From: an uncultured Planctomycetia bacterium
Lineage (GTDB): Bacteria; Omnitrophota; Gorgyraeia; VGKH01; JBHPFN01
Assembly: GCA_964406665.1 (NCBI GenBank)
Contig: CAYOSQ010000001.1
Span: 71,412-135,411, forward strand
Length of the DNA stretch: 64,000 nucleotides
Direction of reading: 5' to 3'
Shown: one piece after another, positions 1 to 64,000 of the stretch
Position numbering within the stretch: the first letter of the stretch is position 1
How the letters are laid out: each line of letters begins with the position of its first letter
Position numbers and translations under genes: made by a program
Notes under the pieces: generated by a model
Told to the model about the DNA's origin: nothing
What the model saw: the letters and a program-made list of their open reading frames with translations, nothing else
Databases searched by the model: none

Positions 1-175
1 CCTTCTCCCAATCTTTCAAAACCATCAGGGTCTTTATCCACCACAACAACATTGTGTCCCTCTGAAGAAAGAAGCTGAGCAAGCTCTGAACCTACTCTTC
101 CGCATCCGATAATAACAATATACATATTTATCCTCTTCGTCTTAATACACAAAACGCTTTAAGACGTTGGTTAAG

Positions 176-529
176 TTAAGCTGATTTTTTAACTAGTTCA
201 ACTATTTTCTTAAGCGCCTTAGGGTCTGATGTCGCTATTTCTGAAAGCATCTTCCTATCCAGCTCTATCTTAGCGTCCTTCAAACCTTTGATAAACCTGC
301 TATAGGTTAAACCGGCTGCCCGACATGCCGCATTGATGCGCACAATCCAAAGTCTGCGGAAAACTCTCTTTTTTACTTTGCGATCGCGGTATGCATAAAC
401 CATGCTATGCATAATTGATTCTTTAGCATGTCTATAGCGTTTACTTCTATCGCCAAATTGTCCCTTGGCTTTTTTCAGGACTCTTTTTTTTCTTTTGCGA
501 CTTGCTACTGAATGTTTTACTCGAGCCAT
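176..529 (-). CDS. rplT: 50S ribosomal protein L20
   Basis: Translation [23 protein letters not shown]...RINAACR is a clear L20 pattern; sits in the canonical thrS-infC-rpmI-rplT operon. Confidence 0.9.
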
Positions 530-594
530 AAAATTACATCCTCCTTGTTTTTCTCTATAAAACTTCTCGTGTGCTTATCTCATATGATACCGCG

Positions 595-810
595 TTAACC
601 GTACGGCAACAACTTTTTTATTGCTGATTTCTGATTAGCGCTGACAAGATTTGATTTTCTCAATCTACGTTTTCTTTTTGATGTTTTTTTAGATAAGATA
701 TGGCTCTTATTTGCACGTGCGCGCTTAAGCTTACCTTTTTTTGTTAGCCTAATCCGCTTAGCCACACCTTTTTTTGTTTTTAACTTCATTTTTTTTGTTT
801 TTAACTTCAT
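595..810 (-). CDS. rpmI: 50S ribosomal protein L35; N-terminus carries an in-frame duplicated heptapeptide MKLKTKK-MKLKTKK from a perfect 21-bp tandem duplication (769..789 / 790..810), so an alternative start at 789 is possible
   Basis: Lys/Arg-rich small protein between infC and rplT; the tandem repeat tttttttgtttttaacttcat x2 is visible in the sequence. Confidence 0.8.
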   Translation of the reverse strand: MKLKTKKMKLKTKKGVAKRIRLTKKGKLKRARANKSHILSKKTSKRKRRLRKSNLVSANQKSAIKKLLPYG

Positions 811-895
811 GCTTATCCCTTTCTAAAAGCAAAACTTCTCTCTAGAGTTTCCATAAATCCTAAAGAGCCTATCTATATTTTACGCCAAGCCTATG

Positions 896-1417
896 CTATG
901 TACTCTTAGGAGCGAACGTAACGCTCATAATCCGTCCTTGCATAGACGGGCCTTTTTCAATCTGACAAATTTCAGCACAATCTTCGATGAACCTGTTTAA
1001 AATTTTTACCCCCAGGTCTTTATGCGCCATTTCCCTGCCACGGAAAAACAGATTAACCTTAACTTTATCTCTCTTGCTAACGAAATTATGAAGCTTTTTG
1101 AGCTTCACTTGATAATCATGTTCTTCAATGTGTGGTTTAACTCTGATTTCTTTTAGATGTGTAACCTTAGAATGTTTTTTGACCTCACGTTCCTTTTTTT
1201 CCTGGTCATACTTATACTTACTAAAATCCAGGACACGGCAAACCGGAGGCTGCGCTTGCGGAGCAACCTCAACCAAATCCAAACCACTTTTCTCGGCAAT
1301 TTCTATCCCTTTAGAAGTAGGGACAACTCCCAGCTGTTCACTGTCGGGGCCGATCAACCTGATTTCCCTAACACGTATTCGCTGGTTTACTCTAATATAC
1401 TTCTGAATTGTTACCAC
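896..1417 (-). CDS. infC: translation initiation factor IF-3; GTG start as drawn (IF-3 genes often use rare start codons)
   Basis: IF-3-like sequence (LIGPDSEQLGVV..., VKVNLFFRGREMAHKDLG); GGAG-containing SD upstream; operon context. Confidence 0.88.
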   Translation of the reverse strand: MVTIQKYIRVNQRIRVREIRLIGPDSEQLGVVPTSKGIEIAEKSGLDLVEVAPQAQPPVCRVLDFSKYKYDQEKKEREVKKHSKVTHLKEIRVKPHIEEHDYQVKLKKLHNFVSKRDKVKVNLFFRGREMAHKDLGVKILNRFIEDCAEICQIEKGPSMQGRIMSVTFAPKST

Positions 1418-1431
1418 CTCCTACTTTTTAC

Positions 1432-3153
1432 TTACTGTCTATTTTTTTCCTTAACATCTTCTGCCACATGCTCGATAAACTTCTGCGCGCTCATACTGCC
1501 TAAATCACCCAAAGCTTTACTACGTATGCTGAATGATTTTTGTTGTATTTCTTTATCGCCAATCACAACAACGTAAGGGATTTTTTCCAACTCTGCCTCG
1601 CGGATCTTCTTTCCTAAAGATTCTTGTCGCGAATCCACAACAGCGCGCAGAGAACTTTGCTGTAATTGTACCAATAACTCTTTCGCGTATGCTAAATGAG
1701 TATCCTTGATAGGCAATATCTTTACCTGTGTCGGCGATAACCAAACCGGCAAAGCGCCGGCATAATGCTCTATGAGTGCGCCCATAAAACGCTCCAGACT
1801 ACCTAATATAACTCGGTGCAGCATAATAGGTCTGCGCTCTTTGCCGTCAGAAGCAACGTAGTTTAAATTAAACCTTTCAGGCAAAGCAAAATCACACTGT
1901 ATAGTAGCACACTGCCACTCTCGCCCCAAAGCATCCTTGAGTTTAATGTCGATCTTAGGACCATAAAAGGCCCCGTCACCTTCATTTATCTTATAGGATA
2001 ATTCCTTTTCTTGCAAGGAATCTTCAAGCGCAGTAGTTGCTTTATCCCAATCTTCCAAAGTGCCGATAAATTTATCAGGGCGAGTGCTTATTTCAATACC
2101 CACATCCTCAAAACCAAAATCTTTCATAGCAGCAAAGACGAAATCGACAACCCCTTTAATCTCTTCTTTAACCTGCTCGGGCGTACAAAATATATGAGCG
2201 TCATCCTGTGTGAAGCCGCGCACACGTAAAAGACCATGTAACACACCGCTTTTTTCATGACGATAAACCGTACCAAGTTCGAAATAGCGAATTGGTAAAT
2301 CCCGGTAAGAACAAATCTTGGATTGATAAATAATAATGTGGCCCGGACAATTCATAGGCTTGATGGCAAATTCTTGGCTATCAACATCAAACGTATACAT
2401 GTTCTCTTTATAATAATCATAGTGTCCGCTTTTCTGCCAAAGCTGCCCACGCATAATATTAGGAGTAATTACCATTTCATAGCCACGCTTTAGATGTTCT
2501 TCTTTTTCATAATCCTCGATTATCTTACGCAACATTGCCCCTTTAGGATGATACAACACAAGGCCCGCCCCCACATCCTCATAAAAATTAAAAAACCCTA
2601 GTTGTGGTCCGAGTTTACGATGGTCGCGTTTTTTAGCCTCTTCCAAAAGCTTAAGATGATGTTTTAATTCTTTTTCTGTATTAAAAGCTGTGCCATATAT
2701 TCTCTGCAACATAGGATTGGTTTCAATCCCATGCCAGTACGCGCCAGCAATAGATAAAAGTTTAAAGGCCTTTATCTTACCTGTTGATTCTACGTGAGGG
2801 CCTTTGCATAAGTCCACAAATTTATCCCCAGTTTTATAAATAGTAATGGTGTTGCCTTCTAAATTGTTAATTAACTCTAACTTATAATCCTCTTTTAATT
2901 TCTTAAATAACTTAACAGCTGTGGATTTATCAATTTCTTCTTTTATCAAGGGAAGATCGGCTGCGATTATTTTTTTCATACTGTTTTCGATTTTTTCCAG
3001 ATCATCCGGAGTAAAAGGTTCTTTTTTATCAAAATCATAGTAAAATCCGTCGGAAATAGATGGCCCGATGGCTATCTTGGTTTCCGGCCACAACTCTTTA
3101 ACTGCCTGAGCCATTATATGTGAACAGCTATGTCTTAAGACTTCTAAATTCAT
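1432..3153 (-). CDS. thrS: threonyl-tRNA synthetase (short form, 573 aa)
   Basis: MNLEVLRHSCSHIMAQAV... and class II aaRS motifs; thrS-infC-rpmI-rplT synteny. Confidence 0.93.
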   Translation of the reverse strand: MNLEVLRHSCSHIMAQAVKELWPETKIAIGPSISDGFYYDFDKKEPFTPDDLEKIENSMKKIIAADLPLIKEEIDKSTAVKLFKKLKEDYKLELINNLEGNTITIYKTGDKFVDLCKGPHVESTGKIKAFKLLSIAGAYWHGIETNPMLQRIYGTAFNTEKELKHHLKLLEEAKKRDHRKLGPQLGFFNFYEDVGAGLVLYHPKGAMLRKIIEDYEKEEHLKRGYEMVITPNIMRGQLWQKSGHYDYYKENMYTFDVDSQEFAIKPMNCPGHIIIYQSKICSYRDLPIRYFELGTVYRHEKSGVLHGLLRVRGFTQDDAHIFCTPEQVKEEIKGVVDFVFAAMKDFGFEDVGIEISTRPDKFIGTLEDWDKATTALEDSLQEKELSYKINEGDGAFYGPKIDIKLKDALGREWQCATIQCDFALPERFNLNYVASDGKERRPIMLHRVILGSLERFMGALIEHYAGALPVWLSPTQVKILPIKDTHLAYAKELLVQLQQSSLRAVVDSRQESLGKKIREAELEKIPYVVVIGDKEIQQKSFSIRSKALGDLGSMSAQKFIEHVAEDVKEKNRQ

Positions 3154-3231
3154 AATGTGTACAATCTTCCTTGGCCCCTCAGCTCAGTTCGATTTAGAGC
3201 CTCGGGATGGATTTTGCGAAGCAAAATCACA

Positions 3232-3306
3232 TGGGCCCAAGAGGACTCGAACCTCTGACCTCCACGATGTCAACGTGGCGCTCTAACCAGGCTGAGCTAT
3301 GAGCCC
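3232..3306 (-). tRNA. tRNA-Val (anticodon GAC)
   Basis: Reverse complement gggctcatagctcagcctggttagagcgccacgttGACatcgtgg...ttcgagtcctcttgggccca folds as a cloverleaf with a 7-nt anticodon loop ttGACat. Confidence 0.85.
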
Positions 3307-3319
3307 GACAATTATTCAA

Positions 3320-3403
3320 TGGGCAAGGTGGGAGTCGAACCCACACGGCCTTGCGGCCAAAGGATTTTAAGTCCTTCGTGTATGCCATTCCACCACTTGC
3401 CCA
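3320..3403 (-). tRNA. tRNA-Leu (anticodon TAA), long variable arm
   Basis: Reverse complement gggcaagtggtggaatggcat...aaggacttaaaatcc...ggttcgactcccaccttgccca; anticodon loop ctTAAaa; type II tRNA. Confidence 0.8.
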
Positions 3404-3477
3404 ACAAAACAATTTTGCCCCTCGCGCTCTATTCTTTACCTATAAGTGCTCGGGACCAGATTTTGCTCTGCAAAATC

Positions 3478-3552
3478 TGGAGGCGCGGACCGGACTCGAA
3501 CCGGTGAATAATGGTTTTGCAGACCACCGCCTTACCGCTTGGCTACCGCGCC
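3478..3552 (-). tRNA. tRNA-Cys (anticodon GCA), CCA encoded
   Basis: Reverse complement ggcgcggtagccaagcggtaaggcggtggtctGCAaaaccat...ggttcgagtccggtccgcgcctcca. Confidence 0.8.
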
Positions 3553-3606
3553 ATTTGCTAACTCAACAAAGAACAATACTTTACACCAACCGCGCTAAAT
3601 AATCAA

Positions 3607-4155
3607 CTATTTTTTTAGTATGCGCTTAGTTTCTTTTATAATATCATCTACGTCAGCCAAGCGACCAATACCAACTCTGCCATCAGCAAGCTTGCCTTTA
3701 GCAGGACCTACGAAACGGTAGCCTATAGATTCGAGTAAGGCAATATTATCCTGCACAATTACATTTTTGTACATGCCATCATTCATTGCCGGTGCGATTA
3801 ACACAGGTTTATTAGTTGCCATGACTGTGCAAGTCAACAGATCATCTGCGATACCAGAAGCAATCTTGCCAATTATATTTGCTGTTGCCGGAGCTATTAA
3901 AAATAAATTGGCCCTTTTAGCTAAAGAAATATGCTCAGCATCATATTCATCAGATAACTCATCAAATAACCCGCGATACACGCGGTTTCTTGAAATAGTC
4001 TGAAAAGTAAGTGGAGTAATAAATTCTTCCGCGTCCTTTGTCATGATTACGGTTGTACTATACCCAGCTGCTTTGAGACCACGAATTATGTCGCAACTTT
4101 TATAAGCTGCTATGCTACCGGTTACTCCGATTATAATTTCTTTCTGCATTGCCAA
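3607..4155 (-). CDS. coaC: phosphopantothenoylcysteine decarboxylase (CoaC flavoprotein half only, 182 aa); no CoaB domain fused
   Basis: IIIGVTGSIAAYKSCDIIR...PAMNDGMY flavoprotein motifs; gmk-rpoZ-coaBC-type neighbourhood. Confidence 0.75.
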   Translation of the reverse strand: MAMQKEIIIGVTGSIAAYKSCDIIRGLKAAGYSTTVIMTKDAEEFITPLTFQTISRNRVYRGLFDELSDEYDAEHISLAKRANLFLIAPATANIIGKIASGIADDLLTCTVMATNKPVLIAPAMNDGMYKNVIVQDNIALLESIGYRFVGPAKGKLADGRVGIGRLADVDDIIKETKRILKK

Positions 4156-4162
4156 AATTCAC

Positions 4163-4468
<306 letters not shown>

Positions 4469-4500
4469 TCTTCCTCCTGTTTCAAATCAATAATACTCAT

Positions 4501-5100
4501 TTATTTTTTGTAGCTCTCTGCTAACACTATTGCTGCCAATGCTTTAGAGGCTACAGCCAACCTATCGTTTACAATTATATAATCATATTTCTTGGCAAAT
4601 CCCATCTCCCAGCAAGCCTTGTTCAGCCTAAATTGCAGGCGCTTGGCCGTTTCTGTAGAACGGCCGCCCAGTCTTTTTTTCAAAACTTGCATAGAGGGAG
4701 GCATTATAAAAATTGTAACTGCTTTCTTAAATACCTTTTTAATACTCATCGCACCTTTAACGTCAATACACAAAAGAATGCTTTTACCTTTTTTTAAAAC
4801 ATCCTTTACATTTTTTTTTGGCGTACCGTAGTATGCGCCGAATACTTCTTCCCACTCTAAAAGTTGACCAAGCTTTTTCATTTTCATGAATTTCTTCTGC
4901 GTTAAAAATTTATAATCGGCACTAGCAGATTCGCCCTTGCGCCTAGCTCTTGTAGTAACAGATATCGACCTAACTAAGCTATCTTTGATCTCTTTGTGCG
5001 AGAGGAGCTTTTTACATAATGTTGTCTTGCCGCTTCCTGATGGACCTGAGACAATGAAAACCTTCGGCTGAATATTTTTTGCAAAAATCTTACTCGACAT
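4501..5100 (-). CDS. gmk: guanylate kinase
   Basis: P-loop GPSGSGKTT, with CIDVKGAMSIKKVF and TETAKRLQFRLNKA motifs. Confidence 0.9.
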   Translation of the reverse strand: MSSKIFAKNIQPKVFIVSGPSGSGKTTLCKKLLSHKEIKDSLVRSISVTTRARRKGESASADYKFLTQKKFMKMKKLGQLLEWEEVFGAYYGTPKKNVKDVLKKGKSILLCIDVKGAMSIKKVFKKAVTIFIMPPSMQVLKKRLGGRSTETAKRLQFRLNKACWEMGFAKKYDYIIVNDRLAVASKALAAIVLAESYKK

Positions 5101-5908
5101 TCTGCAACTGCTCCCTCATTTTCTCAACTAGACTTTTCATGGTTATAACAAAATAAGATATTTTGCTATCAGGCAATTTTGCACCGATGGTATTAATTTC
5201 TCTTTGCATCTCTTGAGCAATAAAATCTAGCTCTTTGCCAACAGCGCGCTTCTTTTTTTGTTGCAATCGAAAATTTTTAATATGGAAATTTAATCTTTCA
5301 ATCTCTTCATTAATATCAACGCTTTTTAAAAACATAGAGCAATCTTCGGGAGATAGCAGCTTACTCTTTTTTCTAATTACATTCTTTGCTTGCTTACTCA
5401 TCATCTGCAAAGAGCTATCTAAGCCCATAACATGCTTCCTAAGATCTGCCTCTATGCTGTCGCCTTCGGCCTCTCGCATATGAATTAGATTATCTAACGC
5501 CATATCAAGCGTCTTCTTAATTAACGGCCACATCTGTTGCAATTGCAGACTCTGTTCGTTAACATTCAGAACTCCTTGCAGGCCAAAGAGATGCGATAAA
5601 CCAAGATCGTCTTTTAGCTTAAGCTTCTTCCCTAAGCCCCTTAAAGCCTTTACATAATTCGCAGCTAACTTGTCGTTCAAAACTATTTTTTGCGCTTTCA
5701 TAGGAACAAAGCTAAAAGAAAGATTAATCCTTCCGCGAGAAATATTTCTTTGTAATTCTTTTCTAATCCTGTCATCCAACAAATTAAATCCGTTGGGCAA
5801 ATGAAGAACAGCGTCAAAAAAACGATGATTAAGGCTGCGTATTTCCACCGCAAGTTTTCCTAAGGGCGACTGCAAGCTTGCTTGTCCAAATCCTGTCATG
5901 CTTCTCAT
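5090..5908 (-). CDS. yicC: YicC family stress-induced protein
   Basis: N-terminal MRSMTGFG and C-terminal DUF1732-like region; yicC-gmk-rpoZ synteny. Confidence 0.8.
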   Translation of the reverse strand: MRSMTGFGQASLQSPLGKLAVEIRSLNHRFFDAVLHLPNGFNLLDDRIRKELQRNISRGRINLSFSFVPMKAQKIVLNDKLAANYVKALRGLGKKLKLKDDLGLSHLFGLQGVLNVNEQSLQLQQMWPLIKKTLDMALDNLIHMREAEGDSIEADLRKHVMGLDSSLQMMSKQAKNVIRKKSKLLSPEDCSMFLKSVDINEEIERLNFHIKNFRLQQKKKRAVGKELDFIAQEMQREINTIGAKLPDSKISYFVITMKSLVEKMREQLQNVE

Positions 5909-5985
5909 AATAGTCCTTCTTTTAAAAGAAAAAAATTATATAACAAAAAACTAATTTCAAAATTGTTCGGGCAAATCCAATAATT

Positions 5986-6489
5986 CTAAGCCCAAACCAA
6001 CTTTCTACGAACCTTCTCTGCTGAGTTTTTAGCAGGGTATGATTCCACGATAATTTCGCTTGGCTCAAACCAAAGCTTGATCTCTCGCTCAGCCTCTTCA
6101 AGAGACGAAGAAACATGTATTACGTTTTCATAAATACCAAGCGTGGTAATCCTACCAAACGAACCTCTGATAGATGTTGAATCAGCCTCTTCCGGATTTG
6201 TTTCACCAGCTAACTCTCGGCATTTTTTAATTGCATCAGTGCCGCAATAAACCAATGCCATAACCTTGCGTCTAGAATGTAACTCTCCACGTAAATATTT
6301 TATTAGTGCATTGAAAAAAGGCTCATTGCGCAAATGGCGATAATGCTCAATTGCCCGCTCTCTTGAAACCCGAGTTACTTTGGAAGCCACAATTTCAAGC
6401 TTGGTTTCAGACAGCCTGGTTAAAATATTCCCCGTAAGAGACTTTTTCAAACCATCTGGTTTAATTAAAATTAATGTAAATTGTTTCAT
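5986..6489 (-). CDS. ndk: nucleoside-diphosphate kinase-like protein
   Basis: LILIKPDGLKK...NILTRL...NVIHVSSSLEEAEREIKLWF resembles the NDK fold and motifs. Confidence 0.6.
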   Translation of the reverse strand: MKQFTLILIKPDGLKKSLTGNILTRLSETKLEIVASKVTRVSRERAIEHYRHLRNEPFFNALIKYLRGELHSRRKVMALVYCGTDAIKKCRELAGETNPEEADSTSIRGSFGRITTLGIYENVIHVSSSLEEAEREIKLWFEPSEIIVESYPAKNSAEKVRRKLVWA

Positions 6490-7337
6490 TTTCTAAACAC
6501 CTCTAGAATTCTATCCAGGTCCTCAAGTGAATAATAATCAATCATTATTTTCCCGCGTTTTTTTGAATGTTTAATCCGCACCTTGGTGCCAAGAAAATGT
6601 TGCAGCTCTTCTTCAAGAGCTGCAACATACGGATCTTTTTTGGAAGGAGCACCCTTCTTTTTTAATTTCTCTTTAGGTGTAGCTATTTTTACTAAACTCT
6701 CTAACTCTCTGACAGACAAAGACTTAGAGATTAAATCTCTAAACATCTGCAGTTGTTGTTCAATAGATTCTAATCCCAGCAAGCCTCTAGCATGGCCCAT
6801 GCTGATCCTACCTTTGGAAACAGCTTCCTGAATTTCCAAAGGAAGTTTTAATAAACGCAGAGTATTCGTAATCGATGTTCTGTCTTTGCCAACTGCCTGA
6901 GCAATGCGGTCCTGTGTAAAGCTGAATTCATCCATGAGCCTCTGAAAAGAATGTGCTTCCTCAATAGGATTCAACTCTTCTCTTTGGACATTCTCGATTA
7001 TTGACATTACCAAAACATCTTGCTCAGAAACAGAGCGAACAATCGCAGGAATGGTTTCCATGCCCAAGGATTTTGCTGCGCGCAACCTGCGTTCACCAGC
7101 AATTAATTCGTAACCGCTTTCTGATTTTCTAACTAGAATCGGCTGCAGAACTCCCTGCTCTTTGATTGAAGCAACTAATTCTTTCAACCGCTCACCATCA
7201 AATTCTTCTCTAGGCTGATAGCGGCTAGGTTGCACTCGAGTTGTTTCTACATAAAGAATATTAGCTCTTTCTTCTTTGGGAACATCATCAGGAATGAGCG
7301 CTGTCAATCCCTTTCCCAATGCTCTCTTCTTGTCCAT
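6486..7337 (-). CDS. parB: chromosome partitioning protein ParB/Spo0J
   Basis: KRALGKGLTALIP N-terminus plus ParB box and HTH (RAAKSLGMETIPAIV); overlaps the parA 3' end by about 50 nt. Confidence 0.9.
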   Translation of the reverse strand: MDKKRALGKGLTALIPDDVPKEERANILYVETTRVQPSRYQPREEFDGERLKELVASIKEQGVLQPILVRKSESGYELIAGERRLRAAKSLGMETIPAIVRSVSEQDVLVMSIIENVQREELNPIEEAHSFQRLMDEFSFTQDRIAQAVGKDRTSITNTLRLLKLPLEIQEAVSKGRISMGHARGLLGLESIEQQLQMFRDLISKSLSVRELESLVKIATPKEKLKKKGAPSKKDPYVAALEEELQHFLGTKVRIKHSKKRGKIMIDYYSLEDLDRILEVFRK

Positions 7338-8163
7338 TCTGACCTCCTGGCATATGCTCGGCCTCTAAGGGTTCTGACGCCACTACTGAATTGTCATCGT
7401 TAAGCGGCAGGCCTAAAATTTCGTTTGCTAAATTTTGATATCTTTTTGCTCCGATGGAAGACTTATCATAAATACTGATCGGCTTACCAAACCCCGGGGC
7501 TTCACTAAGACGAATGTTGCGCGGAATAACCGTTTGATAAACCTTGTCTTTAAAGAATGATCTAATTTCTGCAATGACGTCGTTTGTTAAGTTGGTGCGA
7601 TAATCAGCCATGGTCAAAACAACGCCTTCAATAATTAGCTTAGGATTTAAACGATCTTTTACCAAATTAATAGTTTTGAGAATAAGCGATACACCCTCAA
7701 GTGCGTAATACTCGCATTGAATTGGAACAATTACAGAATCAGCTGCCACTAAAGCATTTATAGTAATAAGACCCAGCGATGGCGGACAATCGATAAAAAC
7801 ATACTCAAAATCTCCCCTAATTGACTCTAAGCAAGACTGTAATCTGAATTCTCTATTTTCAGCGCTAATTAACTCAATTTCTATTGCGCTTAAATCTATA
7901 TTGGAAGGCACTGCTGAAAGATTGGAAATTGCGGAATTAACTATTGTATCACTTACTGATTTATCACCTAAAAGTGCGTGGTAAGCTGATTCTTTGATTT
8001 GGTTTTTATCTATGCCTATCCCGCTTGTAGCATTGCCCTGCGGGTCTATGTCTACCAATAGCACTTTCTTGCCTGAAAGCGCCAAAGCTGTGGATAGACT
8101 AACGGCTGTAGTGGTCTTACCTGTTCCGCCTTTTTGATTACAAATGGCAATAATTTTAGCCAT
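7288..8163 (-). CDS. parA: chromosome partitioning ATPase ParA/Soj
   Basis: KIIAICNQKGGTGKTTTAVSL deviant Walker A motif. Confidence 0.9.
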   Translation of the reverse strand: MAKIIAICNQKGGTGKTTTAVSLSTALALSGKKVLLVDIDPQGNATSGIGIDKNQIKESAYHALLGDKSVSDTIVNSAISNLSAVPSNIDLSAIEIELISAENREFRLQSCLESIRGDFEYVFIDCPPSLGLITINALVAADSVIVPIQCEYYALEGVSLILKTINLVKDRLNPKLIIEGVVLTMADYRTNLTNDVIAEIRSFFKDKVYQTVIPRNIRLSEAPGFGKPISIYDKSSIGAKRYQNLANEILGLPLNDDNSVVASEPLEAEHMPGGQNGQEESIGKGIDSAHS

Positions 8164-8229
8164 CGCGTCCTATTGTATGTTCCACGTGGAACGTTACTAA
8201 ATTATATTGTATTTATAATTAAGAAAAAA

Positions 8230-8421
8230 TCAAGTGTTTTTTTCGTTTTTAAGCTGAACAGAGATCTTAGCCGGCTTAGCGCCTTTCATGCCAAAAAGCC
8301 CTTTTTGCTCCTCGGAAAGCACTTTAACCACAATTTCTTCTCTGGAAACCTTAAGTTCAGCTAGTGCCTTCTGAATGGCTTCTTCTACATTTGAGCCTTC
8401 AAATTCTAAAGGTTTATCCAT
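8230..8421 (-). CDS. Jag/KhpB N-terminal domain-only small protein (63 aa)
   Basis: Sits immediately after yidC where jag normally lies; EAIQKALAELKVSREEIVVKVLSE resembles Jag_N, but no KH or R3H domains follow. Confidence 0.45.
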   Translation of the reverse strand: MDKPLEFEGSNVEEAIQKALAELKVSREEIVVKVLSEEQKGLFGMKGAKPAKISVQLKNEKNT

Positions 8422-10003
8422 TAACCACCACTTTTGCTGCGCTCATTTTAAGCTGCGCAACAGTAGTTAAAATTGTATAGCAAAACCAATAAAGCGCTAA
8501 ACCGCTGGGGAAATGATAAAAAATAAACGCAAATAAAATAGGAAAAACAACGGCCATAATTCGCTGCTGCTCAGCAGCTTGTCCCGTAGCAACGTTATTT
8601 TTCATAGACATTTTTTGCTGGACAGCCATTGCAACAGCCATCAAAAGAGGCAACAAGTTAATGTCCGAGCCAATAACGGGAAATTCTCCAGATAGGACAA
8701 ATAAACGATCTGGCTCAGATAAATCTTTAATCCACAAGAAATTAGCGCCTTTCAATTGAATAGAGCGCATTAAAGTCTGGTAAAGCGAGAAGAAAACCGG
8801 CATCTGGAAAACAAGCGGCAAACAACCACCAAACGGATTAACCTTGTTTTTACGATAAAGCTCCATAACCTCTTTGTTCATTTTTTGAGGATTATCCTTA
8901 TGCTGGCTGCGTATTTGCTCCATTTCCGGTTGCAATGCTTGGAGTCGCTTCATAGAATTCAAGCTTTTGCTCGTAAACGGATAAAGGCAAGAGAAAATCA
9001 ACACGCTCAGCAAAATAATACAAACTCCCCAATTAGGCACAATTTTATGGATCCATCGCAAAATTGACATTAACGAAGTAACAATAGCATCTAGCTTACC
9101 AAAATATACTATTTCTGCAAAAGATTGATCCGCGCTAGAGAGCAACTCAACATCTTGAGGGCCAGCATAAAGCACAGCCTGTAAATTAGCCCAACTTTGA
9201 GGTGCGATTTCCATAACAGTTGGCCTTATGGATGAAATATATTGTCCAGAATCATTAACTTCTGCAGAAAAACCACTAACAGTAAACAATGGCTTAAAAA
9301 TAACGCAAAAATATTTACCGCGACTTCCAACCCATTGCAATGAAGAGGTTATTTCTAATCCCGATTTTTTACTTATACGAGTGTAATTTTTACGTAACAT
9401 CTTATCTGGTAAGGAGATAGACAATTCTATGAAATTCTTTTCGCGACCAGATAGCTTTGGCGATTCGGAATTCATATCTACTGAATGGCATAAAACAGGA
9501 GGGATTAATATGTTTTTTTCACTGCTCAAATTTTTTATCTTCAAACCTAACTCTATGCTATTATTTGACTTATTAACTGAAAATGTTTTTGTAATATCTA
9601 CTTTATCGTCGACATAAGTAAGCTCTGCCTTATTGTCAGATTGGACAAAAACAAATGGTGTACTCTCAAATCCTTCTAATCCAAAAATATTTTTTTGCAA
9701 AAGTAAACTATCATATTTCTTAATTCGTACTTCTTTTAAACTGCCACCAAGCTTTGAGAAAACAAGCTTCAGCTCAGGGGTGTCCATCTCATAAAGTTCA
9801 TCAGATAAAATCTCTGAATCCTGGTAAACAGGAGATGATGTTGCAGCGCTGACTGGGGCTAATTGCGCGCCAGAAGTAGTTTCTGCCGGTAAAATTTCGC
9901 TAACTTCTTTATCCACAGGCGGATACATCTTTGTGACAATCTTTTGATACGAAACAAGCACCAAAAAGCATAGTGCTAAAGCTAATATTGTTCTTTTTTC
10001 CAT
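8414..10003 (-). CDS. yidC: membrane protein insertase YidC
   Basis: NPFGGCLPLVFQMPVFFSLYQTL and a C-terminal 5-TM region; rpmH-yidD-yidC synteny. Confidence 0.9.
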   Translation of the reverse strand: MEKRTILALALCFLVLVSYQKIVTKMYPPVDKEVSEILPAETTSGAQLAPVSAATSSPVYQDSEILSDELYEMDTPELKLVFSKLGGSLKEVRIKKYDSLLLQKNIFGLEGFESTPFVFVQSDNKAELTYVDDKVDITKTFSVNKSNNSIELGLKIKNLSSEKNILIPPVLCHSVDMNSESPKLSGREKNFIELSISLPDKMLRKNYTRISKKSGLEITSSLQWVGSRGKYFCVIFKPLFTVSGFSAEVNDSGQYISSIRPTVMEIAPQSWANLQAVLYAGPQDVELLSSADQSFAEIVYFGKLDAIVTSLMSILRWIHKIVPNWGVCIILLSVLIFSCLYPFTSKSLNSMKRLQALQPEMEQIRSQHKDNPQKMNKEVMELYRKNKVNPFGGCLPLVFQMPVFFSLYQTLMRSIQLKGANFLWIKDLSEPDRLFVLSGEFPVIGSDINLLPLLMAVAMAVQQKMSMKNNVATGQAAEQQRIMAVVFPILFAFIFYHFPSGLALYWFCYTILTTVAQLKMSAAKVVVNG

Positions 10004-10006
10004 ATT

Positions 10007-10213
10007 TTATTCTACAGGATCGTAGCCTCCTTCAAATAATTGATTACATCTTGCAACCCTGGAAACACCTTTTATTGTTCCTTTGACAAAACCCCATCTG
10101 TCCAGCGAACTTAAAAAATATTCAGAGCAAGACGGATAATACCTACAACTATGTGGTAGTATAGGGCTGATACATTTCCGATAAAAATTTATGAGAAGCT
10201 TTAGTATTATCAT
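10007..10213 (-). CDS. yidD: membrane protein insertion efficiency factor YidD
   Basis: ISPILPHSCRYYPSCSEY signature. Confidence 0.85.
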   Translation of the reverse strand: MIILKLLINFYRKCISPILPHSCRYYPSCSEYFLSSLDRWGFVKGTIKGVSRVARCNQLFEGGYDPVE

Positions 10214-10221
10214 GGATAGTA

Positions 10222-10359
10222 TCAGACAGCTAGACGCGCGCGGCCTTTGCGACGTCGTCGTTTTAAAACTGCGCGGCCAGAAGCAGAGCGCATTTTCCGA
10301 CGGAAACCATGCGTGCGCTTACCTTTTTTCTTTGTAGGAGTAGTGAGTGTTTTCTTCAT
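10222..10359 (-). CDS. rpmH: 50S ribosomal protein L34
   Basis: Hand translation of the reverse strand gives MKKTLTTPTKKKGKRTHGFRRKMRSASGRAVLKRRRRKGRARLAV; not in the supplied ORF track because it is below the length cutoff. Confidence 0.85.
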   Translation of the reverse strand: MKKTLTTPTKKKGKRTHGFRRKMRSASGRAVLKRRRRKGRARLAV

Positions 10360-10631
10360 GGTTTCAGAATTATAACATAATGGCTGTTGAAGTCAAGTAA
10401 TTTTGGCAGATAAAAATCGCATTGCAAATATTGTTGTTATGAATAACTGTGTTTTATTTTTTTGCATAGATCTGTTTTGGCAAAAATTTTTCATAGCGGT
10501 TTTTTTCACCTAAATAATTTCCTTTTGAGAATTAATAGCTATCAAAAAATGAAGAGAAAAATTTCCTTGAAAAATGTTTTTTCTTTGTTATAATGGTAAC
10601 ACTTAATTACAAAACTGGCTGTGCATAACTT

Positions 10632-10640
10632 GTGAATAAT
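10632..10640 (-). promoter_or_regulatory. DnaA-box-like 9-mer (TTATTCACA on the minus strand) in the rpmH-dnaA intergenic region
   Basis: Matches TTATNCACA; the same 9-mer recurs at 12093..12101. Confidence 0.3.
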
Positions 10641-10714
10641 GTTAATAACCGATTTTCAGTTATAGTGTGTTTACGAATTGCATGTGTTTCTCGCCGAGAA
10701 AATAGAAAGTTGCC

Positions 10715-12061
10715 GTGGAATTAAAAGAATTAAAAACTTATTGGGAACAAGCTCAGGGCTTTATTAAAGATCATGTTGGCCAAGCTGCGTATGAGACTTG
10801 GTTCTCTTCAATCCAGGCCGTACCCGCAAGCCCTGACCAAATCTTCCTTGAGATGCCTGATGACTTTTTCAAAGAGTGGGTGGTTGAACACTATGAAAAA
10901 ATCATACAGGAGTCGCTTAATAATGTTTCCGCTGAGGTCATCAAACTTGCTTTTAGGGTTAATCCTGATGTGATAAAAAAAGATGCTGTTGTTAAAGAAG
11001 TATCTCTCACACCAAGATACCCAATTCAAAACAGAAGACCTGCAGCTAACTTAAATCCGCGTTTTTCTTTTGATAGTTTTGTTGTGGGGCCCAGCAATCG
11101 CTTTACCCATGCTGCCTGTCAAGCCGTGGCTGAATCGCCTGCGAAAGCTTACAATCCGCTATTTATCTACGGTAAAGTAGGCTTGGGCAAAACTCATCTT
11201 ATGCAGGCAGTGGTACAAAAAATACGACAAGGCAAACCCGACTTGACGAGCTGTTATATAACTTCTGAACGCTTTACAAACGAACTTATAAACGCGATTC
11301 AACACCACTCAACCGAAAAATTCCGTCATAAATATAGGGAAATCGATATCCTACTTATTGATGATATCCAATTTATCGCCGGGAAGGAAGCCACACAAGA
11401 AGAATTTTTTCATACTTTTAACGCACTATATGACAACCATAACCAAATCGTGCTTTCTTCTGATAGGCCGCCTAAAGAAATTCAACACATGGAAGAAAGG
11501 CTTGTTTCTCGGTTCGCCTGGGGGCTTATAACTGACATACAACCACCGGATTACGAAACCCGTGTAGCCATTCTAAGGAAAAAAATTGAGAGAGAGCCCG
11601 TTAAGGCTCCTGATGATGTTATAGAATTTATTGCTCAACAAATTCAATCTAATATTCGCGAACTAGAGGGTGCACTTATTCGCGTGGTGGCATACTCGTT
11701 GTTGGAGGAAAAAGAAATTTGTTTAAGTATGGCTCAGGACGTTCTTAAAGATCTAGTGCGAGAAACCAGGGTGAATATCTCGGTTGAGGTTATTCAAAAA
11801 AAGGTGGCGGAAACATTTAATATCTCCATAAATGAACTTAAAGCAAAAAAGAGGAATAAAAACATTGTATTACCTAGGCAAATTGCTATGTTTCTATCTA
11901 GAGAACTTACAAATCTATCTTTGCCGGAAATCGGCGAGTCTTTTGGTGGTAAAGACCACACAACAATTTTACATGCCTGGAATAAAATACAAAGGGTCAT
12001 CAAAGAAGATCGAGACCTAAAATCAACGGTTGATAGAATTGTTCAAGGGTTTAAACAATAA
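10715..12061 (+). CDS. dnaA: chromosomal replication initiator DnaA (GTG start)
   Basis: AAA+ Walker A GKVGLGKTHL, box VII, and a C-terminal DNA-binding domain. Confidence 0.95.
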   Translation: MELKELKTYWEQAQGFIKDHVGQAAYETWFSSIQAVPASPDQIFLEMPDDFFKEWVVEHYEKIIQESLNNVSAEVIKLAFRVNPDVIKKDAVVKEVSLTPRYPIQNRRPAANLNPRFSFDSFVVGPSNRFTHAACQAVAESPAKAYNPLFIYGKVGLGKTHLMQAVVQKIRQGKPDLTSCYITSERFTNELINAIQHHSTEKFRHKYREIDILLIDDIQFIAGKEATQEEFFHTFNALYDNHNQIVLSSDRPPKEIQHMEERLVSRFAWGLITDIQPPDYETRVAILRKKIEREPVKAPDDVIEFIAQQIQSNIRELEGALIRVVAYSLLEEKEICLSMAQDVLKDLVRETRVNISVEVIQKKVAETFNISINELKAKKRNKNIVLPRQIAMFLSRELTNLSLPEIGESFGGKDHTTILHAWNKIQRVIKEDRDLKSTVDRIVQGFKQ

Positions 12062-12206
12062 TACACAAGGTTATACATATATTATTCACAAGACGAATTA
12101 TTATATTATATTTAACTTAAAACACTTAGAAACATATTAACTTATAAACAAACACTATTATAACTATTACTATTTTTATGTTAATAAATATATATAAGGA
12201 GACTCA
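12062..12206 (+). promoter_or_regulatory. candidate oriC / DNA-unwinding region between dnaA and dnaN
   Basis: Extremely AT-rich 145-bp spacer containing TTATTCACA (12093..12101). Confidence 0.35.
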
Positions 12207-13289
12207 ATGAAAATTCAAATTGACAAAGGAGATTTATTAAAAGGTATCCAAACAGTACAAAACACAATATCTTCAAAAATAAGCCTACCCATTTTAAACA
12301 ATATACTTATAGAAACACAGGGTAAAAACTTACGGTTTATAGGTACTGATTTAGATGTTGGTATATCCTGTTTAGCACCTGTTAACATTTTAAGTGAGGG
12401 AGCGATAACTTTACCAGCAAAAAAAATAGGCGATATCATAAGAGAGCTACCAAATGGTGAGGTTACTGTTATTGTTAAAAAGAACAACATGGTTGACATA
12501 GAAAGCGGCAGCTGTAGATTTAAATTAATGGGGTTGCCAAAAGATGAATTTCCAAAACTACCTGAATTTAAAGATAAAGAGTCTATAAAAATACCCAGGG
12601 AAGACTTAAAAGAAATGTTAAACCTAACCTCCTTCGCTGTGTCACATGAAGAAACACGCTATATTTTAAACGGAATTTTACTAGAGGTGAAAAACGGTGT
12701 TTTAAGATTGGTTGCAACCGACGGAAGAAGGCTGGCTTTGGCAGAGAAAAAAATAGATGCAAAAAAAGAGATAAGTGTTATATTGCCGATAAAAGCTGTA
12801 CAAGAACTAGTGCGCAACATTGTAGATGAGGGACCGTTGTCGCTTGTTGTGAGTGGTACACAAGCATTGTTTGAGATGGATGATTTTTTAATGGTTTCTC
12901 GTTTGATTGAAGGAGAGTTTCCTAATTATAACCAAGTTATTCCCGAAGCTACGGAAAATAAGATTAAGGTTGGTCGCGGAGAATTTTTAGCTGCTATTAA
13001 AAGAGCCAATCTTTTGTCTACTCAAGATTCTCAAGCGGTAAAATTTGAAATCTTCAAAAATCGCGTAGTTGTTTCTAAGGTAACCCCAGATTTAGGAGAG
13101 TCTCGAGAAGATGTGGGTGTAGAGTATTCAGGAAAAGAATTTTTTGTGGGATTTAACCCACACTATTTAATAGATGTATTAAAAAATCTCAATCAAGAAA
13201 CCATTGAGCTTGAGGTTACTGAAGCTGATAAACCTGGTGTAGTTAGAGCCCCGGGATATTTGTATCTAGTACTTCCTATGAGGTTGTAG
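12207..13289 (+). CDS. dnaN: DNA polymerase III beta sliding clamp
   Basis: MKIQIDKGDLLKGIQTV... three-domain clamp; dnaA-dnaN synteny. Confidence 0.95.
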   Translation: MKIQIDKGDLLKGIQTVQNTISSKISLPILNNILIETQGKNLRFIGTDLDVGISCLAPVNILSEGAITLPAKKIGDIIRELPNGEVTVIVKKNNMVDIESGSCRFKLMGLPKDEFPKLPEFKDKESIKIPREDLKEMLNLTSFAVSHEETRYILNGILLEVKNGVLRLVATDGRRLALAEKKIDAKKEISVILPIKAVQELVRNIVDEGPLSLVVSGTQALFEMDDFLMVSRLIEGEFPNYNQVIPEATENKIKVGRGEFLAAIKRANLLSTQDSQAVKFEIFKNRVVVSKVTPDLGESREDVGVEYSGKEFFVGFNPHYLIDVLKNLNQETIELEVTEADKPGVVRAPGYLYLVLPMRL

Positions 13290-13290
13290 T

Positions 13291-16103
<2,813 letters not shown>

Positions 16104-16203
16104 CAGTTAAAAGAGAACAGCTGGTTTTTATAATTCTTGTTTTTAAAAATTTTTTGTGATACAATTTGCTCTTAAAACATTTTTATAGTATAAGGATATA
16201 ATA

Positions 16204-18654
16204 ATGAGAAATTTCCAATCTAAAGAAAAAATTATTCCTGTTGGCATAGAAGAGGAGATGAAGGCATCTTATCTTTCGTATGCTATGAGCGTTATTGTTG
16301 GGCGTGCTCTGCCTGACATCAGAGATGGCTTAAAACCTGTGCATCGGCGCATATTGTTTGCCATGCAGGATCTTCATCTGGAGCACAATAAACCTTATAA
16401 AAAAAGCGCTCGAATTGTTGGAGAAACTTTAGGTAAATATCATCCTCATGGAGACATGGCAGTTTATGATGCTTTGGTTAGAATGGTGCAGGAATTTTCT
16501 TTGCGTCATCCGTTGATTGATGGTCAGGGAAACTTTGGTTCTGTTGACGGAGATGCTCCTGCAGCCATGAGATATACTGAGGCACGGCTGGCGTCTATTG
16601 CTTCAGAGATGTTGGTAGACATTGATAAAAACACCGTCGATTTTACACCTAACTTTGATTCTTCTTTAAAAGAACCTTCTGTTTTGCCGGCGAGCCTGCC
16701 GAATCTTTTGCTAAATGGCTCAAGCGGAATCGCTGTTGGTATGGCAACAAATATTCCTTCACACAACTTGGGCGAATTAGTTGACGGCATTACATATCTT
16801 GTTGATAATCCTGAGACAGAAATAAAAGGTCTGATGCGCTATATAAAAGGTCCTGATTTTCCTACCGGTGGAATTATTTGTGGTAAGGGCGGGATTAAAT
16901 CTGCTTTTGAAACAGGACGTGGCAAACTTTCTATCCGGGGTAGAGCGAACATAGAACGTCAGAAAGGCACCAAAGATGCAATAATCGTTTCTGAGATTCC
17001 TTATCAGGTGAACAAGGCAACTCTTATTGAAAACATGGCTCGTCTTGTGCAGGAGAAAACCATCGACGGCATTACTGATATCCGCGACGAATCTGACAAG
17101 AATGGTATGCGTGTTGTTATAGAATTACGCAGAGACGTTGAGCCACAAATAATATTAAATCAGCTTTATAAGCATACTCAATTGGAAACTACGTTTGGTG
17201 TTATCATGCTTGCCCTTGCCGATGGTAGGCCTCATATTTTAAATCTGAAACAGATTTTAGTATATTACATAGATCATCGCAAAAATATCATTAGAAGAAG
17301 AACCAAGTTTGAGTTAGATAAAGCTGAGCGCAGAGCTCATATTTTAGAAGGTTTAAAGATAGCTCTTAAATTCATAGATAAAATAATCAAAACCATCAAG
17401 ACTTCTAAAAACACAGCTGCTGCCAAAGTTGCTTTAATGAAAAATTTTGATTTATCCGATGTGCAAGCTCAGGCAATCCTAGAGATGCAGCTGCAGCGTT
17501 TAACAGCTTTAGAGCGAGACAAAATTGATGCCGAATATAAAGAGTTGCTTAAGAAAATCGAACTGCTTAAAGCCATACTTGCTTCTGAGAAAAAGGTTGA
17601 GGGAATAATTAAAGAAGAGCTTATTGCTATTAAGAAAAAATATGCAGATGAGCGCCGCACGGAAATTATTGCAGAAGTTGAAGAGATTGAAATAGAAGAC
17701 TTAATTGCCGAGGAAGATATGGTAATTACGCTTAGCCACGCAGGATATATTAAACGTTTAGCAGTTAGCGCGTATCGTAAGCAAAAACGCGGCGGTAAAG
17801 GTGTAACTGCTATGGAAACCCGAGAACAGGATTTTGTGAAACATCTTTTTATTGCTTCTACCAAAGACTACCTCTTGATTTTTACCAACAAAGGCCGTGC
17901 TCTATGGCTTAAGGTATACGAGCTACCCATTGCTTCTCGTTCAGCAAAAGGTAAGGCGATAGTTAACCTTCTTCAGGTTGCTTCTGACGAAACAATAACC
18001 TCGGTTGTGGCTGTTAAGGAATTTTCTGAAGATCAATATTTAGTGCTTTGTACAAGAGCAGGGCTTATCAAAAAAACACAACTTTCCGCATTCTCTAATC
18101 CACGTAAGGCAGGTATTGCCGCGATTACCTTAGATAAAGATGATCGTTTGGTTGATGCGGCTCTTGCTGACGGAAAACGCGAGATTTTATTAGCAACTAA
18201 AGAAGGCCAGGCTATTCGTTTTCACGAAAAACATGTTCGCGAAATGGGTAGGCAAGCCAAAGGTGTACGAGCAATCAAGCTTGCTAAAAAAGATGAAGTT
18301 GTAGGCATGGAGGTTCTTCCTCAGGAAATTCATAAAATGGAGATGACCTTTTTAACAGTTACTTCAGGCGGTTTTGCTAAGCGCACAAATTTTGAAGAAT
18401 ATCGCTTGCAAACTCGCGGGGGCAAAGGTATTATTAATCTGAAAGTTACAAGCAAAAATGGCCACGTTGTGGGAGTAAAGGCTATACATAAAGAAGACGA
18501 AATTATGTCGGTTACGCAGCAGGGTATGATAGTGCGCTGTCCGGCAAAAGATGTTCGCGCAAGCGGAAGAAGTACACAAGGTGTGCGCCTGATCAATATG
18601 GGAAAGGGCGACATAGTTTCTTCAGTTACTAGAGTTGTTGCAAAAGAAGAGTAA
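16204..18654 (+). CDS. gyrA: DNA gyrase subunit A
   Basis: [23 protein letters not shown] and catalytic Tyr region; C-terminal beta-pinwheel repeats. Confidence 0.95.
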
Positions 18655-18658
18655 TTAC

Positions 18659-18733
18659 GACCCCATCGTCTAGTCTGGTCTAGGACACAAGCTTTTCAAG
18701 CTTGCGACCGGGGTTCAAATCCCCGTGGGGTCG
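18659..18733 (+). tRNA. tRNA-Glu (anticodon TTC)
   Basis: gaccccatcgtctagtctggtctaggacacaagcttTTCaagcttg...ggttcaaatccccgtggggtcg; anticodon loop ttTTCaa. Confidence 0.8.
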
Positions 18734-18843
18734 TAATTTTTTGTTTTGAAAGCGCTATCTCAAAAAGGCCTAATTCAGTGGCAAACTTACTATTAGCGTG
18801 ATATACTATAGGTGCGGAAGTAATACAATCGAATATAATAAAA

Positions 18844-18869
18844 GGGTCAAGAAATTGACCCTTTTTTTG
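18844..18869 (+). terminator. rho-independent terminator after gyrA-tRNA-Glu
   Basis: gggtcaa-gaaa-ttgaccc hairpin followed by TTTTTTT. Confidence 0.6.
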
Positions 18870-18974
18870 TTGCTCTTTTAATAACAGTTTTATCAGGAAT
18901 TTAAGTACTTGTAAATACATTAGTTAAGAGTATTAAGTGTAAAAACAACATTTTTTAACCGCGCCACAAATATC

Positions 18975-19003
18975 TTGACATAATAATAAGCAAGTAGTAA
19001 AAT
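18975..19003 (+). promoter_or_regulatory. sigma70-like promoter (TTGACA-17-TAAAAT) upstream of the secreted-protein cluster
   Basis: Consensus hexamers with 17-bp spacing, visible in the sequence. Confidence 0.4.
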
Positions 19004-19093
19004 AATCGCTAAGATTGACAACATGGATTTACCCAACTTCCTGAAAATTTTTATTAACAAAAGAAGTCGCTAGAAAAACTAGGACTTAAAGCC

Positions 19094-20509
19094 ATGGAAA
19101 GAAAGCCAAAAATCATATCTAAACACTCTTCAAAAGCATACCTATTATTTTTAATGGTCATAGGGGTTTGTTTTCTTTCTGCCAATACCTGCTTTGCTGC
19201 TTTCACTTTAAACGCTACTCCTTATGAAGGTGGATTCGACTTACGTTTTGGTTCTGTTGCAGGTGGGGCAAAGGCAAATAAGGAAGTTTCTATTAGCGTA
19301 ACAAGCGATATTGCAAAACAATATCGTGTAATTCAAACTTTTGCTCCTCTTACCAACTCAAAAGGTACAAAGCTGCCAACAAATTCTGTGAGAGTATATA
19401 CATTAAGAGGTTCTAATGCGGCAGGTACTTTGGGCTATGATGTTGAAAGCCCAATTTTTTTAGGCCCGATGGTTCTTTATACTTCTGCAAGCGCTGGCCG
19501 CAGCGATTCTTTTGTTGCAGTTTATTCTGTTGATGTGCCGGCAGATCAGGATCCTGGGCTGTATCGTGGCAGATTGATTTATAGTCTGGAGCCGATTGGA
19601 GCAGCTAACCAGGCACCAGTTATTAAAACACTAAATATATCTGTTGAAGTTGGATCATCTGCACAGCTTAAGGTCGAGACAATAACCGGCGGGAAGACAG
19701 TTATTTTAAAAACTTCCGCAAGTCAACAGGATTTATCACGAGACGTACGCATACAAGTAACTGGTTCTCTGGGCAATCGTTATCGTATTGTACAAAAACT
19801 GTCTAGGCCGATTACTAGTGCAACAGGAAAACAAATTGCCAAAGAGGGTGTATCTCTTTATGCACAAGGTGGAGAAAAAGGACAGCTTGGTATAAAAAAA
19901 CTCAGCTCTTTACCTGCAACGAATGTTATTTTATATACTTCTGACGAGCGCGGCAGCGCCGATGAAATCATTTTAACTTTTGCTTTGAATGATATCGATC
20001 AAGACGCCGGGATTTACCGTGGTGCATTAACATATACGATTGAAAGCTCTGTTCCTGTTAAGGGTGCAGGCATGACACAGATGTTGCCAATAGAAATTGA
20101 GGTGACTCCGTTGTTTAATCTTGTTGTTACAACAGATCATTCGGGCAGCATCGTTTTTAGAGATTTAAAACCGAACCAGCCTCCCAAGACAAGCGTATCT
20201 TATGTTGAGATCAAAACTAATTCTGATAAACCATATCAGGTAATGCAGACGGTTTCTGGTCTTTTAACTACCAAGGAAGGTAAAACAATTCCTGCGGGAT
20301 TTTTTAAATTGAAAACAACATCTGAAGAAAACAAAGATGGAATTAAATATCCTAAAGAGGCTGCTGTAGAGGATGGACAAATGGTTTTATTTACGTCGCG
20401 AGACGGAAAATCTGCGAAGCTGAAAGTTATTTATAAACTGGACATACCAAGAGACATCCATTCCGGTAACTATTCTACCGGAATTATATATTCTTTATTA
20501 GAGATGTAG
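19094..20509 (+). CDS. secreted protein with three tandem SCPU-like (spore coat U / Csu-type pilin-like) domains
   Basis: Signal peptide; three roughly 140-aa repeats each containing an xxYRVIQT-like motif and ending G(L/I)YRG.L.Y(S/T)(L/I)E. Confidence 0.45.
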   Translation: MERKPKIISKHSSKAYLLFLMVIGVCFLSANTCFAAFTLNATPYEGGFDLRFGSVAGGAKANKEVSISVTSDIAKQYRVIQTFAPLTNSKGTKLPTNSVRVYTLRGSNAAGTLGYDVESPIFLGPMVLYTSASAGRSDSFVAVYSVDVPADQDPGLYRGRLIYSLEPIGAANQAPVIKTLNISVEVGSSAQLKVETITGGKTVILKTSASQQDLSRDVRIQVTGSLGNRYRIVQKLSRPITSATGKQIAKEGVSLYAQGGEKGQLGIKKLSSLPATNVILYTSDERGSADEIILTFALNDIDQDAGIYRGALTYTIESSVPVKGAGMTQMLPIEIEVTPLFNLVVTTDHSGSIVFRDLKPNQPPKTSVSYVEIKTNSDKPYQVMQTVSGLLTTKEGKTIPAGFFKLKTTSEENKDGIKYPKEAAVEDGQMVLFTSRDGKSAKLKVIYKLDIPRDIHSGNYSTGIIYSLLEM

Positions 20510-20550
20510 ATGCCTTATTGTAAATCTGACAACGAGGAGGGGAATTACAA

Positions 20551-21171
20551 ATGATTAGAAAAGCAACCATTGCATTGCTAGCGGTATTGTTTTTAGGCAT
20601 GAGTTCAATGTGCTATGCCGACAATATTGTGAACGTAGATGTCAACGCTCAGATCCCCGATATGCTGGAGTTGAGTTCATGGATTAAGTATTTTATGGAC
20701 GAAAACCAAACTCCATTAGGTGATGCTGAAAGCTTTGACTTTGAGACACTGACACATACCCTAGAAGGAGGAGGAGAGGCCGGCGTATGGTTTTCGAGGA
20801 AATGGTTTACCATTTATCTCGTTGCTAATACTGGTGGCAGACGCTATCAGCTTAAGCAAACCTGTACTGGTGTAACCTCTGGTGGCAACGACATCAACAG
20901 CGCATTCGTTGTTACGCCTAATTATTCAGAATATGATGAATTAGGTGGTGTACCACAGGGTCCGATTCCTGGAACAATAGGTGTTCCAAATTTGGCTGTA
21001 TCAACAGACCATGTCCTTTATACAAGTGACACTGGTGGTTTAGCTCGTATAATCCAGGGTATTTACGCTATTCCTAACGAGAGCGAAGTAACTGGATATG
21101 AATCAATTAGTTTTGATACTCCACAGGGTGTTTACGGTGGTGAGGTAGTTCTTACAGCGGTGCTGTATTAA
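20551..21171 (+). CDS. secreted single-domain SCPU-like putative pilus subunit
   Basis: Signal peptide; RRYQLKQT and C-terminal GVYGGEVVLTAVLY, homologous to the repeats in the upstream gene. Confidence 0.4.
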   Translation: MIRKATIALLAVLFLGMSSMCYADNIVNVDVNAQIPDMLELSSWIKYFMDENQTPLGDAESFDFETLTHTLEGGGEAGVWFSRKWFTIYLVANTGGRRYQLKQTCTGVTSGGNDINSAFVVTPNYSEYDELGGVPQGPIPGTIGVPNLAVSTDHVLYTSDTGGLARIIQGIYAIPNESEVTGYESISFDTPQGVYGGEVVLTAVLY

Positions 21172-21176
21172 TATAT

Positions 21177-21360
21177 AGTTAAGGGGAAACAGTTGACCTC
21201 TTGCACAGCGCAGATCTTGTCTTTATAAGCTGCGATAGGCAAAACTTGTTGCCAGCTGAATAATAAATTCAAGAGAAAGCTTGTCATAATCTTTGATTGT
21301 TTGGTATAATATCATATAATATTTATCAAAGATTAAAAGGGGTCTGTGTTTCCCCTTAAC
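21177..21360. repeat. 15-bp perfect inverted repeats (agttaaggggaaaca / tgtttccccttaact) flanking a 154-bp segment that carries a TTGTCA-18-TATAAT promoter
   Basis: IR-L 21177..21191 and IR-R 21346..21360, visible in the sequence. Confidence 0.5.
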
Positions 21361-21391
21361 TATTATAAAGCACTAATTTATAAGGAGGCAA

Positions 21392-22237
21392 ATGAACATA
21401 AGGCATTTGTTGATGAAGAGAATCTGTCTATGGTTTTTAATTTGTGCTGCTTTGTGCTTGTTTGGTGTAGTTTATAATGCTGATGCAAGCACAGTCCGCC
21501 TGCAAAGACCAAAGGTTAGATTGAGCATTCCCTCCGGAAGTACTGAAAGCGGTTCAATTACAGTAGCTAATCCCTCGGATAAGAACGTAAATGTTAAAGC
21601 GTATCTCGAAGACTGGATATATACAGCCACACAAGATGGAATTAAAGATTTTGCTCCGCCAGGGACAACTCCTTTGTCGTGTGCGAAATGGATCAGCTTT
21701 TATCCTGCCGAATTTACTCTGCCGCCGTTTGGGTCTAGGGAAATATTTTTCGTGGTTAAAGTTCCCAAGGCAGTAGACGGTGGACATTATGCAGTATTAT
21801 TTTTTGAAACCGTTGTGGGATCAACTGTAGATGCTACCGGAGTCAATATTTTAATTAAAGGGCGCATTGGGTCATTATTTTATATAGAGGCAGGGGGCGT
21901 ACAAAAAGAAGCAACCATTACAGATATTTCTATTGCTAAAGCAGGTAAGGAAACTGCAATAGAAGCAGTTTTAAATAATATTGGCAACGTTGATATAACC
22001 GCCAACGGTTCTTTCAATATCATCGACAGCAAGGGCATGGTTTTTGCAAGAGGTAAGTTTAATGAGGTTTACACTTTTCCTGGAGATAAGGCGACCATAG
22101 CATCTGCTTGGTCTGCGAAAATTCCTGCAGGAGAGTATGATTTAATAATAACGTTGGACTTAGGCAATAAACCTTTAATATACGAAGCAAAGATTAATGT
22201 AAATGCTGCTGGCGAGGTACGCTATGTTGCCCCTTAA
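21392..22237 (+). CDS. PapD-like periplasmic pilus chaperone-like protein
   Basis: Signal peptide; VRLSIPSGSTESGSITVANPSDKNVNVKAYLEDW, ISFYPAEFTLPPFGSREIFFVV and VNILIKGRIGSLFYIE resemble the N-domain strands of chaperone-usher chaperones. Confidence 0.4.
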   Translation: MNIRHLLMKRICLWFLICAALCLFGVVYNADASTVRLQRPKVRLSIPSGSTESGSITVANPSDKNVNVKAYLEDWIYTATQDGIKDFAPPGTTPLSCAKWISFYPAEFTLPPFGSREIFFVVKVPKAVDGGHYAVLFFETVVGSTVDATGVNILIKGRIGSLFYIEAGGVQKEATITDISIAKAGKETAIEAVLNNIGNVDITANGSFNIIDSKGMVFARGKFNEVYTFPGDKATIASAWSAKIPAGEYDLIITLDLGNKPLIYEAKINVNAAGEVRYVAP

Positions 22238-22258
22238 GAATAGAAAAAAAAGGAGTTT

Positions 22259-25200
22259 ATGCGTAGCTGTAAAAACAGTCAGAGTATTTGTTTAAAAACA
22301 ATCATCGCAAGATGTATTCTTGCGATTCTTACATTGTCCTTTTTTTCTGCAAGCCTTCTTTTTCTCTCCAGCAGCCCAGCTTACTCTGAAGACCTTTCTG
22401 ATTTCCTCTGTGAATTAGCCACCAAATATTATGAGCGCGGAGATTATCCTAACGCGTTACACGAATTCAAAAAAGCTTTAATGATCAATCCCCATAATCG
22501 CACTGCGCAAAAATACATTGCAATTATCAGCGATCTAGAAGAAGTTGTTGTTGAGCCATCACCTTATCTGCCCATCGAAAGCATTCCTCAGGAATACAGA
22601 GACAAAGCTATTAAAAATGCACTGGATAGTTTTGATGAGGTTATTTTTGTAAAAGAGCCATATATCCAAGAAGAAACAGAATCTCAACCACCATTAATTA
22701 TTATTGATTCAGATGACGAACAAACTTTTCCTCAAGAAGAGCTGGATAAGTTTGATGAGGTCAGGGTCTCTAGAGAGCAGACTATTTTGGAAGATGTTCC
22801 TAAAGAACCCTCGATAGTAATATCTCCTGTGCAGGATAGGGAGATTATTGTTCGAAGTGCGCTCGATGAATTCGAAGCACGGTATGGGGCGGAAGATATT
22901 GTAGATATTGTGCCAGAGCCAGAAGAGATTGTTGAGGAAGAGCCCGAACACGAAGAAGCTATTTATTATCCTATCGAACCAGAGGAAGAATTTCCAGAGG
23001 AATTTGTTTCTACATCTTATGTTGAACCTTCCACAGACATAGAAAAGCCAAAGGGTTTTAAGCGTCTTTATCTTAATGTAGAAGTTAGGGCTTCGCAGCC
23101 ACAAACACAAATAAGTTTACAAATAGACAGAGATTTAATAATTATTGGAAGTAATATTGCTAGGTTTCTTGTGATTAATCCTGAAATTTTAGAGATTGTT
23201 AGATTGCGTCCCGACGAGATAAAGCTTGTGGCTAAGAAAATTGGAAGTACTTACGTGCATATCTGGGATGATGAAGGCCGGTGGACTTTTATCGTTCAAG
23301 TGTCACCGTTTCGCTCTGGCAGGCCGACACTTGCCGAGCTATATCGTCAGCAAGCCGAAGAGGCTGGTTCGTTAAAATTCCATTATTATAATGAATGGCG
23401 TTCGTTTTATTCTGGAAGAAGAGCGGATAACCTAACAAGGGATTCTCTTACTCTATATCAAAGCTTGGGTCTTGATATGCAGACTCCTTATGGAGATGTT
23501 GATGGCCGCGTTCAATTAAACAGGCTAAATGAAGAAAGCGAGCTCTCATTTTATACTTTAGGATTAACCGATGGCATGGTAGGTCCGTTTAAGAATTTTG
23601 ATCTACGTGCTTTAGATTATTATATAGATTTTGATAATATTTCTTTTGGTGGTGCGAGCTTGCGCGGTGTGAGGTTAGATGCAGAAGCATTTAATGAAAA
23701 AGTGGATTATACGGTTTTCTGGGGCAAAGAGAAAAGTGGGGCATTTGGTCCACTTGCTCCGGGGCTTGAGGGTTCAAACAAGTCATATCTTAAAGGTATA
23801 AATTTTGGATTCAACTCTCCGGAAAACCTTTATCAGACGCTTTCCTATTTCGCCGGATATGGTTCTGATAGGAGTTCTTTGTTGTTCCAAGATGCCTATG
23901 ATTATACGGGCGAGCTTAACTTAGGCGATACAAAATTATTTACCAACGTCGGACACGATGGCTATTCTCTGGCTTATATGCTAAGAGGTGTATATACCGT
24001 TCCTAAGCTTCAGTTAGCCGGCGAGTTTAGAAATATTGACGATGATTTTTATAGCATAACCGGCAGACCTTATGCATCAGGAGAAGTTGGTGGTTTGGTG
24101 AGCTATCGCTATGCCCCTTCCAGAGATCTAGATATCTCAGGACGCCTGAATGTTTATAGGGACACCTTGTTTCCTAACCCTCAACACAAAGAAAGATATA
24201 ATGCGGATTTCGATACTGCCATACGCTATACCATTAATCCTAGTACATCTATGAGGTTAGATTATTATAATGTTCATGATACCGGCACTATATCGCCGCA
24301 TAAAGATGAGTCTGTAGGATTATCCTTGTACAAAACAATTGATTTCATTAGGCCGCTTAGTACGTTTGTAAACTTAAGACATCAATCTAGTAAAAATCCT
24401 AGTTCGACAACTCTGGACTATAAAAATGAAAAAGCTGGCTTTGGCGTAAGAGTTGGCTTAACCGATACGCTTAATTATTATATCTCCAAGGAATTCAATT
24501 GGCTGGAGGATTATGCCGGAGATGTAGAAAAACCGCATGTTTTTGAGACGGGGCTTGATTATAATACCCAAATTCTCGACAGCCCGTTTTATATAACCTC
24601 TAGGCTTTATTTCCGGGATGAAGAAAATGCTGCTTCAACAAGAAGTTTCTTGGCTGGTGAAGATAATTTAGAAGGACAGGCTGAATTAAGGTATACCCCC
24701 AACGAAGATTTTAATTGCTACGCAAATCTACGAGTTAATAACTACTGGGCGGAAAACGCCGATACTACCAAGCGCACAGAAGCAGAGATTCGTTTCGGTA
24801 CACAATGGACTTTTGATACCGGCTTGAAATGGAATCCCATAGGTAGCATAACAGGCATTGTTTTTAAAGACTTGAATTCAGATGGCAAGCGTCAAGCGGA
24901 CGAGATTGTTATGAAGGATATTAAAATTTTCTTAGGAAGAGAAAAATTTGATATAACCGATGAAGAAGGAGCGTATATCTTTAAAAATATCCGTGCTCGC
25001 AAAGCCTTTGTTTACTTAGATACTAATACGCTACCAGCTGGATATGTGCCGACGGAAGAGAAATCCCAAGAGATAACAATTCAAAACGGCAAACTTATAA
25101 ATGTTGATTTTGGTGTTATAGCGCGTTCCGAAATATATGGTATTGTGTTTAAAGACTTAAATAGCAACGGAGAATTTGATGCTCAAGACGAAGGCGTGAG

Positions 25201-25420
25201 AGATGCTGTTCTATCTTTAGAAGATGGTTTAACAACCTCTACGAATGCAAGAGGTCAGTTTTATTTAAGAGAAGTTGCTCCTGGAAAACACACTCTTACC
25301 CTAGACATAAATAGCCTACCTATTAATCTTATTCCTTTGGTGCCGTTATTTAAAGAGATAGAGGTGTTTGAGGGAATTACCTATGTGCACAATATTCCTT
25401 TGAAAGAAACACAAGACTAA
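22259..25420 (+). CDS. large outer-membrane/cell-surface protein: N-terminal TPR, acidic linker, pilus-assembly (CpaC/secretin-N-like) domain, beta-rich Y/G/D/N region, and two C-terminal Cna-B/SdrD-B-like domains; putative usher-like component
   Basis: Motifs LQIDRDLIIIGSNIARFLVINPEILEIVRLRPDEIKLVAKKIGSTYVHIWDDEG; duplicated GIVFKDLNS(D/N)G...D modules at the C-terminus. Confidence 0.45.
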   Translation: MRSCKNSQSICLKTIIARCILAILTLSFFSASLLFLSSSPAYSEDLSDFLCELATKYYERGDYPNALHEFKKALMINPHNRTAQKYIAIISDLEEVVVEPSPYLPIESIPQEYRDKAIKNALDSFDEVIFVKEPYIQEETESQPPLIIIDSDDEQTFPQEELDKFDEVRVSREQTILEDVPKEPSIVISPVQDREIIVRSALDEFEARYGAEDIVDIVPEPEEIVEEEPEHEEAIYYPIEPEEEFPEEFVSTSYVEPSTDIEKPKGFKRLYLNVEVRASQPQTQISLQIDRDLIIIGSNIARFLVINPEILEIVRLRPDEIKLVAKKIGSTYVHIWDDEGRWTFIVQVSPFRSGRPTLAELYRQQAEEAGSLKFHYYNEWRSFYSGRRADNLTRDSLTLYQSLGLDMQTPYGDVDGRVQLNRLNEESELSFYTLGLTDGMVGPFKNFDLRALDYYIDFDNISFGGASLRGVRLDAEAFNEKVDYTVFWGKEKSGAFGPLAPGLEGSNKSYLKGINFGFNSPENLYQTLSYFAGYGSDRSSLLFQDAYDYTGELNLGDTKLFTNVGHDGYSLAYMLRGVYTVPKLQLAGEFRNIDDDFYSITGRPYASGEVGGLVSYRYAPSRDLDISGRLNVYRDTLFPNPQHKERYNADFDTAIRYTINPSTSMRLDYYNVHDTGTISPHKDESVGLSLYKTIDFIRPLSTFVNLRHQSSKNPSSTTLDYKNEKAGFGVRVGLTDTLNYYISKEFNWLEDYAGDVEKPHVFETGLDYNTQILDSPFYITSRLYFRDEENAASTRSFLAGEDNLEGQAELRYTPNEDFNCYANLRVNNYWAENADTTKRTEAEIRFGTQWTFDTGLKWNPIGSITGIVFKDLNSDGKRQADEIVMKDIKIFLGREKFDITDEEGAYIFKNIRARKAFVYLDTNTLPAGYVPTEEKSQEITIQNGKLINVDFGVIARSEIYGIVFKDLNSNGEFDAQDEGVRDAVLSLEDGLTTSTNARGQFYLREVAPGKHTLTLDINSLPINLIPLVPLFKEIEVFEGITYVHNIPLKETQD

Positions 25421-25471
25421 TTTCGTAAAGCCATGGATGAGAGTGGTCAGGATTATTTTTGTGGCGCAGCA

Positions 25472-25726
25472 TTATCTTTCATAAAAGCTGTACAATTTAG
25501 CTTCTGTTAAGCGCTCTTCCTGAACACACAGCCTTTTTGTAGTATCTCGAATTTCAGCTTTAGCAGCTTCGATTTCACTTTGTTCTGTGTCCATCTCTAG
25601 CAATGCAGGGATTCTTGCAGAAACAGAAACTCGAGCAGTATTACCTGCCTCTACCGCGCTAGCCATCAAAGCGCAACCCAGCAAAATAATAACTAAAACG
25701 TTTGTAATAATCATTGTCTTTTTCAT
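25472..25726 (-). CDS. small secreted hypothetical protein (start at MKKTMII, preceded by GGAGGTG)
   Basis: Signal peptide followed by a charged helical region; the gene downstream of the tandem riboswitch candidates. Confidence 0.5.
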   Translation of the reverse strand: MKKTMIITNVLVIILLGCALMASAVEAGNTARVSVSARIPALLEMDTEQSEIEAAKAEIRDTTKRLCVQEERLTEAKLYSFYER

Positions 25727-25754
25727 CGGTACCACCTCCATAAATTTTCAAAAA

Positions 25755-25782
25755 AAGCCCCTTCGAAAGAAGGGGCTTTGCA
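25755..25782 (-). terminator. intrinsic terminator (expression platform of riboswitch 2)
   Basis: Minus strand aaagcccctt-ctttcgaa-ggggcttt followed by TTTTTTGAAAATTT, immediately upstream of the CDS start. Confidence 0.55.
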
Positions 25783-25812
25783 AGTAGCAGTTAACGGAAT
25801 CCAAAATAAGGA

Positions 25813-25905
25813 CTACGGCAACCCGACAACCATAAAGACAGCCGATGTCTTTTTAGGCTCAAGGCTTTGTGCCCTACTCTTTCGAAGTAGTTTACTTTTA
25901 AGGAT
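25813..25905 (-). ncRNA. candidate c-di-GMP-I (GEMM) riboswitch aptamer, copy 2 (proximal to the CDS)
   Basis: Minus-strand RNA GUAAACUACUUCGAAAGAGUAGGGCACAAAGCCUUGAGCCUAAAAAGACAUCGGCUGUCUUUAUGGUUGUCGGGUUGCC matches the recalled GEMM-I consensus (GCAAACC, GAAA-capped P1, GGACGCAAAGCC, GGGUUACC-like 3' end). Confidence 0.55.
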
Positions 25906-25929
25906 TTGAAAGAACGTTGCTTCCAACAA

Positions 25930-25960
25930 AAAACCCTAGAATTTTTCTAGGGTTGCTACT
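25930..25960 (-). terminator. intrinsic terminator (expression platform of riboswitch 1)
   Basis: Minus strand ccctagaaaaattctaggg followed by TTTTTTGTTGG. Confidence 0.55.
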
Positions 25961-25961
25961 T

Positions 25962-26042
25962 TTGGCAACCCTGCCGCCTTCCCCCTTTCGGGAATAAGGC
26001 CGTTGGTTTTGCGTCCTTAGATTTCTCTAAGTTTGCCTTTTT
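25962..26042 (-). ncRNA. candidate c-di-GMP-I (GEMM) riboswitch aptamer, copy 1 (distal)
   Basis: Minus-strand RNA GCAAACUUAGAGAAAUCUAAGGACGCAAAACCAACGGCCUUAUUCCCGAAAGGGGGAAGGCGGCAGGGUUGCC; P1 CUUAGA-GAAA-UCUAAG with the GACGCAAAACC core. Confidence 0.5.
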
Positions 26043-26237
26043 CAAAAGCTAATATACTCTATAGAAACTATAGCACACAAAAAGCGCTTTTTCAAGTTGG
26101 CCAGGTAAATTTCTGAAAATTTTTAAACATCCTATTATGACATTTAAGCGTAACCGCTGAATTAGCTTTACTTTAGGTTTCTGCTATGATAGAATAGCAT
26201 TCACATTCAACAATATTTTTTAATCAAAAAACAAAAA

Positions 26238-28067
26238 ATGTGCGGCATAGTAGGTTATATAGGAAGCAATAATGCATTGCCGATGTTAGTTAAGGGTCTG
26301 CAGAGGCTCGAATATCGAGGCTATGATTCTGCCGGCATAGGGGTTATTGCTGAAGGTGAAATAGCAATCCGCAAAAGACCGGGAAAACTTAGGGATCTTA
26401 TGTGGTCTCTTAAACATTTTCCGTTTAAAGAAGCTACTGTTGGTATAGCCCATACGCGTTGGGCAACTCACGGTGTGCCTAATCAAGCCAATGCTCATCC
26501 CCATTCCAGCAATTCTAAAAAGATAGCACTTGTTCATAACGGAATAATTGAAAACTATCAGTCTCTCAAGGATAAATTAATAAAGCAGGGAGTACAATTT
26601 AACTCTGATACTGATACAGAAGTAATAGTACAGCTGATTGATAAATATTACAAGAATGATTTAAAAGAAGCGGTTCTCAAAGTGCTTAGGCTCATAAAAG
26701 GTTCTTATGCCTTAGCCATCATTTCTTTAGATCAGCCCGACAGGATAATTGCAGCTAGGCAGGATTCTCCGTTGATAATAGCTAAGGGTAAAATTGGAAA
26801 TTTCGTTGCCTCTGATTGTCCTGCTATCATGGAATACACAAAAGATGTAGTCTATCTCGAAGATGGACAACTAGCCAGCATTACTAAAAACAATATTGAG
26901 ATTTTTAACGTATCCAGCGGTAAAAAAGTTTCTTATAAATGGCATAAGCTTACATATGATATTTCTGCTGCAGAAAAAGAAGGCTATCCACATTTTATGC
27001 TTAAGGAAATTTTCGAACAGCCCAAGGTGGCCAATAAGATTATCTCGTCTCGCATTTCCGGTAACAAGATAGCATTTAACGAGCTAAAAATAAAGGACAG
27101 CGCTTTAAAGAAGACAAAAAATATCGTTATTGTTGCCTGTGGCACTGCGTATCATGCTGGTCTCGTCGGCAAATATATTATAGAGACAGTTGCGCGCATA
27201 CCGGTTAATGTGGATGTATCAAGCGAGTTTCGTTATCGCGACCCACTAATAGATAAGAACACTTTGGTTATTGCTATAAGTCAATCAGGAGAAACCGCTG
27301 ATACTCTTGCAGCGGTTCGTTTGGCTAAACAGAAAAAGGCAAAGATATTATCTATTTGTAATGTTGTGGGTTCGTCTTTAGTTAGAGATTCTCATGGAGT
27401 GATTTATACCTATGCCGGTCCGGAAATCGGAGTGGCGTCTACTAAGGCTTATACTGCGCAGCTGGAGATCTTGTATTTATTCGGCTTGCACCTTGCCAAG
27501 CTTAGAGGCGCGGTATCTGTGGGAGTTCTCAAGAAGCTTTTGTCGACATTCAAAAATATTCCTCGTTTGCAGAAGAAAATTTTAGCAAGCGAAAAGGCAA
27601 TAAAGCGCATTGCAGAGCGACATCATCATTTTGGAAGCTTCCTATATTTAGGAAGGAACATCAACTTTCCTACAGCACTAGAAGGAGCGTTAAAGCTAAA
27701 AGAAATTTCCTATATTCCGGCAGAAGGATACGCTGCTGGAGAGATGAAGCATGGCCCCATTGCATTGATTGATGAATATAGAGCTGTTGTTTGTGTGGCA
27801 ACCGCGTCTTCCGTATATGAAAAAATGTTATCCAACATTCAAGAAATACGTGCTCGACAGGGAACAGTTGTTGCGGTTGCAAGTCAGAATGATAAAGACA
27901 TACAAAACTATGTAAAAGAAGCTATCTTTATTCCGCGCTCGCAAGAGCTTTTTTCACCACTGCTGACCATTGTCCCTCTTCAGCTTCTTGCATATTATGT
28001 TGCTGTACGCCGTGGTTGCGATGTAGACCAGCCGCGCAATTTAGCAAAATCCGTAACAGTCGAATAG
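26238..28067 (+). CDS. glmS: glutamine--fructose-6-phosphate aminotransferase
   Basis: MCGIVGYIG N-terminal nucleophile, two SIS domains, C-terminal ...KSVTVE. Confidence 0.95.
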   Translation: MCGIVGYIGSNNALPMLVKGLQRLEYRGYDSAGIGVIAEGEIAIRKRPGKLRDLMWSLKHFPFKEATVGIAHTRWATHGVPNQANAHPHSSNSKKIALVHNGIIENYQSLKDKLIKQGVQFNSDTDTEVIVQLIDKYYKNDLKEAVLKVLRLIKGSYALAIISLDQPDRIIAARQDSPLIIAKGKIGNFVASDCPAIMEYTKDVVYLEDGQLASITKNNIEIFNVSSGKKVSYKWHKLTYDISAAEKEGYPHFMLKEIFEQPKVANKIISSRISGNKIAFNELKIKDSALKKTKNIVIVACGTAYHAGLVGKYIIETVARIPVNVDVSSEFRYRDPLIDKNTLVIAISQSGETADTLAAVRLAKQKKAKILSICNVVGSSLVRDSHGVIYTYAGPEIGVASTKAYTAQLEILYLFGLHLAKLRGAVSVGVLKKLLSTFKNIPRLQKKILASEKAIKRIAERHHHFGSFLYLGRNINFPTALEGALKLKEISYIPAEGYAAGEMKHGPIALIDEYRAVVCVATASSVYEKMLSNIQEIRARQGTVVAVASQNDKDIQNYVKEAIFIPRSQELFSPLLTIVPLQLLAYYVAVRRGCDVDQPRNLAKSVTVE

Positions 28068-28075
28068 TTTGCGAA

Positions 28076-28762
28076 ATGCTTTATATAGTCTCAACACCCA
28101 TAGGCAATTTAAAAGATATTACGTTAAGAGCTATCGAAGTTTTAAAAAACGTAGATATCATCGCTGCAGAAGATACGCGTCAGACTAAAAAGCTTACCAC
28201 TCATTATGGAATAAAAACCCCGCTTACCAGCTATTTTGAACATAATAAAACCACAAAAGGTCAATATATTCTTAAGCTTCTTAAAGAAGGAAAAGATGTT
28301 GCCTTGGTATCTGATGCCGGAACTCCGGGAATAAGTGATCCGGGATACTATGTTATTAATCTAGCCATGGAAAACAAAATGGAAGTATCAGTCATTCCTG
28401 GGGCTACCGCATTAATTGCCGCCTTAACATTGTCAGGGTTGCCGTTACATAAATTTGTTTTTGAAGGATTTCTTCCTATTAGGCAAGCAGCTCGTAAGAA
28501 GCGCCTTCAAGAGCTATCTTCGGAAGGTAGAACAGTAATTTTTTATGAATCCCCCCATAGATTGATTAGATGCCTTGAAGATATTATAGAGGTTTTGGAT
28601 GATCCCGAAATTGTTTGTTGCAGAGAGCTTACGAAAAAATTCGAGGAGACAAAAAAAAGCCGCACAAGCATCATTCTTGAACATTTTCGCCATAACAAGC
28701 CACGGGGTGAATTTGTGCTGGTTTTTAACCTGAAAAGCAAAAAATATTTGTCAAGACAGTAA
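28076..28762 (+). CDS. rsmI: 16S rRNA (cytidine1402-2'-O)-methyltransferase RsmI (start trimmed to MLYIVSTPIGN)
   Basis: LYIVSTPIGNLKDITLRAIEVL...AEDTR tetrapyrrole-methylase-fold motifs. Confidence 0.85.
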   Translation: MLYIVSTPIGNLKDITLRAIEVLKNVDIIAAEDTRQTKKLTTHYGIKTPLTSYFEHNKTTKGQYILKLLKEGKDVALVSDAGTPGISDPGYYVINLAMENKMEVSVIPGATALIAALTLSGLPLHKFVFEGFLPIRQAARKKRLQELSSEGRTVIFYESPHRLIRCLEDIIEVLDDPEIVCCRELTKKFEETKKSRTSIILEHFRHNKPRGEFVLVFNLKSKKYLSRQ

Positions 28763-28823
28763 ATTTAACCAATTGATATATAACGGCTTACATTGAAAAC
28801 CTCTATTAACTATTTTACCAGCT

Positions 28824-28851
28824 TGTTAATTAAATCTGTGCGTGCTATACT
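28824..28851 (+). promoter_or_regulatory. sigma70-like promoter (TTGTTA-17-TATACT) ahead of a roughly 160-nt leader of the pilin-like gene
   Basis: Hexamers and spacing visible in the sequence. Confidence 0.35.
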
Positions 28852-29016
28852 TTATATAGACAATGTTGAAAGGGTTGCCCGTCCAGAAATCTGGATTGGG
28901 TGGCAAAACTATAGGACCGCTTTGTTTAGCAGCGGCAACCAGTTGCCAGCATTGAATAATGTAGACCCATTCTAATGGAGTGGGTTATTTTTTATGGGTT
29001 TTAAAAGGAGATTAAA

Positions 29017-30342
29017 ATGAGGTCAAGAGGATTTTCTTTACAAGAAGTTCTGATTACTATTGTTTTAGTTCTTGTTTTAGGTGGGGCAGCGTTTAAAGCA
29101 CTTGTTGTTGGCCAAAACACATTTTTTTCTAGCTCTGCTCTGCTAGACTTGCAGCAACATGCTCGTGAAGGCATAGATAGAATGACAGATGAATTACGAC
29201 ACAGCGCATCGGGAAAAGTTACAATTTATCAATGTCCTTCAGAAGTATGTGAGGGTGGCGCTATAGCATTTCAGGTTCCTGTAGTTACGGATGATCCTAT
29301 AGCTGGAAGCACATTTAAACCAACCGGCTTTGGTGCCGCACAGAAAAAGTGGGGGTTTGATGGAAGGGAAAGTTCTTCACCAATTATTTATTTGGCTCCT
29401 GCTGCCGGCGGTGCTTTGTCTCAATATAGTGGTAAATTAATTAGATTAACATCCAAAGATCAATATTGTGGAAATGGTATCTGTGAGACCGGAGAAACAA
29501 TAGCTTGTTGTCCTGATTGTAGTTTTGTTTCTGGTGATGGAGTATGTTGTTCTAATTTAGGAGAACGCTCTTGGAATTCTAGCGATTGCGGGGCTTGTTT
29601 TCTTAAAGAGACGCCCATACAGATGGCAGATGGAACTTCAAAAAATATTGAAGATATAAAAATTGGTGATATGGTATTATCTTTTGATGAGCAGGAAAAG
29701 AAGTTAGTGGCTGACGAAGTAAAAAACGTTGCTAAACAAAAAGCAGATAATTATATTATAATAAATGGCCATTTAAGGGTTACACCCAATCATCCGTTTT
29801 ATAGTAATGGTCGATGGATGCCCATAGGAGATCTACAAGTAGGAGATGTTATTTTTACTTCACAAGCCAAAGAAGAGCTTATTACGGAAATTGTAAAAGT
29901 TGAAGATACTGTTGAAGTATATGATATAGAAGTTAATCCATATCATAATTATTTTGCCGGAGGCTATCTAGTGCACAATAAGGAGGTATTGCCAGAAATA
30001 CCACCAGTTATGGAAGGTGGCGGTTCGTTTGAAATACCTGGCGGGCGCAGTTGGCTAGGGCCTCGTTTGTTTCTAGGCATAGCCTTTGCTCAGGAAGTTT
30101 CTCCTTTAGCACCAAATATAGATATGTATGATACATTGCCTGCGCTTGACAGTATATCTAATTATGATATTAAGATTCTTGCAGAAGACGTTAGAGGGGT
30201 TTATTTTCTTGGTACGCCCCTTCCGCCGGATAAGCCAAACACCGTAACAGTATTTGTGGATATGTATAAAGAGATTTTTGGCGGCGGTGACGTGCAGACA
30301 CATTTATCAACAGAGATGAAGTTAAGAAATCTTAGTTTGTAA
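29017..30342 (+). CDS. type IV pilin-like protein (class III signal peptide RG|FSLQE) with a Cys-rich module and an embedded Hint/BIL domain (about nt 29596..29979)
   Basis: N-terminal MRSRGFSLQEVLITIVLVLVL; Hint blocks CFLKETPIQMADGTSKNIEDIKIGDMVLS, TPNHPFY and VYDIEVNPYHNYFAGGYLVHN. Confidence 0.6.
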   Translation: MRSRGFSLQEVLITIVLVLVLGGAAFKALVVGQNTFFSSSALLDLQQHAREGIDRMTDELRHSASGKVTIYQCPSEVCEGGAIAFQVPVVTDDPIAGSTFKPTGFGAAQKKWGFDGRESSSPIIYLAPAAGGALSQYSGKLIRLTSKDQYCGNGICETGETIACCPDCSFVSGDGVCCSNLGERSWNSSDCGACFLKETPIQMADGTSKNIEDIKIGDMVLSFDEQEKKLVADEVKNVAKQKADNYIIINGHLRVTPNHPFYSNGRWMPIGDLQVGDVIFTSQAKEELITEIVKVEDTVEVYDIEVNPYHNYFAGGYLVHNKEVLPEIPPVMEGGGSFEIPGGRSWLGPRLFLGIAFAQEVSPLAPNIDMYDTLPALDSISNYDIKILAEDVRGVYFLGTPLPPDKPNTVTVFVDMYKEIFGGGDVQTHLSTEMKLRNLSL

Positions 30343-30368
30343 ACTTATATTTTTGAAGAAAGTGAGTA

Positions 30369-33140
30369 ATGATGAGAAGCTTTAGGCTTAACAACAAGGG
30401 AGCAGCTCTTCTGCTAATTTCTCTTTTATCGCTTATAATGTTAGCGGTTATCGCAGGAGTTCTGTTTTCTCGCACTGTAGGAGAAAATCTGTTGGTTAAA
30501 AATGAACAGATCAGCTTTGAAGCACAGTATGCTGCAGAACAAGGAGCGGAGGCGGTATATTTAGAGCTATTAAATGCTCCGTTTCGTTCTCGGTGGTATA
30601 CACACGAAGTTCCCAATTTTCACTTTGGAGACAATACTTTGGATCAGGCGAATCCTCCTGTCGTTTCTACGGCCGATCTCGTAGTTCCCAACACCATGAT
30701 TAATACTTTAGGAGAATATGCTTCTACTGATGGTAGCAATGTCAGCTTTATTGCTAAAATATATAATGATCCTTCTACTTTATATTCCGGAAGAGAAAAA
30801 ATTATCCTGATAAAAGGTTTTAGCAGTGATGGAAGGCGCTCAAGATTATTGGCTGTTAAGGCTTCGATGCATTCTTTATTTGAATATTTTATGTTTGCCC
30901 CAACAACAGGAATAAATTTTGAAGGCGGTACTTTTGATGCCGGCGGAGGTAAAATTCATTCCGAAGGCGGGATGCAATTTTATTCAGGTGCAGAGATTAA
31001 TAATGTAAGTCAGCTAAGCACTTCCGGCGGATCATTTTTCTACTATACGTATCCACGCAGACCACCATTATGGATTGATCCTGTTGCTGGAGTTCCGCCA
31101 CCAGGAATGTTTACAGATGCCGACGGAAGAACTTTGGCTATGCGCGAAGATACAGGATCGCCGGATGGAACCACTTGGGCAGAGATATTTGCTCTTGGGC
31201 CTGATTTTGCTCCTGAAGACTATTGGCAACAGGGGTGGTGTGGCAATGCAGAAGCATTTGAGGAGTGCTCTTTTGATGTTCAGGCAGCCACTATGTATCC
31301 TGATACAGGCGCCGAAGGTCTCTTAGAGGATAAGTTTATACACCAAAGCACTACCGGTCGCTTAATGGGAGATAGGTATGGAGCTATTTGTTATAACCCG
31401 AATGTAGGTTATGAAACCAGTTGGGATTGTGCAGAGCTCTGGGGTACATATGAGGCAGGAGCGATTTGGGATATGGTTGATCCAGATTTTGATACTGATT
31501 CTGCAAGAGTATATATGTATGATGATTATGGATCATCTACGGAATTAAACAGTAGCGCAGCTACAATACAGCCCGTAGGCGCAGATCCTGTTAAGCTTCC
31601 TAACAGGCTTTTGGATTCTCCATATAGACGACCTAAATATTATACTGATCAGAATCAAGAGGGATATCGCCGCGAAGAACATGATGGGGAGCATTATGTT
31701 TATCCTGCTAATACAGGAGCGGGGGCATATGATCCGGAGGACATGGAAGGTACTTGTTCGGGTGAGGTATGTCCAGATGTTACATATCTTAACAGTCTTA
31801 AACAGCCGGAATCTTGGTCTACATTTTTGCAAGATACCGGATTATACGGAACTGTAATGGATGCTAACACAGGCGCACCAGAAGAAGGCATTGCTCCTCC
31901 GAGAATAGACGCTGATGCATTAAGGGATCTTGCCATGCAAGATGGCATTAGGATTATTAATACTGTGGATTCTGAGGAGTGGAATGATAATCCAGAACTA
32001 TATTATGAGAATCCTGACTTTACTTTGCAAGACAACGGAAGCTACCAGGTTATAATCAAGGGGCAGATTTACATGCCAAATCCAGAAGGCAAGATTATAG
32101 TTAATATACCTGGGTTAGGTTCAGTCACTCTGTTTGAAAAAATAGGGTTTTATCGCGCAATTGATACACACTACGAACAATCTGTCAAAATCGACGTAGG
32201 TAATCTTAAGGCTGCTATGGCGGAAGATCCTGATAATTTTGCCACAGATTTAAACTTTGCTTATTCCGATTACCCAGTAGCCTTGGTAAATGGAGAAAGT
32301 CTCCCAGAGGGTGGTTGGAGTGTTGTTTCCGACGGAGCAGTTTATATAACAGGTAATTACAATACCGTTGATTATCAACCAGCTATGGTTTTAACGCCGG
32401 TTAATAAAACATATCTGCTTGGTCCGGATTACGATTTTCCTGACTATGTTCCGTATACTTTGGAGCATGTAGACGAAAACTACAATATGCCTGATGGGGA
32501 ACAGGATTGGTGGAATAATAATTATAATGATCAGAAACCATCAGAAGTTAATGAGGATATGACATATCGTGTATCGATAATAGGTTATAATGCTGCAAAA
32601 ACTACTTGGTTGCGTTGGGAAAACAGTAATGAGATTTGGAGTGATTGGAATGGAGGGCCAGATCGTCCATGGATTACGAAAGAGATCGCAGGAACTTTGT
32701 ATCGTCTGCCGTATGATCCAAGTGCTTCTCCGGGTGACGAGGATTATTATAATCGTGTATACGACTATGGAGGTGTTGGTAGAATTGCAAGAAGAAAATG
32801 TACGGGTTGCAATGGCGTAGGTCATACCATGGGTATTGTTCCTGATGGAGCCGGATATGCTGTTTGTCGAGGTTGTTCGGAATGGTGTTTTACTCCAGGA
32901 GAAGGAGTGAGTGCGACTAACATAGGCTCTTTATGTGATAATTACGATGGCCCTCAAGCCTCTACTGGTACTAACAGCACTACTTATTCTTGGGAGCCAG
33001 ATTATATGAATGGTAATTTGCCGCCCCCTGATTTAGCAGGTATGAATTTTGCTGCCTGGATGTTGCTTGCGGACACACAAGAGAATTTTAATAATCACCT
33101 AAGTGCATTGCAAAGTGAGGAAACTGAAATTATAGAATAA
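30369..33140 (+). CDS. large (923 aa) PilX-like minor-pilin/tip-associated protein with C-terminal CxxC pairs
   Basis: N-terminal NNKGAALLLISLLSLIMLAVIAGVLFSRTVGENLLVKNE resembles PilX_N; C-terminal CTGCNGVGH...CRGCSEWC. Confidence 0.45.
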   Translation: MMRSFRLNNKGAALLLISLLSLIMLAVIAGVLFSRTVGENLLVKNEQISFEAQYAAEQGAEAVYLELLNAPFRSRWYTHEVPNFHFGDNTLDQANPPVVSTADLVVPNTMINTLGEYASTDGSNVSFIAKIYNDPSTLYSGREKIILIKGFSSDGRRSRLLAVKASMHSLFEYFMFAPTTGINFEGGTFDAGGGKIHSEGGMQFYSGAEINNVSQLSTSGGSFFYYTYPRRPPLWIDPVAGVPPPGMFTDADGRTLAMREDTGSPDGTTWAEIFALGPDFAPEDYWQQGWCGNAEAFEECSFDVQAATMYPDTGAEGLLEDKFIHQSTTGRLMGDRYGAICYNPNVGYETSWDCAELWGTYEAGAIWDMVDPDFDTDSARVYMYDDYGSSTELNSSAATIQPVGADPVKLPNRLLDSPYRRPKYYTDQNQEGYRREEHDGEHYVYPANTGAGAYDPEDMEGTCSGEVCPDVTYLNSLKQPESWSTFLQDTGLYGTVMDANTGAPEEGIAPPRIDADALRDLAMQDGIRIINTVDSEEWNDNPELYYENPDFTLQDNGSYQVIIKGQIYMPNPEGKIIVNIPGLGSVTLFEKIGFYRAIDTHYEQSVKIDVGNLKAAMAEDPDNFATDLNFAYSDYPVALVNGESLPEGGWSVVSDGAVYITGNYNTVDYQPAMVLTPVNKTYLLGPDYDFPDYVPYTLEHVDENYNMPDGEQDWWNNNYNDQKPSEVNEDMTYRVSIIGYNAAKTTWLRWENSNEIWSDWNGGPDRPWITKEIAGTLYRLPYDPSASPGDEDYYNRVYDYGGVGRIARRKCTGCNGVGHTMGIVPDGAGYAVCRGCSEWCFTPGEGVSATNIGSLCDNYDGPQASTGTNSTTYSWEPDYMNGNLPPPDLAGMNFAAWMLLADTQENFNNHLSALQSEETEIIE

Positions 33141-33167
33141 TATATATTGCCAGAGACTTTTATCTAC

Positions 33168-33200
33168 GCAGCCCTTTCTTTAAAGAATGGGCTGTTTTTT
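33168..33200 (+). terminator. rho-independent terminator after the pilin locus
   Basis: gcagccc...gggctg hairpin followed by TTTTTTT. Confidence 0.5.
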
Positions 33201-33217
33201 TCAGATAATATATTGCC

Positions 33218-33246
33218 CTTGACATTATTGAAATTTAATGCTATAT
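33218..33246 (+). promoter_or_regulatory. pyr operon promoter (TTGACA-17-TATATT)
   Basis: Consensus hexamers visible in the sequence. Confidence 0.4.
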
Positions 33247-33317
33247 TTCTACAAATACCTTTAAGCTGGTACTGTGAGACTGGCAAGGACAAGACATGAA
33301 AACAAAAAAACAACATT

Positions 33318-33350
33318 CAATAATGACCTCGAAAAACAATCGAGGTATTT
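33318..33350 (+). terminator. pyr leader attenuator terminator (putative PyrR-controlled)
   Basis: acctcg-aaaaacaat-cgaggt hairpin followed by ATTTTTTTG, 25 nt before the pyrR start. Confidence 0.5.
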
Positions 33351-33374
33351 TTTTGTCCACGAAAAACTAAAATA

Positions 33375-33914
33375 ATGAAAAATAATAAAAGAATTTTAGA
33401 TAAAACCAGCATCGAGCGCACCTTAAAACGCATTGCCCATGAAATCATTGAGAAGAATAAGGGTGTTTCAGATGTTTGCTTGGTTGGGATAAGAACAAGA
33501 GGCGTGTTTCTTGCTGAGCGTCTCAAAGAATACATACAACAAATAGATAGCAAAGATGTTGCGCTAGGTGTTTTAGATATCACTCTTTACCGTGACGATT
33601 TAACCTTAGTTGCTGAACAGCCGGTTATAAGGCAGACACAAATAGACTTTGATATTACTGATAAAAAAGTTATTTTAGTCGACGATGTGTTGTATACCGG
33701 ACGTACCATAAGGTCTGCGTTAGATGCTTTAATAGACTTTGGCAGACCTAAAACTATTCAGCTTGCGGTATTGATTGACCGCGGCCATAGAGAATTGCCT
33801 ATCCGGGCGGATTACGTGGGAAAAAATATTCCTACGGCTAAGACCGATACCGTAGAGGTAAGTCTTAGGGAACAAGATGACAAAGATGAGGTTGTAATAG
33901 TTGAGCGAGAATAA
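33375..33914 (+). CDS. pyrR: bifunctional pyr operon regulator / uracil phosphoribosyltransferase PyrR
   Basis: [21 protein letters not shown] PRTase motif. Confidence 0.9.
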
Positions 33915-34845
33915 AACTATCTGGACAAAGAAAGATCTTATAGGTCTTAAAGAGTTAAGCGCAGAAGAAATCCTTTTGATTTTAGATACTGCTGCTTCGT
34001 TTAAAGAAATTTCTACCAGAGAAATCAAAAAGGTTCCTGCCCTAAGGGGTAAAACAGTAGTCAATCTTTTCTATGAGCCGTCTACTCGCACGCGCGTATC
34101 GTTTGAAGTTGCAGCCAAAAGATTATCCGCAGACGTTATCAATATTGCCACCGAAACATCCAGTGTTAAAAAGGGTGAAACTATAATAGATACAGGAAGA
34201 AACCTCCAAGCATTAAAAGCAGACATTATAGTTATGCGTCATAACTCTTCAGGATCTGTAGCTTTATTAGCTAAAAGTGTAGATGCAGGCGTGGTTAATG
34301 CCGGAGATGGTTGGCATGCGCATCCAACGCAAGCGCTTTTGGATATTTTTACATTAAGAGAGAAGATTGGCAATGTTAAAGGTAGGCACGTAGTTATCGT
34401 CGGAGATATTGCACATTCTAGGGTAGCGCGTTCCAACATCTGGGGATTGACCAGACTTGGTGCGACAGTAACAGTATGTGCTCCGCCACTACTAATTCCA
34501 CCGGGTGTTGAGCAAATGGGAGCGCGCATTAGCCATAATATTGATGAAGCAATTAAGGATGCCGATGCTGTTAATGTTTTACGCATGCAGTTTGAGAGAG
34601 ACGAAGGAAATGCTTTCCCTAGTCACATGGAGTATTTCAGTAAGTTTGGAATTACACAAGATAGACTGGATAAAATTAATAATGATATTATAGTTATGCA
34701 TCCCGGGCCGCTTAATCGCGGAATCGAGATATCCAGCGAAGTTGCCGATGGCCCTAACTCAGTTATTTTAGAACAAGTAACTAATGGGATTGCTGTACGC
34801 ATGGCAGTTCTATTTTTAGTTTCAAAAGGAAGCGAAAGACCGTGA
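33901..34845 (+). CDS. pyrB: aspartate carbamoyltransferase catalytic subunit
   Basis: STRTRVSFE and HPTQALLD motifs. Confidence 0.9.
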
Positions 34846-36122
34846 ATATTTTAATTAAAAACGGAAATATTATTGATCCCGCAAACAATACTAATGAGAC
34901 GCTGGATATTTTAATAAAAGACTCTAAGATATTTAAGCTGGATAAAAATATTCAGGCGAAAGCAGATGAGGTGATAGACGCTAAGGATAAAAAGGTAATT
35001 CCTGGTTTAGTAGATATGCATGTGCATCTTAGAGAGCCGGGAAGAGAAGATCAAGAAACCATAGCCAGTGGTACTTCGGCAGCAGTAAAAGGTGGCGTTA
35101 CTTCTGTATTGGCAATGCCCAATACCGGGATTCCTGTTGATTCTATTGATGTTGTCAAGCTGGTTAAAGGTATTATCAAGAAAGATGCTAAAGCAAATGT
35201 TTTGATTGCAGGTGCGATTACTAAAGGGCGTTTAGGCAGAAAGTTAACTGATGTTGAGCAGCTTGTCGAAGAAGGCGCAATTGCAATTACTGACGATGGT
35301 TCTTCAGTAGATGATGAGAATATTTTCTCACAGGCCTTAAAGAAAGCTAAGACAGCAAAGTTGCTAACAATTTGTCACAGTGAAGATTCTCTGCTTGCAA
35401 AAAAAGGCGTTGTAAATTTAGGCCTAGTTTCTACAATTCTTGGTTTAAGAGGCGTATCAGCAGAATCAGAATATAAAAGAATTGAAAGAGATATTGCCTT
35501 AGCTGTAAAAGCTAAGGCCAAAATTCATATAGCACACGTTAGCTGTAAAGAATCTGTAGGCGTGATTGCCAAAGCGAAAAAGAAAGGTATTAATGTAACT
35601 GCAGAAACCGCCCCTCACTATTTCTCTTTATATGACGAGCTACTTTTTGATTACAATACCGATATGAAAATAAACCCGCCGCTACGCAGCAAAGCAGATG
35701 TAGAAGCGATAAAACAAGGGTTGTGCAGTGGAGCTATAGACTGTATAGCATCAGACCATGCACCACATACAGTTGCAGAAAAAGACCGTGTGTTTGATTT
35801 AGCTCCCTTCGGAACGATTGGCCTGGAGACTGCTTTGGCAGTTGCGATTACAGAGTTGATTGATAAAGATGTTTTAAGTTGGCTTGAGCTGGTTAAAAAA
35901 ATGTCTTTAAATCCCGCAAGGATACTTAAAACAAAAAAAGGCAATCTTACTCAAGGATCAGATGCGGATATTGCAATAATTGATCCGAAAAAAGAATGGG
36001 TAGTGTCTGTGGATAATTTTGTATCTAAGTCGCACAACTCTGCTTTTCTTGGAAGGAAGCTAAAGGGAGTAGTTGAGTACACTGTTGTCGGAGGAAAAAT
36101 CGCATATAAAAACCAAAAATAA
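34842..36122 (+). CDS. pyrC: dihydroorotase
   Basis: VDMHVHLREPG metal-binding motif and amidohydrolase fold. Confidence 0.85.
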   Translation: MNILIKNGNIIDPANNTNETLDILIKDSKIFKLDKNIQAKADEVIDAKDKKVIPGLVDMHVHLREPGREDQETIASGTSAAVKGGVTSVLAMPNTGIPVDSIDVVKLVKGIIKKDAKANVLIAGAITKGRLGRKLTDVEQLVEEGAIAITDDGSSVDDENIFSQALKKAKTAKLLTICHSEDSLLAKKGVVNLGLVSTILGLRGVSAESEYKRIERDIALAVKAKAKIHIAHVSCKESVGVIAKAKKKGINVTAETAPHYFSLYDELLFDYNTDMKINPPLRSKADVEAIKQGLCSGAIDCIASDHAPHTVAEKDRVFDLAPFGTIGLETALAVAITELIDKDVLSWLELVKKMSLNPARILKTKKGNLTQGSDADIAIIDPKKEWVVSVDNFVSKSHNSAFLGRKLKGVVEYTVVGGKIAYKNQK

Positions 36123-36259
36123 GATGTCCGTAAATGCAAATATCGGTTTTTTCAAAAAAGGGTCCGGTCAAGCCGGACGTTACTTTATATTGACCAATGT
36201 AAATAAATCAATTAAACTATTATTTATCAAACACGCCAAAATATTTATAGGATAACAAT

Positions 36260-37501
36260 ATGAAATTTATCGCAGACTTCCATATTCACTCTAAATACAG
36301 TCGAGCTACCAGCAGAGACATGGATGTGAAGAATATAGCTCACTGGGCAAAGCTAAAAGGTATTCAGCTTATGGGTACAGGAGATTTTACTCATCACCTT
36401 TGGCTGGAAGAGCTCAAAAATACTCTTGAATCACAAGACAATGGCTTGTTTGTTTACGGCGGAATAAATTTTATTCTTACTGCCGAGATAAGCAGTATTT
36501 ATTCTAAGCGTGGTAAAACATATCGTATTCATAATGTTTTATTCGCACCAAGCTTTGAAGTGGTTGATAAGATAAACAACGCTCTTTCTTCCATTGGTAA
36601 TTTAGCATCTGATGGAAGACCAATTCTCGGGCTTGATGCAGAAGAGTTGGTTAGGATAGTTATGGATATATCTTCGCAGTGTTTTGTGGTGCCGGCACAT
36701 ATTTGGACACCATGGTTTAGTGCATTTGGAGCAAGTTCAGGGTTTGATAGTTTAGAGGCGTGTTTCGGTAAACAAGTAAAGCACATACACTGTTTGGAAA
36801 CAGGTCTTTCCAGCGACCCGGCGATGAACTGGCGCTTAAGTGCAATTGACCACTGCAGCTTAATAAGTAACTCTGATTCTCATTCCCCTTCAAGAATAGG
36901 TAGAGAAGCAAATGTTTTTGACTGTGAGCTTACCTACGCCGATATAACTGATACGCTCAAATCAAAAGATAAAAAAAGGTTTTTAAGTACAATAGAATTT
37001 TTCCCGGAAGAAGGAAAGTATCATTACGATGGACACAGAAACTGTAACACCCGCCTTACTCCTGAGGAATCTCTGGAAAGAAATAATATATGTCCGAAGT
37101 GTAATAAACCTTTAACCATAGGAGTGATGCATCGCGTCACAAAATTAGCTGACAGGCCTATTGGCTTTGTTCCTGATAATGCAATTCCCTATAAGAACCT
37201 TATTCCTCTGGTGGAAATAGTTGCTGATGCAAAAGGACTTGCTACTAGAACTTCTAAGGCAGTAGAACAGGAATATTATAATTTAATCGGCAGGTTTGGT
37301 ACGGAGTTAGAAATATTATTAAATGTTCCAGAGGAACAGTTGCGTAGCTCTATTTCAAGCCGTATTGCTGAGGGCATTATGCGCGTTAGGCAAGGCAAGG
37401 TGCATATTTATCCAGGCTATGATGGTGAATATGGCAAGATAGAAATATTCGGAAAAGATGAACCAGAAGATAAAGGTGAAGAACAGCTAAGCATGTTTTA
37501 A
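36260..37501 (+). CDS. PHP-domain protein with C-terminal zinc ribbon (endonuclease Q-like / TIGR00375-like)
   Basis: MKFIADFHIHSKYSRATS PHP start; CPKCNKPL zinc ribbon. Confidence 0.45.
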   Translation: MKFIADFHIHSKYSRATSRDMDVKNIAHWAKLKGIQLMGTGDFTHHLWLEELKNTLESQDNGLFVYGGINFILTAEISSIYSKRGKTYRIHNVLFAPSFEVVDKINNALSSIGNLASDGRPILGLDAEELVRIVMDISSQCFVVPAHIWTPWFSAFGASSGFDSLEACFGKQVKHIHCLETGLSSDPAMNWRLSAIDHCSLISNSDSHSPSRIGREANVFDCELTYADITDTLKSKDKKRFLSTIEFFPEEGKYHYDGHRNCNTRLTPEESLERNNICPKCNKPLTIGVMHRVTKLADRPIGFVPDNAIPYKNLIPLVEIVADAKGLATRTSKAVEQEYYNLIGRFGTELEILLNVPEEQLRSSISSRIAEGIMRVRQGKVHIYPGYDGEYGKIEIFGKDEPEDKGEEQLSMF

Positions 37502-37547
37502 TCCGTGCCTACCAGAAAAATCTGAAATAGATGTAATTGTCAAGGAA

Positions 37548-38018
37548 ATGTCAAATCAAAAACAAATAAATGTAAGTGTAATAGGCGGTCATAAATGTTC
37601 TAATGAGGTGGAGCAGGATGCCCACAAAATAGGCATAAATATTGCAAAAGTGGGTGCTAAATTAGTATGCGGTGGGCTCAGCGGTGTTATGGAAGCTGCT
37701 GCAAAAGGAGCAAAAGAAGCCGGAGGCGTGACTATTGGAATATTGCCGGGAAGTGATAAAGCAGAAGCTAATCCGTATATTGATATAGCAATTCCGACTG
37801 CAATGGGTCATGCTAGAAATACATTAGTGGTACAGGCCGCTGATATTGTGGTTGCCTTACCCGGAGAACATGGAACTCTTTCTGAAATCGCCACAGCTCT
37901 AATTTACAAAAAGCCGGTTATAAGCTTAAATTCTTGGGATATAAAAGGAGTTATTAAAGTCACAACTGTAGAAGAAGCAATTAGGGAAATAAAAAAACAT
38001 TTAGGTAGATTTAATTAA
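37548..38018 (+). CDS. LOG/TIGR00725-family Rossmann-fold protein
   Basis: GGLSGVMEAAAKGAKEAGGVTIGILP and PGEHGTLSEI motifs. Confidence 0.5.
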   Translation: MSNQKQINVSVIGGHKCSNEVEQDAHKIGINIAKVGAKLVCGGLSGVMEAAAKGAKEAGGVTIGILPGSDKAEANPYIDIAIPTAMGHARNTLVVQAADIVVALPGEHGTLSEIATALIYKKPVISLNSWDIKGVIKVTTVEEAIREIKKHLGRFN

Positions 38019-38021
38019 TAG

Positions 38022-38423
38022 ATGAAAAGCATTAATATTAAAACTGGTTTTCAAACAGAACTAATAGATATAACAGGTAAGGTTCAGCGCGTAATCGATG
38101 CACAAAAAAATAAAGACGGAGTTTGCTTAGTGTTTATTCCGCATACAACTGCTGGTATTACCATTAATGAAAATGCCGATCCGTCAGTACAAAAAGATAT
38201 TTTGAAAGAATTGAATAAAGTAATTCCTTTTAATGATAATTATTCTCATGCAGAAGGGAATTCTGCGGCTCATATCAAAGCTTCTCTTCTAGGCTCGTCA
38301 GTAAATATTATTATTGAGAACGGTCAGCTGAAGCTAGGTACCTGGCAGGGGATTTATTTTGCTGAATTCGACGGACCCAGAAATCGAGAGGTTTGGATAG
38401 ATGTTTACGGAGGTAAGGGATAA
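38022..38423 (+). CDS. yjbQ: YjbQ/UPF0047 family protein (secondary thiamine-phosphate synthase enzyme)
   Basis: HTTAGITINENADPSVQKD...GTWQGIYFAEFDGPR motifs. Confidence 0.65.
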   Translation: MKSINIKTGFQTELIDITGKVQRVIDAQKNKDGVCLVFIPHTTAGITINENADPSVQKDILKELNKVIPFNDNYSHAEGNSAAHIKASLLGSSVNIIIENGQLKLGTWQGIYFAEFDGPRNREVWIDVYGGKG

Positions 38424-38426
38424 GTT

Positions 38427-39227
38427 ATGCCAGAGTTGCCAGAGGTTGAAACCATAAGAAAGGAATTATACAGAAACGTTTTAGGTAAAACAATTAATAG
38501 GGTTATTGTTAAAAATCCAAAAGTAATCAAAGAGCCTTCTCGGGATAAGTTCGTCAGGTTTTTAAAAAATGCCAGAATTAAAAATGTAATTAGAAAAGGA
38601 AAAAGCCTTATTCTTGGTTTCTCTAACGGAAAATTTTTAACAGTGCATCTGCGCATGACAGGGCAATTGGTTTATCCGGGAGCCGAGAACAATGCACGCG
38701 TAAGTTTTAAGCTTTCTGATGGGAACACCCTGGATTATAACGACCGGCGGCTGTTGGGAGAATTGCGGCTGGTTGATGATTGGAGTAAGATGAGGTTTTT
38801 TCAGGCTCTTGGCCCTGAGATTGTAGAGCTTACGCCGAAAGCCTTCAGCCAGATGCTTTCTAAAAAAACTACCAAGATCAAGCCTTTGATTATGGATCAA
38901 TCTTTCATTGCCGGAGTAGGGAATATCTATGCGGCCGAAGCATTATTTAGAGCGAGGATTCATCCCCAGAGGTCTGCTAAGTCGTTGTCTGGTAAAGAAA
39001 AACAATTGCTTTTTAAGGAGATAAAAGATACACTAAGTGAAGCAACAAAACATAAAGGTTCATCTATAGATCAATATGTAAGGCTCTCCGGAAAAAGTGG
39101 GGGGTATGAAAAATACCATAAGGTCTATGGGAAAGAGAACGAGCCCTGCCTTAAGTGCAAAGCAAAGATTAAGCGTATTGCTTTAGGTGGCAGGGGAACA
39201 TATTTTTGTCCAAATTGTCAAAAGTGA
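38427..39227 (+). CDS. mutM: formamidopyrimidine-DNA glycosylase
   Basis: MPELPEVETIRKEL N-terminus and a C-terminal zinc finger CLKC...CPNCQK. Confidence 0.85.
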   Translation: MPELPEVETIRKELYRNVLGKTINRVIVKNPKVIKEPSRDKFVRFLKNARIKNVIRKGKSLILGFSNGKFLTVHLRMTGQLVYPGAENNARVSFKLSDGNTLDYNDRRLLGELRLVDDWSKMRFFQALGPEIVELTPKAFSQMLSKKTTKIKPLIMDQSFIAGVGNIYAAEALFRARIHPQRSAKSLSGKEKQLLFKEIKDTLSEATKHKGSSIDQYVRLSGKSGGYEKYHKVYGKENEPCLKCKAKIKRIALGGRGTYFCPNCQK

Positions 39228-40024
39228 AACAACTAAAAAAAGCCCAATCACTAGTTAAAATCATCAGAAATCAAAGAATAGCTTCAGGTTATTTTAAAAT
39301 AACCCTATCTGCTCCAGCCATTGCCAAAGCCGCATTGCCCGGACAATTTATCAATATTAACGTCAGAGATGGATATGATCCCTTGTTAAGAAGACCACTT
39401 AGCATGCATAGGGTTTTGGATAAAAGAAACATAGAGTTATTGTTTGAAGTTGTGGGAAAAGGCACCAATGTTCTATCTCGCAAAAAGCCAGGGCAGTTAC
39501 TTGATGTTGTTGGGCCTTTAGGCAAAGGGTTTGATTTAAAAATACGCAGCACCTCAGACATTATTTTAGTTGCCGGAGGCATGGGTGTTGCCCCGCTTAT
39601 ATTCTTAGCTGATGAGCTTAAAAAGATAAAGAATCCAAAAGCAAAGATCATTGTTATGCTAGGGGCGCAGACAAAAAATAAGATTTTATGTGAAAAAGAA
39701 TTTAAGCAGATAGGTTGTGACGTTGAGATTTCTTCCGACGATGGCTCACGCGGATATAGGGGATTTATTGCAAGACTGCTTAATGAGAATCTGCATAAAA
39801 GAGATTGTATGCCAGCTGCTATTTTTGCCTGCGGTCCACATTTAATGCTTAAGGAAATATCCAGAATTTCTAAAAGATACAACATACCTACGCAAATATC
39901 TCTTGAAGAGCATATGGCTTGTGGTATAGGTGCGTGTTTTGGTTGTGCCGTGGCAACCATAGATGGATATAGAAGGGTTTGTAAAGATGGGCCTGTTTTT
40001 AACGTTGGAGATATAATTTTTTAG
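39206..40024 (+). CDS. pyrK: dihydroorotate dehydrogenase electron-transfer subunit
   Basis: FNR-like fold plus a C-terminal 2Fe-2S motif CGIGACFGCAV. Confidence 0.8.
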   Translation: MSKLSKVKQLKKAQSLVKIIRNQRIASGYFKITLSAPAIAKAALPGQFININVRDGYDPLLRRPLSMHRVLDKRNIELLFEVVGKGTNVLSRKKPGQLLDVVGPLGKGFDLKIRSTSDIILVAGGMGVAPLIFLADELKKIKNPKAKIIVMLGAQTKNKILCEKEFKQIGCDVEISSDDGSRGYRGFIARLLNENLHKRDCMPAAIFACGPHLMLKEISRISKRYNIPTQISLEEHMACGIGACFGCAVATIDGYRRVCKDGPVFNVGDIIF

Positions 40025-40035
40025 AGAGGTTTTAT

Positions 40036-41181
40036 ATGTCAAATAAACCGTTTGTATCCATAATTATTCCGATTAAGAATTTCGAGCGTACCATAGAGAA
40101 AACTTTTGAGTATTTGCTTAATATCGATTATCCCAAAGAATCTTGGGAAATCATTATTGCCGACGGTGGCTCTACTGATTCAACAATAAGAATTATCAAA
40201 GATTGGCAGAGTAGATATTCTTTTATCAAGCTGGTTGAGGTTCCTAACTGTCCTACCCCCGGCTATGCCCGTAATAAAGCTTTAGAGGCAGTTAAGGGAG
40301 AATTTATTTTCTTCACTGATGCTGATTGTGCTCCTTGCCCTGAATGGATAAATCTGATGTTGGGAATATTTCAGAAAGATGAAAAAATTGCAGCGGTAGG
40401 GGGAGAAGTTTATACGCTGCGCGTTGACCCAGATAACCTTGTAGAACTGTGGTGTGAACATTTTCGCTTTAACATGGTTGCTCCCAGGTATGGGTTTATT
40501 AAAGAAGGATATTTTCCTCTTTTGCCCGAAGACCCTTTGCCTTCAGATGTAGGAGGGCATCATGCATATTTCTTTGGAACTTGCAACGTTGCTTATAGAA
40601 AGAAAGCTTTAGATGAAGTGGGCGCGCGTTTCTGGGATAATCCTACCGGCGAAGATATGGATTTTAGTTTTCAGCATCAGAAAAAAGGATGGAAGTTTTA
40701 TTTTTTACCCAGCGCAAAGTTAGATCATATGCATCGCGCTGATTTGCGTTCCTTAAGAAAAGTTTGGGTAGCATACGGTGGGGCACACATGCCGCTGTTA
40801 AGTAAATACCTTAAGAAGAAACGCATGGAGATTATATTTCAGTTTTTAAAAGGTGCATCCATAAAATTCCACTTTCCTCTGGCTGGATTAATTTATCTGG
40901 GTAATTTTCATATGATGCATGTTTTTGGATTAAGTTTTATTGTGGGAATAGTTTTAAGCATTATTTTTTCTGGAATCGGCTTTAAGATATTTACTCTGCT
41001 TTCTTTAGGGCTGGCAATATATTTCGCACAGCAGTATGCAAAATGGATGTCTTATATGGAGCCAAAGAATAAATTCTTTACATGGTATAAAATGAAATAT
41101 CTTACAAACCTGAGTTTTTTTATCGGAGGTTTGAAAGAGTTCAAGAAGTATAAGATTCTTTGTATCGAGCCGAGTTTTTAG
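40036..41181 (+). CDS. family 2 glycosyltransferase with a C-terminal transmembrane domain
   Basis: VSIIIPIKNFERTIEKTFEYLLNIDYP...FTDADC GT-A motifs. Confidence 0.7.
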   Translation: MSNKPFVSIIIPIKNFERTIEKTFEYLLNIDYPKESWEIIIADGGSTDSTIRIIKDWQSRYSFIKLVEVPNCPTPGYARNKALEAVKGEFIFFTDADCAPCPEWINLMLGIFQKDEKIAAVGGEVYTLRVDPDNLVELWCEHFRFNMVAPRYGFIKEGYFPLLPEDPLPSDVGGHHAYFFGTCNVAYRKKALDEVGARFWDNPTGEDMDFSFQHQKKGWKFYFLPSAKLDHMHRADLRSLRKVWVAYGGAHMPLLSKYLKKKRMEIIFQFLKGASIKFHFPLAGLIYLGNFHMMHVFGLSFIVGIVLSIIFSGIGFKIFTLLSLGLAIYFAQQYAKWMSYMEPKNKFFTWYKMKYLTNLSFFIGGLKEFKKYKILCIEPSF

Positions 41182-41196
41182 TTTCAGGAGGGCATT

Positions 41197-41556
41197 ATGA
41201 ATATAGCGCTGTGTGCTGTTTTAGGAGCTGTTGCAGGGGTGTTAAGTGGGTTATTCGGCATTGGCGGTGGAATAATTCTAGTGCCAGCACTTGTATATAT
41301 GTTTGGCCTTACGCAACATCAGGCTCAGGGGACAACTTTAGCCATATTGATTCCGCCCATTGGTCTATTAGCAGCGCTACGCTATTACTATAGTGGACAC
41401 GTTAAGCTTAATATGGCAGCGTTTATATGTCTGGGTTTTTTCTTTGGGGCACTTCTAGGCGCACACTATATTCAATCAGTTCCTGATCCGACATTGAAGA
41501 AGATGTTCGGGTTGTTGTTAGTAGCTGTGGGTGCAAGAATGATATTTTTTAAATAA
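41197..41556 (+). CDS. TSUP (TauE/SafE) family half-size membrane protein
   Basis: 4-TM protein with GIGGGIILVPAL motif. Confidence 0.55.
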   Translation: MNIALCAVLGAVAGVLSGLFGIGGGIILVPALVYMFGLTQHQAQGTTLAILIPPIGLLAALRYYYSGHVKLNMAAFICLGFFFGALLGAHYIQSVPDPTLKKMFGLLLVAVGARMIFFK

Positions 41557-41558
41557 TT

Positions 41559-42479
41559 ATGAATATGCCTAACTTATCAGTTAAGATTGGAAAATTGAAA
41601 CTAAAAAATCCAGTAATGGTAGCTTCAGGCACATTCGGATATGCCGAGGAACTTGAGCGCTTTATGGATTTGAAAAAGCTGGGTGCGCTTGTTACTAAGA
41701 CAATTACTTTGAAAGAAAAACTAGGCAATCCACCGCCACGCACCGTGGAGACCGCAGCAGGTATGCTTAATGCTATTGGCCTGGAAAATCCGGGTTTACA
41801 GGTTTTTGTTAGAGATAAGCTTCCGTTCTTTAAGAATACAGGAGTGCCGATTATTGTAAGTATTGCCGCAGATTGTGACGCTGATTTTCGTAATTTAACG
41901 CGTTCTTTAAATAGAACAGAAGGCGTCGCTGCTCTGGAGCTAAATTTATCCTGCCCAAATTTAGGAACGAAAACCCTGGTTTCCCAAATTGATAAAGCAA
42001 CATACAGAGTTGTGAAGATGGTGCGTAAATCAACATCTCTGCCGCTTATTGTTAAGCTTACTCCGAACGTGACAGATATAGGATTAATAGCAAGGGCGGC
42101 GGTTTCTGCGGGAGCTGATGCCATAAGTTTAGTGAATACATTTTTGGGACTAGCAATCGATGTTGATACTAAAAGACCAAAGCTTGCAAATATTACTGGA
42201 GGTTTAAGCGGTCCGGCTATAAAACCTATTGCTCTTAGGATGGTAAGGGAAGTTTCTCACGCTGTAGATGTTCCTATAATTGGCATGGGTGGCATTATGA
42301 ATACCACAGATGCGTTAGAGTTTATTATTGCAGGTTCAACAGCTGTAGCTGTGGGTACGGCCAGCTTTATTTCTCCGGGAGTATCTGGCGAGATTGTTGA
42401 TGGATTAAGTAAGTATCTTTTAAAAAATAAAATTAATAATATCAATCAATTAATAGGTTCATTAATTACGCGCAGATGA
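41559..42479 (+). CDS. pyrD: dihydroorotate dehydrogenase catalytic subunit (class 1B)
   Basis: NPVMVASGTFGYAEE and NLSCPN motifs. Confidence 0.9.
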   Translation: MNMPNLSVKIGKLKLKNPVMVASGTFGYAEELERFMDLKKLGALVTKTITLKEKLGNPPPRTVETAAGMLNAIGLENPGLQVFVRDKLPFFKNTGVPIIVSIAADCDADFRNLTRSLNRTEGVAALELNLSCPNLGTKTLVSQIDKATYRVVKMVRKSTSLPLIVKLTPNVTDIGLIARAAVSAGADAISLVNTFLGLAIDVDTKRPKLANITGGLSGPAIKPIALRMVREVSHAVDVPIIGMGGIMNTTDALEFIIAGSTAVAVGTASFISPGVSGEIVDGLSKYLLKNKINNINQLIGSLITRR

Positions 42480-43126
42480 GAGATAAATTAATAGTTGCTT
42501 TAGATGTTGATAGTTTTGCAAAAGCACGCAGCCTTGTTAATAAATTATATCCTAGGGTTAAGATATTTAAAGTAGGCAGCCAGTTGTTTACTGCTTGTGG
42601 CCCAAAAATAATAGATATTATTAGAAAAAAAAGAGCCAAAGTATTTTTGGATCTCAAATTTCACGATATTCCTAATACTGTCAAAAATGCAGTAATTGCG
42701 GCAAAGAAGCTTAATGTTTTCATGCTTACAGTTCATGCCTCAGGGGGAGAAGAGATGCTTTCTGCTGCAACTTCTGTTGTTAAGAGACCGCATATAGTTG
42801 GGGTAACTGTTTTAACAAGCCAAAAGAGTACAGTAACAGAAAGCAAAGTACTCAATCTGGCTAAGCTGGCAAAAAAATCTGGTGTTGATGGAATAGTTTG
42901 TTCTTATAAAGAAATTGCAGCTGTCCGGAAGAAGATTGGGAAAAGATTTATTATCGTGGTTCCAGGTATTCGCCCCAAAGGTTCCAGCAGAGGTGATCAG
43001 AAAAGAGTAGCAACCCCAAAAAAGGCAATAGAAGCCGGAGCAGATTTTATTGTTGTAGGTAGGCCTATAGTGAAAGCCAGGAATTCTTTAAAGGCTGCCG
43101 AAGAGATTCTACAGGAAATTAAATAG
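42476..43126 (+). CDS. pyrF: orotidine 5'-phosphate decarboxylase
   Basis: LIVALDVDS...KVG and DLKFHDIPNTV motifs. Confidence 0.85.
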   Translation: MRDKLIVALDVDSFAKARSLVNKLYPRVKIFKVGSQLFTACGPKIIDIIRKKRAKVFLDLKFHDIPNTVKNAVIAAKKLNVFMLTVHASGGEEMLSAATSVVKRPHIVGVTVLTSQKSTVTESKVLNLAKLAKKSGVDGIVCSYKEIAAVRKKIGKRFIIVVPGIRPKGSSRGDQKRVATPKKAIEAGADFIVVGRPIVKARNSLKAAEEILQEIK

Positions 43127-43132
43127 TTTATT

Positions 43133-43372
43133 ATGAGCGAACTCAGCGTATCGGTTATAATGCCGGACAAAAAAATATTTGAAGGTAAGGTGCAAGAAAT
43201 TGTTGTTCCCGGACAAGAGGGAGGGATGGAAATTTTCCCTAATCACGCTCCTTTATTAGCGGCTCTTAAGAAAGGCAAAATAGTAGTTAAGGGTGAATCT
43301 GAAGAAGAGTTTGAAATCGAATCAGGTTTTATTGAAGTGCATAATAACGTAGCAACAATACTTGCGCGCTAG
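43133..43372 (+). CDS. atpC: F1 ATP synthase epsilon subunit (beta-sandwich domain only, 79 aa), located at the 5' end of the operon
   Basis: VIMPDKKIFEGKVQEIVVPGQEGGMEIFPNHAPLLAALKKG resembles the epsilon N-domain. Confidence 0.7.
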   Translation: MSELSVSVIMPDKKIFEGKVQEIVVPGQEGGMEIFPNHAPLLAALKKGKIVVKGESEEEFEIESGFIEVHNNVATILAR

Positions 43373-43380
43373 ATTTTATT

Positions 43381-43590
43381 TTGAATAAAAACAATTGGGT
43401 ACATTATTTTGGCTTAGTGATGCAGCTCGGATTGGTTATCTCCGCCTGTATTTTAGTAGGTTTGTTAATCGGTGTTTTTTTAGATAAGATATTTAAGACG
43501 AATGGAATTTTTTTAGTTGTATTTCTTATTTTTGGAATTGTTGCTGGATTTAAAAGCGCATATCAAGATATTATGAGATCAAGTAAATGA
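43381..43590 (+). CDS. AtpZ-like small membrane protein
   Basis: 2-TM, 69 aa, in operon position upstream of atpI. Confidence 0.4.
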   Translation: MNKNNWVHYFGLVMQLGLVISACILVGLLIGVFLDKIFKTNGIFLVVFLIFGIVAGFKSAYQDIMRSSK

Positions 43591-43967
43591 ATGTCCCAAT
43601 AGAATATATAGTATACAAAATAAATATTTTAAAGAAGTCTTTGGTGCTTTTGGGCTTACTGGTAATATCCGGAACTTTTTTAAATAAAGGCTTTACGCTT
43701 GGGGTATTTATGGGTGGATGTATTTCTCTGGCACAGTTTTCCCTGCTTTCTAAGCACATACTGCAGATGAAAGAGTTGGCGGTTAAAAGCGCACAGAGAT
43801 ATATTATAATTAGATTTCTTCTTATGTATGCAATAATGGGCTTTGCACTTTTTATCGGCATTCAAAAGAACCTCGCAACATTCTTTGGAGTTGCCGCGGG
43901 GTTATTAATTGTTCAGGCAACTATTTATCTGGATAATTTTGTAGCAACTTTTAAAAAAAATAAATAA
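43587..43967 (+). CDS. atpI: ATP synthase protein I-like membrane protein
   Basis: 4-TM small protein preceding the Fo genes. Confidence 0.4.
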   Translation: MNVPIEYIVYKINILKKSLVLLGLLVISGTFLNKGFTLGVFMGGCISLAQFSLLSKHILQMKELAVKSAQRYIIIRFLLMYAIMGFALFIGIQKNLATFFGVAAGLLIVQATIYLDNFVATFKKNK

Positions 43968-43969
43968 TT

Positions 43970-44209
43970 ATGTCGTCAGAAATAATCAAAATTGTATCTT
44001 TGGCAGCAAGCGGAATATGCATGGGCTTAGGCGCCGTAGGGCCGAGTATGGGCATAGGGATTATTGGCTCTAAAGGCCTTCAAGGGATTAGTGAAAATCC
44101 TAAGCAAGAAGGAGTGCTTTTGAAAACCATGCTTATTGCTATGTCTATTGCCAGCACCACGGCTATTTATGCATTAATTATCTGTATGCTGCTAATTTTT
44201 GTAATTTAG
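43970..44209 (+). CDS. ATP synthase c-subunit paralog lacking the ion-binding carboxylate (Ser at the Glu position)
   Basis: Aligns with the downstream atpE (GAVGPSMGIGIIGSKG...), but helix 2 reads IAMSIASTTAIYALI versus [15 protein letters not shown]. Confidence 0.5.
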   Translation: MSSEIIKIVSLAASGICMGLGAVGPSMGIGIIGSKGLQGISENPKQEGVLLKTMLIAMSIASTTAIYALIICMLLIFVI

Positions 44210-44221
44210 AAAGTTTATTCT

Positions 44222-44953
44222 ATGCAAGATATCGGCGCTATAAGCACGCATGCTTTTACAATACCGCAGTTAGGTATTCAGCTTACTGTAAACCCAGTGA
44301 CTTTGATAACCAGCTGGGCTATTATGGGTTTTCTTGGCGTCGTATTATGCCCGGTTGCTTTTCGTCTGCGCAGGTTTCCTGGTAAGCTTCAAGCGGGGTG
44401 TGAATTATTCTACACAGCTTTTTCTGATATGGCTTACGAGGCTATGGGTAAGGATGCAAAAAAGTTTATTCCTTTAGTTGTAACTATATTTTTATTTGTA
44501 CTTGTTGCTAATTGGGCAAGTGTTATTCCGGGAGTTCACAGTCCTACAAAGGACCTAAACACTTGTTTAGGTTTAGGAATTTTAGTATTTATAGTTGCCC
44601 ATGTTTCCGCTATAATGAAAAAAGGATTAAAAGCATATATTACAGATTATTTTAAGCCCTATCCATTTTTTCTACCGATTAATTTAATTGGAGAAGTAGG
44701 AAAGGTTTTGTCGCACTCGTTTCGTTTATTCGGTAATCTTTTCGGCGGGGCGATAATCTTATCTTTAATTGGTCCGGTAACCCTAGAGATTTTCAAGGCG
44801 CTTAATTTTCCTGTGTTTACAAGCGCTCCGTTTTTGCTGATTTTATATTTTATTCAAACAGCATTTTTTGGAATTTTTGTAGGTTTGGTTCAGGCATTAG
44901 TGTTCAGCTTGCTGGCGTTGACATATATAGCGATTTTAAGAGAAGAACAATAG
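44222..44953 (+). CDS. atpB: ATP synthase Fo subunit a
   Basis: LSHSFRLFGNLFGG conserved Arg helix. Confidence 0.9.
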   Translation: MQDIGAISTHAFTIPQLGIQLTVNPVTLITSWAIMGFLGVVLCPVAFRLRRFPGKLQAGCELFYTAFSDMAYEAMGKDAKKFIPLVVTIFLFVLVANWASVIPGVHSPTKDLNTCLGLGILVFIVAHVSAIMKKGLKAYITDYFKPYPFFLPINLIGEVGKVLSHSFRLFGNLFGGAIILSLIGPVTLEIFKALNFPVFTSAPFLLILYFIQTAFFGIFVGLVQALVFSLLALTYIAILREEQ

Positions 44954-44956
44954 TAG

Positions 44957-45292
<336 letters not shown>

Positions 45293-45317
45293 AGTTTTAT
45301 ACAATTGAGAGGGCAAG

Positions 45318-45800
45318 ATGAATCTTAATTTTACATTAATAATTCAGATAATAAGCTTCGCTATATTTTTAGGACTTTTGACTAAATTTTTTTATAGGCC
45401 TTTGATGAATTATTTAGAAGATAGATCTGCCCAGATTAAGAAAATGGTAGAAGAAACCGAAGGAAACAGAAATATTGTTAACGAGGAAATCAAAAAGGTC
45501 CAGGAGGAGCTTAAAAAAACAAAAGAACAGGTCATCAAAATGAAAAAATCTGCTTCGCATGAAGCAGATAAGCATAGAAGAGCAGCTCTTGAGCAGGCTA
45601 AAAAAGAAGCTGCCGAGTTGCTTGATAGAGCAAAAAGCGAGATTAAAAAAGAATTAGCAGATGCTAAAGAGAAGCTCAAGGTAGAGGTCGCATCTCTTTC
45701 TATAGATGTTGCTATGAAGATTCTAGATAGAGAAGTAAAAGAAAAAGACCATAAAAAACTTATTAGTGAAGCGATAGAAGAATTAGGTAATGCAGGATAA
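45318..45800 (+). CDS. atpF: ATP synthase Fo subunit b
   Basis: Single N-terminal TM followed by a long charged coiled coil. Confidence 0.75.
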   Translation: MNLNFTLIIQIISFAIFLGLLTKFFYRPLMNYLEDRSAQIKKMVEETEGNRNIVNEEIKKVQEELKKTKEQVIKMKKSASHEADKHRRAALEQAKKEAAELLDRAKSEIKKELADAKEKLKVEVASLSIDVAMKILDREVKEKDHKKLISEAIEELGNAG

Positions 45801-46332
45801 CGTAGAAATATTACATGATAGATACGCCCGAGCTCTTTATGAGCATGCTAAAGATACCGGTGAGGTTGATAAGGTAATGCGTCAATTACAGGCGTTAAAT
45901 GATTTATGGTTATCAAATAGTAATTTCAGAGTCTGCTTAAGGCATCCCTTGATTGCCCGCTGGGAGAAAAAACAAGTTATGAAGCAGTTGGCAAAAATTA
46001 AAGATTGCTGTGAGACGCTGCTTAATTTTGTTAATATTCTGATCGAGAATAAAAGAGGCGGTTTAATTCACGGAGTATTTCTTAAATTCAAAGATCTTTA
46101 TGAACTTTATGAAAATAGAGCCAGTGTCGTTTTAGAAAGCGCGAGAGAGTTGTCCAACGAAGAAAAACAAAGAATGAAACAAGCCTTAAGTGAGGCGTTG
46201 AAAAAGAACGTTTCCCTAAAAACCCGCGTTAATAAAGATTTAATTTCAGGAGTAAGGATCCGTCATGGGGATACTGTATTTTCTAACAGTTTGATTTCAA
46301 AATTAAATAGATTAAGAGAGGGAATAGTATGA
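45790..46332 (+). CDS. atpH: ATP synthase delta (OSCP) subunit
   Basis: Position and size; [11 protein letters not shown] resembles the OSCP N-terminus. Confidence 0.75.
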
Positions 46333-47840
46333 AAATTAAGCCCAGCGAAATAACGTCCATTATTAAACAACAGATAGAAAATTATGAAAATAGGATAGAA
46401 ACAGCTGAAACTGGAACTGTGCTTAAAGTTGGAGACGGAATAGCAGAAATTTATGGCCTGGATCAGGCTATGTCTGGTGAGCTGTTGGCATTTCCTCAGA
46501 ATATATATGGCATGGTTTTAAATTTAGAAGAAGCTACAGTGGGAGCATGTATTTTTGGTGATGATTCACTTTTAAAGGAAGGCGATGAAGTTAGACTCAC
46601 CGGTAAAATCGTTGAGATAGGCGTAGGAGAAGAATTAATTGGTAGAGTGGTTAATGCCTTAGGCCAGCCCGTAGATGGTAAGGGAGACATTAAAGCTAGA
46701 CAAACTAGCCCTGTTGAGAAGATAGCTCCTAATGTTGTAAGTAGGCAGCCGGTTAAAGAACCTCTGTATACAGGAATAAGGGCAATTGATGCTATGATTC
46801 CTATAGGTAGGGGTCAGAGAGAATTAATCATCGGTGATAGGCAAACAGGTAAAACCGCTATCGCAATTGATACAATCTTAAATGCTAAAGGAAAAGACCT
46901 TATATGTATTTATGTGGCAATTGGACAGAAGAATTCAACAGTTGCCTCAATACAGGATACATTAACGAAACATGGTGCGATGGATTATACAGTTATTGTC
47001 AACGCAGCTGCTGGAGAAGTTGCCCCCATGAGATATTTAGCTCCATATGCCGGATGTACAATAGGAGAGTTTTTCCGTGATAACGGTAAGCACGCGCTGA
47101 TTGTTTATGATGACCTTACTAAACACGCCCAATCCTACAGAGAACTTTCTTTGTTGCTGAGAAGGCCTCCGGGACGCGAAGCGTATCCGGGAGATATTTT
47201 TTATTGTCATTCAAAACTACTAGAGAGAGCTTGTAAATTCAGCGAAGAAAACGGCGGAGGGTCGCTAACGGCGCTGCCGATCATAGAGACACAGGCAGGT
47301 GACGTAACAACGTATATACCAACCAATGTTATTTCTATTACAGACGGACAAATTTATCTGGAAACTAGTCTATTTTATCAAGGTGTGCGCCCGGCAATTA
47401 ATGTAGGCTTAAGCGTTTCTAGAGTTGGTGGTAATGCTCAAGAGAAATCTATGAAACAGGTAGCTGGAAGGCTTAGGTTGGATTTGGCACAGTTTCGAGA
47501 GATGGAATCATTTGCTCAATTTGGAACCGAGCTCGACAATGCTACTATTCAACAGCTGGAAAGAGGCAAGCGGCTAGTAGAGATCTTAAAACAGCCACAG
47601 TATAAACCTATGCCTCAAGAAGAGCAGGTAATAATTATTTTTGCCGGTGTGCGCGGTTTAATTGACGAGATCGACATTAATGATATGGAGCGCTTTCAGA
47701 AAGAGCTATTTGTGTTTTTAAAAGAAAAGCACGGTACCTTGCTTGAACAGCTAAGTCATGAGAAGGTTGTGTCCGATTCCCTGGAGCAGGAATTGACTTT
47801 AGTAATTGAGGAATTCAAAAAACAGTTTGTGAGATTATAA
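46329..47840 (+). CDS. atpA: ATP synthase F1 alpha subunit
   Basis: Walker [16 protein letters not shown]. Confidence 0.95.
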
Positions 47841-47842
47841 TT

Positions 47843-48700
47843 ATGGCAACCTTGCGCAGCATAAAAAATAGAATTGGTAGCGTTGAAAAAATTAGGAAAA
47901 TTGCTAAAGCTATGGAGATAGTAGCGCTTACTCGTCTGCGCAAGATTGAACAAAAGACTCAGGAGGCCAGGGATTATTTCGACAGGCTGCGTGATTTAAT
48001 GTTCGGCGTTGCTGATAATTTACTTTATGAGGCACATCCTTTCTTAAGAGAGCGAAGCTCAATAAAAAAATCAGCTGTAATTTTAGTTGCTTCAGATAAA
48101 GGTTTATGCGGAAATTTTAACGCCACTATTCTTAGTTCTTTTGATAGGTTTGTATCAGAAAACCCTGGTTTAAATATTGCCGGAATAGCCGTGGGAAAAA
48201 AATCAGAAACCATTTTTAAAAAACGCAAAATTGAAATAACAGTTGCCAGCGCCCCAGCTTCTCTAAAGGCGCATGATTATCTTGATACAGCTTCACAGCT
48301 TGCAGAAAAGATAGCTAAATTGTATTTAGACAGAGAAGTTGATCAACTGGTAATAATTTACAATAAATTTAAAATGCAATTTTTAGGCTCAGCTGAAATC
48401 CTTAAATTACTGCCTTTGAAGCTAGAGGGGTTTAAGATTAAAAGAATAAGAGATTATATTTATGAGCCCGATGCTTATGCAGTATTAGATCAGTTGTTAA
48501 AAGAATATCTTACTAATCAAATCGGGCAGGTGATTTTAGAATCTAACGCTGCTGAAGAAATGGCGCGTATGCTGGCGATGAAACAGGCGCGAGATAATGC
48601 CAACGAGGTAATAGATAAATTAAATTTAAGTTATCATAAAGCACGTCAGTCCAGCATTACAAGAGAGCTGGTAGAGATTACCACAACATTAAACGCATAG
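47843..48700 (+). CDS. atpG: ATP synthase F1 gamma subunit
   Basis: MATLRSIKNRIGSVEKIRKIAKAMEIVALTRL. Confidence 0.9.
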   Translation: MATLRSIKNRIGSVEKIRKIAKAMEIVALTRLRKIEQKTQEARDYFDRLRDLMFGVADNLLYEAHPFLRERSSIKKSAVILVASDKGLCGNFNATILSSFDRFVSENPGLNIAGIAVGKKSETIFKKRKIEITVASAPASLKAHDYLDTASQLAEKIAKLYLDREVDQLVIIYNKFKMQFLGSAEILKLLPLKLEGFKIKRIRDYIYEPDAYAVLDQLLKEYLTNQIGQVILESNAAEEMARMLAMKQARDNANEVIDKLNLSYHKARQSSITRELVEITTTLNA

Positions 48701-48712
48701 ATCATTTATTAA

Positions 48713-50140
<1,428 letters not shown>

Positions 50141-50149
50141 AGAAATCTT

Positions 50150-50238
50150 TTTGTTGACAAAAAAAGCCTCTGTTATTATTATAGTATGAATATTAAAGGG
50201 CGATTAGCTCAGTTGGTTAGAGCATCTGACTTACATTC
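50150..50238 (+). pseudogene. duplicated tRNA-Val(TAC) promoter plus 5' half (acceptor, D arm and anticodon stem-loop up to ...ttacattc), truncated; direct repeat of 54890..54978
   Basis: 50198..50238 is identical to the first 41 nt of the intact tRNA-Val at 54938; the upstream TTGACA-17-TATTAT promoter is about 80% identical to the one upstream of the intact gene. Confidence 0.55.
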
Positions 50239-50312
50239 CAATCTGAGTTTTTTTCATAAGCTGTTGTAATTGCTGTAAATACGGTCTTCGTAAATCACTT
50301 ACGGAGATTTTT

Positions 50313-50377
50313 TGTTTTAATAGAGTTTAATAGTTTTTAATGGTTTTTAATGCTGTATGGACACCTATATGGACACC
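50313..50377 (+). repeat. four tandem ~10-bp units (g/t)ttttaat(a/g)g, followed by two direct repeats tatggacacc (50356..50365 and 50368..50377), in the leader of the giant gene
   Basis: Visible in the sequence: gttttaatag agtttaatag tttttaatgg tttttaatgc, then tgTATGGACACCtaTATGGACACC. Confidence 0.45.
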
Positions 50378-50514
50378 AAGTAGGCAGGGGGTGGGCTTAA
50401 GGGGATATCCACATAGTTAGACCGAAGGTCGTCAAGAAACCGCTTTCTTGAAACACTACATTTACTCTTTTCTTTGTAGAATTAGATGTTATTCTTTTAG
50501 TAATAGACAGATAA

Positions 50515-50650
50515 AGGTAAACCATCAGAGATGGTGGGACGCAAAGCCACGGGTCTAGGAAGGGTCAGCCTAGATTAATATAAAGTCTTTTTGAAGAATA
50601 TCTTAGGCAATTATCCTTTATTTAGATAGCCGGGTTACCAAAAGGTGGTT
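50515..50650 (+). ncRNA. candidate c-di-GMP-I (GEMM) riboswitch aptamer, copy 3
   Basis: GGUAAACCAUCAGAGAUGGUGGGACGCAAAGCCACGGGUCUAGG...AGCCGGGUUACC; an 11-bp GU-containing stem gccggguuacc-aaaa-ggugguucggc followed by a U-rich tract, then the AAGGAGAG SD and ATG at 50683. Confidence 0.45.
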
Positions 50651-50682
50651 CGGCTTTCTATTTAAACATAAGGAGAGTTAAA

Positions 50683-53600
50683 ATGAAAAAGAAAAAAATC
50701 CTAGGAATAATTATTTGTTTAATAGTGATAGCAAGCCTCTGTTTTTTAGGTAATGCTGTGGCATTTCAAGGTCAAGATGCTAATACAAAATTAAATCAAC
50801 AGGCTAATAAGCTTTTGACGCCAGATGTGAAAAAGATCAATGAACTTGCGTCTGATGTCCGGGCAAATATCGAAAGACTCACTCAGAAAAGAAGTGACAT
50901 AGAAATTTCGAGTTGGAATTTGTCTACGGAGACACCACATAGAATAATTTCTAAAAACATTAGATTAGGCAAAAATATTCAAATCAACAAAGATAATATA
51001 GAGTCACTTACGAAAAATTTCATTTTGAGTCAACGAGATTTGCTGAAAGCGGATATAACTAATCTGAAGTTAATAAGGGCGCATAACATCAACAATAAAT
51101 GGTATGTAACATATCAGCAATATCTAAATAATATCCCAGTATATTATGGACTTGTTGAAATTAGAATGAGTGGAAAAGGAGAAATTTCGCTTTTTGGTTC
51201 AGATTACCATTCTGAAATAGAAATTTCCACCAAACCTTCGATTCTTGATGAAAAAGTTATACGCATAGCTCAAAAGGATATTGAGTTCAATGAAAGCACA
51301 GATTCAATATTTTCTTATCCAGGACTTATAGTTCTACCTGTTCAAGATGGCGGATCTATAAAATATCAGCTTGCCTACAGACTCGTACTTTCTACCAAAA
51401 ACCCTATTGGAAGCTGGGTTTTCTTTATTGATGCGCACAATGGAACGATACTTGCCAAGTATAACAATATCAAATTTTACCAAATTGATGGCAGTGTTAA
51501 TGGAGAAATATTACCGCAATATTATGATGATGAATTGGTGCAGAAAAATTTTATTCATGAAAGGGTTGAAGTTCAAGATATTGGATATGATTATACTGAT
51601 TTGGATGGATATTTCAGCATTACTGGAGATGCAGATGAAGGAGAGCAATTTACTTTAATTTCAGAATTAAAAGGCCCATATGTAGATGTGGATTATGAAG
51701 ATGGTGATGATGCAATTTATCTCGAAGAAATTGAAGCTCAGGGAACGTATGATTGGACATGGGATGCTTCTTTAGGGAGGCAGGACGAACTCAATGTTTA
51801 TTATCACGTCAATCGAATCCATGATTATGTAAAGAATAATCTTGGGTTTTCTGGCATGGATTATCAAATGAAGGCAATGGTTTCTGTTTTTGAATATTGG
51901 GATAATGCATTTTACAACCCAGATGATGAAAGCATTAACTTTGGAGCAGGTGGTGTAGCTTATAGAAATTTTGCTCTTTTTTCTGACGTTATTTATCATG
52001 AGTATGCCCATGGCGTTACTGATCATATTTATCCGGAAGGTTCGCTGCCTTATTTTGGACAATCAGGAGCAATGAACGAGGGTTTTTCAGATTACTTTGC
52101 GTGTACAATTAGTAATGAGCCTTATTTAGGAGAGGGGGGGCTCAGTAAATTTGGCTTGCCATACATGCGTACAGTTGATAATTCGGCTCGATACCCAGAT
52201 GATTATATCAACCGAGTACATCATGACAGCATGATTTTTTCTGGTTCTTTGTGGGATTTGAGAGAAATGTTAATAGATAAATACGGTGAGAATTATGGCA
52301 TAAAAAAAACCGATACTTTATCACATCTTGCTCGCTTTGGATATCCTGAAAATTTTGAGGATTATCTCCTTGAACTTTTATTTGTTGATGATGATAATGG
52401 CAATATTTATGACGGCACACCTAACTCTGTCGAAATATATACGGCTTTTTCTAGACATGGAATAGGTCCTGAGCCCACTGCGGTAGGTATTCAATATTTT
52501 GGTTCATTTATTGATGATGCAAATGGCAATAATAACGGATTGCTTGATCCGGGTGAAACTGTAGAGCTTGAAGTCACCCTTTTAAATAATCTTATAGAAA
52601 GTCTAGGCGGTTATGCAATTCATAATGTTACAGCTAGGCTAGTTAGCGTCGATCCATATATTACCGTTTCGAATAAGAAAATTTTGGTTGGAGATCTTAA
52701 ACCTCAGGAAACGGGTGTTGCAAGATTTAAGATTACGCTGGAAGATGCACCTGTTGATTGGAACGATTATCAAATTGACTTTTCTTTAGAAATAACCGGT
52801 TCCCCTGTTACTACAAATAATTTTTCTATAGATGCTACGGATTTTTGGCAAAGCAATTTTCGGATTCCAGTTGCATTTTTGGATTTGACTCATAGAAAAT
52901 CCTGGTATTATGATGAAGAGCTAGGAAATAATGATCGTTTTGCAAATCCGGGGGAAACAGGAGAGATATTAATTGCTGTTAAAAACACCGGTCTTCTTGT
53001 TGCCACGGGAGTAGTTGTAAAAGTTGCTTCAAACAGTCCATATGTATTTGTTCTAGAGGATGAGGCTTATATTGAGGATATCGATCCAGGAGATAGTGGA
53101 TATGCTTCTGTGATGGTTCAATTTTCTGATACAGTTCCCGTAGGCATAGAAGTTGACTTTAAAGCTGAAATTAGCGCTGACGAAGGTTTTTTAATGTATT
53201 TTCCAATAGAGATATTTGTTCCCAGGATAATATTTGATGATCATGCTTCATCAAGCGGAGTTGTTGGGGATTCTACTTATTATCTTCAGCAAGCTGTGTT
53301 TGGTGATTATGATAATGATAATGATCTGGATATCTATATGGCTATGCATGAAGATTGGACAGTTCCAGCCCTGGATTTGCTCTATCGAAACAACGCAGAT
53401 GGCACGTATACAGAGTTAGGAGAAGAAGCAGGAGTGAATTCATTGTTGTCTTCAACGCGCGCTACGTTTTTTGACTATAATAATGATAACTGGCTAGATT
53501 TATTTATTTTGCACGATGAGGATAATACTCTGTTTCGCAATAATGCAGATGGAACTTTTACTGATGTAACTATGGAAGCAGACATAGATACTAACGGACA

Positions 53601-54732
53601 GGGTAACACAAACAATACCGCAGGTATATTAATCGGAGATTTTGATAACGATGGTTGGCTTGATGTATTTACCGGCGGAGCATTCTATCGAAATAATGCT
53701 GACGGTAGCTTTACTGATATCATTGAGCACTCAGGTATCATAGGGGGATCCGGCTATAAATATGTATCAATAGCCCTTGATTTCGATAACGATAATGACT
53801 TAGATATTCTCTGGTCAAGCCGTGACGAAGATGTTCTCTATCGCAATGACGGCAACTTTACGTTTTTTGATATTTCTATAGAAGCAGGTATATTAGAGCG
53901 TGAACAATTAATTATTAGCGATATAGCAATAGGTGACTATAACAATGATGGTTGGCTTGATGTATATATTGTTTCACGCGGAGGATATTCATGGTATAAC
54001 CCAACCCCAAACATGCTTTATCGTAATAATGGCGATAGTACATTTTCGGAGGTAGGGGCATATGCCGGAGTAAATGATAGTTTAGCATTAGGAGGCGACG
54101 CAATTTTTGCCGACTATAATAACGACGGATACTTAGATATTTTTGTAGCAAATGAAGGTAGGCAAAGCGAAGATTGTTATGGTGGTTGCTCTAGGTCGTT
54201 TCAGGCAGACTCTCTTTTTATAAATAACGGTAATGATACATTTTCTGATATCGTTTCTGGAACTATGGCAACTGCACCAGAAGTTGGAAGCACGCTTAAT
54301 TGGAGGATTAGCTCCGCAGATAGCAATGATGATGGGTTCTTGGATATATACTATGCCCATACTGATTTCGATAGTCCAGATATTAATCAACTACTTATTA
54401 ATGATTATTTTACTGATACACAAAATAATTGGCTTAAGGTTAAGCTTGAAGGAACAACAAGTAACAAAGATGGTATCGGAGCTAAAGTAAAAGTTGTTTG
54501 TGATGGTCAAGAACAATTAAGAGAAGTATCTAATCATCAGGGGCAGAGTTTAGAAGTAGAGTTTGGACTAAAAGGATATTCATCGATAGATTTGTTAGAA
54601 ATAACCTGGCCAAGTGGACAAATGCAAAGCTTGCAAGATATAGCTGCGAATCAGACTATTGCTGTTATTGAAGAGGATAGGCCACCAAGGCCACATCCGG
54701 GCAAGAAGTCCATTTTACCCTTTTTGTTTTAG
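50683..54732 (+). CDS. giant (1349 aa) secreted multidomain protein: M36 (fungalysin)-like zinc metalloprotease, FG-GAP/VCBS-type beta-propeller repeats, and a C-terminal ASPIC/UnbV domain
   Basis: Signal peptide; HEYAHGV (HExxH) with downstream NEGFSDYF Glu ligand; repeated DYDNDNDLDIY / DFDNDGWLDVF / DYNNDGYLDIF motifs; C-terminal NKDGIGAKVKV...LEITWPSGQMQSL. Confidence 0.7.
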   Translation: MKKKKILGIIICLIVIASLCFLGNAVAFQGQDANTKLNQQANKLLTPDVKKINELASDVRANIERLTQKRSDIEISSWNLSTETPHRIISKNIRLGKNIQINKDNIESLTKNFILSQRDLLKADITNLKLIRAHNINNKWYVTYQQYLNNIPVYYGLVEIRMSGKGEISLFGSDYHSEIEISTKPSILDEKVIRIAQKDIEFNESTDSIFSYPGLIVLPVQDGGSIKYQLAYRLVLSTKNPIGSWVFFIDAHNGTILAKYNNIKFYQIDGSVNGEILPQYYDDELVQKNFIHERVEVQDIGYDYTDLDGYFSITGDADEGEQFTLISELKGPYVDVDYEDGDDAIYLEEIEAQGTYDWTWDASLGRQDELNVYYHVNRIHDYVKNNLGFSGMDYQMKAMVSVFEYWDNAFYNPDDESINFGAGGVAYRNFALFSDVIYHEYAHGVTDHIYPEGSLPYFGQSGAMNEGFSDYFACTISNEPYLGEGGLSKFGLPYMRTVDNSARYPDDYINRVHHDSMIFSGSLWDLREMLIDKYGENYGIKKTDTLSHLARFGYPENFEDYLLELLFVDDDNGNIYDGTPNSVEIYTAFSRHGIGPEPTAVGIQYFGSFIDDANGNNNGLLDPGETVELEVTLLNNLIESLGGYAIHNVTARLVSVDPYITVSNKKILVGDLKPQETGVARFKITLEDAPVDWNDYQIDFSLEITGSPVTTNNFSIDATDFWQSNFRIPVAFLDLTHRKSWYYDEELGNNDRFANPGETGEILIAVKNTGLLVATGVVVKVASNSPYVFVLEDEAYIEDIDPGDSGYASVMVQFSDTVPVGIEVDFKAEISADEGFLMYFPIEIFVPRIIFDDHASSSGVVGDSTYYLQQAVFGDYDNDNDLDIYMAMHEDWTVPALDLLYRNNADGTYTELGEEAGVNSLLSSTRATFFDYNNDNWLDLFILHDEDNTLFRNNADGTFTDVTMEADIDTNGQGNTNNTAGILIGDFDNDGWLDVFTGGAFYRNNADGSFTDIIEHSGIIGGSGYKYVSIALDFDNDNDLDILWSSRDEDVLYRNDGNFTFFDISIEAGILEREQLIISDIAIGDYNNDGWLDVYIVSRGGYSWYNPTPNMLYRNNGDSTFSEVGAYAGVNDSLALGGDAIFADYNNDGYLDIFVANEGRQSEDCYGGCSRSFQADSLFINNGNDTFSDIVSGTMATAPEVGSTLNWRISSADSNDDGFLDIYYAHTDFDSPDINQLLINDYFTDTQNNWLKVKLEGTTSNKDGIGAKVKVVCDGQEQLREVSNHQGQSLEVEFGLKGYSSIDLLEITWPSGQMQSLQDIAANQTIAVIEEDRPPRPHPGKKSILPFLF

Positions 54733-54775
54733 CTTGTCGATCTGAAGACCGCGAGTTTAAATCTTATAGTGCCTG
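54731..54775 (+). pseudogene. tRNA-Asp 3'-half fragment (anticodon-loop to T-arm, acceptor degenerate) abutting the stop codon of the giant gene
   Basis: ttgtcgatctgaagaccgcgagtttaaatcttatagtgcc versus the intact attgtcgatctgaagatcgcgagttcaaatctcgtcgggccc at 55153..55194. Confidence 0.4.
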
Positions 54776-54937
54776 TCACCTCCACATTTTTTGAAATCTG
54801 ACTATGCCGCTTATTTCCACCGCTATTGTTTTACCAACAAGCGCTTCCGCAGAATAACTTAACTCGTTATCATTGTCTCCGAATAATTTTCTATTGACAG
54901 TTAAGGATTATATCATTATCATAGTATAAATATTAAA

Positions 54938-55011
54938 GGGCGATTAGCTCAGTTGGTTAGAGCATCTGACTTACATTCAGAGGGTCGAGGGTTCGAGTCC
55001 TTCATCGCCCA
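54938..55011 (+). tRNA. tRNA-Val (anticodon TAC)
   Basis: gggcgattagctcagttggttagagcatctgactTACattcagagggtcgagggttcgagtccttcatcgccca. Confidence 0.85.
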
Positions 55012-55120
55012 TTAAGATTTTGCGAAGCAAAACTAGTCCTGAGCTTTTGTTGGATTAATTGTTTGAAGCGAGGGACCAGGATAAAAAATCTGTTCTTTGT
55101 AACATAGGGTAATTTTCTAA

Positions 55121-55195
55121 GGGCCCGTGGTGTAGCTTGGTTAACATGTCAGATTGTCGATCTGAAGATCGCGAGTTCAAATCTCGTCGGGCCCG
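55121..55195 (+). tRNA. tRNA-Asp (anticodon GTC)
   Basis: gggcccgtggtgtagcttggttaacatgtcagattGTCgatctga...gagttcaaatctcgtcgggcccg. Confidence 0.85.
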
Positions 55196-55260
55196 TTAAG
55201 TTTGCCGAAGGAAAATAACACCGAGCTTATTAAAAATAAGCGAGGAGACATTAAACCAAA

Positions 55261-55295
55261 CCCCCGTATTGACTTACGGGGGTTTTTTATTTTTT
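55261..55295 (+). terminator. rho-independent terminator after the tRNA-Val/Asp pair
   Basis: cccccgta-ttgactta-cggggg hairpin followed by TTTTTTATTTTTT. Confidence 0.55.
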
Positions 55296-55408
55296 CTCTT
55301 TCGATGTGAAACTTTTTTTATAATTTTGTTGTCTAAGGCAATGAAAGGAGGTGGGTAGAAAACTTGAAGGGTTACAAAAAGACTTATAAAAAGAGGAGGA
55401 TAAGAATT

Positions 55409-55798
55409 ATGAAAAAAATAATTACAGTTTTTATGATTGGTTTAATATCTTTGGCTGGTGTGGTAATCTTTTTGACCCCTGGCTATGCGAGCGATTGGGA
55501 TACAGCAGGAAAGATATTTGCAGGTATTGAAGGAATGAGAGTGCTCTCAGGTGGCAACATAGATATTATTGGCAGCATGACAGGGATAAACAGACATAAA
55601 GGACATTCACATACAAGTTATGCTAAATGCCATCCGCACTGTTCGCATAGGGTGTGGGTTCCTAAAATGGTTTGGAAGAAAAAATACGTTCCGCAACATA
55701 AAGAATACAGCGAAAAATATGGTGAAATCATAGTAGAAAGCCATTACATCAAATATCAGGTTGAACGGGGAGGAAAATGGATTTACGCATGTAAATGA
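55409..55798 (+). CDS. hypothetical secreted His/Cys-rich small protein (start trimmed to MKKIITVF after AAGAGGAGGA)
   Basis: Signal peptide/TM; HKGHSHTSYAKCHPHCSH cluster; no family recognised. Confidence 0.35.
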   Translation: MKKIITVFMIGLISLAGVVIFLTPGYASDWDTAGKIFAGIEGMRVLSGGNIDIIGSMTGINRHKGHSHTSYAKCHPHCSHRVWVPKMVWKKKYVPQHKEYSEKYGEIIVESHYIKYQVERGGKWIYACK

Positions 55799-55966
55799 GC
55801 CAAAGCTTCTTAAATATTACAAAAAAAGTGAAAAAAGAGGAGACGGTATCTCCTCTTTTTTATCATCTTAATGTGAAAAACCCCTGAAAATCAACAAATA
55901 TCGTTTATTTTCTTTTATTGAGATTATAGCTTTTCTTATGTTATAATAGCCGCAAAAGGAGTTGGC

Positions 55967-56287
55967 ATGGTTAGCTTTGAAGAATTCAAAAAGCTTGAGT
56001 TGGTTACGGCAAAAATCAAAAGTGTCGAAGACCATCCTAAAGCAGATAAGCTTTTTGTATTGAAAATTGATATTGGCACAGAGGAAAAAACTTTGGTTGC
56101 AGGTATTAAGCAAAACTATTGTCCCGACGAGCTAATTGGTAAATCTATAGTAGTTGTAAGTAATTTAGAACCTGCTGAAATTAGAGGCGTGGTATCAGAA
56201 GGAATGTTGTTGGCTGCTCAAGATGAAAACGGCATATCTGTTTTGTCTCCTGATAGAGAAATTAAAATAGGTAGTAAGGTAAGATAA
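55967..56287 (+). CDS. tRNA-binding protein (CsaA/EMAP-like OB fold)
   Basis: FKKLELVTAKIKSVEDHPKADKLFVLKIDIG...LVAGI resembles MetRS C-terminal-like tRNA-binding domains. Confidence 0.65.
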   Translation: MVSFEEFKKLELVTAKIKSVEDHPKADKLFVLKIDIGTEEKTLVAGIKQNYCPDELIGKSIVVVSNLEPAEIRGVVSEGMLLAAQDENGISVLSPDREIKIGSKVR

Positions 56288-56288
56288 T

Positions 56289-57590
56289 ATGGAGATTAAA
56301 TTATATTTAATAGTTCTGTTTTTCGGAACACTGTTAGGTTTAAATCTTGCCCGTTTATTAATTGTGAAAATTTCAAGGACAGAAGTAGTTGAAGATGAGA
56401 AAAAGGCTCGAAGCAGAGAATCTATGATACGAAAGGTTCTAAGTAGAGTTCCGGAAGTAGGTGCAGATAAACAAAAAGTTAAAACTGATTCATCTGTTTT
56501 GGAGAAGAAAATTCTCTATGAAGATGAGCTTAACCGGATTCTTCAGATTGAGCAGGAGATTTCCGCTAATGCTCAATTAGCAGATGTTTCTCGTGTCATA
56601 GTCGAGAATGCCATGAAGACATTTGGTGTTGATAGATGTGTTTTACTGTTGCTTGATCCGGAAACCAAAATACTTAAAATACAATATTCTATTGGTTTAA
56701 TCGATGAAGATATTAATAGTACGAGTCTTAAGTTAGGAGAAGGATTATCTGGTTATGTTGCCGAGAGAAATCAGATGATGGCTATAGAAGATGTTAAAAA
56801 AGAATTCTGGTCTAAGGGAGAAAAAGAGTATTATTACACCGGCCCCCTAGTCAGCATTCCCCTAACGACACAAAACATGGTTTTCGGAGTATTGAATATC
56901 GATCGTAAGAAAACAGGAGAGGTTTTTAACGACGACGATATCCGTTTTATCAAGAGTTTAGCTGTGCAGAGTGCGATTGCCATACAAAATGCCAGATTGT
57001 ACGAAGAGGTTCAAGAGGGCTATCTCAGGACAATAATGGCTTTGGCAGAAGCCTTGGATGCAAAAGACCCGTATACTCATAAACACTCAGAGAACGTTAC
57101 CAGGTTTGCCGTGGCAATTGCAGAGGAGCAGGGATTATCTTTATCAGAGATTGAAAAAATTAGAAGAAGTGGTCTTATGCACGATATTGGAAAAATCGGT
57201 ATTAAAGACGATATCCTTACAAAGCCTGGTAAATTGACCGATGAAGAATTTGAGCAGATAAAAACTCATCCTGAGAAAGGTGAAAGCATCCTGCGGTCTT
57301 TGCCTTTTCTGGAGGAAATCTCAAAAATAGTACGCCATCATCACGAACGTTATAATGGTGCAGGATATCCGGATAAGTTAAAAGGTTATCAAATAGAATC
57401 AGGTGCTAAGATATTGGCGGTTGCGGATGCGTTTGATGCCATGGTATCTGATAGACCATATCGAAAAGCATTGAGTTTAGAAATAGCACGCGGAGAATTA
57501 GAGCGCAACAGCGGAACACAGTTTGATCCGGCGGCAGTTGAGGCATTTCTTAAGGTCCTTCAGAAAAATCCAAACATTATTAAAAGTTAG
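56289..57590 (+). CDS. membrane-anchored GAF + HD-GYP domain c-di-GMP phosphodiesterase
   Basis: N-terminal TM; GAF-like middle; HDIGKIGI and HHERYNGAGYP motifs. Confidence 0.75.
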   Translation: MEIKLYLIVLFFGTLLGLNLARLLIVKISRTEVVEDEKKARSRESMIRKVLSRVPEVGADKQKVKTDSSVLEKKILYEDELNRILQIEQEISANAQLADVSRVIVENAMKTFGVDRCVLLLLDPETKILKIQYSIGLIDEDINSTSLKLGEGLSGYVAERNQMMAIEDVKKEFWSKGEKEYYYTGPLVSIPLTTQNMVFGVLNIDRKKTGEVFNDDDIRFIKSLAVQSAIAIQNARLYEEVQEGYLRTIMALAEALDAKDPYTHKHSENVTRFAVAIAEEQGLSLSEIEKIRRSGLMHDIGKIGIKDDILTKPGKLTDEEFEQIKTHPEKGESILRSLPFLEEISKIVRHHHERYNGAGYPDKLKGYQIESGAKILAVADAFDAMVSDRPYRKALSLEIARGELERNSGTQFDPAAVEAFLKVLQKNPNIIKS

Positions 57591-57605
57591 TCATATCATT
57601 ATCTT

Positions 57606-58028
57606 ATGGCAGAAGTATTAACAGAAAATATTCGTATATCTACAGAAGGCAATACCGACATTGTGGATATTTCAGATTTAGTTCAGAAAAAACTGAGCTC
57701 AGTAAAATTTAAAAATGGTATTGTTAATATTTCTGTTGCAGGTTCTACTGCATCAATTACAACTTGTGAATATGAACCTGGCGTTATATCGGACCTGAAG
57801 CAAATATATGAAAAACTTATTCCTGAAAATAAGCAGTATAATCATAATTTTGCTTGGAAAGACGGCAATGCACATTCTCATTTAAGAGCTGCTCTTACGG
57901 GTCCGAGTGCTTCTATTTCATTTCAGGATGGTGAGCTTTGCCTGGGGACTTGGCAACAGATAGTTCTTCTAGATTTTGATAATCGGCCTCGCCAGAGAAA
58001 TATTATGCTTCAGTTTATCGGTAAATAA
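57606..58028 (+). CDS. second YjbQ/UPF0047 family protein
   Basis: GTWQQIVLLDFDNRPRQRN resembles GTWQGIYFAEFDGPRNRE of the paralog at 38022. Confidence 0.6.
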   Translation: MAEVLTENIRISTEGNTDIVDISDLVQKKLSSVKFKNGIVNISVAGSTASITTCEYEPGVISDLKQIYEKLIPENKQYNHNFAWKDGNAHSHLRAALTGPSASISFQDGELCLGTWQQIVLLDFDNRPRQRNIMLQFIGK

Positions 58029-58030
58029 TT

Positions 58031-58528
58031 ATGGCTTCGGTTGAGCTTAAACAATTTATTCCTTCTCACATATGTATCAAGTGTGATGTTTGCTGTAGAT
58101 TTACAGAAATGGATAGCGATTGGACACCTAAGCTAACTAAAGAAGAGCTATTATGTTTGGTTGAAGAAGGATATCCCCCCAGCATTTTTAAAAAAAATCA
58201 AAGCATCAGAGCCGTTCTATTTAAAGATGTCTATATTTGTTCGTTGCTTGCACATGCTGAGCATAAATGTACAATTTACAAACATAGGCCTTTTGAATGT
58301 AGCTTGTATCCTTTTATTTTGGAAAAAGATAATGGTAAATTGATGTTGAGTGTTGATACACAATGTCCTTTTATAAAAGACAAACTAGAATTTGTTGAAT
58401 TTAAAAAGCATGTTGAATATTTATATAAAACTTTGTCTTCACAAGCCTGCCGTAGCTTAATTGCTGATAATCCGCAATTGATTGATGCTTATAGAGGATC
58501 AGTCATTGCGCTGTGCGAGCTAAGTTAA
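58031..58528 (+). CDS. YkgJ-family cysteine-cluster (CxxCxxCC) protein
   Basis: CIKCDVCCRF motif. Confidence 0.45.
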   Translation: MASVELKQFIPSHICIKCDVCCRFTEMDSDWTPKLTKEELLCLVEEGYPPSIFKKNQSIRAVLFKDVYICSLLAHAEHKCTIYKHRPFECSLYPFILEKDNGKLMLSVDTQCPFIKDKLEFVEFKKHVEYLYKTLSSQACRSLIADNPQLIDAYRGSVIALCELS

Positions 58529-58532
58529 TAAA

Positions 58533-59420
58533 ATGAATACCTTAAAGTTGAAAGATAGAAAAATTTTTGACCGCTTTATTAATTTAAAAGGGAGTTCTCT
58601 TTCCTGTTTCTCATTTGCCAATGTTTTTATATGGAGCGATGTCTTTGACATTTCTTGGGAATTTATCGACGAAAATCTTTGTATTTTTATGAAAGATTCC
58701 ATAGGTTGCTTTATGTATTTGCCTCCTTTGGGTAGTTCGCACAGTGAGAATGTTCTGGAGAAATGTTTTTGCACTATGGAGGAAATTAATAACGGAAGCG
58801 GTATTTCTAGGATTGAGAATATAGACAAAGAAGATGTAAGTTTTTTTCGAGATACGGGCTTAACATGTAGAAGAAAAGATGGAGAATATGTTTATTTAAC
58901 AGAAGAACTTTGCAATTTAAAAGGTGATTCTTATAAGAAAAAAAGGTCAGCTAGAAATTATTTCTTGAAAAATTACAACTTTAGAATTGTGCCTTTTTCT
59001 TCTAAATACACAAATGATTGCACAGCTCTTTATGAGCGTTGGGCGAAAAGTAGAAGTGCTGCTAATGATGATTCTATTTTTCAACAGATGCTCAAAGATT
59101 CTTATACTGCTTTGAGTAGGGCGCTTGAGCATTATGGTAGTTTAGATTTGCAGGGTAAGATTGTGCTTGTAGATGGTATGGTCGCAGGTTTTAGTATTGG
59201 CTATGCAGTAAGCAAAGACACATTCTGCATTATTTTTGAGATTACAGATTTAAAGATTAAGGGTTTATCTCAATTTTTATTCTGGGATTTTTCTAAAGAC
59301 AAAAAAGAATTTCGCTATATTAACGCAATGGATGATTCAGGATTAGATAGTCTTCGTAAAGTAAAATTATCTTACAGGCCACATAAAATTGAGCCTGTAT
59401 TTATTGCTAGCAAGAATTAG
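58533..59420 (+). CDS. hypothetical protein, possibly DUF2156-like acyltransferase fold
   Basis: Weak resemblance only (FANVFIW); no firm motif. Confidence 0.3.
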   Translation: MNTLKLKDRKIFDRFINLKGSSLSCFSFANVFIWSDVFDISWEFIDENLCIFMKDSIGCFMYLPPLGSSHSENVLEKCFCTMEEINNGSGISRIENIDKEDVSFFRDTGLTCRRKDGEYVYLTEELCNLKGDSYKKKRSARNYFLKNYNFRIVPFSSKYTNDCTALYERWAKSRSAANDDSIFQQMLKDSYTALSRALEHYGSLDLQGKIVLVDGMVAGFSIGYAVSKDTFCIIFEITDLKIKGLSQFLFWDFSKDKKEFRYINAMDDSGLDSLRKVKLSYRPHKIEPVFIASKN

Positions 59421-59421
59421 A

Positions 59422-60243
59422 ATGAAAGATAAAATTGAAGATATAAAATTTGTTATAGTTGACGTTGAGACAACAGGACTATCTCCATTTTCTGGTGATA
59501 GAATTTGTGAAATAGCAGCGGTAGAAGTAAAAAATAAAGAGATACTTGATGTTTTTCATTCTTTGGTTAATCCCCAGCGACAAATATCTGCGGCAGCATC
59601 AGCGGTGAATCATATTACTAATTCTATGGTTAAAGATGCTCCTTCAAGCCGGACAATTATGTCAAAGTTTTTAGGATTTATAAAGGGAAGTTGTCTTGTG
59701 GGTCATAATGTAAATTTTGACATGGGCTTTATTAGAAATGAGCTTTCTCTAATCGGCAAGAGCATTTCTCAGAATACCGGGATAATTGATACTTTGAGCA
59801 TGGCTAGAAGTCTTCTTCCTAAGTTTGAAAGACACGCTTTGTGGTATTTATCTCAGGCTTTAAATTTACGCACTGTGCAGGAGCATAGAGCACTTTCTGA
59901 TGTAAAATTGACAAAACAGGTTTTTGATAAACTTATTGATTTGGCTAGAGGCCAGGGCGTAGATTCATTTTCTAGCTTGCATAATCTTTTTGGAGTAAAT
60001 TCTGATTTAAACGATATGTTAAACGACGACAAAATTTCATCAATAAAAAAAGCTATTAATAGTAAAGCTATGTTAGAGATTCAATATCTTTCTTTTAATG
60101 GTTCTGAAGTTACCAAGCGCAAGGTTTCACCAGAAGAAATTAAAGAACAAAGAAATAATTATTTCTTAGATGGTTTCTGTCATTTGAGAAATGAAAAAAG
60201 GAGTTTTAGGGTTGATCGGATCATTGCAGTTAAAAACATATGA
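59422..60243 (+). CDS. DEDDh 3'-5' exonuclease (DNA polymerase III epsilon-like) with a C-terminal domain (start trimmed to MKDKIEDIKF)
   Basis: VIVDVETTGLSP Exo I, HNVNFDMGF Exo II, and HRALSDV Exo III motifs. Confidence 0.7.
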   Translation: MKDKIEDIKFVIVDVETTGLSPFSGDRICEIAAVEVKNKEILDVFHSLVNPQRQISAAASAVNHITNSMVKDAPSSRTIMSKFLGFIKGSCLVGHNVNFDMGFIRNELSLIGKSISQNTGIIDTLSMARSLLPKFERHALWYLSQALNLRTVQEHRALSDVKLTKQVFDKLIDLARGQGVDSFSSLHNLFGVNSDLNDMLNDDKISSIKKAINSKAMLEIQYLSFNGSEVTKRKVSPEEIKEQRNNYFLDGFCHLRNEKRSFRVDRIIAVKNI

Positions 60244-61654
60244 TTATGTTGGTGACGGCATAGCTGTATTTAATGCTGTTAAGCATCGCGAGGGCAGCTT
60301 TTTCTTAGATAGCAGCATGGATGTTTATGGGCTGGGTCGTTTTTCTTTCATAGGGTTTGATCCTTTTCTTATCTTAAAAAAGAAGGATAAAAAGCCGTTT
60401 CAAGATTTAAGGAACGCTCTGAATAAGTTTAAAGTAAATGGTTTTGATCAGGTTTCTCCTTTGCCTGCAGGGGCAGTAGGATTTTTTGGTTATGATTTAG
60501 GTTTATTAATGGAGAAGGTGCCTCTTAAAGCAACAGACGATTTATTGTTACCGGATAGTTTGATAGGATTTTATGATGTTGTTATTACGATAGATCATTG
60601 GCAGAAAAAATTACATATTTTTTCTTCCGGGTTGCCTGAAAAAAATAGTATTTTAGCTAAAAGACGCGCAGTGTTGCGTCTTAAAGAGACTATTAGAATT
60701 TTATCAGAAATAGAAATGGATGGCGGAAAATATGATAACACCCTTCCTGTGATTATTGCAGAGACAACACCTTGTTATGGGTCATTGGGTATAACAAGTA
60801 ATTTCAGCAAACAACAATATCTTCAGATTGTACAAAAAGCGTTGCGCCATATTGCTGCTGGAGATATCTATCAGGTAAATCTTTCACAGAGGTTTGCTTT
60901 AGAGTTGCCGCGTTCATTTTTAAATTCTAAAGATAGAGAATTTGCCATGTTTAAATTATTGCGCAATATTTCTCCGTCTTCGTTTGGAGCATTTTTCAAT
61001 TGTGAAGATTTTACTATTATTAGTTCTTCTCCAGAAAGATTCCTTCAGGTGCGTGAAAGAAATGTAATAACTAGACCCATGAAGGGTACTCGTGCCCGGG
61101 GAAGCAGCAGCCTGGAAGATAAAATAAACAAAAAACAATTACTCAACAGTAAGAAAGACAGTGCGGAGCTGTTAATGATAGTTGATTTACTTAGAAATGA
61201 TTTAGGCAGAGTTTGTGAATATGGTTCTGTAAAAGTTAAGGAAATGCGAAAACTGGAGACGTACAATACAGTTTTTCAAACTACCTCTACGGTTGAGGGG
61301 TTGTTGCATAAAGACAAAGACAGAGTTGATTTGCTTAAAGCATGTTTCCCCGGTGGGTCTATTACAGGATGTCCTAAGATTCGTTCTATGCAAATAATAG
61401 AGGAGCTAGAACCAACCAGGCGCTCTGTATATACCGGTTCTTTGGGATATTTAAGCTTTTCAGGAAATATGGATTTGAATATTCTAATTAGGACATTACT
61501 TGCAAAAGATGATAAAGTGTATTTTCAGGTTGGTGGTGGGATTGTGGCAGATTCTAAGCCGGATAAGGAATACCAAGAAACATTAATAAAGGCCAAGGCA
61601 TTATTTTCCTGCCTGCAATCTCAGTGTAGCGAAAAAGCAATGATTAAGGCCTAA
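60191..61654 (+). CDS. pabB: aminodeoxychorismate/anthranilate synthase component I family protein; start uncertain, as the drawn ORF overlaps the upstream gene by 53 nt
   Basis: Chorismate-binding C-terminal motifs (PGGSITGCPK, GGGIVADS). Confidence 0.65.
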   Translation: MKKGVLGLIGSLQLKTYDYVGDGIAVFNAVKHREGSFFLDSSMDVYGLGRFSFIGFDPFLILKKKDKKPFQDLRNALNKFKVNGFDQVSPLPAGAVGFFGYDLGLLMEKVPLKATDDLLLPDSLIGFYDVVITIDHWQKKLHIFSSGLPEKNSILAKRRAVLRLKETIRILSEIEMDGGKYDNTLPVIIAETTPCYGSLGITSNFSKQQYLQIVQKALRHIAAGDIYQVNLSQRFALELPRSFLNSKDREFAMFKLLRNISPSSFGAFFNCEDFTIISSSPERFLQVRERNVITRPMKGTRARGSSSLEDKINKKQLLNSKKDSAELLMIVDLLRNDLGRVCEYGSVKVKEMRKLETYNTVFQTTSTVEGLLHKDKDRVDLLKACFPGGSITGCPKIRSMQIIEELEPTRRSVYTGSLGYLSFSGNMDLNILIRTLLAKDDKVYFQVGGGIVADSKPDKEYQETLIKAKALFSCLQSQCSEKAMIKA

Positions 61655-61657
61655 AAT

Positions 61658-62488
61658 ATGGATGAATCAATAATTTATTTTAACGGTAAGATTATTCGAA
61701 GCGATAAGAGAAAAACTGTTTGTTTTAAAGACTCAGGTTTTTTATACAGCCTAGGTTTGTTTGAGACCATGCGTTCGTATAGTGGAAAAATTTTTTGTTT
61801 CAAAGAACACATTAAGCGCATCAAAAGGTCAGCTGTTTTGCTTAAAATTAATATAACCGAGAACGAAAGAGAATTACAAGCTGCAGCTAATAATGTTTTG
61901 CAGAGGAATAAATTGAAGAATGCCTATGTTAGACTTACATGTTGGAAGGGCGACAAAGAAATAAATACCTTAATATTTGTAAAGAGCTTACCAAAGCTTC
62001 CCCAAGGTATTTATAAGAATGGATTTAAGGCATTAATATCTGATTTTCGTGTGAATGAATATTCTGCAATTGCAGGGATTAAATCATTGAATTATTTGAA
62101 TTTTTATTTAGCAAGACGTTTTGCTCAGATAAAAGGATATAATGAAGCGATAATGTTAAATACGAAAGGTTCTGTTGTCGAAGGCTCGTACAGTAATTTA
62201 TTTATTGTTAAAAATAAAATATTGTTTACGCCTTCACTGGATTGTGGCTGTCTTCCTGGTATTGCCAGAGGAGTAGTTTTAGATTTGGCCAAAAAGCTTA
62301 AGATTAAAGTAAAAGAAACAAGAATTGCTTTAAAGGAATTGATTTCGGCGGATGAAGTATTTGTAACAAATTCTCTTATAGAAGTTATGCCGGTTACTTA
62401 TATTAAAGATAAAAAAATCAACAAAGGCATTACAGGAGAAATAACAGGAATATTATCTAAGCAATATAGAGGGTTGGTAGAAAAGTGA
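61658..62488 (+). CDS. pabC: class IV aminotransferase / aminodeoxychorismate lyase-like
   Basis: Fold-type IV PLP enzyme pattern; location after pabB. Confidence 0.6.
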   Translation: MDESIIYFNGKIIRSDKRKTVCFKDSGFLYSLGLFETMRSYSGKIFCFKEHIKRIKRSAVLLKINITENERELQAAANNVLQRNKLKNAYVRLTCWKGDKEINTLIFVKSLPKLPQGIYKNGFKALISDFRVNEYSAIAGIKSLNYLNFYLARRFAQIKGYNEAIMLNTKGSVVEGSYSNLFIVKNKILFTPSLDCGCLPGIARGVVLDLAKKLKIKVKETRIALKELISADEVFVTNSLIEVMPVTYIKDKKINKGITGEITGILSKQYRGLVEK

Positions 62489-63645
62489 TTAAAAAAAGTA
62501 TAAAACAATTAGTGGTGCCAGTTAAGTTTTCCCACTCTGCACTGGCTTGCGGTTCGGATTTAAAAAACACCTTCTGTTTTGCTAGAGGGAAATCTTTATT
62601 TATGAGTGAGAATAATGGAGATTTGGAGGATCTGAGTAATTTTTCTAAATATGAAGGAAACATTTGTTCTGCTGAAAAAAAGTTTAAGGTGGCCCCGAAA
62701 TTTATAATATATGATTTACATCCTGAATACTGGTCGGCAAAATTTGCGTCTGCAAAACTGAAAAATAATTCTAGGCTTACCGGAATACCTATACAGCACC
62801 ATCATGCTCACATAGCTTCTGGTATGTGGGATAATAATTTGACTTCAAAAGTTATTGGTGTTAGTTTCGATGGAACCGGTTATGGATTTGATGGAAATAT
62901 ATGGGGAGGGGAGTTTTTTGTTGGAGGATATAACAATTTCCGCAGAGTAGCGCATCTAAAGAATATGATGGTTCCTGGTGGAAAGCAGGCAATAATTGAG
63001 CCATGGCGCATGGCATTTTCCTGGCTGTATTCTATTTATAAAGACGATATCTGGAATTTAAAGATAGATTTTATCAAGAAACTAAACAGAAAAAATGGTC
63101 GCTTGATTACTCAAATGATTGATAAGGAAATTAACTGTCCAAAAACTTCAAGCGCAGGAAGATTGTTTGATGCTGTTTCTGCACTCCTGGGTATCAGAAA
63201 TAAAGTTTTGTTTGAGGCTCAGGCGGCAATAGAGCTGGAAAAAGCAGCTGCGAAAGCCAAGATTTTCCTACAGAAGGCATATAGCTATGAAATAAAGTCA
63301 GGAGATTGCATGGTAATCAACCCGGCTGGAATCTTTAGAGATATAGTGGCAGATTTGAACCGCAAGGTGTCTTTAGAAAACATCGCCTACAGATTTCATT
63401 ATACTGTTGCCCAGATTATAAAAGATACATGCTTAAGATTGCGCAAAAAATACAAAATAAATAATGTAGTGTTAAGCGGGGGAGTTTTTCAAAATAAGAT
63501 TTTGAGAAATTTAACTAATGAATTAATGCAAAAAGATAAATTTAGTGTTTACTCTCATAATAGAATTTCCACAACAGATTCTGGTATAAGCGTTGGACAG
63601 TTAATGATCGCCAGACAGCGCATTAATAGAAAGGTAAGAAAATAA
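62485..63645 (+). CDS. hypF: standalone HypF C-terminal (Kae1/YgjD-like carbamoyltransferase) domain protein, lacking the acylphosphatase/Zn-finger/YrdC N-terminal domains
   Basis: ACGSDLKNTFCFARG..., IQHHHAHIASG and GVSFDGTGYGFDGNIWGGEFF motifs; followed by hypC and hypD. Confidence 0.6.
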   Translation: MIKKSIKQLVVPVKFSHSALACGSDLKNTFCFARGKSLFMSENNGDLEDLSNFSKYEGNICSAEKKFKVAPKFIIYDLHPEYWSAKFASAKLKNNSRLTGIPIQHHHAHIASGMWDNNLTSKVIGVSFDGTGYGFDGNIWGGEFFVGGYNNFRRVAHLKNMMVPGGKQAIIEPWRMAFSWLYSIYKDDIWNLKIDFIKKLNRKNGRLITQMIDKEINCPKTSSAGRLFDAVSALLGIRNKVLFEAQAAIELEKAAAKAKIFLQKAYSYEIKSGDCMVINPAGIFRDIVADLNRKVSLENIAYRFHYTVAQIIKDTCLRLRKKYKINNVVLSGGVFQNKILRNLTNELMQKDKFSVYSHNRISTTDSGISVGQLMIARQRINRKVRK

Positions 63646-63846
63646 ATGTGTTTAGCAATACCCATGAAGATAGTTAAAATAGAGGGTGATTTTGCCACTG
63701 TTTCCGTCGCAGGTGTAAAGCGCCGAGCTAATATCCATCTGGTTCCTAATCCTAAAATCGGAGATTATATTATTGTTCATGCAGGTTTTGGGATACAGAA
63801 ATTGAATGAAAAAGAAGCGAAGAAAACCCTTAAATTATTCAAATGA
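63646..63846 (+). CDS. hypC: hydrogenase maturation factor HypC
   Basis: MCLAIPMKIV N-terminus. Confidence 0.8.
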   Translation: MCLAIPMKIVKIEGDFATVSVAGVKRRANIHLVPNPKIGDYIIVHAGFGIQKLNEKEAKKTLKLFK

Positions 63847-64000
63847 AATATATTGATGAATTCAGAAATAAATCGGCAGCGAGAAAGATCATAAAAAAGA
63901 TCTATAAAATTACTCCAGAAGATTTTAGGATTAATCTTATGGAAGTTTGCGGTACGCACACAAATAGCTTTTTTCGCTACGGATTGAATAATCTTCTGCC
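63844..64000 (+). CDS. hypD: hydrogenase maturation factor HypD (5' partial; runs off the window)
   Basis: MKYIDEFRNKSAARK...MEVCGTHT. Confidence 0.6.

Follow-up and report, generated by a model that had tools for sequence, protein, structure and literature searches.

Gene content of the rpmH locus

The window, which is the whole 64 kb stretch of DNA that was analysed, carries rpmH, yidD, yidC and a remnant of jag in this order on its minus strand, beside dnaA. This is the canonical operon minus rnpA, the gene for the RNase P protein. The features of the locus are as follows.

10222-10359, minus strand: rpmH (ribosomal protein L34, 45 aa), opening the operon; PF00468 E = 4.8e-14, TIGR01030 46.8 bits (cutoff 37.65)
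10214-10221, minus strand: rpmH-yidD spacer of 8 nt, TACTATCC, the usual position of rnpA; read directly from the sequence
10007-10213, minus strand: yidD (membrane protein insertion efficiency factor, 68 aa); PF01809 E = 2.2e-26, TIGR00278 69.7 bits (cutoff 40)
8414-10003, minus strand: yidC (membrane insertase, 529 aa, with the periplasmic domain of diderm bacteria); PF02096 E = 7.9e-55, PF14849 E = 2.8e-17
8230-8421, minus strand: jag remnant, Jag_N domain alone, 63 aa; PF14804 E = 1.3e-19
10360-10714, no strand assigned: rpmH-dnaA intergenic region, probable oriC and divergent promoter region; sign change of the GC skew
10369-10396, minus strand: putative near-consensus sigma-70-like promoter (TTGACT, 16 nt spacer, TATAAT, with TG); 11 of 12 consensus positions matched
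10715-12061, plus strand: dnaA, divergent neighbour; Pfam DnaA_N, Bac_DnaA and Bac_DnaA_C

The TGA stop codon of rpmH (10224-10222) and the ATG of yidD (10213-10211) are separated by 8 nt, as a preliminary description of this DNA had stated. Its second statement, that rnpA is missing between the two genes, was likewise borne out. No rnpA was found at the junction with an RnpA profile and three RnpA queries, and inspection of all minus-strand frames revealed no further ORF of at least 30 aa overlapping 10007-10359. In the Thermus-type arrangement rnpA lies across rpmH in another frame and so appears to be missing; with no such ORF across rpmH and yidD here, a hidden or overlapped rnpA was rejected. 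Translation probably passes directly from L34 to YidD by coupling.

Divergently from rpmH, the plus strand reads dnaA-dnaN-dciA-gyrB-gyrA from position 10715, and the GC skew flips at about 10.4 kb, which together identify a classical origin-proximal rpmH operon. Just 9 nt lie between the end of the predicted promoter and the rpmH ATG, so that a transcript started from it would have a very short leader or none. Downstream of yidC the order is jagN, parA, parB, ndk. The jag remnant matches the Jag/EloR model, which is 203 positions long, at positions 3-58 alone (57.6 bits; cutoff 145) and lacks the KH and R3H domains.

Loss of rnpA by misassembly or by a frameshift was considered. Contigs with an identical YidC were retrieved from independent JGI and ENA assemblies of the window organism, and wherever L34 was called in them it lay about 220 nt upstream of yidC, a distance that leaves space for yidD alone. 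Because these replicate assemblies agree, the junction is not an assembly artefact. The same junction in 13 other lineages, NCBI-annotated MAGs among them, and a gap of just 8 nt likewise speak against a dropped gene, and the artefact can be regarded as refuted.

Distribution of rnpA among yidC loci

One genome per GTDB species was scanned, giving 80 loci around yidC, 76 of them informative. Presence of rnpA was scored with a profile made from 60 RnpAs found in those loci. The gene was present between rpmH and yidD or yidC in 64 of the 76, and the full order rpmH-rnpA-yidD-yidC was kept in 60 loci of other phyla and, in addition, in the sister Omnitrophota classes. The 12 loci lacking rnpA comprised ten from Omnitrophota (L007-L014, L017 and L030), one from Thermodesulfovibrionales (L056) and one from Brevinematales, in which rpmH is not near yidC. 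In the rnpA-less Omnitrophota loci rpmH is followed at once by yidD, the stop and start codons often abutting or overlapping; in L007 it is followed directly by yidC. Exact protein look-up added the loci of Aceula lacicola, A. meridiana and the organism of protein P0114, all of which share this gene order and lack rnpA at the junction. The called L34 gene of A. meridiana ends at position 9776, where its called YidD gene starts. The junction is thus found in the window and in 13 other Omnitrophota lineages.

The best YidC matches of the window are 36-46% identical to it, and among the best 120 listed all matches with a named source are Omnitrophota, save one labelled 'bacterium'. In the YidC tree the window and the ten rnpA-less GTDB Omnitrophota loci form one clade, which is sister to the rnpA-containing Omnitrophota loci L015, L018, L019 and L020. 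Class names were taken from the 2023 survey of the phylum (Seymour et al., PMC10066038). There, L007 corresponds to Zapsychrus unditaenarius and L179 and L183 to Aceula, all three in Velamenicoccia and all without rnpA at the locus. By the same source, Taenaricola (L018) and Makaraimicrobium (L019) belong to Gorgyraia and L020 to class 2-02-FULL-51-18, and these three loci contain rnpA. The placement of L008-L014, L017 and L030 in Velamenicoccia is by the YidC tree alone. The window organism lives in the sea and belongs to Velamenicoccia, an Omnitrophota class placed within GTDB Koll11.

The lack of rnpA at this position is genuine, clean and old, and it marks the sampled members of Velamenicoccia. 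On the simplest reading, a single clean excision in the class ancestor would have removed rnpA and left yidD next to rpmH. The preliminary description had allowed for a mere synteny break. As a local event in one genome this does not hold, the same junction being found in all sampled Velamenicoccia. An ancient break, with rnpA moved elsewhere, is a separate matter and is taken up below; loss appears likelier than relocation given the clean removal of a single internal gene of the operon. According to the YidC tree, the loss in Thermodesulfovibrionales is independent of that in Omnitrophota.

Search for RNase P components

The sequence examined consisted of the 64 kb window and 10 kb on each side, 84 kb in all. 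This is roughly 5% of a genome whose size, judged from the tables of Seymour et al. (PMC10066038), is probably 1.5-2 Mb. Pfam scans of about 50 window ORFs identified neither RnpA nor a PIN_5 protein. Six-frame searches of the 84 kb with RnpA sequences, an RnpA profile, two sequences of the protein-only enzyme HARP and a HARP profile identified no RnpA or HARP. No RNase P RNA reached the Rfam gathering score (RF00010, RF00011) in the window and flanks, and none appeared in the 64 kb window at E values up to 5. In the relatives' loci no HARP was found in about 130 kb and no RNase P RNA in 127 kb, and no RnpA was found in the Velamenicoccia sequences examined, which for each relative are those of the origin region. 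A literature search found no paper mentioning RNase P in Omnitrophota.

Some weak candidates were discarded. A six-frame RnpA-like match at 36073-36252 (E = 0.007, small database) is intergenic, has no start codon before residue 18 and lacks the RNR motif, and was attributed to chance. Two small ORFs near tRNA genes, one at 55364-55798 and one of 176 aa in L090, have signal peptides or membrane segments; neither encodes RnpA or HARP.

These results bear on a reading in which the RNA-based RNase P has been kept: rnpA would have moved or become unrecognisable by divergence, a HARP, where present, would be accessory, and the junction would be no more than an ancient synteny break. The extent of the search, about 84 kb here and the origin region in the relatives, is compatible with a gene elsewhere. 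The RnpAs of other Omnitrophota classes are already divergent, scoring E = 1.8e-08 (L020) and E = 1.4e-14 (L019) against the 60-RnpA profile, which would favour divergence past detection. The lack of RnpA in every Velamenicoccia sequence examined, and of RNase P RNA in the 84 kb and in the relatives' loci, argues the other way, as does an excision so clean that yidD stayed with rpmH.

The same negative results could also be explained if both RnpA and HARP are missing from the organism, and perhaps from much of Velamenicoccia. Leaders would then be removed by RNase P RNA, either alone or together with an unrelated protein, or by an enzyme not yet described. All three known components are indeed missing from the 84 kb that were read. 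That absence, however, concerns about one-twentieth of the genome, and HARP, a known replacement, exists in the class (see below). We know of no bacterium that has rnpB but lacks rnpA. We consider this explanation improbable.

HARP proteins in a Velamenicoccia MAG and in metagenomes

HARP was searched for with a query identical in sequence to PDB 7F3E and with a HARP profile. The family is small: an exhaustive search of 1.84 billion cluster representatives returned 197 proteins at E up to 0.001. Among the 20 HARP cluster representatives that were looked up, three carried an organism name, one of them from Omnitrophota. The best 120 matches listed for the Aquifex HARP query were all from Aquificaceae, and all source-named matches of the profile query were from Nitrospirota. 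An IMG survey of HARP, which may cover such MAGs incompletely, counted 178 HARP-positive bacterial genomes, with no Omnitrophota. HARP-only genera have been reported in Aquificae, Nitrospirae and some unclassified bacteria, and most HARP-bearing bacterial genera also keep RnpA (Daniels et al. 2019). This last point fits retention of the RNA enzyme beside a HARP.

The one Omnitrophota protein, P0256 (OQX80046.1), is the HARP of Omnitrophica bacterium 4484_70.1. This MAG is assigned to Velamenicoccia, order Duberdicusellales, with an estimated contamination of 23%, in PMC10066038. The contig has 35.6% GC. It carries genes for AsnC, an aminotransferase and a small TPR protein that are 51-63% identical to those of the window organism's right flank and stand in the same order. 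The HARP gene lies just past the TPR gene and abuts a transposase fragment at which all assemblies end. The syntenic site in the window organism's right flank is occupied by a peptidase M48 gene, with no HARP. An empty site, and a sole class-tied HARP that adjoins a transposase fragment and could be lineage-specific, would both suit an organism with neither RnpA nor HARP.

A metagenome scan with the HARP profile gave at least 600 matches. Among the matches listed, about 22 loci or more encode a HARP 57-67% identical to P0256, which is itself 43% identical to Aq_880 of Aquifex. In the HARP tree at least 21 metagenomic HARPs form a clade on contigs of 30-48% GC, hereafter the low-GC clade, within which the HARP of 4484_70.1 is nested; this MAG is the single tie of the clade to Omnitrophota. 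The low-GC clade stands apart from both the Thermodesulfovibrionia-type branch and that of Aquificae, and Thermodesulfovibrionia-type HARPs are more distant from P0256 (50-56% identical). By sample series its sources are Antarctic lakes, groundwater, sediments and peat. Low-GC contigs with a HARP include Ga0222626_1000005 (215 kb), Ga0182021_10000100 (75,640 bp) and Ga0265342_10000012 (206 kb), the last with a HARP that branches just outside the clade. Neighbouring genes are those of diderm bacteria (a secretin, RcpC/CpaB and two SurA-like proteins, all transcribed divergently), often with a CNNM/CorC pair downstream. No RNA ligase (Rnl3) gene was seen among the annotated neighbours of the low-GC-clade HARPs; about 80% of bacterial HARPs that co-occur with RNA ligase have the ligase within 5 kb.

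The aspartates D7, D138, D142, D144 and D160 (Aq880 numbering) are invariant in an alignment of 90 HARP sequences and correspond to the acidic metal-binding residues of PIN_5 proteins. P0256 and the two members of the low-GC clade that were scored, L110 and L100, reach 183-191 bits against TIGR03875 (cutoff 95.3), and L110 scores 182.5 bits against PF08745 (cutoff 27). P0256 and the low-GC clade are therefore predicted HARPs, and cleavage of pre-tRNA 5' leaders is their predicted activity.

Further links between the low-GC clade and Velamenicoccia were sought in composition and co-occurrence. The tetranucleotide correlation between low-GC HARP contigs and Velamenicoccia loci is 0.93-0.96, a value that is compatible with a common source but weak and not discriminating, since it is largely driven by GC content. 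By sample identifiers, the link between HARP contigs and Velamenicoccia loci is one of co-occurrence, as in sample Ga0222637. Among the matches listed, no HARP contig comes from a sample holding the window organism, a count that is not evidence of absence.

Four loci with Thermodesulfovibrionia-type HARPs (L127, L129, L130 and L142), assigned to Thermodesulfovibrionia by HARP type alone, have the order rpmH-yidD-yidC without rnpA, and their HARP gene lies 1.7-2.4 kb beyond yidC. A junction matching that of the window is thus accompanied by a nearby HARP, which argues against simple retention of the RNA enzyme.

tRNA genes and their leaders

The window contains six tRNA genes.

3232-3552, minus strand: cluster of tRNA-Cys, tRNA-Leu and tRNA-Val; nucleotide -1 is U (Cys), U (Leu) and C (Val)
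18659-18733, plus strand: tRNA-Glu; C at -1 opposite G73
54938-55195, plus strand: pair of tRNA-Val and tRNA-Asp; A at -1 in both

In the cluster, tRNA-Leu and tRNA-Val are 13 nt apart. This spacing has no room for separate promoters, so endonucleolytic 5' processing, the activity of RNase P, would still be required in this organism.

RNA-based bacterial RNase P prefers U at -1. The six window genes have C, U, U, C, A and A at this position. Among 24 tRNA genes from lineages without rnpA, U stands at -1 in 12, A in 5, C in 5 and G in 2, and C(-1):G73 occurs once; the genes are largely orthologous Cys, Leu and Val genes and are not independent. In tRNA-Glu of the window, the C(-1):G73 combination could possibly extend the acceptor stem by a G-C pair. 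In the HARP-only Aquifex, A stands at -1 in 38 of 44 tRNA genes and a G-C pair occurs there in none, and acceptor stems extended by G-C are poor HARP substrates (Davydov et al. 2025, PMC12439589). The Aquifex-type leader signature, A at -1 with no G-C pair between -1 and 73, is absent from the window.

Both the U-rich -1 position (12/24), in keeping with a U(-1) preference, and a tRNA-Glu that HARPs would handle badly favour a retained RNA enzyme. The leader test is weakly calibrated, however, because either U or A is found at -1 in the tRNA-Leu genes that neighbour Thermodesulfovibrionia-type HARPs, so that A(-1) is no general marker of HARP use. With the evidence of the preceding sections taken together, retention of the RNA enzyme is a realistic but rather unlikely explanation of the junction.

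Source of RNase P in the window organism

The reading preferred here is that a HARP encoded elsewhere in the genome supplies RNase P in the window organism, with a probability of about 0.45. The provider would be a ~190-aa PIN_5 metallonuclease that acts as a homo-oligomer, and the switch would be a further instance of that seen in Aquificaceae and some Nitrospirota. HARP was one of three options named in the preliminary description, beside a relocated rnpA and some other arrangement, with no choice made between them. In its favour are the HARP of a class member, on a contig syntenic with the window organism, the nesting of that HARP in the low-GC clade and the occurrence of the same junction beside Thermodesulfovibrionia-type HARPs; the 84 kb that were read contain no HARP. 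Also to be set against it are the 23% contamination of the anchoring MAG, the position of its HARP beside a transposase fragment, the lack of Omnitrophota in the IMG survey and the U-rich -1 position, and the evidence leans towards HARP nonetheless. That Velamenicoccia as a class rely on HARP alone is a tentative proposal, held at slightly less than even odds.

The comparison with Aquifex drawn in the preliminary description is apt in kind, while the tRNA leaders do not follow it. In Aquificaceae (Aquifex aeolicus Aq_880), which are HARP-only and have lost both rnpA and rnpB, there is likewise no rnpA downstream of rpmH. A member of Velamenicoccia encodes a protein of the Aquifex HARP family (PF08745/TIGR03875) with the same five aspartates. 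Aquificaceae are hyperthermophilic, whereas the window lineage is mesophilic or psychrophilic; their A(-1) leader bias is missing in the window organism and its rnpA-less relatives; and their reliance on HARP contrasts with the lack of one in the 84 kb examined here.

Thermodesulfovibrionia (Nitrospirota), in which some genera have been reported as HARP-only, have the same rnpA-less junction (L056, L127, L129, L130 and L142). In the loci with a HARP it follows 1.7-2.4 kb past yidC, where the window has jagN, parA, parB and ndk instead, and the Thermodesulfovibrionia-type HARPs are a clade apart from the low-GC HARPs. Bacteria such as Thermodesulfatator indicus have both types of RNase P, with functional rnpA and rnpB (PMC9945441). 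The present case resembles them in that a HARP occurs in a lineage that might keep the RNA enzyme as well; it differs in that Velamenicoccia lack rnpA at the canonical position.

RnpA is treated as universal in bacteria, and the accepted exceptions are all thermophiles, namely Aquificaceae and a small number of Nitrospirota, in which HARP has taken over. If rnpA has been lost from its operon throughout Velamenicoccia, this exception would widen to non-thermophiles. In the 2023 survey (Seymour et al., PMC10066038), roughly one in two Omnitrophota genomes belongs to this class. Its members are ultra-small bacteria found worldwide in groundwater, lakes, sediments and oxygen-poor seawater, with no extreme habitats among them. 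The matter bears on the question of why a protein ever replaces the RNA enzyme: to organisms from Antarctic lakes an argument from heat would not apply. Should the HARP reading hold, Velamenicoccia would join the HARP-dependent bacteria as a non-thermophilic and class-wide case. Should an ordinary rnpA sit elsewhere in the genome, the junction would serve as a phylogenetically useful synteny marker for the class. The low-GC HARP clade, with a gene neighbourhood of its own and no adjacent RNA ligase found, provides concrete proteins for testing.

Genomic context of metagenomic HARP genes

In four metagenome loci with HARPs of the Thermodesulfovibrionia type (L127, L129, L130 and L142), the gene for this protein-only RNase P, the proposed substitute for the rnpA product, was located 1.7-2.4 kb past yidC and was convergent to an rpmH-yidD-yidC operon without rnpA. 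The replacement enzyme is thus encoded beside the site of the loss.

Among the metagenome matches listed, loci L097-L117, together with L137 and L141, formed a HARP clade of low-GC diderm bacteria, recovered from cold lakes, groundwater and sediments. Upstream of HARP, the recurring neighbours were secretin, RcpC and SurA-like genes; downstream, a CNNM/CorC pair recurred. The annotated neighbours of these HARPs included no identified RNA ligase gene, and in this respect the clade differs from most bacterial HARP loci described to date. Protein P0405 (JGI, 388 aa) was matched by the HARP profile at 503 bits, roughly double the score of an ordinary HARP, and two HARP copies may be joined in it by tandem duplication or fusion.

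Ends of the rpmH-yidD-yidC-jag operon

8230-8421 (-): short Jag
10357-10396 (-): stretch holding a promoter-like site, TTGACT/TATAAT

The promoter-like site ends just 9 nt 5' of the rpmH start codon (ATG), before which no Shine-Dalgarno sequence was evident. The rpmH transcript may have no leader, or almost none. At the other end of the operon, Jag was reduced to its 50-residue N-terminal domain, with the KH and R3H RNA-binding domains absent. The short form was common to the window and the rnpA-less Omnitrophota relatives (L007-L014 and the Aceula loci L179 and L183), with lengths of 63-66 aa.

Other genes and RNA elements of the window

19094-25420 (+): four consecutive signal-peptide protein genes
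25472-25741 and 25814-26047 (-): two tandem c-di-GMP-I riboswitch aptamers (63 and 78 bits, respectively)
29017-30342 (+): Hint/intein-like protein, 441 aa
33254-33356 (+): sub-threshold PyrR-binding-site match (30.9 bits; gathering score 54)
38022-38423 and 57606-58028 (+, both): two paralogous YjbQ/UPF0047 genes
50506-50642 (+): third c-di-GMP-I-type aptamer
50683-54732 (+): protein of 1349 aa; domains: thermolysin-like M4 peptidase, FG-GAP, ASPIC/UnbV

The first three signal-peptide proteins (471, 206 and 281 aa) had no Pfam match, and the fourth (1053 aa) carried a pilus-formation N-terminal domain and SdrD_B repeats; the four genes may encode a surface-fibre or secretion system not yet characterised. 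The Hint/intein-like protein was matched by PT-HINT, Intein_splicing and Vint at residues 190-320, with no recognisable host-protein domain. A PyrR-like phosphoribosyltransferase gene and pyrB/pyrC lie immediately 3' of the PyrR-binding-site match, an arrangement compatible with attenuation of the pyr operon by PyrR. The second YjbQ was 53% identical to the YjbQ adjoining AsnC on the HARP contig of the Velamenicoccia MAG 4484_70.1.

The tandem aptamers are followed by an ORF of 89 aa whose N-terminus resembles a signal peptide, and no larger gene lies 3' of them on that strand. The third aptamer lies directly 5' of the M4 peptidase gene, an adjacency that points to regulation of a large secreted protease by c-di-GMP.

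Follow-up and report, generated by a model that had tools for sequence, protein, structure and literature searches.

The pili of class 5 (CFA/I-type, CfaABCE) and the Ecp pili (EcpABCDE) are made from a similar list of parts, namely a chaperone, a major subunit, an usher and a multi-domain tip, in which an adhesin domain is combined with a pilin domain. The archaic (sigma) pili of the Csu/CupE type follow a thin-fibre logic and their subunits have a C-terminal Gly-x-Tyr strand motif. In the WxL clusters of Gram-positive bacteria a small and a large subunit are encoded together with a two-domain Ig-like partner, WxLIP, whose predicted role is to supply a strand that completes the WxL sandwich. 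The WxL proteins are peptidoglycan binders, and we know of no polymerisation of these proteins.

The locus described here lies in a window (the whole stretch of DNA analysed) of 64,000 nt and has the parts list of the class 5 and Ecp pili. Its putative chaperone, g3, is profile kin of both (CfaA type, 92 %; EcpB/E type, 62 %). The C-terminal strand of its subunits (aGxYxGxvxixxt) resembles that of CfaB of CFA/I, and so does the donor-like strand at the N-terminus of g2 (VDVNAQIPDMLEL, compared with ITVTASVDPVIDL in CfaB). Unlike in class 5 and Ecp, the proposed tip, g1, consists of three pilin-like domains and the usher-like g4 does not resemble CfaC/TcfC or EcpC in sequence; the gene order also differs and homology of the subunits is unproven. 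Class 5 has no counterpart of g5, of the TPR and acidic linker of g4, or of the riboswitch. We consider it rather probable that the locus uses a divergent chaperone-usher-type mechanism to build a fibre or coat on the cell surface.

Gene organization and distribution

Four open reading frames on the plus strand, g1 (19094-20509, 471 amino acids), g2 (20551-21171, 206 amino acids), g3 (21392-22237, 281 amino acids) and g4 (22259-25420, 1053 amino acids), were found exactly where a sequence-only reading of this DNA had placed a cluster of four genes, and all four predicted proteins have a signal-peptide-like N-terminal start. The cluster is larger than the region of 18975-25420 covered by that reading, as g5 and a tandem c-di-GMP-I riboswitch (25814-26047) are located outside it. 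A promoter-like site (TTGACA-17-TAAAAT, plus strand, 18975-19003), with 11 of 12 matches in a consensus scan, is present upstream of g1, and a terminator-like hairpin (18840-18865) ends the upstream tRNA-Glu unit.

Of 81 distinct related loci, 53 had the order g1+ g2+ g3+ g4+ g5-, with different flanks, and contig ends cut through the majority of the others. Because the same gene order recurs in this way, the genes are clustered far beyond chance. Relatives of g3 were found in 132 species-level genomes, almost all of them Omnitrophota, and the five-gene module is widespread across this uncultured nanobacterial phylum. No polysaccharide synthesis genes were present within the module.

The spacer between g2 and g3 (21175-21363, plus strand) is structured, with a 17-nt perfect inverted repeat (21175-21191 and 21347-21363) around promoter-like sites, including one at 21281-21310, and an RNA fold of -71.4 kcal/mol (z = -7.5). 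Inverted repeats of different sequence are found at the equivalent place in two close relatives (L001 and L005), and strong hairpins occur 3' of g2 in two other loci (L055 and L029).

The chaperone-like protein g3

The g3 protein is predicted to be a periplasmic two-domain Ig-like chaperone (PapD/CfaA/WxLIP-like). The AlphaFold2 (AF2) model had two domains with a PapD-type fold (pLDDT 94, pTM 0.82), and the segments which had been picked out earlier as PapD-N-like were beta strands in this confident model. The top structural match in Foldseek was a WxLIP (9i25_C, E 3.5e-12), followed by dozens of chaperone-usher chaperones (E 1e-12 to 1e-8), with SafB, CfaA, CupB2, CsuC, FimC, Caf1M, PapD and EcpB next. 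The highest TM-scores (0.60-0.63) were obtained with CfaA, and CsuC (E 2.6e-9) ranked below CfaA and SafB.

In profile comparisons with hhalign, g3 scored 92.3 % against the CfaA-type (class 5) chaperones over 159 columns (reversed control 0.1 %), 61.5 % against the EcpB/E chaperones and 21 % against the classical chaperones, the last value being similar to that of genuine Ecp chaperones against the classical ones (18.6 %). The g3 profile also matched EcpB in the PDB (E 0.011). By its modelled fold g3 belongs with the two-domain periplasmic pilus chaperones, to which its profile shows a remote sequence relationship. The fold and the CfaA/Ecp profile homology support the central idea of the sequence-only reading, a chaperone-usher-like system; its choice of the archaic SCPU/Csu type did not hold, since g3 is nearest to the alternate (class 5) and Ecp chaperones and the g1 and g2 families have no SCPU match.

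The subunit domains of g1 and g2

The secreted g1 protein has three domains, d1 (residues 36-170, nt 19199-19603), d2 (residues 171-325, nt 19604-20068) and d3 (residues 326-471, nt 20069-20506). No internal repeat was detected when g1 was compared with itself by BLAST. Profile-profile comparison with hhalign, using domain profiles built from alignments of 63 orthologues, gave mutual homology of all three (99.5-99.9 % probability, E 1e-23 to 1e-31), and the secreted g2, which has a single domain, matched the g1 domains at 92-97.5 %. These profiles show a single domain type in both proteins, present three times in g1 and once in g2, as had been read from the letters alone. The triple-domain subunit is real and looks unusual among chaperone-usher systems. 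No Pfam family was found for g1.

A shared motif at the end of every domain had also been claimed. It is exact in the first two copies of g1, at residues 155-165 (GLYRGRLIYSL) and 306-316 (GIYRGALTYTI), but the third copy (GNYSTGIIYSL) has one residue inserted and that of g2 (GVYGGEVVLTA) has L in place of Y. In all 89 g2 relatives and in 62 of 63 g1 relatives, 14 residues (range 12-16) separate the motif glycine from the C-terminus, a placement which indicates that g1 and g2 terminate exactly at a pilin-like final strand.

The inter-domain junctions of g1 are longer by approximately 22-24 residues, which include a conserved strand. The N-terminus of g2 has an extension of the same size (VNVDVNAQIPDMLEL) which matches the g1 junction strands, and the mature N-terminus of g1 has none. 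A donor-like strand is present in the g1 junctions, in the g2 N-terminus and in g5. The sole PDB sequence match of the g1 profile was 3f83 (E 0.017), an engineered donor-strand fusion of CfaE and CfaB from CFA/I pili, and in the alignment its 'last strand, linker, donor strand' paired with a g1 junction. The C-terminal strand of g2 scored 86 % against the CfaB-family pilins (hhalign, 16 columns). End to end, g1 and g2 scored at most 26 % against CfaB, the significant stretch being one 16-residue strand, and neither protein is an established homologue of known pilins. From their sequences, we infer that g1 and g2 are Ig-like subunits lacking the last strand. The g2-g3 pair has been duplicated jointly in 10 loci, which would be expected if the subunit has a chaperone of its own.

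The Csu/SCPU assignment was dropped. Although g3 does match CsuC in structure, no match to the SCPU Pfam family was found among approximately 150 g1 and g2 relatives, and the sole recurrent weak match was DUF4402 (7 of 89 g2 relatives, best E 0.0023), which, in the one case with coordinates, covered no more than the C-terminal strand.

An alternative is that the locus is the diderm counterpart of a WxL cluster, in which g1 (large) and g2 (small) would be surface-displayed beta-sandwich proteins, held permanently by a WxLIP-like g3 in a complex which does not polymerise, with g4 as an export pore only. As strand complementation is common to both readings, this one differs from fibre assembly mainly in whether a polymer is formed. 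The best Foldseek matches of g3 (9i25_C and 9i1y) are indeed WxLIP structures, the Pfam domain WxLIP_PGBD was weakly matched by 26 of 67 g3 relatives, compared with 2 of 67 for PapD_N, and the WxL clusters, too, combine a WxLIP with one large and one small protein. However, g3 has no C-terminal transmembrane helix, and g1 and g2 had no WxL motifs, no WxL family among the Pfam matches listed and no WxL chain among their PDB matches. The Omnitrophota host is diderm and the cluster includes an outer-membrane usher-like protein, which together with the orphan donor-like strand of g5 would suit the assembly of a polymer better, as would the match between the g2 extension and the g1 junctions. We therefore regard a WxL-like complex as unlikely.

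The secreted protein g5 and its riboswitches

The gene g5 (25472-25741, minus strand) encodes a small secreted protein with a signal peptide, the likely true start being the ATG at 25726 (MKKTMII...). The signal peptide is followed by a donor-strand-like N-terminus (ARVSVSARIPALLEM), a linker of polar or acidic character and, at the C-terminus, a conserved strand (LYSFYER here and TIYSR elsewhere). It was found on the minus strand no more than 700 nt past g4 in 52 of the 58 loci with room for it. Within a locus, the N-terminal motif of g5 co-varied with the N-terminus of g2 (mean score 19.5 compared with 11.5; reached in 0 of 10000 permutations, in a statistic which ignores shared phylogeny).

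The riboswitch-g5 unit has a promoter-like site with a TG extension (TTGAAA-17-TATAGT, 26067-26095, minus strand) and two c-di-GMP-I aptamers on the same strand (Rfam RF01051, gathering score 35), the first at 25961-26047 (78.2 bits, E 1e-14) and the second at 25814-25906 (62.9 bits, E 7e-11). Each is followed by its own intrinsic terminator, AACCCUAGAAAAAUUCUAGGGUU and a U-run at 25932-25954 in unit 1 and AAGCCCCUUCUUUCGAAGGGGCUU and a U-run at 25755-25778 in unit 2. In scores well above the gathering score and in these terminators the two units are like other c-di-GMP-I (GEMM-I) riboswitches, including tandem ones; they differ in their target, a small secreted peptide gene beside a pilus-type module. 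Of 25 related loci scanned, 20 had an aptamer 5' of g5 that reached the gathering score, one further aptamer (in L055) was just below it at 34.7 bits, and a strong terminator was located 3' of 23 of 25 aptamers. Antiterminator pairing was predicted in both units, in the prefix fold of unit 1 between the 3' strand of the aptamer and the 5' arm of the terminator, and in this thermodynamic modelling both units look like OFF switches. In the literature surveyed, which was not searched specifically for it, regulation of a chaperone-usher-type system by a c-di-GMP riboswitch was not found, and to our knowledge none has been described.

The g5 product is probably an orphan donor strand, repressed by c-di-GMP. 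Its proposed role of ending polymerisation, with a donor strand in the groove of the last subunit, would be like that of PapH and FimI. Unlike these, which are full pilin domains, g5 would be a bare donor strand followed by a linker and, at its C-terminus, a short strand; its transcription is also separate, under a riboswitch.

The riboswitch might instead act mainly in antisense, with read-through from the g5 promoter into g4 and g3 lowering their expression, and g5 would then be a minor or unrelated secreted peptide and no mimic of a donor strand. The g5 and g4 genes converge on each other, their stop codons lie 51 nt apart without a predicted terminator in the interval, and c-di-GMP riboswitches are the riboswitch class most frequently found in antisense orientation (PMC9943018). 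Against this, the g5 open reading frame is conserved phylum-wide with its signal peptide and both terminal motifs, co-variation links its N-terminus to the N-terminus of g2, and a second conserved protein gene is located between the riboswitch and g5 in 27 loci, from which we conclude that the riboswitch-g5 unit is a coding operon. A mainly antisense role thus appears improbable. The antisense and g5-protein mechanisms could act together.

The usher-like protein g4

The predicted outer-membrane protein g4 contains a TPR (residues 48-80, nt 22400-22498), an acidic linker of approximately 180 residues, an N-domain (nt 23105-23305) matching T2SS-T3SS_pil_N (residues 287-348, E 2.5e-8), a barrel of approximately 24 strands with a conserved low-confidence insert (nt 23375-24817) and two C-terminal beta-sandwiches (nt 24842-25153 and 25208-25408), with Pfam matches to SdrD_B (residues 863-936, E 8.5e-12) and CarboxypepD_reg-like (residues 974-1015). 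The Pfam matches bear out the TPR, secretin-N-like and Cna-B-like domains read earlier.

The layout from the N-domain onwards comes from AF2 models of residues 275-1053, based on an alignment of 12 sequences; five models spread over pLDDT 49 to 79, the best having 78.8. The 13 best PDB matches of the model in Foldseek were all FimD or PapC (E 2.4e-19 to 6e-9, the best non-usher match having 6.9e-9), with alignments of 760-850 columns and low TM-scores of about 0.35. Barrel-only usher structures matched no better than some other large barrels (6e-9 compared with 7e-9), and much of the match therefore comes from the order of the domains. By sequence no link to ushers was found, with no Pfam Usher, PapC_N or PapC_C match and hhalign values below 1 %, and the core had no Pfam or PDB sequence relatives except weak generic outer-membrane barrel families. 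The family is closed (218 representatives), and in every locus g4 adjoins a PapD-like chaperone gene, often with overlapping or abutting frames.

With FimD and PapC, g4 shares the predicted N-terminal beta domain, the barrel and the two C-terminal sandwiches. It differs in the type of its N-domain (T2SS-T3SS_pil_N) and C-domains (SdrD_B/Cna-B-like), in the additional TPR and acidic linker, and, as regards a plug, in the conserved insert (residues 438-509), which seems to follow strand 4 and not strand 6. That g4 is not a classic usher, as had been proposed, is thus right for its sequence and not for its predicted structure. From the layout and the 13 matches, g4 is modelled as an usher-like protein with extra N-terminal parts, and no different kind of machine. 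That it is some other large exporter or porin (a TPR-barrel exporter of the PgaA/BcsC kind, or a secretin relative) and its usher likeness an artefact of a shallow model, as the missing sequence link, the instability over five runs, the barrel-only matches, and the occurrence of N-terminal TPR in polysaccharide exporters and of T2SS-T3SS_pil_N in CpaC-type secretins might suggest, is very unlikely, given the absence of a Secretin domain, a barrel (approximately 480 residues) exceeding the 16-18 strands of exporters, the usher-like C-terminal Ig-like domains, the strict coupling to the chaperone gene and the lack of polysaccharide synthesis genes in the module.

Proposed assembly and its control

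In the proposed assembly of a fibre, g3 would hold the g1 and g2 subunits in the periplasm by donating a strand, and the N-domain of g4 would receive the chaperone-subunit complexes, the fibre being threaded through the g4 barrel. The two junction strands of g1 would complete d1 and d2 in cis, and g1 would therefore be a ready-made three-domain tip (tip fibrillum) with its last domain open. The N-terminal extension of g2 would fill the open groove of this domain, and g2, as the major subunit, would then polymerise head to tail. With a donor-like strand only, g5 could cap the last subunit as a terminator or anchor, or alternatively block subunits in the periplasm.

The product of this cluster is most likely adhesive surface fibres, made via a very divergent chaperone-usher pathway. 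As both riboswitch units appear to be OFF switches, g5 would be expected to fall, and fibre growth to be promoted, at high c-di-GMP.

Organization and conservation of the gene cluster

Four open reading frames on the plus strand, encoding two secreted subunit-like proteins, g1 (19094-20509, 471 aa) and g2 (20551-21171, 206 aa), a chaperone-like protein, g3 (21392-22237, 281 aa), and an usher-like outer-membrane protein, g4 (22259-25420, 1053 aa), are preceded by a promoter-like site at 18975-19003 (+). ORF calling placed all four exactly where the sequence-only reading had put them. Converging on these from the minus strand is a small fifth gene, g5 (25472-25741), whose likely true start is the ATG at 25726, preceded by a Shine-Dalgarno sequence, GGAGGTG. 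The genes g1 to g4 are located between gyrA with a tRNA-Glu gene and glmS, approximately 9 kb from the replication origin. The likely chromosomal origin is at 10004-10714 (flanks 8414-13289), where minus-strand yidC and plus-strand dnaA and dnaN are found and the GC skew changes sign at about 10 kb.

The host was assigned to Candidatus Omnitrophota because every named homologue comes from that phylum. When one genome per species was scanned, a relative of g3 was encoded in 132 genomes, nearly all of them labelled as Omnitrophota and including the complete genome of Velamenicoccus archaeovorus LiM, where the locus (L055) is at about 1.122-1.129 Mb of NZ_CP019384.1. ORFs were then called in 81 distinct related loci and classed with iterated HMMs. 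The order is g1, g2, g3 and g4 on the plus strand followed by the convergent g5, and all five genes were present in 53 of the 81 loci, most of the others being interrupted by contig ends. Of the 58 loci with enough room for g5, 52 have it no more than 700 nt from g4 and on the minus strand. The neighbouring genes vary between genomes, and g1 to g5 thus form a self-contained module. Ten of the loci have additional g2-g3 pairs, suggesting joint inheritance of a subunit with its partner. In databases these proteins are named 'hypothetical' or 'SdrD B-like', with one JGI entry labelling a relative of g3 as a PapD chaperone.

Several loci depart from this organization. Module variants were seen in L003/L013 (1822-3573), some with an extra TIG and PQQ beta-propeller gene between g1 and g2, and in L030, L045 and L072 the minus strand carries an additional g1-like ORF, of one domain and about 180 aa, between g4 and g5. 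Two genomes without an Omnitrophota label (L073 and L081) have the order g4'-g2-g2-g1-g3-g4.

The spacer between g2 and g3 contains a perfect 17-nt inverted repeat (21175-21363) flanking 155 nt with promoter-like sites, and the predicted RNA fold of the spacer has a free energy of -71.4 kcal/mol (z = -7.5). Inverted repeats of other sequence occupy the same place in close relatives (L001, 9778-9972; L005, 8113-8306), and other relatives have plain strong hairpins after g2. The stem could be an attenuator or processing stem which sets the ratio of subunits to machinery, or the repeats could bound an invertible promoter resembling fimS. The latter is less favoured: the ORFs examined near the cluster include no recombinase gene, and relatives carry plain hairpins at this site. 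An RNA structure is tentatively preferred.

Elsewhere in the window, a 441-aa protein (29017-30342, +) combines a prepilin-like helix at its N-terminus (MRSRGFSLQEVLITIVLVLVLGG) with a fused Hint/PT-HINT domain (E 4e-16) and is followed by a 923-aa ORF (30369-33140) with no Pfam match. A 1349-aa protein (50683-54732, +) has M4/M36-type metallopeptidase signatures and FG-GAP/ASPIC repeats.

The chaperone-like protein g3

A two-domain Ig-like fold for g3, left as a question in the sequence-only reading, was borne out by the AlphaFold (AF2) model, built from an alignment of 67 sequences (pLDDT 94, pTM 0.82), which has the fold of PapD. The N-terminal signal helix is the sole helical segment outside the two all-beta domains, a C-terminal helix is absent, and domain 1 has two very long terminal strands (residues 130-146 and 152-167). 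In a Foldseek search of the PDB the top match was 9i25_C (E 3.5e-12), the Enterococcus faecium WxLIP, a two-domain Ig-like partner protein of Gram-positive WxL clusters. Below it were numerous chaperones of chaperone-usher systems, SafB, CfaA, CupB2, YadV, CsuC, FimC, Caf1M, DraB, PapD and EcpB, with a probability of 1.00 for each of SafB, CfaA, CupB2, CsuC, FimC, Caf1M, PapD and EcpB; the highest TM-scores of the model, 0.60-0.63, were with CfaA.

Profile comparisons led to the same group of proteins. The hhalign probability of g3 with the CfaA-type (class 5) chaperones, the alignment of which was built from ten plasmid operons, was 92.3 % (E 5e-7, 159 columns; reversed control 0.1 %). It was 61.5 % with EcpB/E and 21 % with six classical E. 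coli chaperones; a control comparison of genuine Ecp chaperones with classical ones gave 18.6 %, close to the latter. EcpB was also matched by the g3 profile among PDB sequences (E 0.011), a search in which the single g3 sequence gave nothing useful. Pfam gave no match for g3 itself, neither PapD_N nor PapD_C nor any other family, and NCBIfam gave nothing for it. When the 67 relatives were scanned individually, PapD_N matched two weakly (best E 0.23) and WxLIP_PGBD matched 26 weakly, all under the Pfam cut-off. Residues K41 and R158 are invariant and R43 is nearly so. All three fall within domain 1, on its first strand or its long last strand, and are candidate counterparts of Arg8 and Lys112 of PapD, the basic cleft residues which anchor the C-terminus of the subunit. 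The protein g3 is a member of the PapD-like superfamily, nearest to the alternate/Ecp chaperones and WxLIP.

The subunit-like proteins g1 and g2

BLAST of g1 against itself did not detect a repeat. By profile comparison with hhalign, g1 consists of three homologous domains, d1, d2 and d3 (99.5-99.9 %), and g2 contains one such domain (92-97.5 %), as had been proposed from the sequence-only reading. Neither Pfam nor NCBIfam has a family for g1 or g2. The glycine of the G-x-Y-type motif in the last strand is found 14 residues (range 12-16) before the C-terminus in all 89 relatives of g2 and in 62 of the 63 relatives of g1, and both proteins terminate directly after this strand. Classical pilins, too, are marked by a glycine at this distance from the end, a parallel that serves as a lead and not as a test.

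The mature N-terminus of g1 starts 10 residues ahead of a conserved GG anchor in 63 of 63 orthologues, whereas the two junctions between its domains are 29-44 residues long, so that each junction contains approximately 22-24 extra residues. These hold a conserved amphipathic strand (VIKTLNISVEV and MLPIEIEVTP in the window). An N-terminal extension of equal size is present in g2 (IVNVDVNAQIPDMLEL); the extension is thus found in g2 and in the junctions of g1 and is missing at the mature N-terminus of g1. Against PDB sequences the g1 profile had a sole match, 3f83 (E 0.017), an engineered CfaE-CfaB fusion of CFA/I pili, and a search with g2 gave nothing useful. In the 3f83 alignment AGQYMGNIKITFTP, the last strand of that construct, is paired with the last strand of g1, the artificial linker DNKQ with the linker of g1, and the donor strand VEKNITVTASVDPVIDL with the junction strand of g1. 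Taken together, the sequence features point towards g1 and g2 having an incomplete Ig fold which would be completed by a donated strand, with the N-terminal extension carried by the polymerising subunit.

The similarity to known pilins confirmed by hhalign is limited to the last strand, with 86 % over 16 columns against relatives of CfaB. Over their full lengths g1/g2 and CfaB were colinear at a probability of 26 % or less, which is not significant, and full-length homology to classical pilins was not significant either. A value of 69.5 % for g2 with classical pilins was discounted, since the match spans the signal peptide and N-terminus. As to the archaic SCPU/Csu type, which the cluster had been said to resemble in the sequence-only reading, among the matches listed SCPU (PF05229) did not match g1, g2 or any of the 89 g2 and 63 g1 relatives at E values up to 1, and DUF4402 was weak in seven of the 89 g2 relatives, the one match with coordinates covering the last strand only. 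Membership of SCPU/Csu was therefore rejected, and the assignment of the module to Csu/SCPU pili is unsupported.

A recurrent LYTSxxxGxSDxF segment in the g1 domains and g2 (for example residues 128-140 of g1 in the window) gives rise to weak matches to Pfam PD40 in eight of the 63 relatives of g1 (best E 2.3e-6), and probably represents a conserved hairpin of the g1/g2 domain rather than a blade of a beta-propeller.

The outer-membrane protein g4

The TPR, secretin-N-like and Cna-B-like parts which the sequence-only reading had recognised in g4 were all recovered in Pfam and NCBIfam, as TPR, T2SS-T3SS_pil_N and SdrD_B, together with a CarboxypepD_reg-like domain. TPR, SdrD and, weakly, a secretin N-domain were also the only matches of the full-length protein to PDB sequences. 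For the core of about 510 residues there was no Pfam family, stray weak matches of 55 core sequences being to generic outer-membrane barrels and none to Usher (PF00577), and single-sequence and profile searches found no relative in the PDB. Among 1.84 billion representative proteins the g4 family has 218 relatives (139 below E 1e-30), all of one length class, and a tail of distant families is absent. The hhalign probabilities of g4 with class 5 ushers (from ten plasmid operons), classical ushers (six from E. coli K-12) and the Ecp usher, EcpC, were 0.2-0.7 %; EcpC as a single-sequence control reached only 5.9 % with the classical ushers, so that the negative result for g4 is weak.

Residues 275-1053 were modelled with AF2 from a shallow alignment of 11 homologues. 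The best model had a pLDDT of 78.8 and a pTM of 0.50, and the five models spanned 49-79 in pLDDT. The predicted parts are an N-domain of seven strands (residues 283-349, DSSP) followed by a helix, a barrel of about 24 long strands (residues 373-853), and two beta-sandwich domains (residues ~862-965 and ~984-1050). Within the barrel segment there is an insert (residues 438-509, about 70 in all) of high conservation and low model confidence, a candidate for the plug domain of ushers. A large barrel also agrees with the alternating hydrophobicity seen in the alignment. In Foldseek the top 13 PDB matches were all ushers, FimD or PapC, with E values of 2.4e-19 to 1.8e-11 for the full-length proteins across 760-850 columns and 6e-9 for the FimD barrel alone. 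The best match other than an usher was PqqU (E 6.9e-9), and the TM-scores to ushers were low, approximately 0.35. Much of the margin of the ushers in this model-based search is due to the common domain order, the predicted barrel by itself giving no discrimination.

With fair confidence, g4 is predicted to be usher-like in architecture; because the TM-scores are low and the barrel is not discriminating, this applies to the layout and is made without a claim of homology. The earlier description of g4 as not being a classic usher thus stands as regards sequence, where no Usher match was found, but not as regards the predicted layout, which is that of an usher. Four features set g4 apart from known ushers: the TPR, the acidic linker (about 180 residues), an N-domain of the secretin-N type and C-domains of the Cna-B type. 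Assignment of g4 to Secretin/Tad-type, inverse autotransporter, PgaA/BcsC-type or LptD-type proteins was set aside on domain content and barrel size.

The g5 gene and the c-di-GMP riboswitch

The relatives of g5 have in common a signal peptide, a conserved mature N-terminus (ARVSVSARIPALLEM in the window, sIxVSCTIPAIPGVNAP in most taxa), a variable polar/acidic linker and, at the C-terminus, a conserved strand (LYSFYER or TIYSR). The motif at the N-terminus is similar to the extension of g2 and shifts with it clade by clade. The similarity score between g5 and g2 was 19.5 within the same locus, a value reached in 0 of 10000 permutations, versus 11.5 between different loci, with shared phylogeny not factored out.

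Immediately upstream of g5, on the minus strand, Rfam identified two c-di-GMP-I aptamers (RF01051, gathering score 35): aptamer 1 at 25961-26047 (-), with 78.2 bits, and aptamer 2 at 25814-25906 (-), with 62.9 bits. They are followed by intrinsic terminators at 25954-25932 (-) and ~25778-25755 (-), respectively, and a promoter-like site for the unit is found at 26095-26067 (-). A c-di-GMP-I or c-di-GMP-I-GGC aptamer reached the gathering score upstream of g5 in 20 of 25 related loci scanned, that of V. archaeovorus being just below it (34.7 bits), and 23 of 25 aptamers had a strong terminator behind them. Folding of transcript prefixes predicted antiterminators from aptamer strands for both units: as long as the aptamer has not formed, one of its strands is base-paired with the terminator's 5' arm (in unit 1, AGGGUUGC with GCAACCCU). 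This pairing gives the layout of an OFF switch, and the predicted folds suggest that both units are OFF switches.

In 27 loci (L003, 8330-8593 (-), L007, L014, L029 and 23 more) the stretch between the riboswitch and g5 encodes a further conserved protein, cytoplasmic and about 80-100 aa long (QRVVTFLNRDEVDFLDKLGKDALF..., QRVVTFLNRDEVDFLDKLGKDALFSTGLKLSRAKLIAWLIDF...). It is missing from the window, no Pfam family matches it, and it may act as a small regulator. At L082 a borderline c-di-GMP-I aptamer (324-418, +, 37.6 bits) is found just upstream of and overlapping the predicted start of g1, suggesting the possibility that the structural genes are also under riboswitch control in some genomes.

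Proposed mechanism

In the proposed pathway g3 would bind g1 and g2 in the periplasm and complete their fold, and g4 would receive the chaperone-subunit complexes on its N-domain and export the growing chain. The first subunit to be exported would be g1, as a three-domain tip in which d1 and d2 are completed in cis by the junction strands; the extension of g2 would then fill the open groove of d3, and g2 would polymerise after that. The g5 protein, resembling a donor strand without a body, would either serve as a terminator or anchor by capping the last subunit, or block subunits before assembly. With OFF switches, high c-di-GMP would lower g5 and let fibres grow, which fits the usual link between c-di-GMP and adhesion. 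A chaperone-usher-type mechanism as a whole is regarded as reasonably probable; the specific role of g5 is tentative.

Relation to known systems

Chaperone-usher pili are known chiefly from Proteobacteria, with some in Cyanobacteria and Deinococcus-Thermus. The Omnitrophota literature examined deals with giant proteins and with pili of the type IV and Tad kinds; the words usher, chaperone and fimbria are absent from it. The alternate/class 5 and Ecp pili are among the closest systems by chaperone and strand motifs, but their ushers showed no sequence similarity to g4, and the closeness of g4 to classical ushers is in architecture only. The Gram-positive WxL/WxLIP clusters are like the module in the fold of g3 and in their set of small, large and partner genes. 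WxLIP consists of DUF916, DUF3324 and a C-terminal transmembrane helix, whereas g3 has no membrane helix, and among the matches listed neither g1 nor g2 matched the WxL domain. In a published AlphaFold model of WxLIP a hairpin completes the WxL sandwich (PMC10599100). The g3 family lies between WxLIP and the chaperones of chaperone-usher pili, which makes a common origin of the Gram-positive WxL system and the pilus chaperones testable.

The pathway is familiar in principle, and what would be new is an usher-like family unrecognisable by sequence, a tip of three tandem domains and a riboswitch-controlled protein consisting of a strand only. A more far-reaching joint reading, which is rather unlikely to hold in all its parts, would be that g5 is a secreted 'orphan donor strand' peptide under riboswitch control, comprising only the donated strand and capping or blocking subunits, so that c-di-GMP would set fibre growth post-translationally by strand mimicry; that the module is a missing link by which WxL/WxLIP and chaperone-usher pili would derive from one strand-complementation system; that its tip is a naturally cis-complemented three-domain protein; and that its usher family is invisible to sequence searches.

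If the chaperone-usher-like module is real, ushers could diverge past recognition by sequence and, since the family of 218 g4 relatives has no distant tail, other 'dark' outer-membrane proteins encoded beside PapD-like genes may be ushers. The riboswitch-g5 unit offers a concrete and easily tested model of how c-di-GMP could steer fibre assembly through a small peptide, and it suggests that small unannotated genes are the actual targets of some of the c-di-GMP riboswitches at present classed as 'antisense-acting'. For the Omnitrophota, which are ultra-small and probably host-dependent, such a conserved module would be a candidate attachment organelle, and those carrying it include the predator Velamenicoccus archaeovorus.

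Follow-up and report, generated by a model that had tools for sequence, protein, structure and literature searches.

The triple tandem Bc3-5 of Bacillus thuringiensis, a set of c-di-GMP-I (GEMM-I) riboswitches, was reportedly described by Zhou et al. in 2016. Tandems of this class are the most numerous of the tandem riboswitch arrangements, with 347 doublets and 12 triplets recorded (PMC9481103); Thermodesulfobacteriota and Deinococcota are particularly rich in them (PMC12452182). Rare c-di-GMP-I variants, termed 'snugglers' within the family, sense c-AMP-GMP (Sherlock and Breaker 2020, PMC7266159). Position 20 of the aptamer contacts the ligand directly: a G at this position is associated with selectivity for c-di-GMP and an A with selectivity for c-AMP-GMP (Sherlock et al. 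2022, PMC9481103). In-line probing of an A-carrying aptamer of Desulfobacca acetoxidans (aptamer 3) revealed a gain of affinity for c-AMP-GMP accompanied by little loss of affinity for c-di-GMP (PMC9481103). A NOR gate assembled from two OFF riboswitches is also on record, in the SAM-I/AdoCbl tandem of Bacillus clausii metE (Sudarsan et al. 2006, summarised in PMC9481103).

The leader under investigation here carries two GEMM-I aptamers in series and is located in a window of 64 kb, a term that denotes the whole stretch of 64,000 nucleotides that was analysed. The window encodes dnaA, gyrB, gyrA and yidC and its GC skew changes sign at ~8-12 kb, which indicates that this DNA is chromosomal and close to the replication origin. 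A third GEMM-I, detected by cmscan elsewhere in the window, resembles an ON switch, and a GAF-HD-GYP protein is encoded in the same 64 kb; the two features together indicate that cyclic-dinucleotide signalling is used by this organism. The leader was compared across five lineages, denoted window/L006, L007, L027/L056, L054 and L055. The further loci derive from the contigs of relatives of the small regulated protein and from one metagenome contig retrieved by a DNA pattern match.

Architecture of the tandem leader

Both aptamers reside within a 500-nt gap on the minus strand, between an 84-aa ORF and glmS, which is divergent, occupies 26238..28067 on the plus strand and matches SIS and GATase domains in Pfam. 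On the minus strand the whole element, which includes a leader of ~334 nt, begins with a promoter-like site (26095) and ends at the start codon (25726). A first-pass annotation of this DNA had placed a tandem GEMM-I pair in the gap; its interval, 25742..26045, spans the element, and the strings that it quoted occur in the sequence as written. When the whole window was scanned with cmscan against Rfam 15 at gathering thresholds (35 bits for RF01051, the c-di-GMP-I family), the pair was recovered as two full-length matches, each covering model positions 1-87/87 and lying far above the gathering score. Aptamer 1 occupies 26047..25961 on the minus strand and scores 78.2 bits (E 1.1e-13); aptamer 2, which has the c-di-GMP-I fold, occupies 25906..25814 on the same strand and scores 62.9 bits (E 6.1e-10). 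These E-values, calculated for 128 kb searched against 4227 families, exclude chance. P1b is capped by a GAAA loop in both aptamers, the stem in aptamer 1 being CUUAGA-GAAA-UCUAAG, and in aptamer 2 P1a consists of G-U/A-C, which replaces G-C/G-C.

The Rfam pairs of copy 2 are standard in 99% of cells across the five lineages, with two pairs, both in P3, altered on both sides. Those of copy 1 are standard in 88% of cells; both partners have changed in four pairs, of which three belong to P1b. As these counts rest on 4-5 related sequences they are supportive and not strong alone, and the claim of family membership is carried by the covariance-model scores. The minus-strand space had been described as devoid of a supported ORF, and none of at least 50 aa was found on that strand in 25742..26237. 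The only overlapping ORF, 66 aa long, is on the plus strand (25587..25787), antisense to the small gene. It is practically certain that the feature is real, correctly placed and rightly assigned to GEMM-I. That the matches should be due to chance, or that the region should be unannotated coding sequence and contain no regulatory RNA, has a negligible probability: this reading is already refuted by the scores of the two copies, by the ORF scan of the leader and by substitutions between lineages that preserve pairing and structure.

Upstream of aptamer 1, a promoter scan identified a sigma-70-like site at 26067..26095 on the minus strand, composed of TTGAAA, a 17-nt spacer and TGc-TATAGT, an extended -10 (10/12 matches, with TG). 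The -35, the 17-nt spacer and a TGn-TATATT element are also found in L027, L054 and L055, and the position of the site would set the transcription start near 26060.

Each aptamer had been proposed to possess its own intrinsic terminator, and a pattern scan detects both; over 1.1 kb it returned 4 terminator-like sites, where 1.2 were expected. Terminator 1 lies on the minus strand at 25954..25927 and consists of AACCCTAGAA-AAA-TTCTAGGGTT and a T-run, with a 10-bp stem (25954..25932); in the RNA it reads AACCCUAGAA-AAA-UUCUAGGGUU, followed by a U-run. It is kept, with altered sequence, in L007, L027, L054 and L055. Terminator 2, AAAGCCCCTTC-TTTC-GAAGGGGCTTT with T7 (25779..25750, minus strand), was detected through a scan core at 25774..25758 that was extended by reading the sequence. 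Its RNA forms an 11-bp stem in the MFE fold, AAAGCCCCUUC-UUUC-GAAGGGGCUUU, followed by U7, and it is kept with compensatory changes in the four other lineages. Between aptamer 2 and this terminator, directly 3' of the aptamer, both MFE and consensus folds contain a linker hairpin, CGUAGUCC...GGAUUCCG (25795..25817, minus strand), whose stem is common to all lineages and whose loops vary. The distance from terminator 2 to the Shine-Dalgarno sequence, previously given as 15 nt, is in fact 10 nt, as the T-run ends at 25750 and GGAGGTG starts at 25739.

Homologous leaders and the regulated protein

The gene downstream of the leader (ATG 25726, stop 25472, minus strand; Shine-Dalgarno GGAGGUG at 25739..25733) was taken from the ORF list and encodes an 84-aa protein with a signal peptide and a cleavage site between VEA and G. 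The first-pass annotation had assigned the aptamers to the leader of a secreted-protein gene, a proposal that agrees with this signal-peptide ORF and with the lack of coding potential in the leader itself. The protein has no family match in Pfam or NCBIfam. An initial search for relatives returned the protein itself, one 95% variant and one 43% relative; a profile search extended the orphan family to 7 proteins, 2 of which are annotated by NCBI as hypothetical proteins of a Candidatus Omnitrophota bacterium. When the alignment of the small protein was searched at the protein level against JGI metagenomes, no relatives were found. The AlphaFold model of the protein is of low confidence (pLDDT 67, pTM 0.25).

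The leader of L006 is identical to that of the window. L054 (MAG GCA_042571725.1) and L055 (MAG GCA_042567325.1) both belong to Candidatus Omnitrophota, and their gene neighbourhood is syntenic with that of the window, with a divergent glmS on one flank and, on the other, a convergent gene for a TPR / T2SS-T3SS_pil_N / SdrD_B protein of about 1033-1040 aa. This synteny points to an Omnitrophota bacterium as the host. The same order of elements is shared by all lineages, namely promoter, aptamer 1, terminator 1, aptamer 2, linker hairpin, terminator 2, Shine-Dalgarno sequence and gene, and the sequence and spacing of the Shine-Dalgarno element are kept at the homologous loci. The tandem leader is thus retained in L006, L027, L054, L055 and L007, the last with a degenerate copy 1.

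The two copies differ markedly in their conservation, copy 2 being conserved far more than copy 1. In its 5' half, 46 nt are identical between the window and L007, with one base different in L027. The regulated proteins of the other lineages display 39-52% identity to that of the window, and the persistence of the 46-nt block despite this divergence indicates that the RNA is more strongly constrained than the protein. In the window, L027 and L054 it is copy 1 that has the higher score, at 76-79 bits. In L007 copy 1 drops to 33.2 bits, which is under the gathering score, its P1b is truncated and position 20 is a U; in L055 it contains a 61-nt insertion and scores 45.9 bits.

Among genome contigs, a pattern for aptamers of the A20/U:A type recovered four lone GEMM-I aptamers, in Schekmanbacteria, Desulfurivibrionaceae, Omnitrophota and Desulfosporosinus; the other nine matches of that scan are attributable to chance, and the window's own genome was not recovered by it. 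In metagenomes the pattern retrieved one new homologous tandem leader, L027. The remaining metagenome matches are lone aptamers, except for L025, in which two aptamers of the GEMM-I clan are ~1.1 kb apart.

Predicted direction of switching

When each aptamer was folded with its terminator, the two proved compatible in both units: they have no nucleotides in common and form together in the MFE structure, and in unit 2 they also co-form when the fold is constrained to contain the aptamer. Transcripts truncated just before the terminator 3' arm, which mimic the decision point, fold differently, as the terminator 5' arm then pairs with a segment of the aptamer. In unit 1 the MFE of the truncated transcript contains an anti-terminator (25949..25972, minus strand) in which AGGGUUGC (25972..25965) is paired with GCAACCCU (25956..25949). 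The former is the 3' strand of the aptamer 1 P2 base and adjoins the C92 contact, the latter is the 5' arm of terminator 1, and their pairing is predicted to disrupt the aptamer. This anti-terminator is the MFE in all five lineages. In every one of them, too, no other part of the unit pairs better with the arm than this segment; the duplex reaches -14.3 kcal/mol in the window, a value that none of 500 shuffled arms equalled. One of its pairs is G:C in the window and A:U in L054 and L007. The RNAalifold consensus of unit 1 was poor because MAFFT misaligned the terminators, and folds of the individual lineages were used instead.

In unit 2 the proposed anti-terminator strand is CGAAAGAGUAGGGC (25871..25884, minus strand), which comprises the GAAA tetraloop of aptamer 2, the 3' strand of P1b and the junction; the junction part precedes the A47 contact. 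MFE folds of 135-145-nt prefixes pair this strand with the 5' arm of terminator 2, AGCCCCUUCUUUC (25777..25765), and the proposed strands include CGAAAGAG/CUUCUUUC and GGG/CCC. In four of the five lineages the MFE contains this pairing, and in all five the arm has its best partner within the unit in this segment. In L054 and L055 the GGG of the aptamer junction has become GGA, matched by a change from CCC to UCC in the 5' arm of the terminator and from GGG to GGA in its 3' arm, a three-way change of the kind that two strands competing for one arm would be expected to produce. The interaction is long-range (~105 nt) and must open a stable local hairpin, and its duplex energy in L054 and L055 is no better than that of shuffles. 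A different candidate for this unit, candidate (i), in which GGGUUGC pairs with GCAA-AG-CCC, was rejected on the alignment, the pairing being kept in neither L027 nor L007.

The compatibility of aptamer and terminator, combined with an alternative partner of the terminator arm inside the aptamer, predicts that both units are transcriptional OFF switches, a direction that we infer from thermodynamic folding and limited covariation. The ligand-bound aptamer would retain a segment that is otherwise free to pair with the 5' arm of the terminator, so that ligand binding would allow the terminator to form and both units would be OFF. The retained segment would be the 3' strand at the base of P2 in unit 1, and in unit 2 the stretch from the GAAA tetraloop through the 3' strand of P1b to the junction. 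The opposite direction, in which the ligand blocks termination and the two units combine with AND logic, is very unlikely. It would match the known c-AMP-GMP riboswitches of Geobacter, tandem arrangements included, which activate expression (PMC6456294), and the third GEMM-I of the window has the appearance of such a switch; against it, the terminators co-form with the aptamers in the MFE, and the conserved alternative partner of each 5' arm sits inside the aptamer, which is the topology of an OFF switch. The ON reading was rejected on the ground that neither terminator overlaps its aptamer. Tandem OFF/OFF GEMM-I switches, acting as two independent units in series, are thus the arrangement that is very probably present here.

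Ligand specificity and comparison with known riboswitch gates

The two binding pockets differ at a single contact. Model position 11, which is unpaired and immediately precedes the P1a pair on its 5' side, is taken here to be the equivalent of G20 of Vc2, which presumably contacts one guanine of c-di-GMP; the mapping is consistent with A47 following the 3' strand of P1a. The cmscan alignments place a G at this position of copy 1 in the window (26037), L006, L027, L054 and L055. Copy 2 has an A in all five lineages, at 25896 in the window. The equivalents of G20, A47 and C92 on this mapping are G/A/C in copy 1 and A/A/C in copy 2, so that copy 2 possesses the hallmark of GEMM-Ib (c-AMP-GMP) aptamers, an A at the position-20 contact within a GEMM-I fold. 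Because a conserved G in one copy and a conserved A in the other occupy a position that contacts the ligand, the two switches are probably not equivalent. The first-pass annotation had envisaged a tandem OFF switch with a steep, digital response to c-di-GMP; folding bears out the OFF logic, and the premise that both copies sense c-di-GMP is not established, given the A20 of copy 2 in 5/5 lineages.

Of the readings considered, a two-input gate is the likeliest. The ~334-nt leader would be transcribed from the conserved sigma-70-type promoter and would carry two complete GEMM-I riboswitches that act independently one after the other, each with its own aptamer, anti-terminator and intrinsic terminator, and RNA polymerase would have to clear both units to reach the gene for the 84-aa secreted protein. 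With a pocket of the c-di-GMP type (G20) in copy 1 and of the c-AMP-GMP (3',3'-cGAMP) type (A20) in copy 2, the gate would be of the NOR type: expression of the gene would require low levels of both c-di-GMP and an A-containing cyclic dinucleotide, in all likelihood cGAMP. We consider this full explanation, tandem OFF/OFF switches with the two-ligand NOR reading included, to have about an even chance of being correct. The physiological sensing of cGAMP instead of c-di-GMP by copy 2, a proposal that rests on one pocket nucleotide, is likewise evenly balanced. The conserved G-then-A order argues that the aptamers are not interchangeable; selectivity is not thereby proven, since the D. acetoxidans variant kept most of its c-di-GMP affinity, no GGDEF motif, and hence no cGAMP synthase of the Hypr GGDEF kind, is present anywhere in the 64-kb window and the c-AMP-GMP switches of Geobacter are of the ON type, points that also weigh against a two-ligand OFF gate. 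The comparison further involves only five related lineages, which keeps covariation counts small, and the 33.2-bit copy 1 of L007 and the insertion in that of L055 indicate that the two-input design is not universally kept.

A credible competitor, appreciably short of an even chance, is that both aptamers answer to c-di-GMP, possibly with different affinities, and bring about a steeper, digital or two-threshold shut-off. In keeping with this proposal, binding of c-di-GMP by Vc2 reportedly stays tight when G20 is mutated to A, and both copies fall into one Rfam family. The commonest tandem arrangement, that of c-di-GMP-I doublets and triplets, has been interpreted in this manner (PMC9481103; PMC12452182), and the affinity retained by the D. 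acetoxidans aptamer (PMC9481103) and the window's lack of a GGDEF motif point in the same direction. Against it, the G/A split is kept in 4/5 lineages (the exception being the U of the degenerate L007 copy) and the A of copy 2 in 5/5, at a protein identity of ~40%. The 46-nt block of aptamer 2, which L007 shares with the window without a difference and L027 with one base changed, would be hard to explain if G and A were interchangeable. The decay of copy 1 in certain lineages raises another prospect, namely that copy 2 alone matters and copy 1 is a decaying duplicate whose terminator attenuates constitutively. The sub-threshold, P1b-truncated, U20 copy of L007, the interrupted copy of L055 and the far stronger conservation of copy 2 all speak for such a state of affairs, which is nonetheless improbable: in the window, L027 and L054 copy 1 outscores copy 2, and its intact pocket, the compensatory changes in P1b and the co-varying anti-terminator indicate selection on function in those lineages, window included.

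Should aptamer 2 prefer cGAMP, as the two-input gate supposes, a single short leader would combine the inputs of two cyclic-dinucleotide messengers in one regulatory choice. Riboswitch signalling by cGAMP would then extend past Geobacter-type bacteria to Omnitrophota, a phylum with essentially no experimental genetics, and the leader would offer a compact natural OFF/OFF pair with near-identical scaffolds and different specificities, of use in biosensors and synthetic circuits. The orphan 84-aa secreted protein, situated beside a pilus or secretin-like gene cluster, is flagged as a second-messenger target. It is the conserved G-then-A pair of pockets that merits a test at the bench. With confidence somewhat below even, the locus is tentatively put forward as a natural two-input NOR gate of paralogous GEMM-I aptamers, one for c-di-GMP and one for 3',3'-cGAMP; as the first sign that Omnitrophota may use cGAMP signalling and possess a cGAMP riboswitch of the OFF type; and as a case in which the anti-terminator of unit 2 would start from a ligand-gated GAAA tetraloop and junction.

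The tandem c-di-GMP-I core of this leader is ordinary and of a kind already well known. Like the c-di-GMP-I doublets and triplets (Bc3-5; PMC9481103), it presents complete GEMM-I aptamers in one 5' UTR, each with its own platform and independent in series. Those tandems are treated as pseudo-cooperative devices for the same ligand and belong to Bacillota or Thermodesulfobacteriota, whereas here the pockets differ at position 20, G then A in conserved order, and the host belongs to Omnitrophota. The natural logic gates built from riboswitches that are tabulated in PMC9481103 (Table 2) do not include a c-di-GMP-I / c-AMP-GMP combination, and the 347 known doublets may well include mixed G/A pairs that have passed unremarked. 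The GEMM-Ib riboswitches of Geobacter, including the tandem upstream of omcAHG / GSU2885 (PMC6456294), share with this locus the GEMM-I fold, an A20 (in copy 2), the tandem layout and terminator-based platforms. The Geobacter tandems are A/A, of the ON type and linked to cytochrome and pilus genes, in contrast with the G/A order, the predicted OFF direction and the orphan secreted protein found here; they are c-AMP-GMP riboswitches, whereas the cGAMP selectivity of copy 2 is a prediction. Another known region harbours both G-type and A-type GEMM-I aptamers, and their specificity was assigned, as here, from the same pocket nucleotide, an assignment that was followed there by in-line probing. 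In that region each GEMM-I is paired with an AdoCbl riboswitch in a predicted ON arrangement (NOT A AND B), and no single leader combines a G-type with an A-type aptamer. In its logic the locus resembles the gate of Bacillus clausii metE, in which two OFF riboswitches with their own terminators stand in series and either ligand silences the gene, a NOR behaviour that is predicted here. The metE gate joins two unrelated aptamer classes that respond to two metabolites, whereas the present leader would join paralogous aptamers of one class that respond to two related second messengers.

Variation within the tandem leader and its relatives

The first of the two c-di-GMP-I aptamers that make up the tandem leader is evolutionarily unstable, as illustrated by two of the lineages in which the arrangement is found. 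In locus L055, copy 1 (3630..3758) carries a 61-nt insertion that folds into two hairpins and is lodged between the P1b stem and the 3' strand of P1a. In locus L007, copy 1 (47..127) is characterized by a truncated P1b, a U at the ligand-contacting position 20 and a score of 33.2 bits. Despite this degradation, terminator 1 and its anti-terminator are retained.

A conserved hairpin, CGUARUCC...GGAUUYCG with a variable loop, lies directly 3' of aptamer 2 on the minus strand (25795..25817), with a conserved GUYAA downstream of it. The hairpin is present in all five lineages; neither the terminator model nor the anti-terminator model assigns it a role.

The combination of A20 and a U:A pair in P1a displayed by copy 2 recurs in single GEMM-I aptamers of other taxa, as revealed by a pattern scan. 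On genome contigs these are loci L010, L012, L013 and L020, whose hosts are Desulfosporosinus fructosivorans and metagenome-assembled genomes of Schekmanbacteria, Desulfurivibrionaceae and another member of the Omnitrophota; on metagenome contigs they include L035, L037 and others. Rfam places several of the metagenome matches in the c-di-GMP-I-GGC variant family (RF03167).

Genes surrounding the leader

A four-gene cluster on the plus strand (19094..25420) converges on the riboswitch-controlled gene and is syntenic in L006 and L054, two loci that also harbour the tandem leader. Three of its products (471, 206 and 281 aa) have no Pfam or NCBIfam match, and the fourth, of 1053 aa, contains TPR, T2SS-T3SS_pil_N and SdrD_B domains. 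The small secreted protein may have its functional partner in this cluster. At 8414..18654 lies a replication-origin neighbourhood with yidC on the minus strand, dnaA, gyrB and gyrA; the GC skew changes sign near 8–12 kb of the window.

Elsewhere, a 441-aa protein (29017..30342, plus strand) joins a prepilin-type N-terminal methylation motif to a Hint/pretoxin-HINT (intein-like) domain, a fusion that is unusual, and is adjoined by a 923-aa protein without family match. A WYL domain fused to an RNase T-type exonuclease is encoded at 59389..60243 (plus strand).

As regards cyclic-dinucleotide enzymes, a protein with GAF and HD-GYP-type (Pfam HD_5) domains (56289..57590, plus strand) is a candidate phosphodiesterase, and no GGDEF motif was found across the whole 64-kb window.

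A third c-di-GMP-I riboswitch

The window accommodates a further c-di-GMP-I riboswitch on the plus strand (50506..50642; 62.8 bits), with G at position 20. Downstream, on the same strand, is the gene for a 1349-aa signal-peptide protein (50683..54732) with M4/M36 metallopeptidase, FG-GAP and ASPIC/UnbV domains. In the terminator hairpin, GCCGGGUUACC-AAAA-GGUGGUUCGGC followed by UUUCUAUUU, the 5' arm is the 3' strand of the riboswitch's own aptamer. Only one of the two structures, aptamer or terminator, can thus form at a time, and the element consequently looks like an ON switch. This predicted direction is the opposite of that of the tandem pair, both members of which are predicted to be OFF switches.

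Follow-up and report, generated by a model that had tools for sequence, protein, structure and literature searches.

The gene at 29017..30342 (+ strand, stop codon included) in the 64-kb window, the whole stretch of DNA analysed here, raises the question of what a Hint domain does in the interior of a type IV pilin-like protein. Subunits of type IV filaments mature by leader-peptide cleavage, N-methylation and sometimes glycosylation; to our knowledge, autocatalytic internal cleavage driven by a Hint domain is undescribed for them, and the natural roles of BIL/PT-HINT domains are poorly understood. Comparison of this gene with its relatives suggests that the subunit may mature by cutting itself.

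The product, 441 aa long, is a minor pseudopilin of the GspJ class into which a Hint has been inserted. Its ATG is the earliest start available in the stop-to-stop frame, and a Shine-Dalgarno sequence, AAGGAG, can be read at 29005..29010 (+), 7 nt upstream. The N-terminus reads MRSRG/FSLQEVLITIVLVLVLGGAAF (RG/FSLQE, the slash marking the predicted cut), with Gly immediately before the cut (-1), Phe immediately after it (+1) and Glu at +5; motif and AF2 model together place the class III (prepilin) leader, MRSRG/F, and the alpha-1 helix at aa 1-60 (29017..29196, +), residues 8-60 being helical with pLDDT above 90. Although the query N-terminus falls slightly below the curated cutoffs (17.8 versus 21.2 for Pfam N_methyl; 16.0 versus 16.3 for TIGR02532), N_methyl matches 19 of 23 Hint-less family members at E <= 0.1 (best E 4.5e-10, the first member exceeding the cutoff), which confirms the class III signal with Glu at +5 proposed in an earlier, sequence-only reading of this DNA. 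The family profile also matches the N-termini of solved pilins in the PDB, and the long N-terminal helix packs on a beta-sheet, as in the type IV pilin superfamily. Within the 64-kb window there is no gene for a prepilin peptidase, for PilB/PilC or for any other pilus assembly protein, and six-frame translation of the window reveals neither a second Hint nor a second prepilin motif.

The pilin fold is divided in the sequence. Beta-sheet 1 (aa 61-146; 29197..29454, +) contains an invariant Cys73/Cys78 pair, and beta-sheet 2, the C-part (aa 366-441; 30112..30339, +), which ends in the motif ...MKLRN, was located by AF2 strands (383-435, pLDDT above 90), homologues and a C-part HMM. The C-part is assigned to the same fold as the N-part because an alignment with EpsJ covers 135 of 159 residues, exceeding what the N-part alone could give, and because the predicted fold of the Hint-less homologue P0007 reaches a pTM of 0.73. 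The host thus has the two-sheet architecture of the GspJ type and is a GspJ/PilW-class minor pseudopilin, neither a generic nor a major pilin, although in contrast to GspJ and PilW proteins it has no match to GspJ or PilW family profiles in Pfam or NCBIfam at E <= 1.

Between the sheets lie, in order, a Cys-rich module, the Hint and a variable linker. The module (aa 151-191; 29467..29589, +), delimited by its Cys positions and by low pLDDT over 150-190, was already noticed ahead of the Hint in the sequence-only reading and consists of two degenerate C-G-[ND]-G-x-C...E...C-x2-D-C repeats that match nothing in Pfam or NCBIfam; homologues have from 0 to about 7 such repeats. Nine Cys fall at 151-194, the catalytic Cys194 among them, in addition to Cys73 and Cys78. 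The linker after the Hint (29980..30111, +) begins with Lys322 at the +1 position, is disordered (pLDDT below 50 at 329-356) and is hypervariable. Both flanks of the Hint (150-190 and 329-356) combine low pLDDT with hypervariability in the alignment, and by the model the Hint is placed in the disordered linker joining the two beta-sheets of the pilin, outside any folded domain. Cys-rich repeats and a Hint in the inter-sheet linker set this family apart from GspJ/PilW proteins.

The Hint itself (aa 194-321; 29596..29979, +) matches PT-HINT PF07591 with E 4e-16 (60 bits, cutoff 27.7) and Intein_splicing with 39 bits (cutoff 35.8); the B-type-like Hint_2 PF13403 scores only 22.1 bits (cutoff 28.4). 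It has the Hint fold, and the structures closest to it are two BIL domains, so that the HMM search and the structure prediction previously proposed as checks are both positive. The catalytic blocks named from the letters alone (Cys1, TPNH and a C-terminal HN) proved real and intact, as Cys194, T256-P-N-H259, VYDIEVNPYHNY and H320-N321-K322. Cys194 belongs to a C191-G-A-C194 motif, with eight other Cys close by. Among 33 Hints of the clade Cys1 is invariant, and T-x-x-H and H-N are retained in at least 90%; of 121 clade copies, 103 have Lys after H-N, and a Cys, Ser or Thr there is very rare. Because the +1 residue is Lys, the domain is, judged by its sequence, an A-type BIL/PT-HINT rather than a canonical intein. 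The PT-HINT score, the BIL structures, the Lys after H-N and the hypervariable site thus bear out the earlier description of it as BIL-like. The protein is a type IV pilin-like one with an embedded Hint, and the match lies far outside what chance would give. The candidate identity of canonical class 1 intein was rejected on account of Lys322 at +1, a site in a linker that is disordered and variable, and a length of only 128 aa. A recent foreign origin of the Hint was also considered, given its GC content of 33% against 41-42% in the flanks; at third codon positions, however, the Hint (GC3 0.211) and the N-part (0.223) are about equally poor in GC, and because low GC3 is common to both parts no conclusion on foreign origin is drawn.

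A-type BIL domains of PF07591 (Amitai et al. 2003; Dassa et al. 2004), of which 2lwy from C. thermocellum and 6tmm, the BIL2 of Tetrahymena BUBL1, are solved examples, have the same Cys1, block-B T-x-x-H and terminal H-N, likewise lack a +1 nucleophile, and likewise sit where a secreted protein of low conservation is hypervariable; the flanks of the present Hint cannot be aligned between homologues. N- and C-terminal autocleavage is expected in both, here as a prediction from sequence. In contrast to the known A-type BILs, this one has a type IV pilin-class host in which it separates two sheets of one fold, its site holds 0 to 3 copies, and the Lys after H-N is nearly fixed, being retained even where the protein ends there. 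Canonical class 1 mini-inteins are similar in Hint fold, Cys1, T-x-x-H, H-N and presence/absence polymorphism, but differ in having a Cys, Ser or Thr at +1 and in residing at conserved sites of housekeeping enzymes, whereas the Hints described here sit in a secreted protein, within a linker that is variable and disordered, may be in tandem and, in the other hosts of the clade, are mostly C-terminal.

A search of 1.84 billion proteins yielded only 118 representatives of the host family at E <= 1e-3. In 70 family representatives the number of Hints at the linker site is zero (55 proteins), one (13), two (one protein) or three (one protein), and the nearest host relatives of the query (P0007, P0022 and P0008) are Hint-less, with contiguous N- and C-parts. 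In P0034, which belongs to the family, the terminal H-N has been lost. In the L023 genome the pilin appears, by sequence, to be divided between two genes that both have a terminal Hint: the first encodes an N-part (E 3e-23) that terminates in its own Hint, and the second (P0009, three NCBI accessions), which is followed by the partner gene discussed below, combines its own Hint with a weak similarity to the C-part (10.0 bits, where the highest of 491 scored shuffles reached 8.4), which the family HMM does not pick up at E <= 0.01. At L016 a signal peptide, a spacer, a Hint and a C-part (E 2e-12) precede the partner, and there is no N-part. A scan of the genome collection with the host N-domain found only two loci, and a first metagenome scan with it found none, its back-translated pattern being too narrow.

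In hosts outside the family, which are secreted proteins including other classes of pilin, the Hint lies within 25 residues of the C-terminus in 55 of 84 ORFs, so cleavage on the N-side is taken as the common activity of the clade. Three different pilin classes (L010/L020/L025, L026 and L023) have such a C-terminal Hint, and the T4P-like operons of L010, L020 and L025 contain more distant J-like genes. The Hint tree is discordant with the host tree, Hints of unrelated hosts nesting among those of pilins, which suggests gain, loss and shuffling of Hints. Tandem arrays of two to four Hints occur. Their origin by recent duplication was rejected for P0046, whose copies 1, 2 and 3 are each nearer to Hints of other proteins (P0002.1, P0002.2/P0031.1 and P0050.1, respectively) than to each other. 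The variants in Hint copy number and the split gene make sense only if both cuts work; together with the mostly C-terminal Hints of other hosts, these natural variants favour self-removal by cleavage, but do not bear on whether it would come before or after assembly; the sequence-only reading had suggested a cleavage after assembly or a covalent attachment of the pilus tip.

On balance the probable explanation is that, in what is probably an Omnitrophota bacterium, the Hint excises itself by cleavage from a tip pseudopilin of the GspJ/PilW class, leaving a two-chain product that pairs with a partner protein. The pseudopilin would be inserted into the membrane and its leader removed after Gly5, and the Hint would fold outside the cytoplasm. 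Cys194 would then carry out an N-S acyl shift at Ala193-Cys194 to form a thioester, and Asn321, aided by His320, would cyclise and cut the Asn321-Lys322 bond. Cleavage, not splicing, would be the main outcome because the +1 nucleophile is absent; BIL domains, which lack it, are reported to yield mainly cleavage products (PMC7664689, PMC7765530). The 128-aa Hint would drop out, and we infer a two-chain subunit, F6-A193 and K322-L441, whose chains remain associated as one GspJ-like fold and pair with the 923-aa partner, presumably at the filament tip. A point against this explanation is that the C-part lacks Cys and so offers no covalent bond to keep the chains together after the predicted cleavage. 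The possible trapping of Cys194 in a disulfide, taken up below, also counts against it, as do the weak C-part assignment in the second L023 gene, the sub-threshold leader of the window, the lack of pilus assembly genes in the window and the lack of a recognisable pilus-related domain in the partner.

The chemistry could also end differently. In intein-like splicing, the alpha-amine freed by Asn cyclisation would attack the thioester and re-join Ala193 to Lys322, giving a continuous mature pseudopilin of about 308 aa, equivalent to the Hint-less homologues; the Hint would in essence be a tolerated or selfish passenger. The contiguous N- and C-parts of the closest, Hint-less relatives are consistent with this, 55 of 70 family members being covalently continuous chains of the kind that re-ligation would restore; so are the mismatch of Hint and host trees and the presence of every splicing-relevant residue save +1, and for BILs splicing has been reported in the absence of a +1 nucleophile (Dassa 2004, Aranko 2013; cited in PMC7765530 and PMC7664689), if at low yield (Dassa et al. 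2004, cited in PMC7765530). Nevertheless, splicing is unlikely to be what the domain does here: BIL products arise predominantly from cleavage (PMC7664689), the tails of 1-25 residues after the mostly C-terminal Hints of the clade offer nothing to splice onto, neither the apparently split gene of L023 nor L016, without its N-part, could yield a complete pilin, the Hint is flanked by hypervariable sequence and not by conserved extein motifs, and 128 aa leave no room for a homing endonuclease. That predominant architecture of passenger, Hint and short tail is also the Hedgehog arrangement, and the Hint might instead be kept until needed, an external nucleophile resolving the Cys194 thioester in a transfer or 'harpoon' reaction. 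The C-terminal Hints of three pilin classes would suit such a role, as would the host-dependent or predatory lifestyles involving pili that have been proposed for Omnitrophota (PMC10066038; 10.1101/2023.11.21.568195). This reading is quite unlikely, however, because only short variable tails follow the Hint, with nothing comparable to the sterol-recognition region of Hedgehog Hog/Hint proteins, which the query also lacks; no candidate acceptor molecule has support; a single reaction poorly explains tandem arrays of two to four Hints; and the conserved C-terminal H-N, kept in the query for a second cut, indicates that C-side cleavage is also selected in internal copies.

Alternatively, no cut may be made at all, the Hint being a permanent module with a binding or spacer role, or inactive. 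Grafted, independently folding domains are widespread in the modular type IV pilins (Raynaud et al. 2021, PMC8179133), such as S. sanguinis PilB with its vWA module, and Dataset S1 of that survey lists, without analysing it, one IPR012902-PF07591 architecture; apart from this entry, no paper connecting pilins to a Hint, a BIL or an intein turned up in the literature searched. The modules of those pilins are C-terminal permanent effectors (adhesins, lectins, peptidases), whereas the present one is internal, catalytic and predicted to remove itself. Cys194 might be locked by a disulfide, and hence inactive, in an oxidising periplasm, since a disulfide through C191-x-x-C194 could trap Cys1, and P0034 shows that the terminal H-N can be absent. 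Such a passive role is very doubtful: the clade has kept Cys1, T-x-x-H and H-N almost without exception, which speaks for retained chemistry, and tandem arrays that all keep their catalytic residues are not expected of binding modules. Least credible by far is a polymorphic toxin, in which a PT-HINT frees a C-terminal toxin domain. PT-HINT is the best Pfam match, and NCBI names the homologue P0003 'polymorphic toxin-type HINT domain-containing protein', but the 120 residues after the Hint match no toxin family in Pfam or NCBIfam and are the pilin's own second beta-sheet, a conserved segment that is contiguous with the first sheet in Hint-less homologues and ends in ...LRN, and the next gene is not a small immunity gene but a partner of about 780-970 aa that also accompanies Hint-less copies. 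The toxin reading was therefore rejected.

The partner gene (30369..33140, +) starts 26 nt downstream of the pseudopilin CDS and encodes 923 aa with an N-terminal hydrophobic segment; partners of about 780-970 aa always follow the pseudopilin gene, the pairing being found at L004 (four times), L005, L006, L008, L016 and L023. Profile searches of Pfam, NCBIfam and PDB with the partner gave no useful match, a homology search with the partner family alignment returned only the query itself, and a GspK match in one of six partner members (E 0.48) is too weak to count. In T2SS operons gspK comes after gspJ. The present arrangement, with a larger protein next in the operon, may resemble those of GspJ/EpsJ/XcpW (T2SS), PilW (T4aP) and Thermus TTHA1219, but differs in that no gspI-like or gspH-like gene is beside the pseudopilin gene, and that the partner, which no profile recognises, has three to four times the size of GspK.

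The 5' leader may mediate regulation by cyclic di-GMP. A consensus scan, which is no evidence of function, gives a promoter-like site (28823..28851, +: TTGTTA, a 17-nt spacer and TATACT, with an extended -10 TG), followed by a candidate divergent c-di-GMP-I (GEMM-I)-like aptamer at 28863..28950 (+) and, at 28964..28995 (+), a terminator-like hairpin with a 10-bp stem and then ATTTTTT, the putative expression platform. The aptamer is a full-length but sub-threshold match to Rfam RF01051 (17.6 bits, E 0.33, gathering score 35) and scores 13.9 bits (E 0.1) with a lineage-specific CM; the core positions that do not vary among bona fide copies are present in it. The divergent variant, with an equivalent hairpin and U-run after it, is also found at L006 and L008, and bona fide riboswitches of the c-di-GMP-I class lie directly upstream of J-like genes at L004 (50.5 bits), L005 (59.6 bits, a GGC variant) and L023 (56.9 bits). 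On these sequence grounds, expression of the pseudopilin, the copy in the window included, is probably gated by a leader composed of a c-di-GMP-class riboswitch and a terminator.

A broader proposal, which is quite improbable as it stands, is that one Hint clade in Omnitrophota and their relatives is a general device for maturing or arming subunits of type IV filaments. The Hint may make a C-terminal thioester on a pilin, in this case on the Cys-rich loop of the tip pseudopilin. Water may resolve the thioester, and a biological purpose for a removable domain would then be that of a self-removing pro-domain that times assembly; or an external nucleophile may do so, with the result that the tip of the pilus becomes covalently attached either to the large partner or to the surface of a host or of prey. 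By analogy, Gram-negative bacteria would then have an equivalent of Hedgehog lipidation, or of the thioester 'harpoon' adhesins known from Gram-positive pili. Under this proposal, variable tips would come from interchangeable pilin/partner cassettes controlled by c-di-GMP.

If the Hint is active as the cleavage explanation predicts, it would add a new step to pilin maturation, the mature subunit being a two-chain minor pilin, and would give BIL/PT-HINT domains a defined physiological substrate outside toxin systems. The compact clade with Cys1, H-N and Lys at +1 would then also be a possible source of a self-cleaving tag. The copies with 0, 1, 2 and 3 Hints and the split-gene variants constitute a natural control series. 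Together, the c-di-GMP riboswitches and the multiple pilin/partner cassettes bear on how pilus tips may vary in uncultivated, possibly host-dependent bacteria.

The gene at 29017-30342 (+ strand) encodes a J-like pilin (a minor pseudopilin of the GspJ/PilW class) of 441 aa, starting at the earliest possible ATG of its frame with AAGGAG 7 nt upstream. Its N-terminus reads MRSRG|FSLQEVLITIVLVLVLGGAAF, with Gly-1, Phe+1 and Glu+5; the class III (prepilin) signal proposed in the sequence-only reading is borne out as a motif, with profile scores just below the curated cutoffs (N_methyl, 17.8 bits, cutoff 21.2; TIGR02532, 16.0 bits, cutoff 16.3). Full-length relatives found with the whole protein are 34-38% identical and labelled Candidatus Omnitrophota by NCBI, and the same search returned P0007 and P0008, two Hint-less relatives that retain the N- and C-terminal regions. 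The J-like pilin family is small: an exhaustive phmmer search of 1.84 billion representatives with Hint-less P0007 as the query yielded only 118 proteins at E <= 1e-3. Its hallmarks are the motifs KG|F(T/S)LxE at the N-terminus and S-x-V-x-L-R-N at the C-terminus; 19 of the 23 Hint-less members match N_methyl at E <= 0.1, and solved pilins are matched by the family profile at their N-termini. AlphaFold2 gave confident models of both P0007 (pLDDT 81, pTM 0.73) and the window protein (pLDDT 85), the latter ordered as a 53-residue alpha-1 helix, a first strand set (residues 68-146), a Cys-rich loop (150-190, low confidence), the Hint domain (194-321), a linker (322-365, low confidence) and four long strands (383-435). 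Structure prediction, suggested as a check on the embedded domain, places the Hint between two pilin strand sets.

The Hint itself is complete, and the HMM search suggested for it upheld the earlier assignment: residues 194-321 match PT-HINT (PF07591; E 4e-16, 60 bits, cutoff 27.7), and also the Intein_splicing profile (39 bits, cutoff 35.8). The top PDB sequence matches of the protein are two BIL domains, and the +1 residue after the terminal His320-Asn321 is Lys rather than Cys, Ser or Thr, in agreement with the claim that the domain is BIL-like and not a canonical intein. Across 33 aligned Hints of the clade, Cys1 is invariant, and the block-B T-x-x-H and terminal H-N are retained in at least 90%, H-N being lost only in P0034; of 121 clade copies, 103 have Lys at +1 and just three have Cys, Ser or Thr. 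A-type BIL domains are described as having no +1 nucleophile, ending in H-N, residing in hypervariable regions of secreted proteins, and yielding mainly cleaved products (PMC7765530, PMC7664689). By these published criteria the window Hint classes as an A-type BIL domain, on which grounds a canonical intein was rejected. A polymorphic-toxin module was also rejected, because the second sheet of the pilin itself makes up the 120 residues after the Hint, and the next gene downstream encodes a large conserved protein, not an immunity protein.

The Cys-rich module said to precede the Hint is present, with eight Cys (151, 156, 164, 165, 168, 177, 178 and 191) before the catalytic Cys194. An unannotated repeat at 29467-29589, C-G-[DN]-G-x-C-x(3-6)-E-x(3-6)-C-x2-D-C, matched nothing in Pfam and NCBIfam. 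The repeat also occurs in P0022 (locus L008, 5995-7161), P0008, P0039 and P0048; pilin linkers contain 0 to about 7 copies, and other proteins tens of them (P0039 has 79 Cys). Redox control of the Hint is conceivable in view of the C191-x-x-C194 motif.

Directly after the pilin gene lies the gene of a 923-aa partner protein (30369-33140), whose family is conserved (alignment A4) and has no match in Pfam, NCBIfam or PDB sequences; its N-terminal hydrophobic segment may be comparable to that of GspK/PilX. The genes glmS and rsmI are found upstream of the pilin gene, pyr genes downstream of the partner gene, and dnaA, dnaN, gyrB and gyrA elsewhere in the window; the 64 kb contain no pilus machinery genes and no second prepilin motif or Hint. 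Four consecutive secreted proteins encoded at 19094-25420 (+), the first three without a Pfam match and the last (1053 aa) with TPR, T2SS-T3SS_pil_N and SdrD_B/CarboxypepD_reg-like domains, could constitute an uncharacterised surface-structure or outer-membrane cluster.

Among 70 family representatives having both the N-part (helix and first sheet) and the C-part (second sheet), 55 lack the Hint, 13 carry one, P0002 carries two and P0046 three, and all copies occupy one common site. One Omnitrophota genome (GCA_042571725.1, JBHPFN010000002.1; locus L004) possesses four tandem pilin/partner pairs with 3, 1, 0 and 0 Hints; this array (3458-17194), in which one riboswitch precedes the four pairs and the Cys modules number 1, 1, 0 and 1, looks like a cassette set of alternative tip modules. 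Recent duplication of tandem Hints was rejected, each copy being nearest to the Hint of another protein. The host domains of the window protein are nearest to Hint-less proteins (P0007, 52% for the N-part and 42% for the C-part), whereas its Hint is nearest to Hints in more distant hosts, and the Hints of the unrelated hosts P0010, P0011 and P0018 nest inside pilin-host Hint clades; together these relationships indicate that the Hint module has been repeatedly gained, lost or shuffled. GC3 is unusually low in the first 321 codons (29017-29979; N-part 0.22, Hint 0.21) and 0.34 in the C-part (29980-30339), compared with a mean of 0.31 (sd 0.044) for 128-codon windows of other genes, 0.5% of which are equally low. 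The step near the Hint/C-part junction could be a recombination boundary.

We consider natural variation to be the strongest evidence on the mechanism of the Hint. A search of metagenomes with this Hint clade confirmed at least 452 loci; in the best 80 of these, 55 of 84 host ORFs have the Hint no more than 25 residues from the C-terminus, and arrays of 2-4 copies are common. At locus L023, the J-like pilin appears to be divided between two genes, both with Cys repeats and a Hint at their 3' end: the first encodes the N-part (E 3e-23), Cys repeats, a Hint and a stop, and the second (P0009, represented by three NCBI accessions and five contigs) encodes a signal peptide, a C-part-like region, Cys repeats and another Hint. 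The C-part similarity is weak but in register (10.0 bits, where the best of 491 scored shuffles reached 8.4), and the partner gene comes third, after both Hint genes (E 1e-97). At L016, a signal peptide and spacer precede a Hint and the C-part (E 2e-12), with the partner next. A distinct small minor pilin with one or two C-terminal Hints (L010, 1528-2421; L025, 1153-2046; L020, 3143-4441, with two in tandem) is encoded in a T4P-like operon, beside a Hint-less J-like gene, and at L026 (673-1707) a 27-residue poly-Pro linker joins a PilA/GspG-like pilin to a C-terminal Hint. Proteins with three or four tandem clade Hints, every copy retaining Cys1 and H-N-K, were observed at L058, L080, L087, L071 and L074, where a conserved tail of ~440 aa follows, and at L063 and L081, where the tails are shorter (157 aa and 216 aa).

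For L023 and the hosts of C-terminal Hints to be coherent, a cut on the N-side of the Hint would be needed; for L016, a cut on the C-side; and for the variant arrangements, the J-like pilin would have to function with its halves as separate chains. The reading we favour is self-excision by double cleavage: Cys194 would form a thioester at the Ala193-Cys194 bond, cyclisation of Asn321 would cut before Lys322, and removal of the Hint would leave a J-type pseudopilin of two chains, acting together with the partner and probably located at a filament tip. Splicing is possible, in which the freed alpha-amine would re-ligate the halves and restore the Hint-less form, and the most interesting alternative is a Hedgehog-like transfer of the Hint thioester to another molecule.

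The pilin leader contains, in order, a promoter-like site, a c-di-GMP-I-like match that is full-length but sub-threshold (17.6 bits), a terminator-like hairpin and a Shine-Dalgarno sequence. Bona fide riboswitches of the c-di-GMP-I class are located directly 5' of J-like genes in L004, L005 and L023; at L023 (2178-6880 of Ga0209310_1000003, a 1.27-Mb contig) the riboswitch is 5' of both apparent pilin-half genes. The window (28863-28995) and the loci of its closest relatives, L006 (1455-1585) and L008 (7339-7470), have in common a variant GEMM-I-like element with a terminator, in which GGUUGC replaces GGYAAAC (GCAAAACUAUAGG...ACCAGUUGCCA); none of the three copies reaches the Rfam threshold. 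In the window the element is 5' of the pilin gene, whereas in L006 and L008 it separates the pilin gene from the partner gene. Covariation evidence from only these three sequences is weak, and the shared motif may represent a variant class of riboswitch, altered in ligand or structure. At L015 (2221-4411), a c-di-GMP-I-GGC riboswitch (60.5 bits) is 5' of another Hint-protein operon, encoding a 272-aa protein with a partner-like N-terminus (weak partner-HMM match, E 3e-4) and a P0011-like secreted protein with a C-terminal Hint. Tandem c-di-GMP-I riboswitches (25814-25906 and 25961-26047, - strand; 62.9 and 78.2 bits) lie between the gene of the 1053-aa protein and glmS, and the sole plausible gene 3' of them is an 89-aa ORF (25472-25741, -) with a signal-peptide-like N-terminus. 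Another c-di-GMP-I riboswitch (50506-50642, +; 62.8 bits), whose P2 carries an insertion of ~64 nt, precedes a gene (50683-54732) for a secreted protein of 1349 aa that has M4/M36 metallopeptidase, FG-GAP and ASPIC/UnbV domains. By these predictions, at least three c-di-GMP-controlled secreted-protein genes are present within 64 kb.

No paper linking Hint, BIL or intein domains with pilins was found in the literature searched. The combination of pilin and PT-HINT is itself already on record, because Dataset S1 of the modular-pilin survey of Raynaud et al. 2021 contains one IPR012902-PF07591 architecture, without comment (PMC8179133). As far as we could establish, what is new is the identity of the host as a J-class pilin, the position of the insert between the sheets, the series of 0-3 copies, the split-gene forms, the obligatory partner gene, the link to c-di-GMP, and the use of this Hint clade on several classes of pilin.
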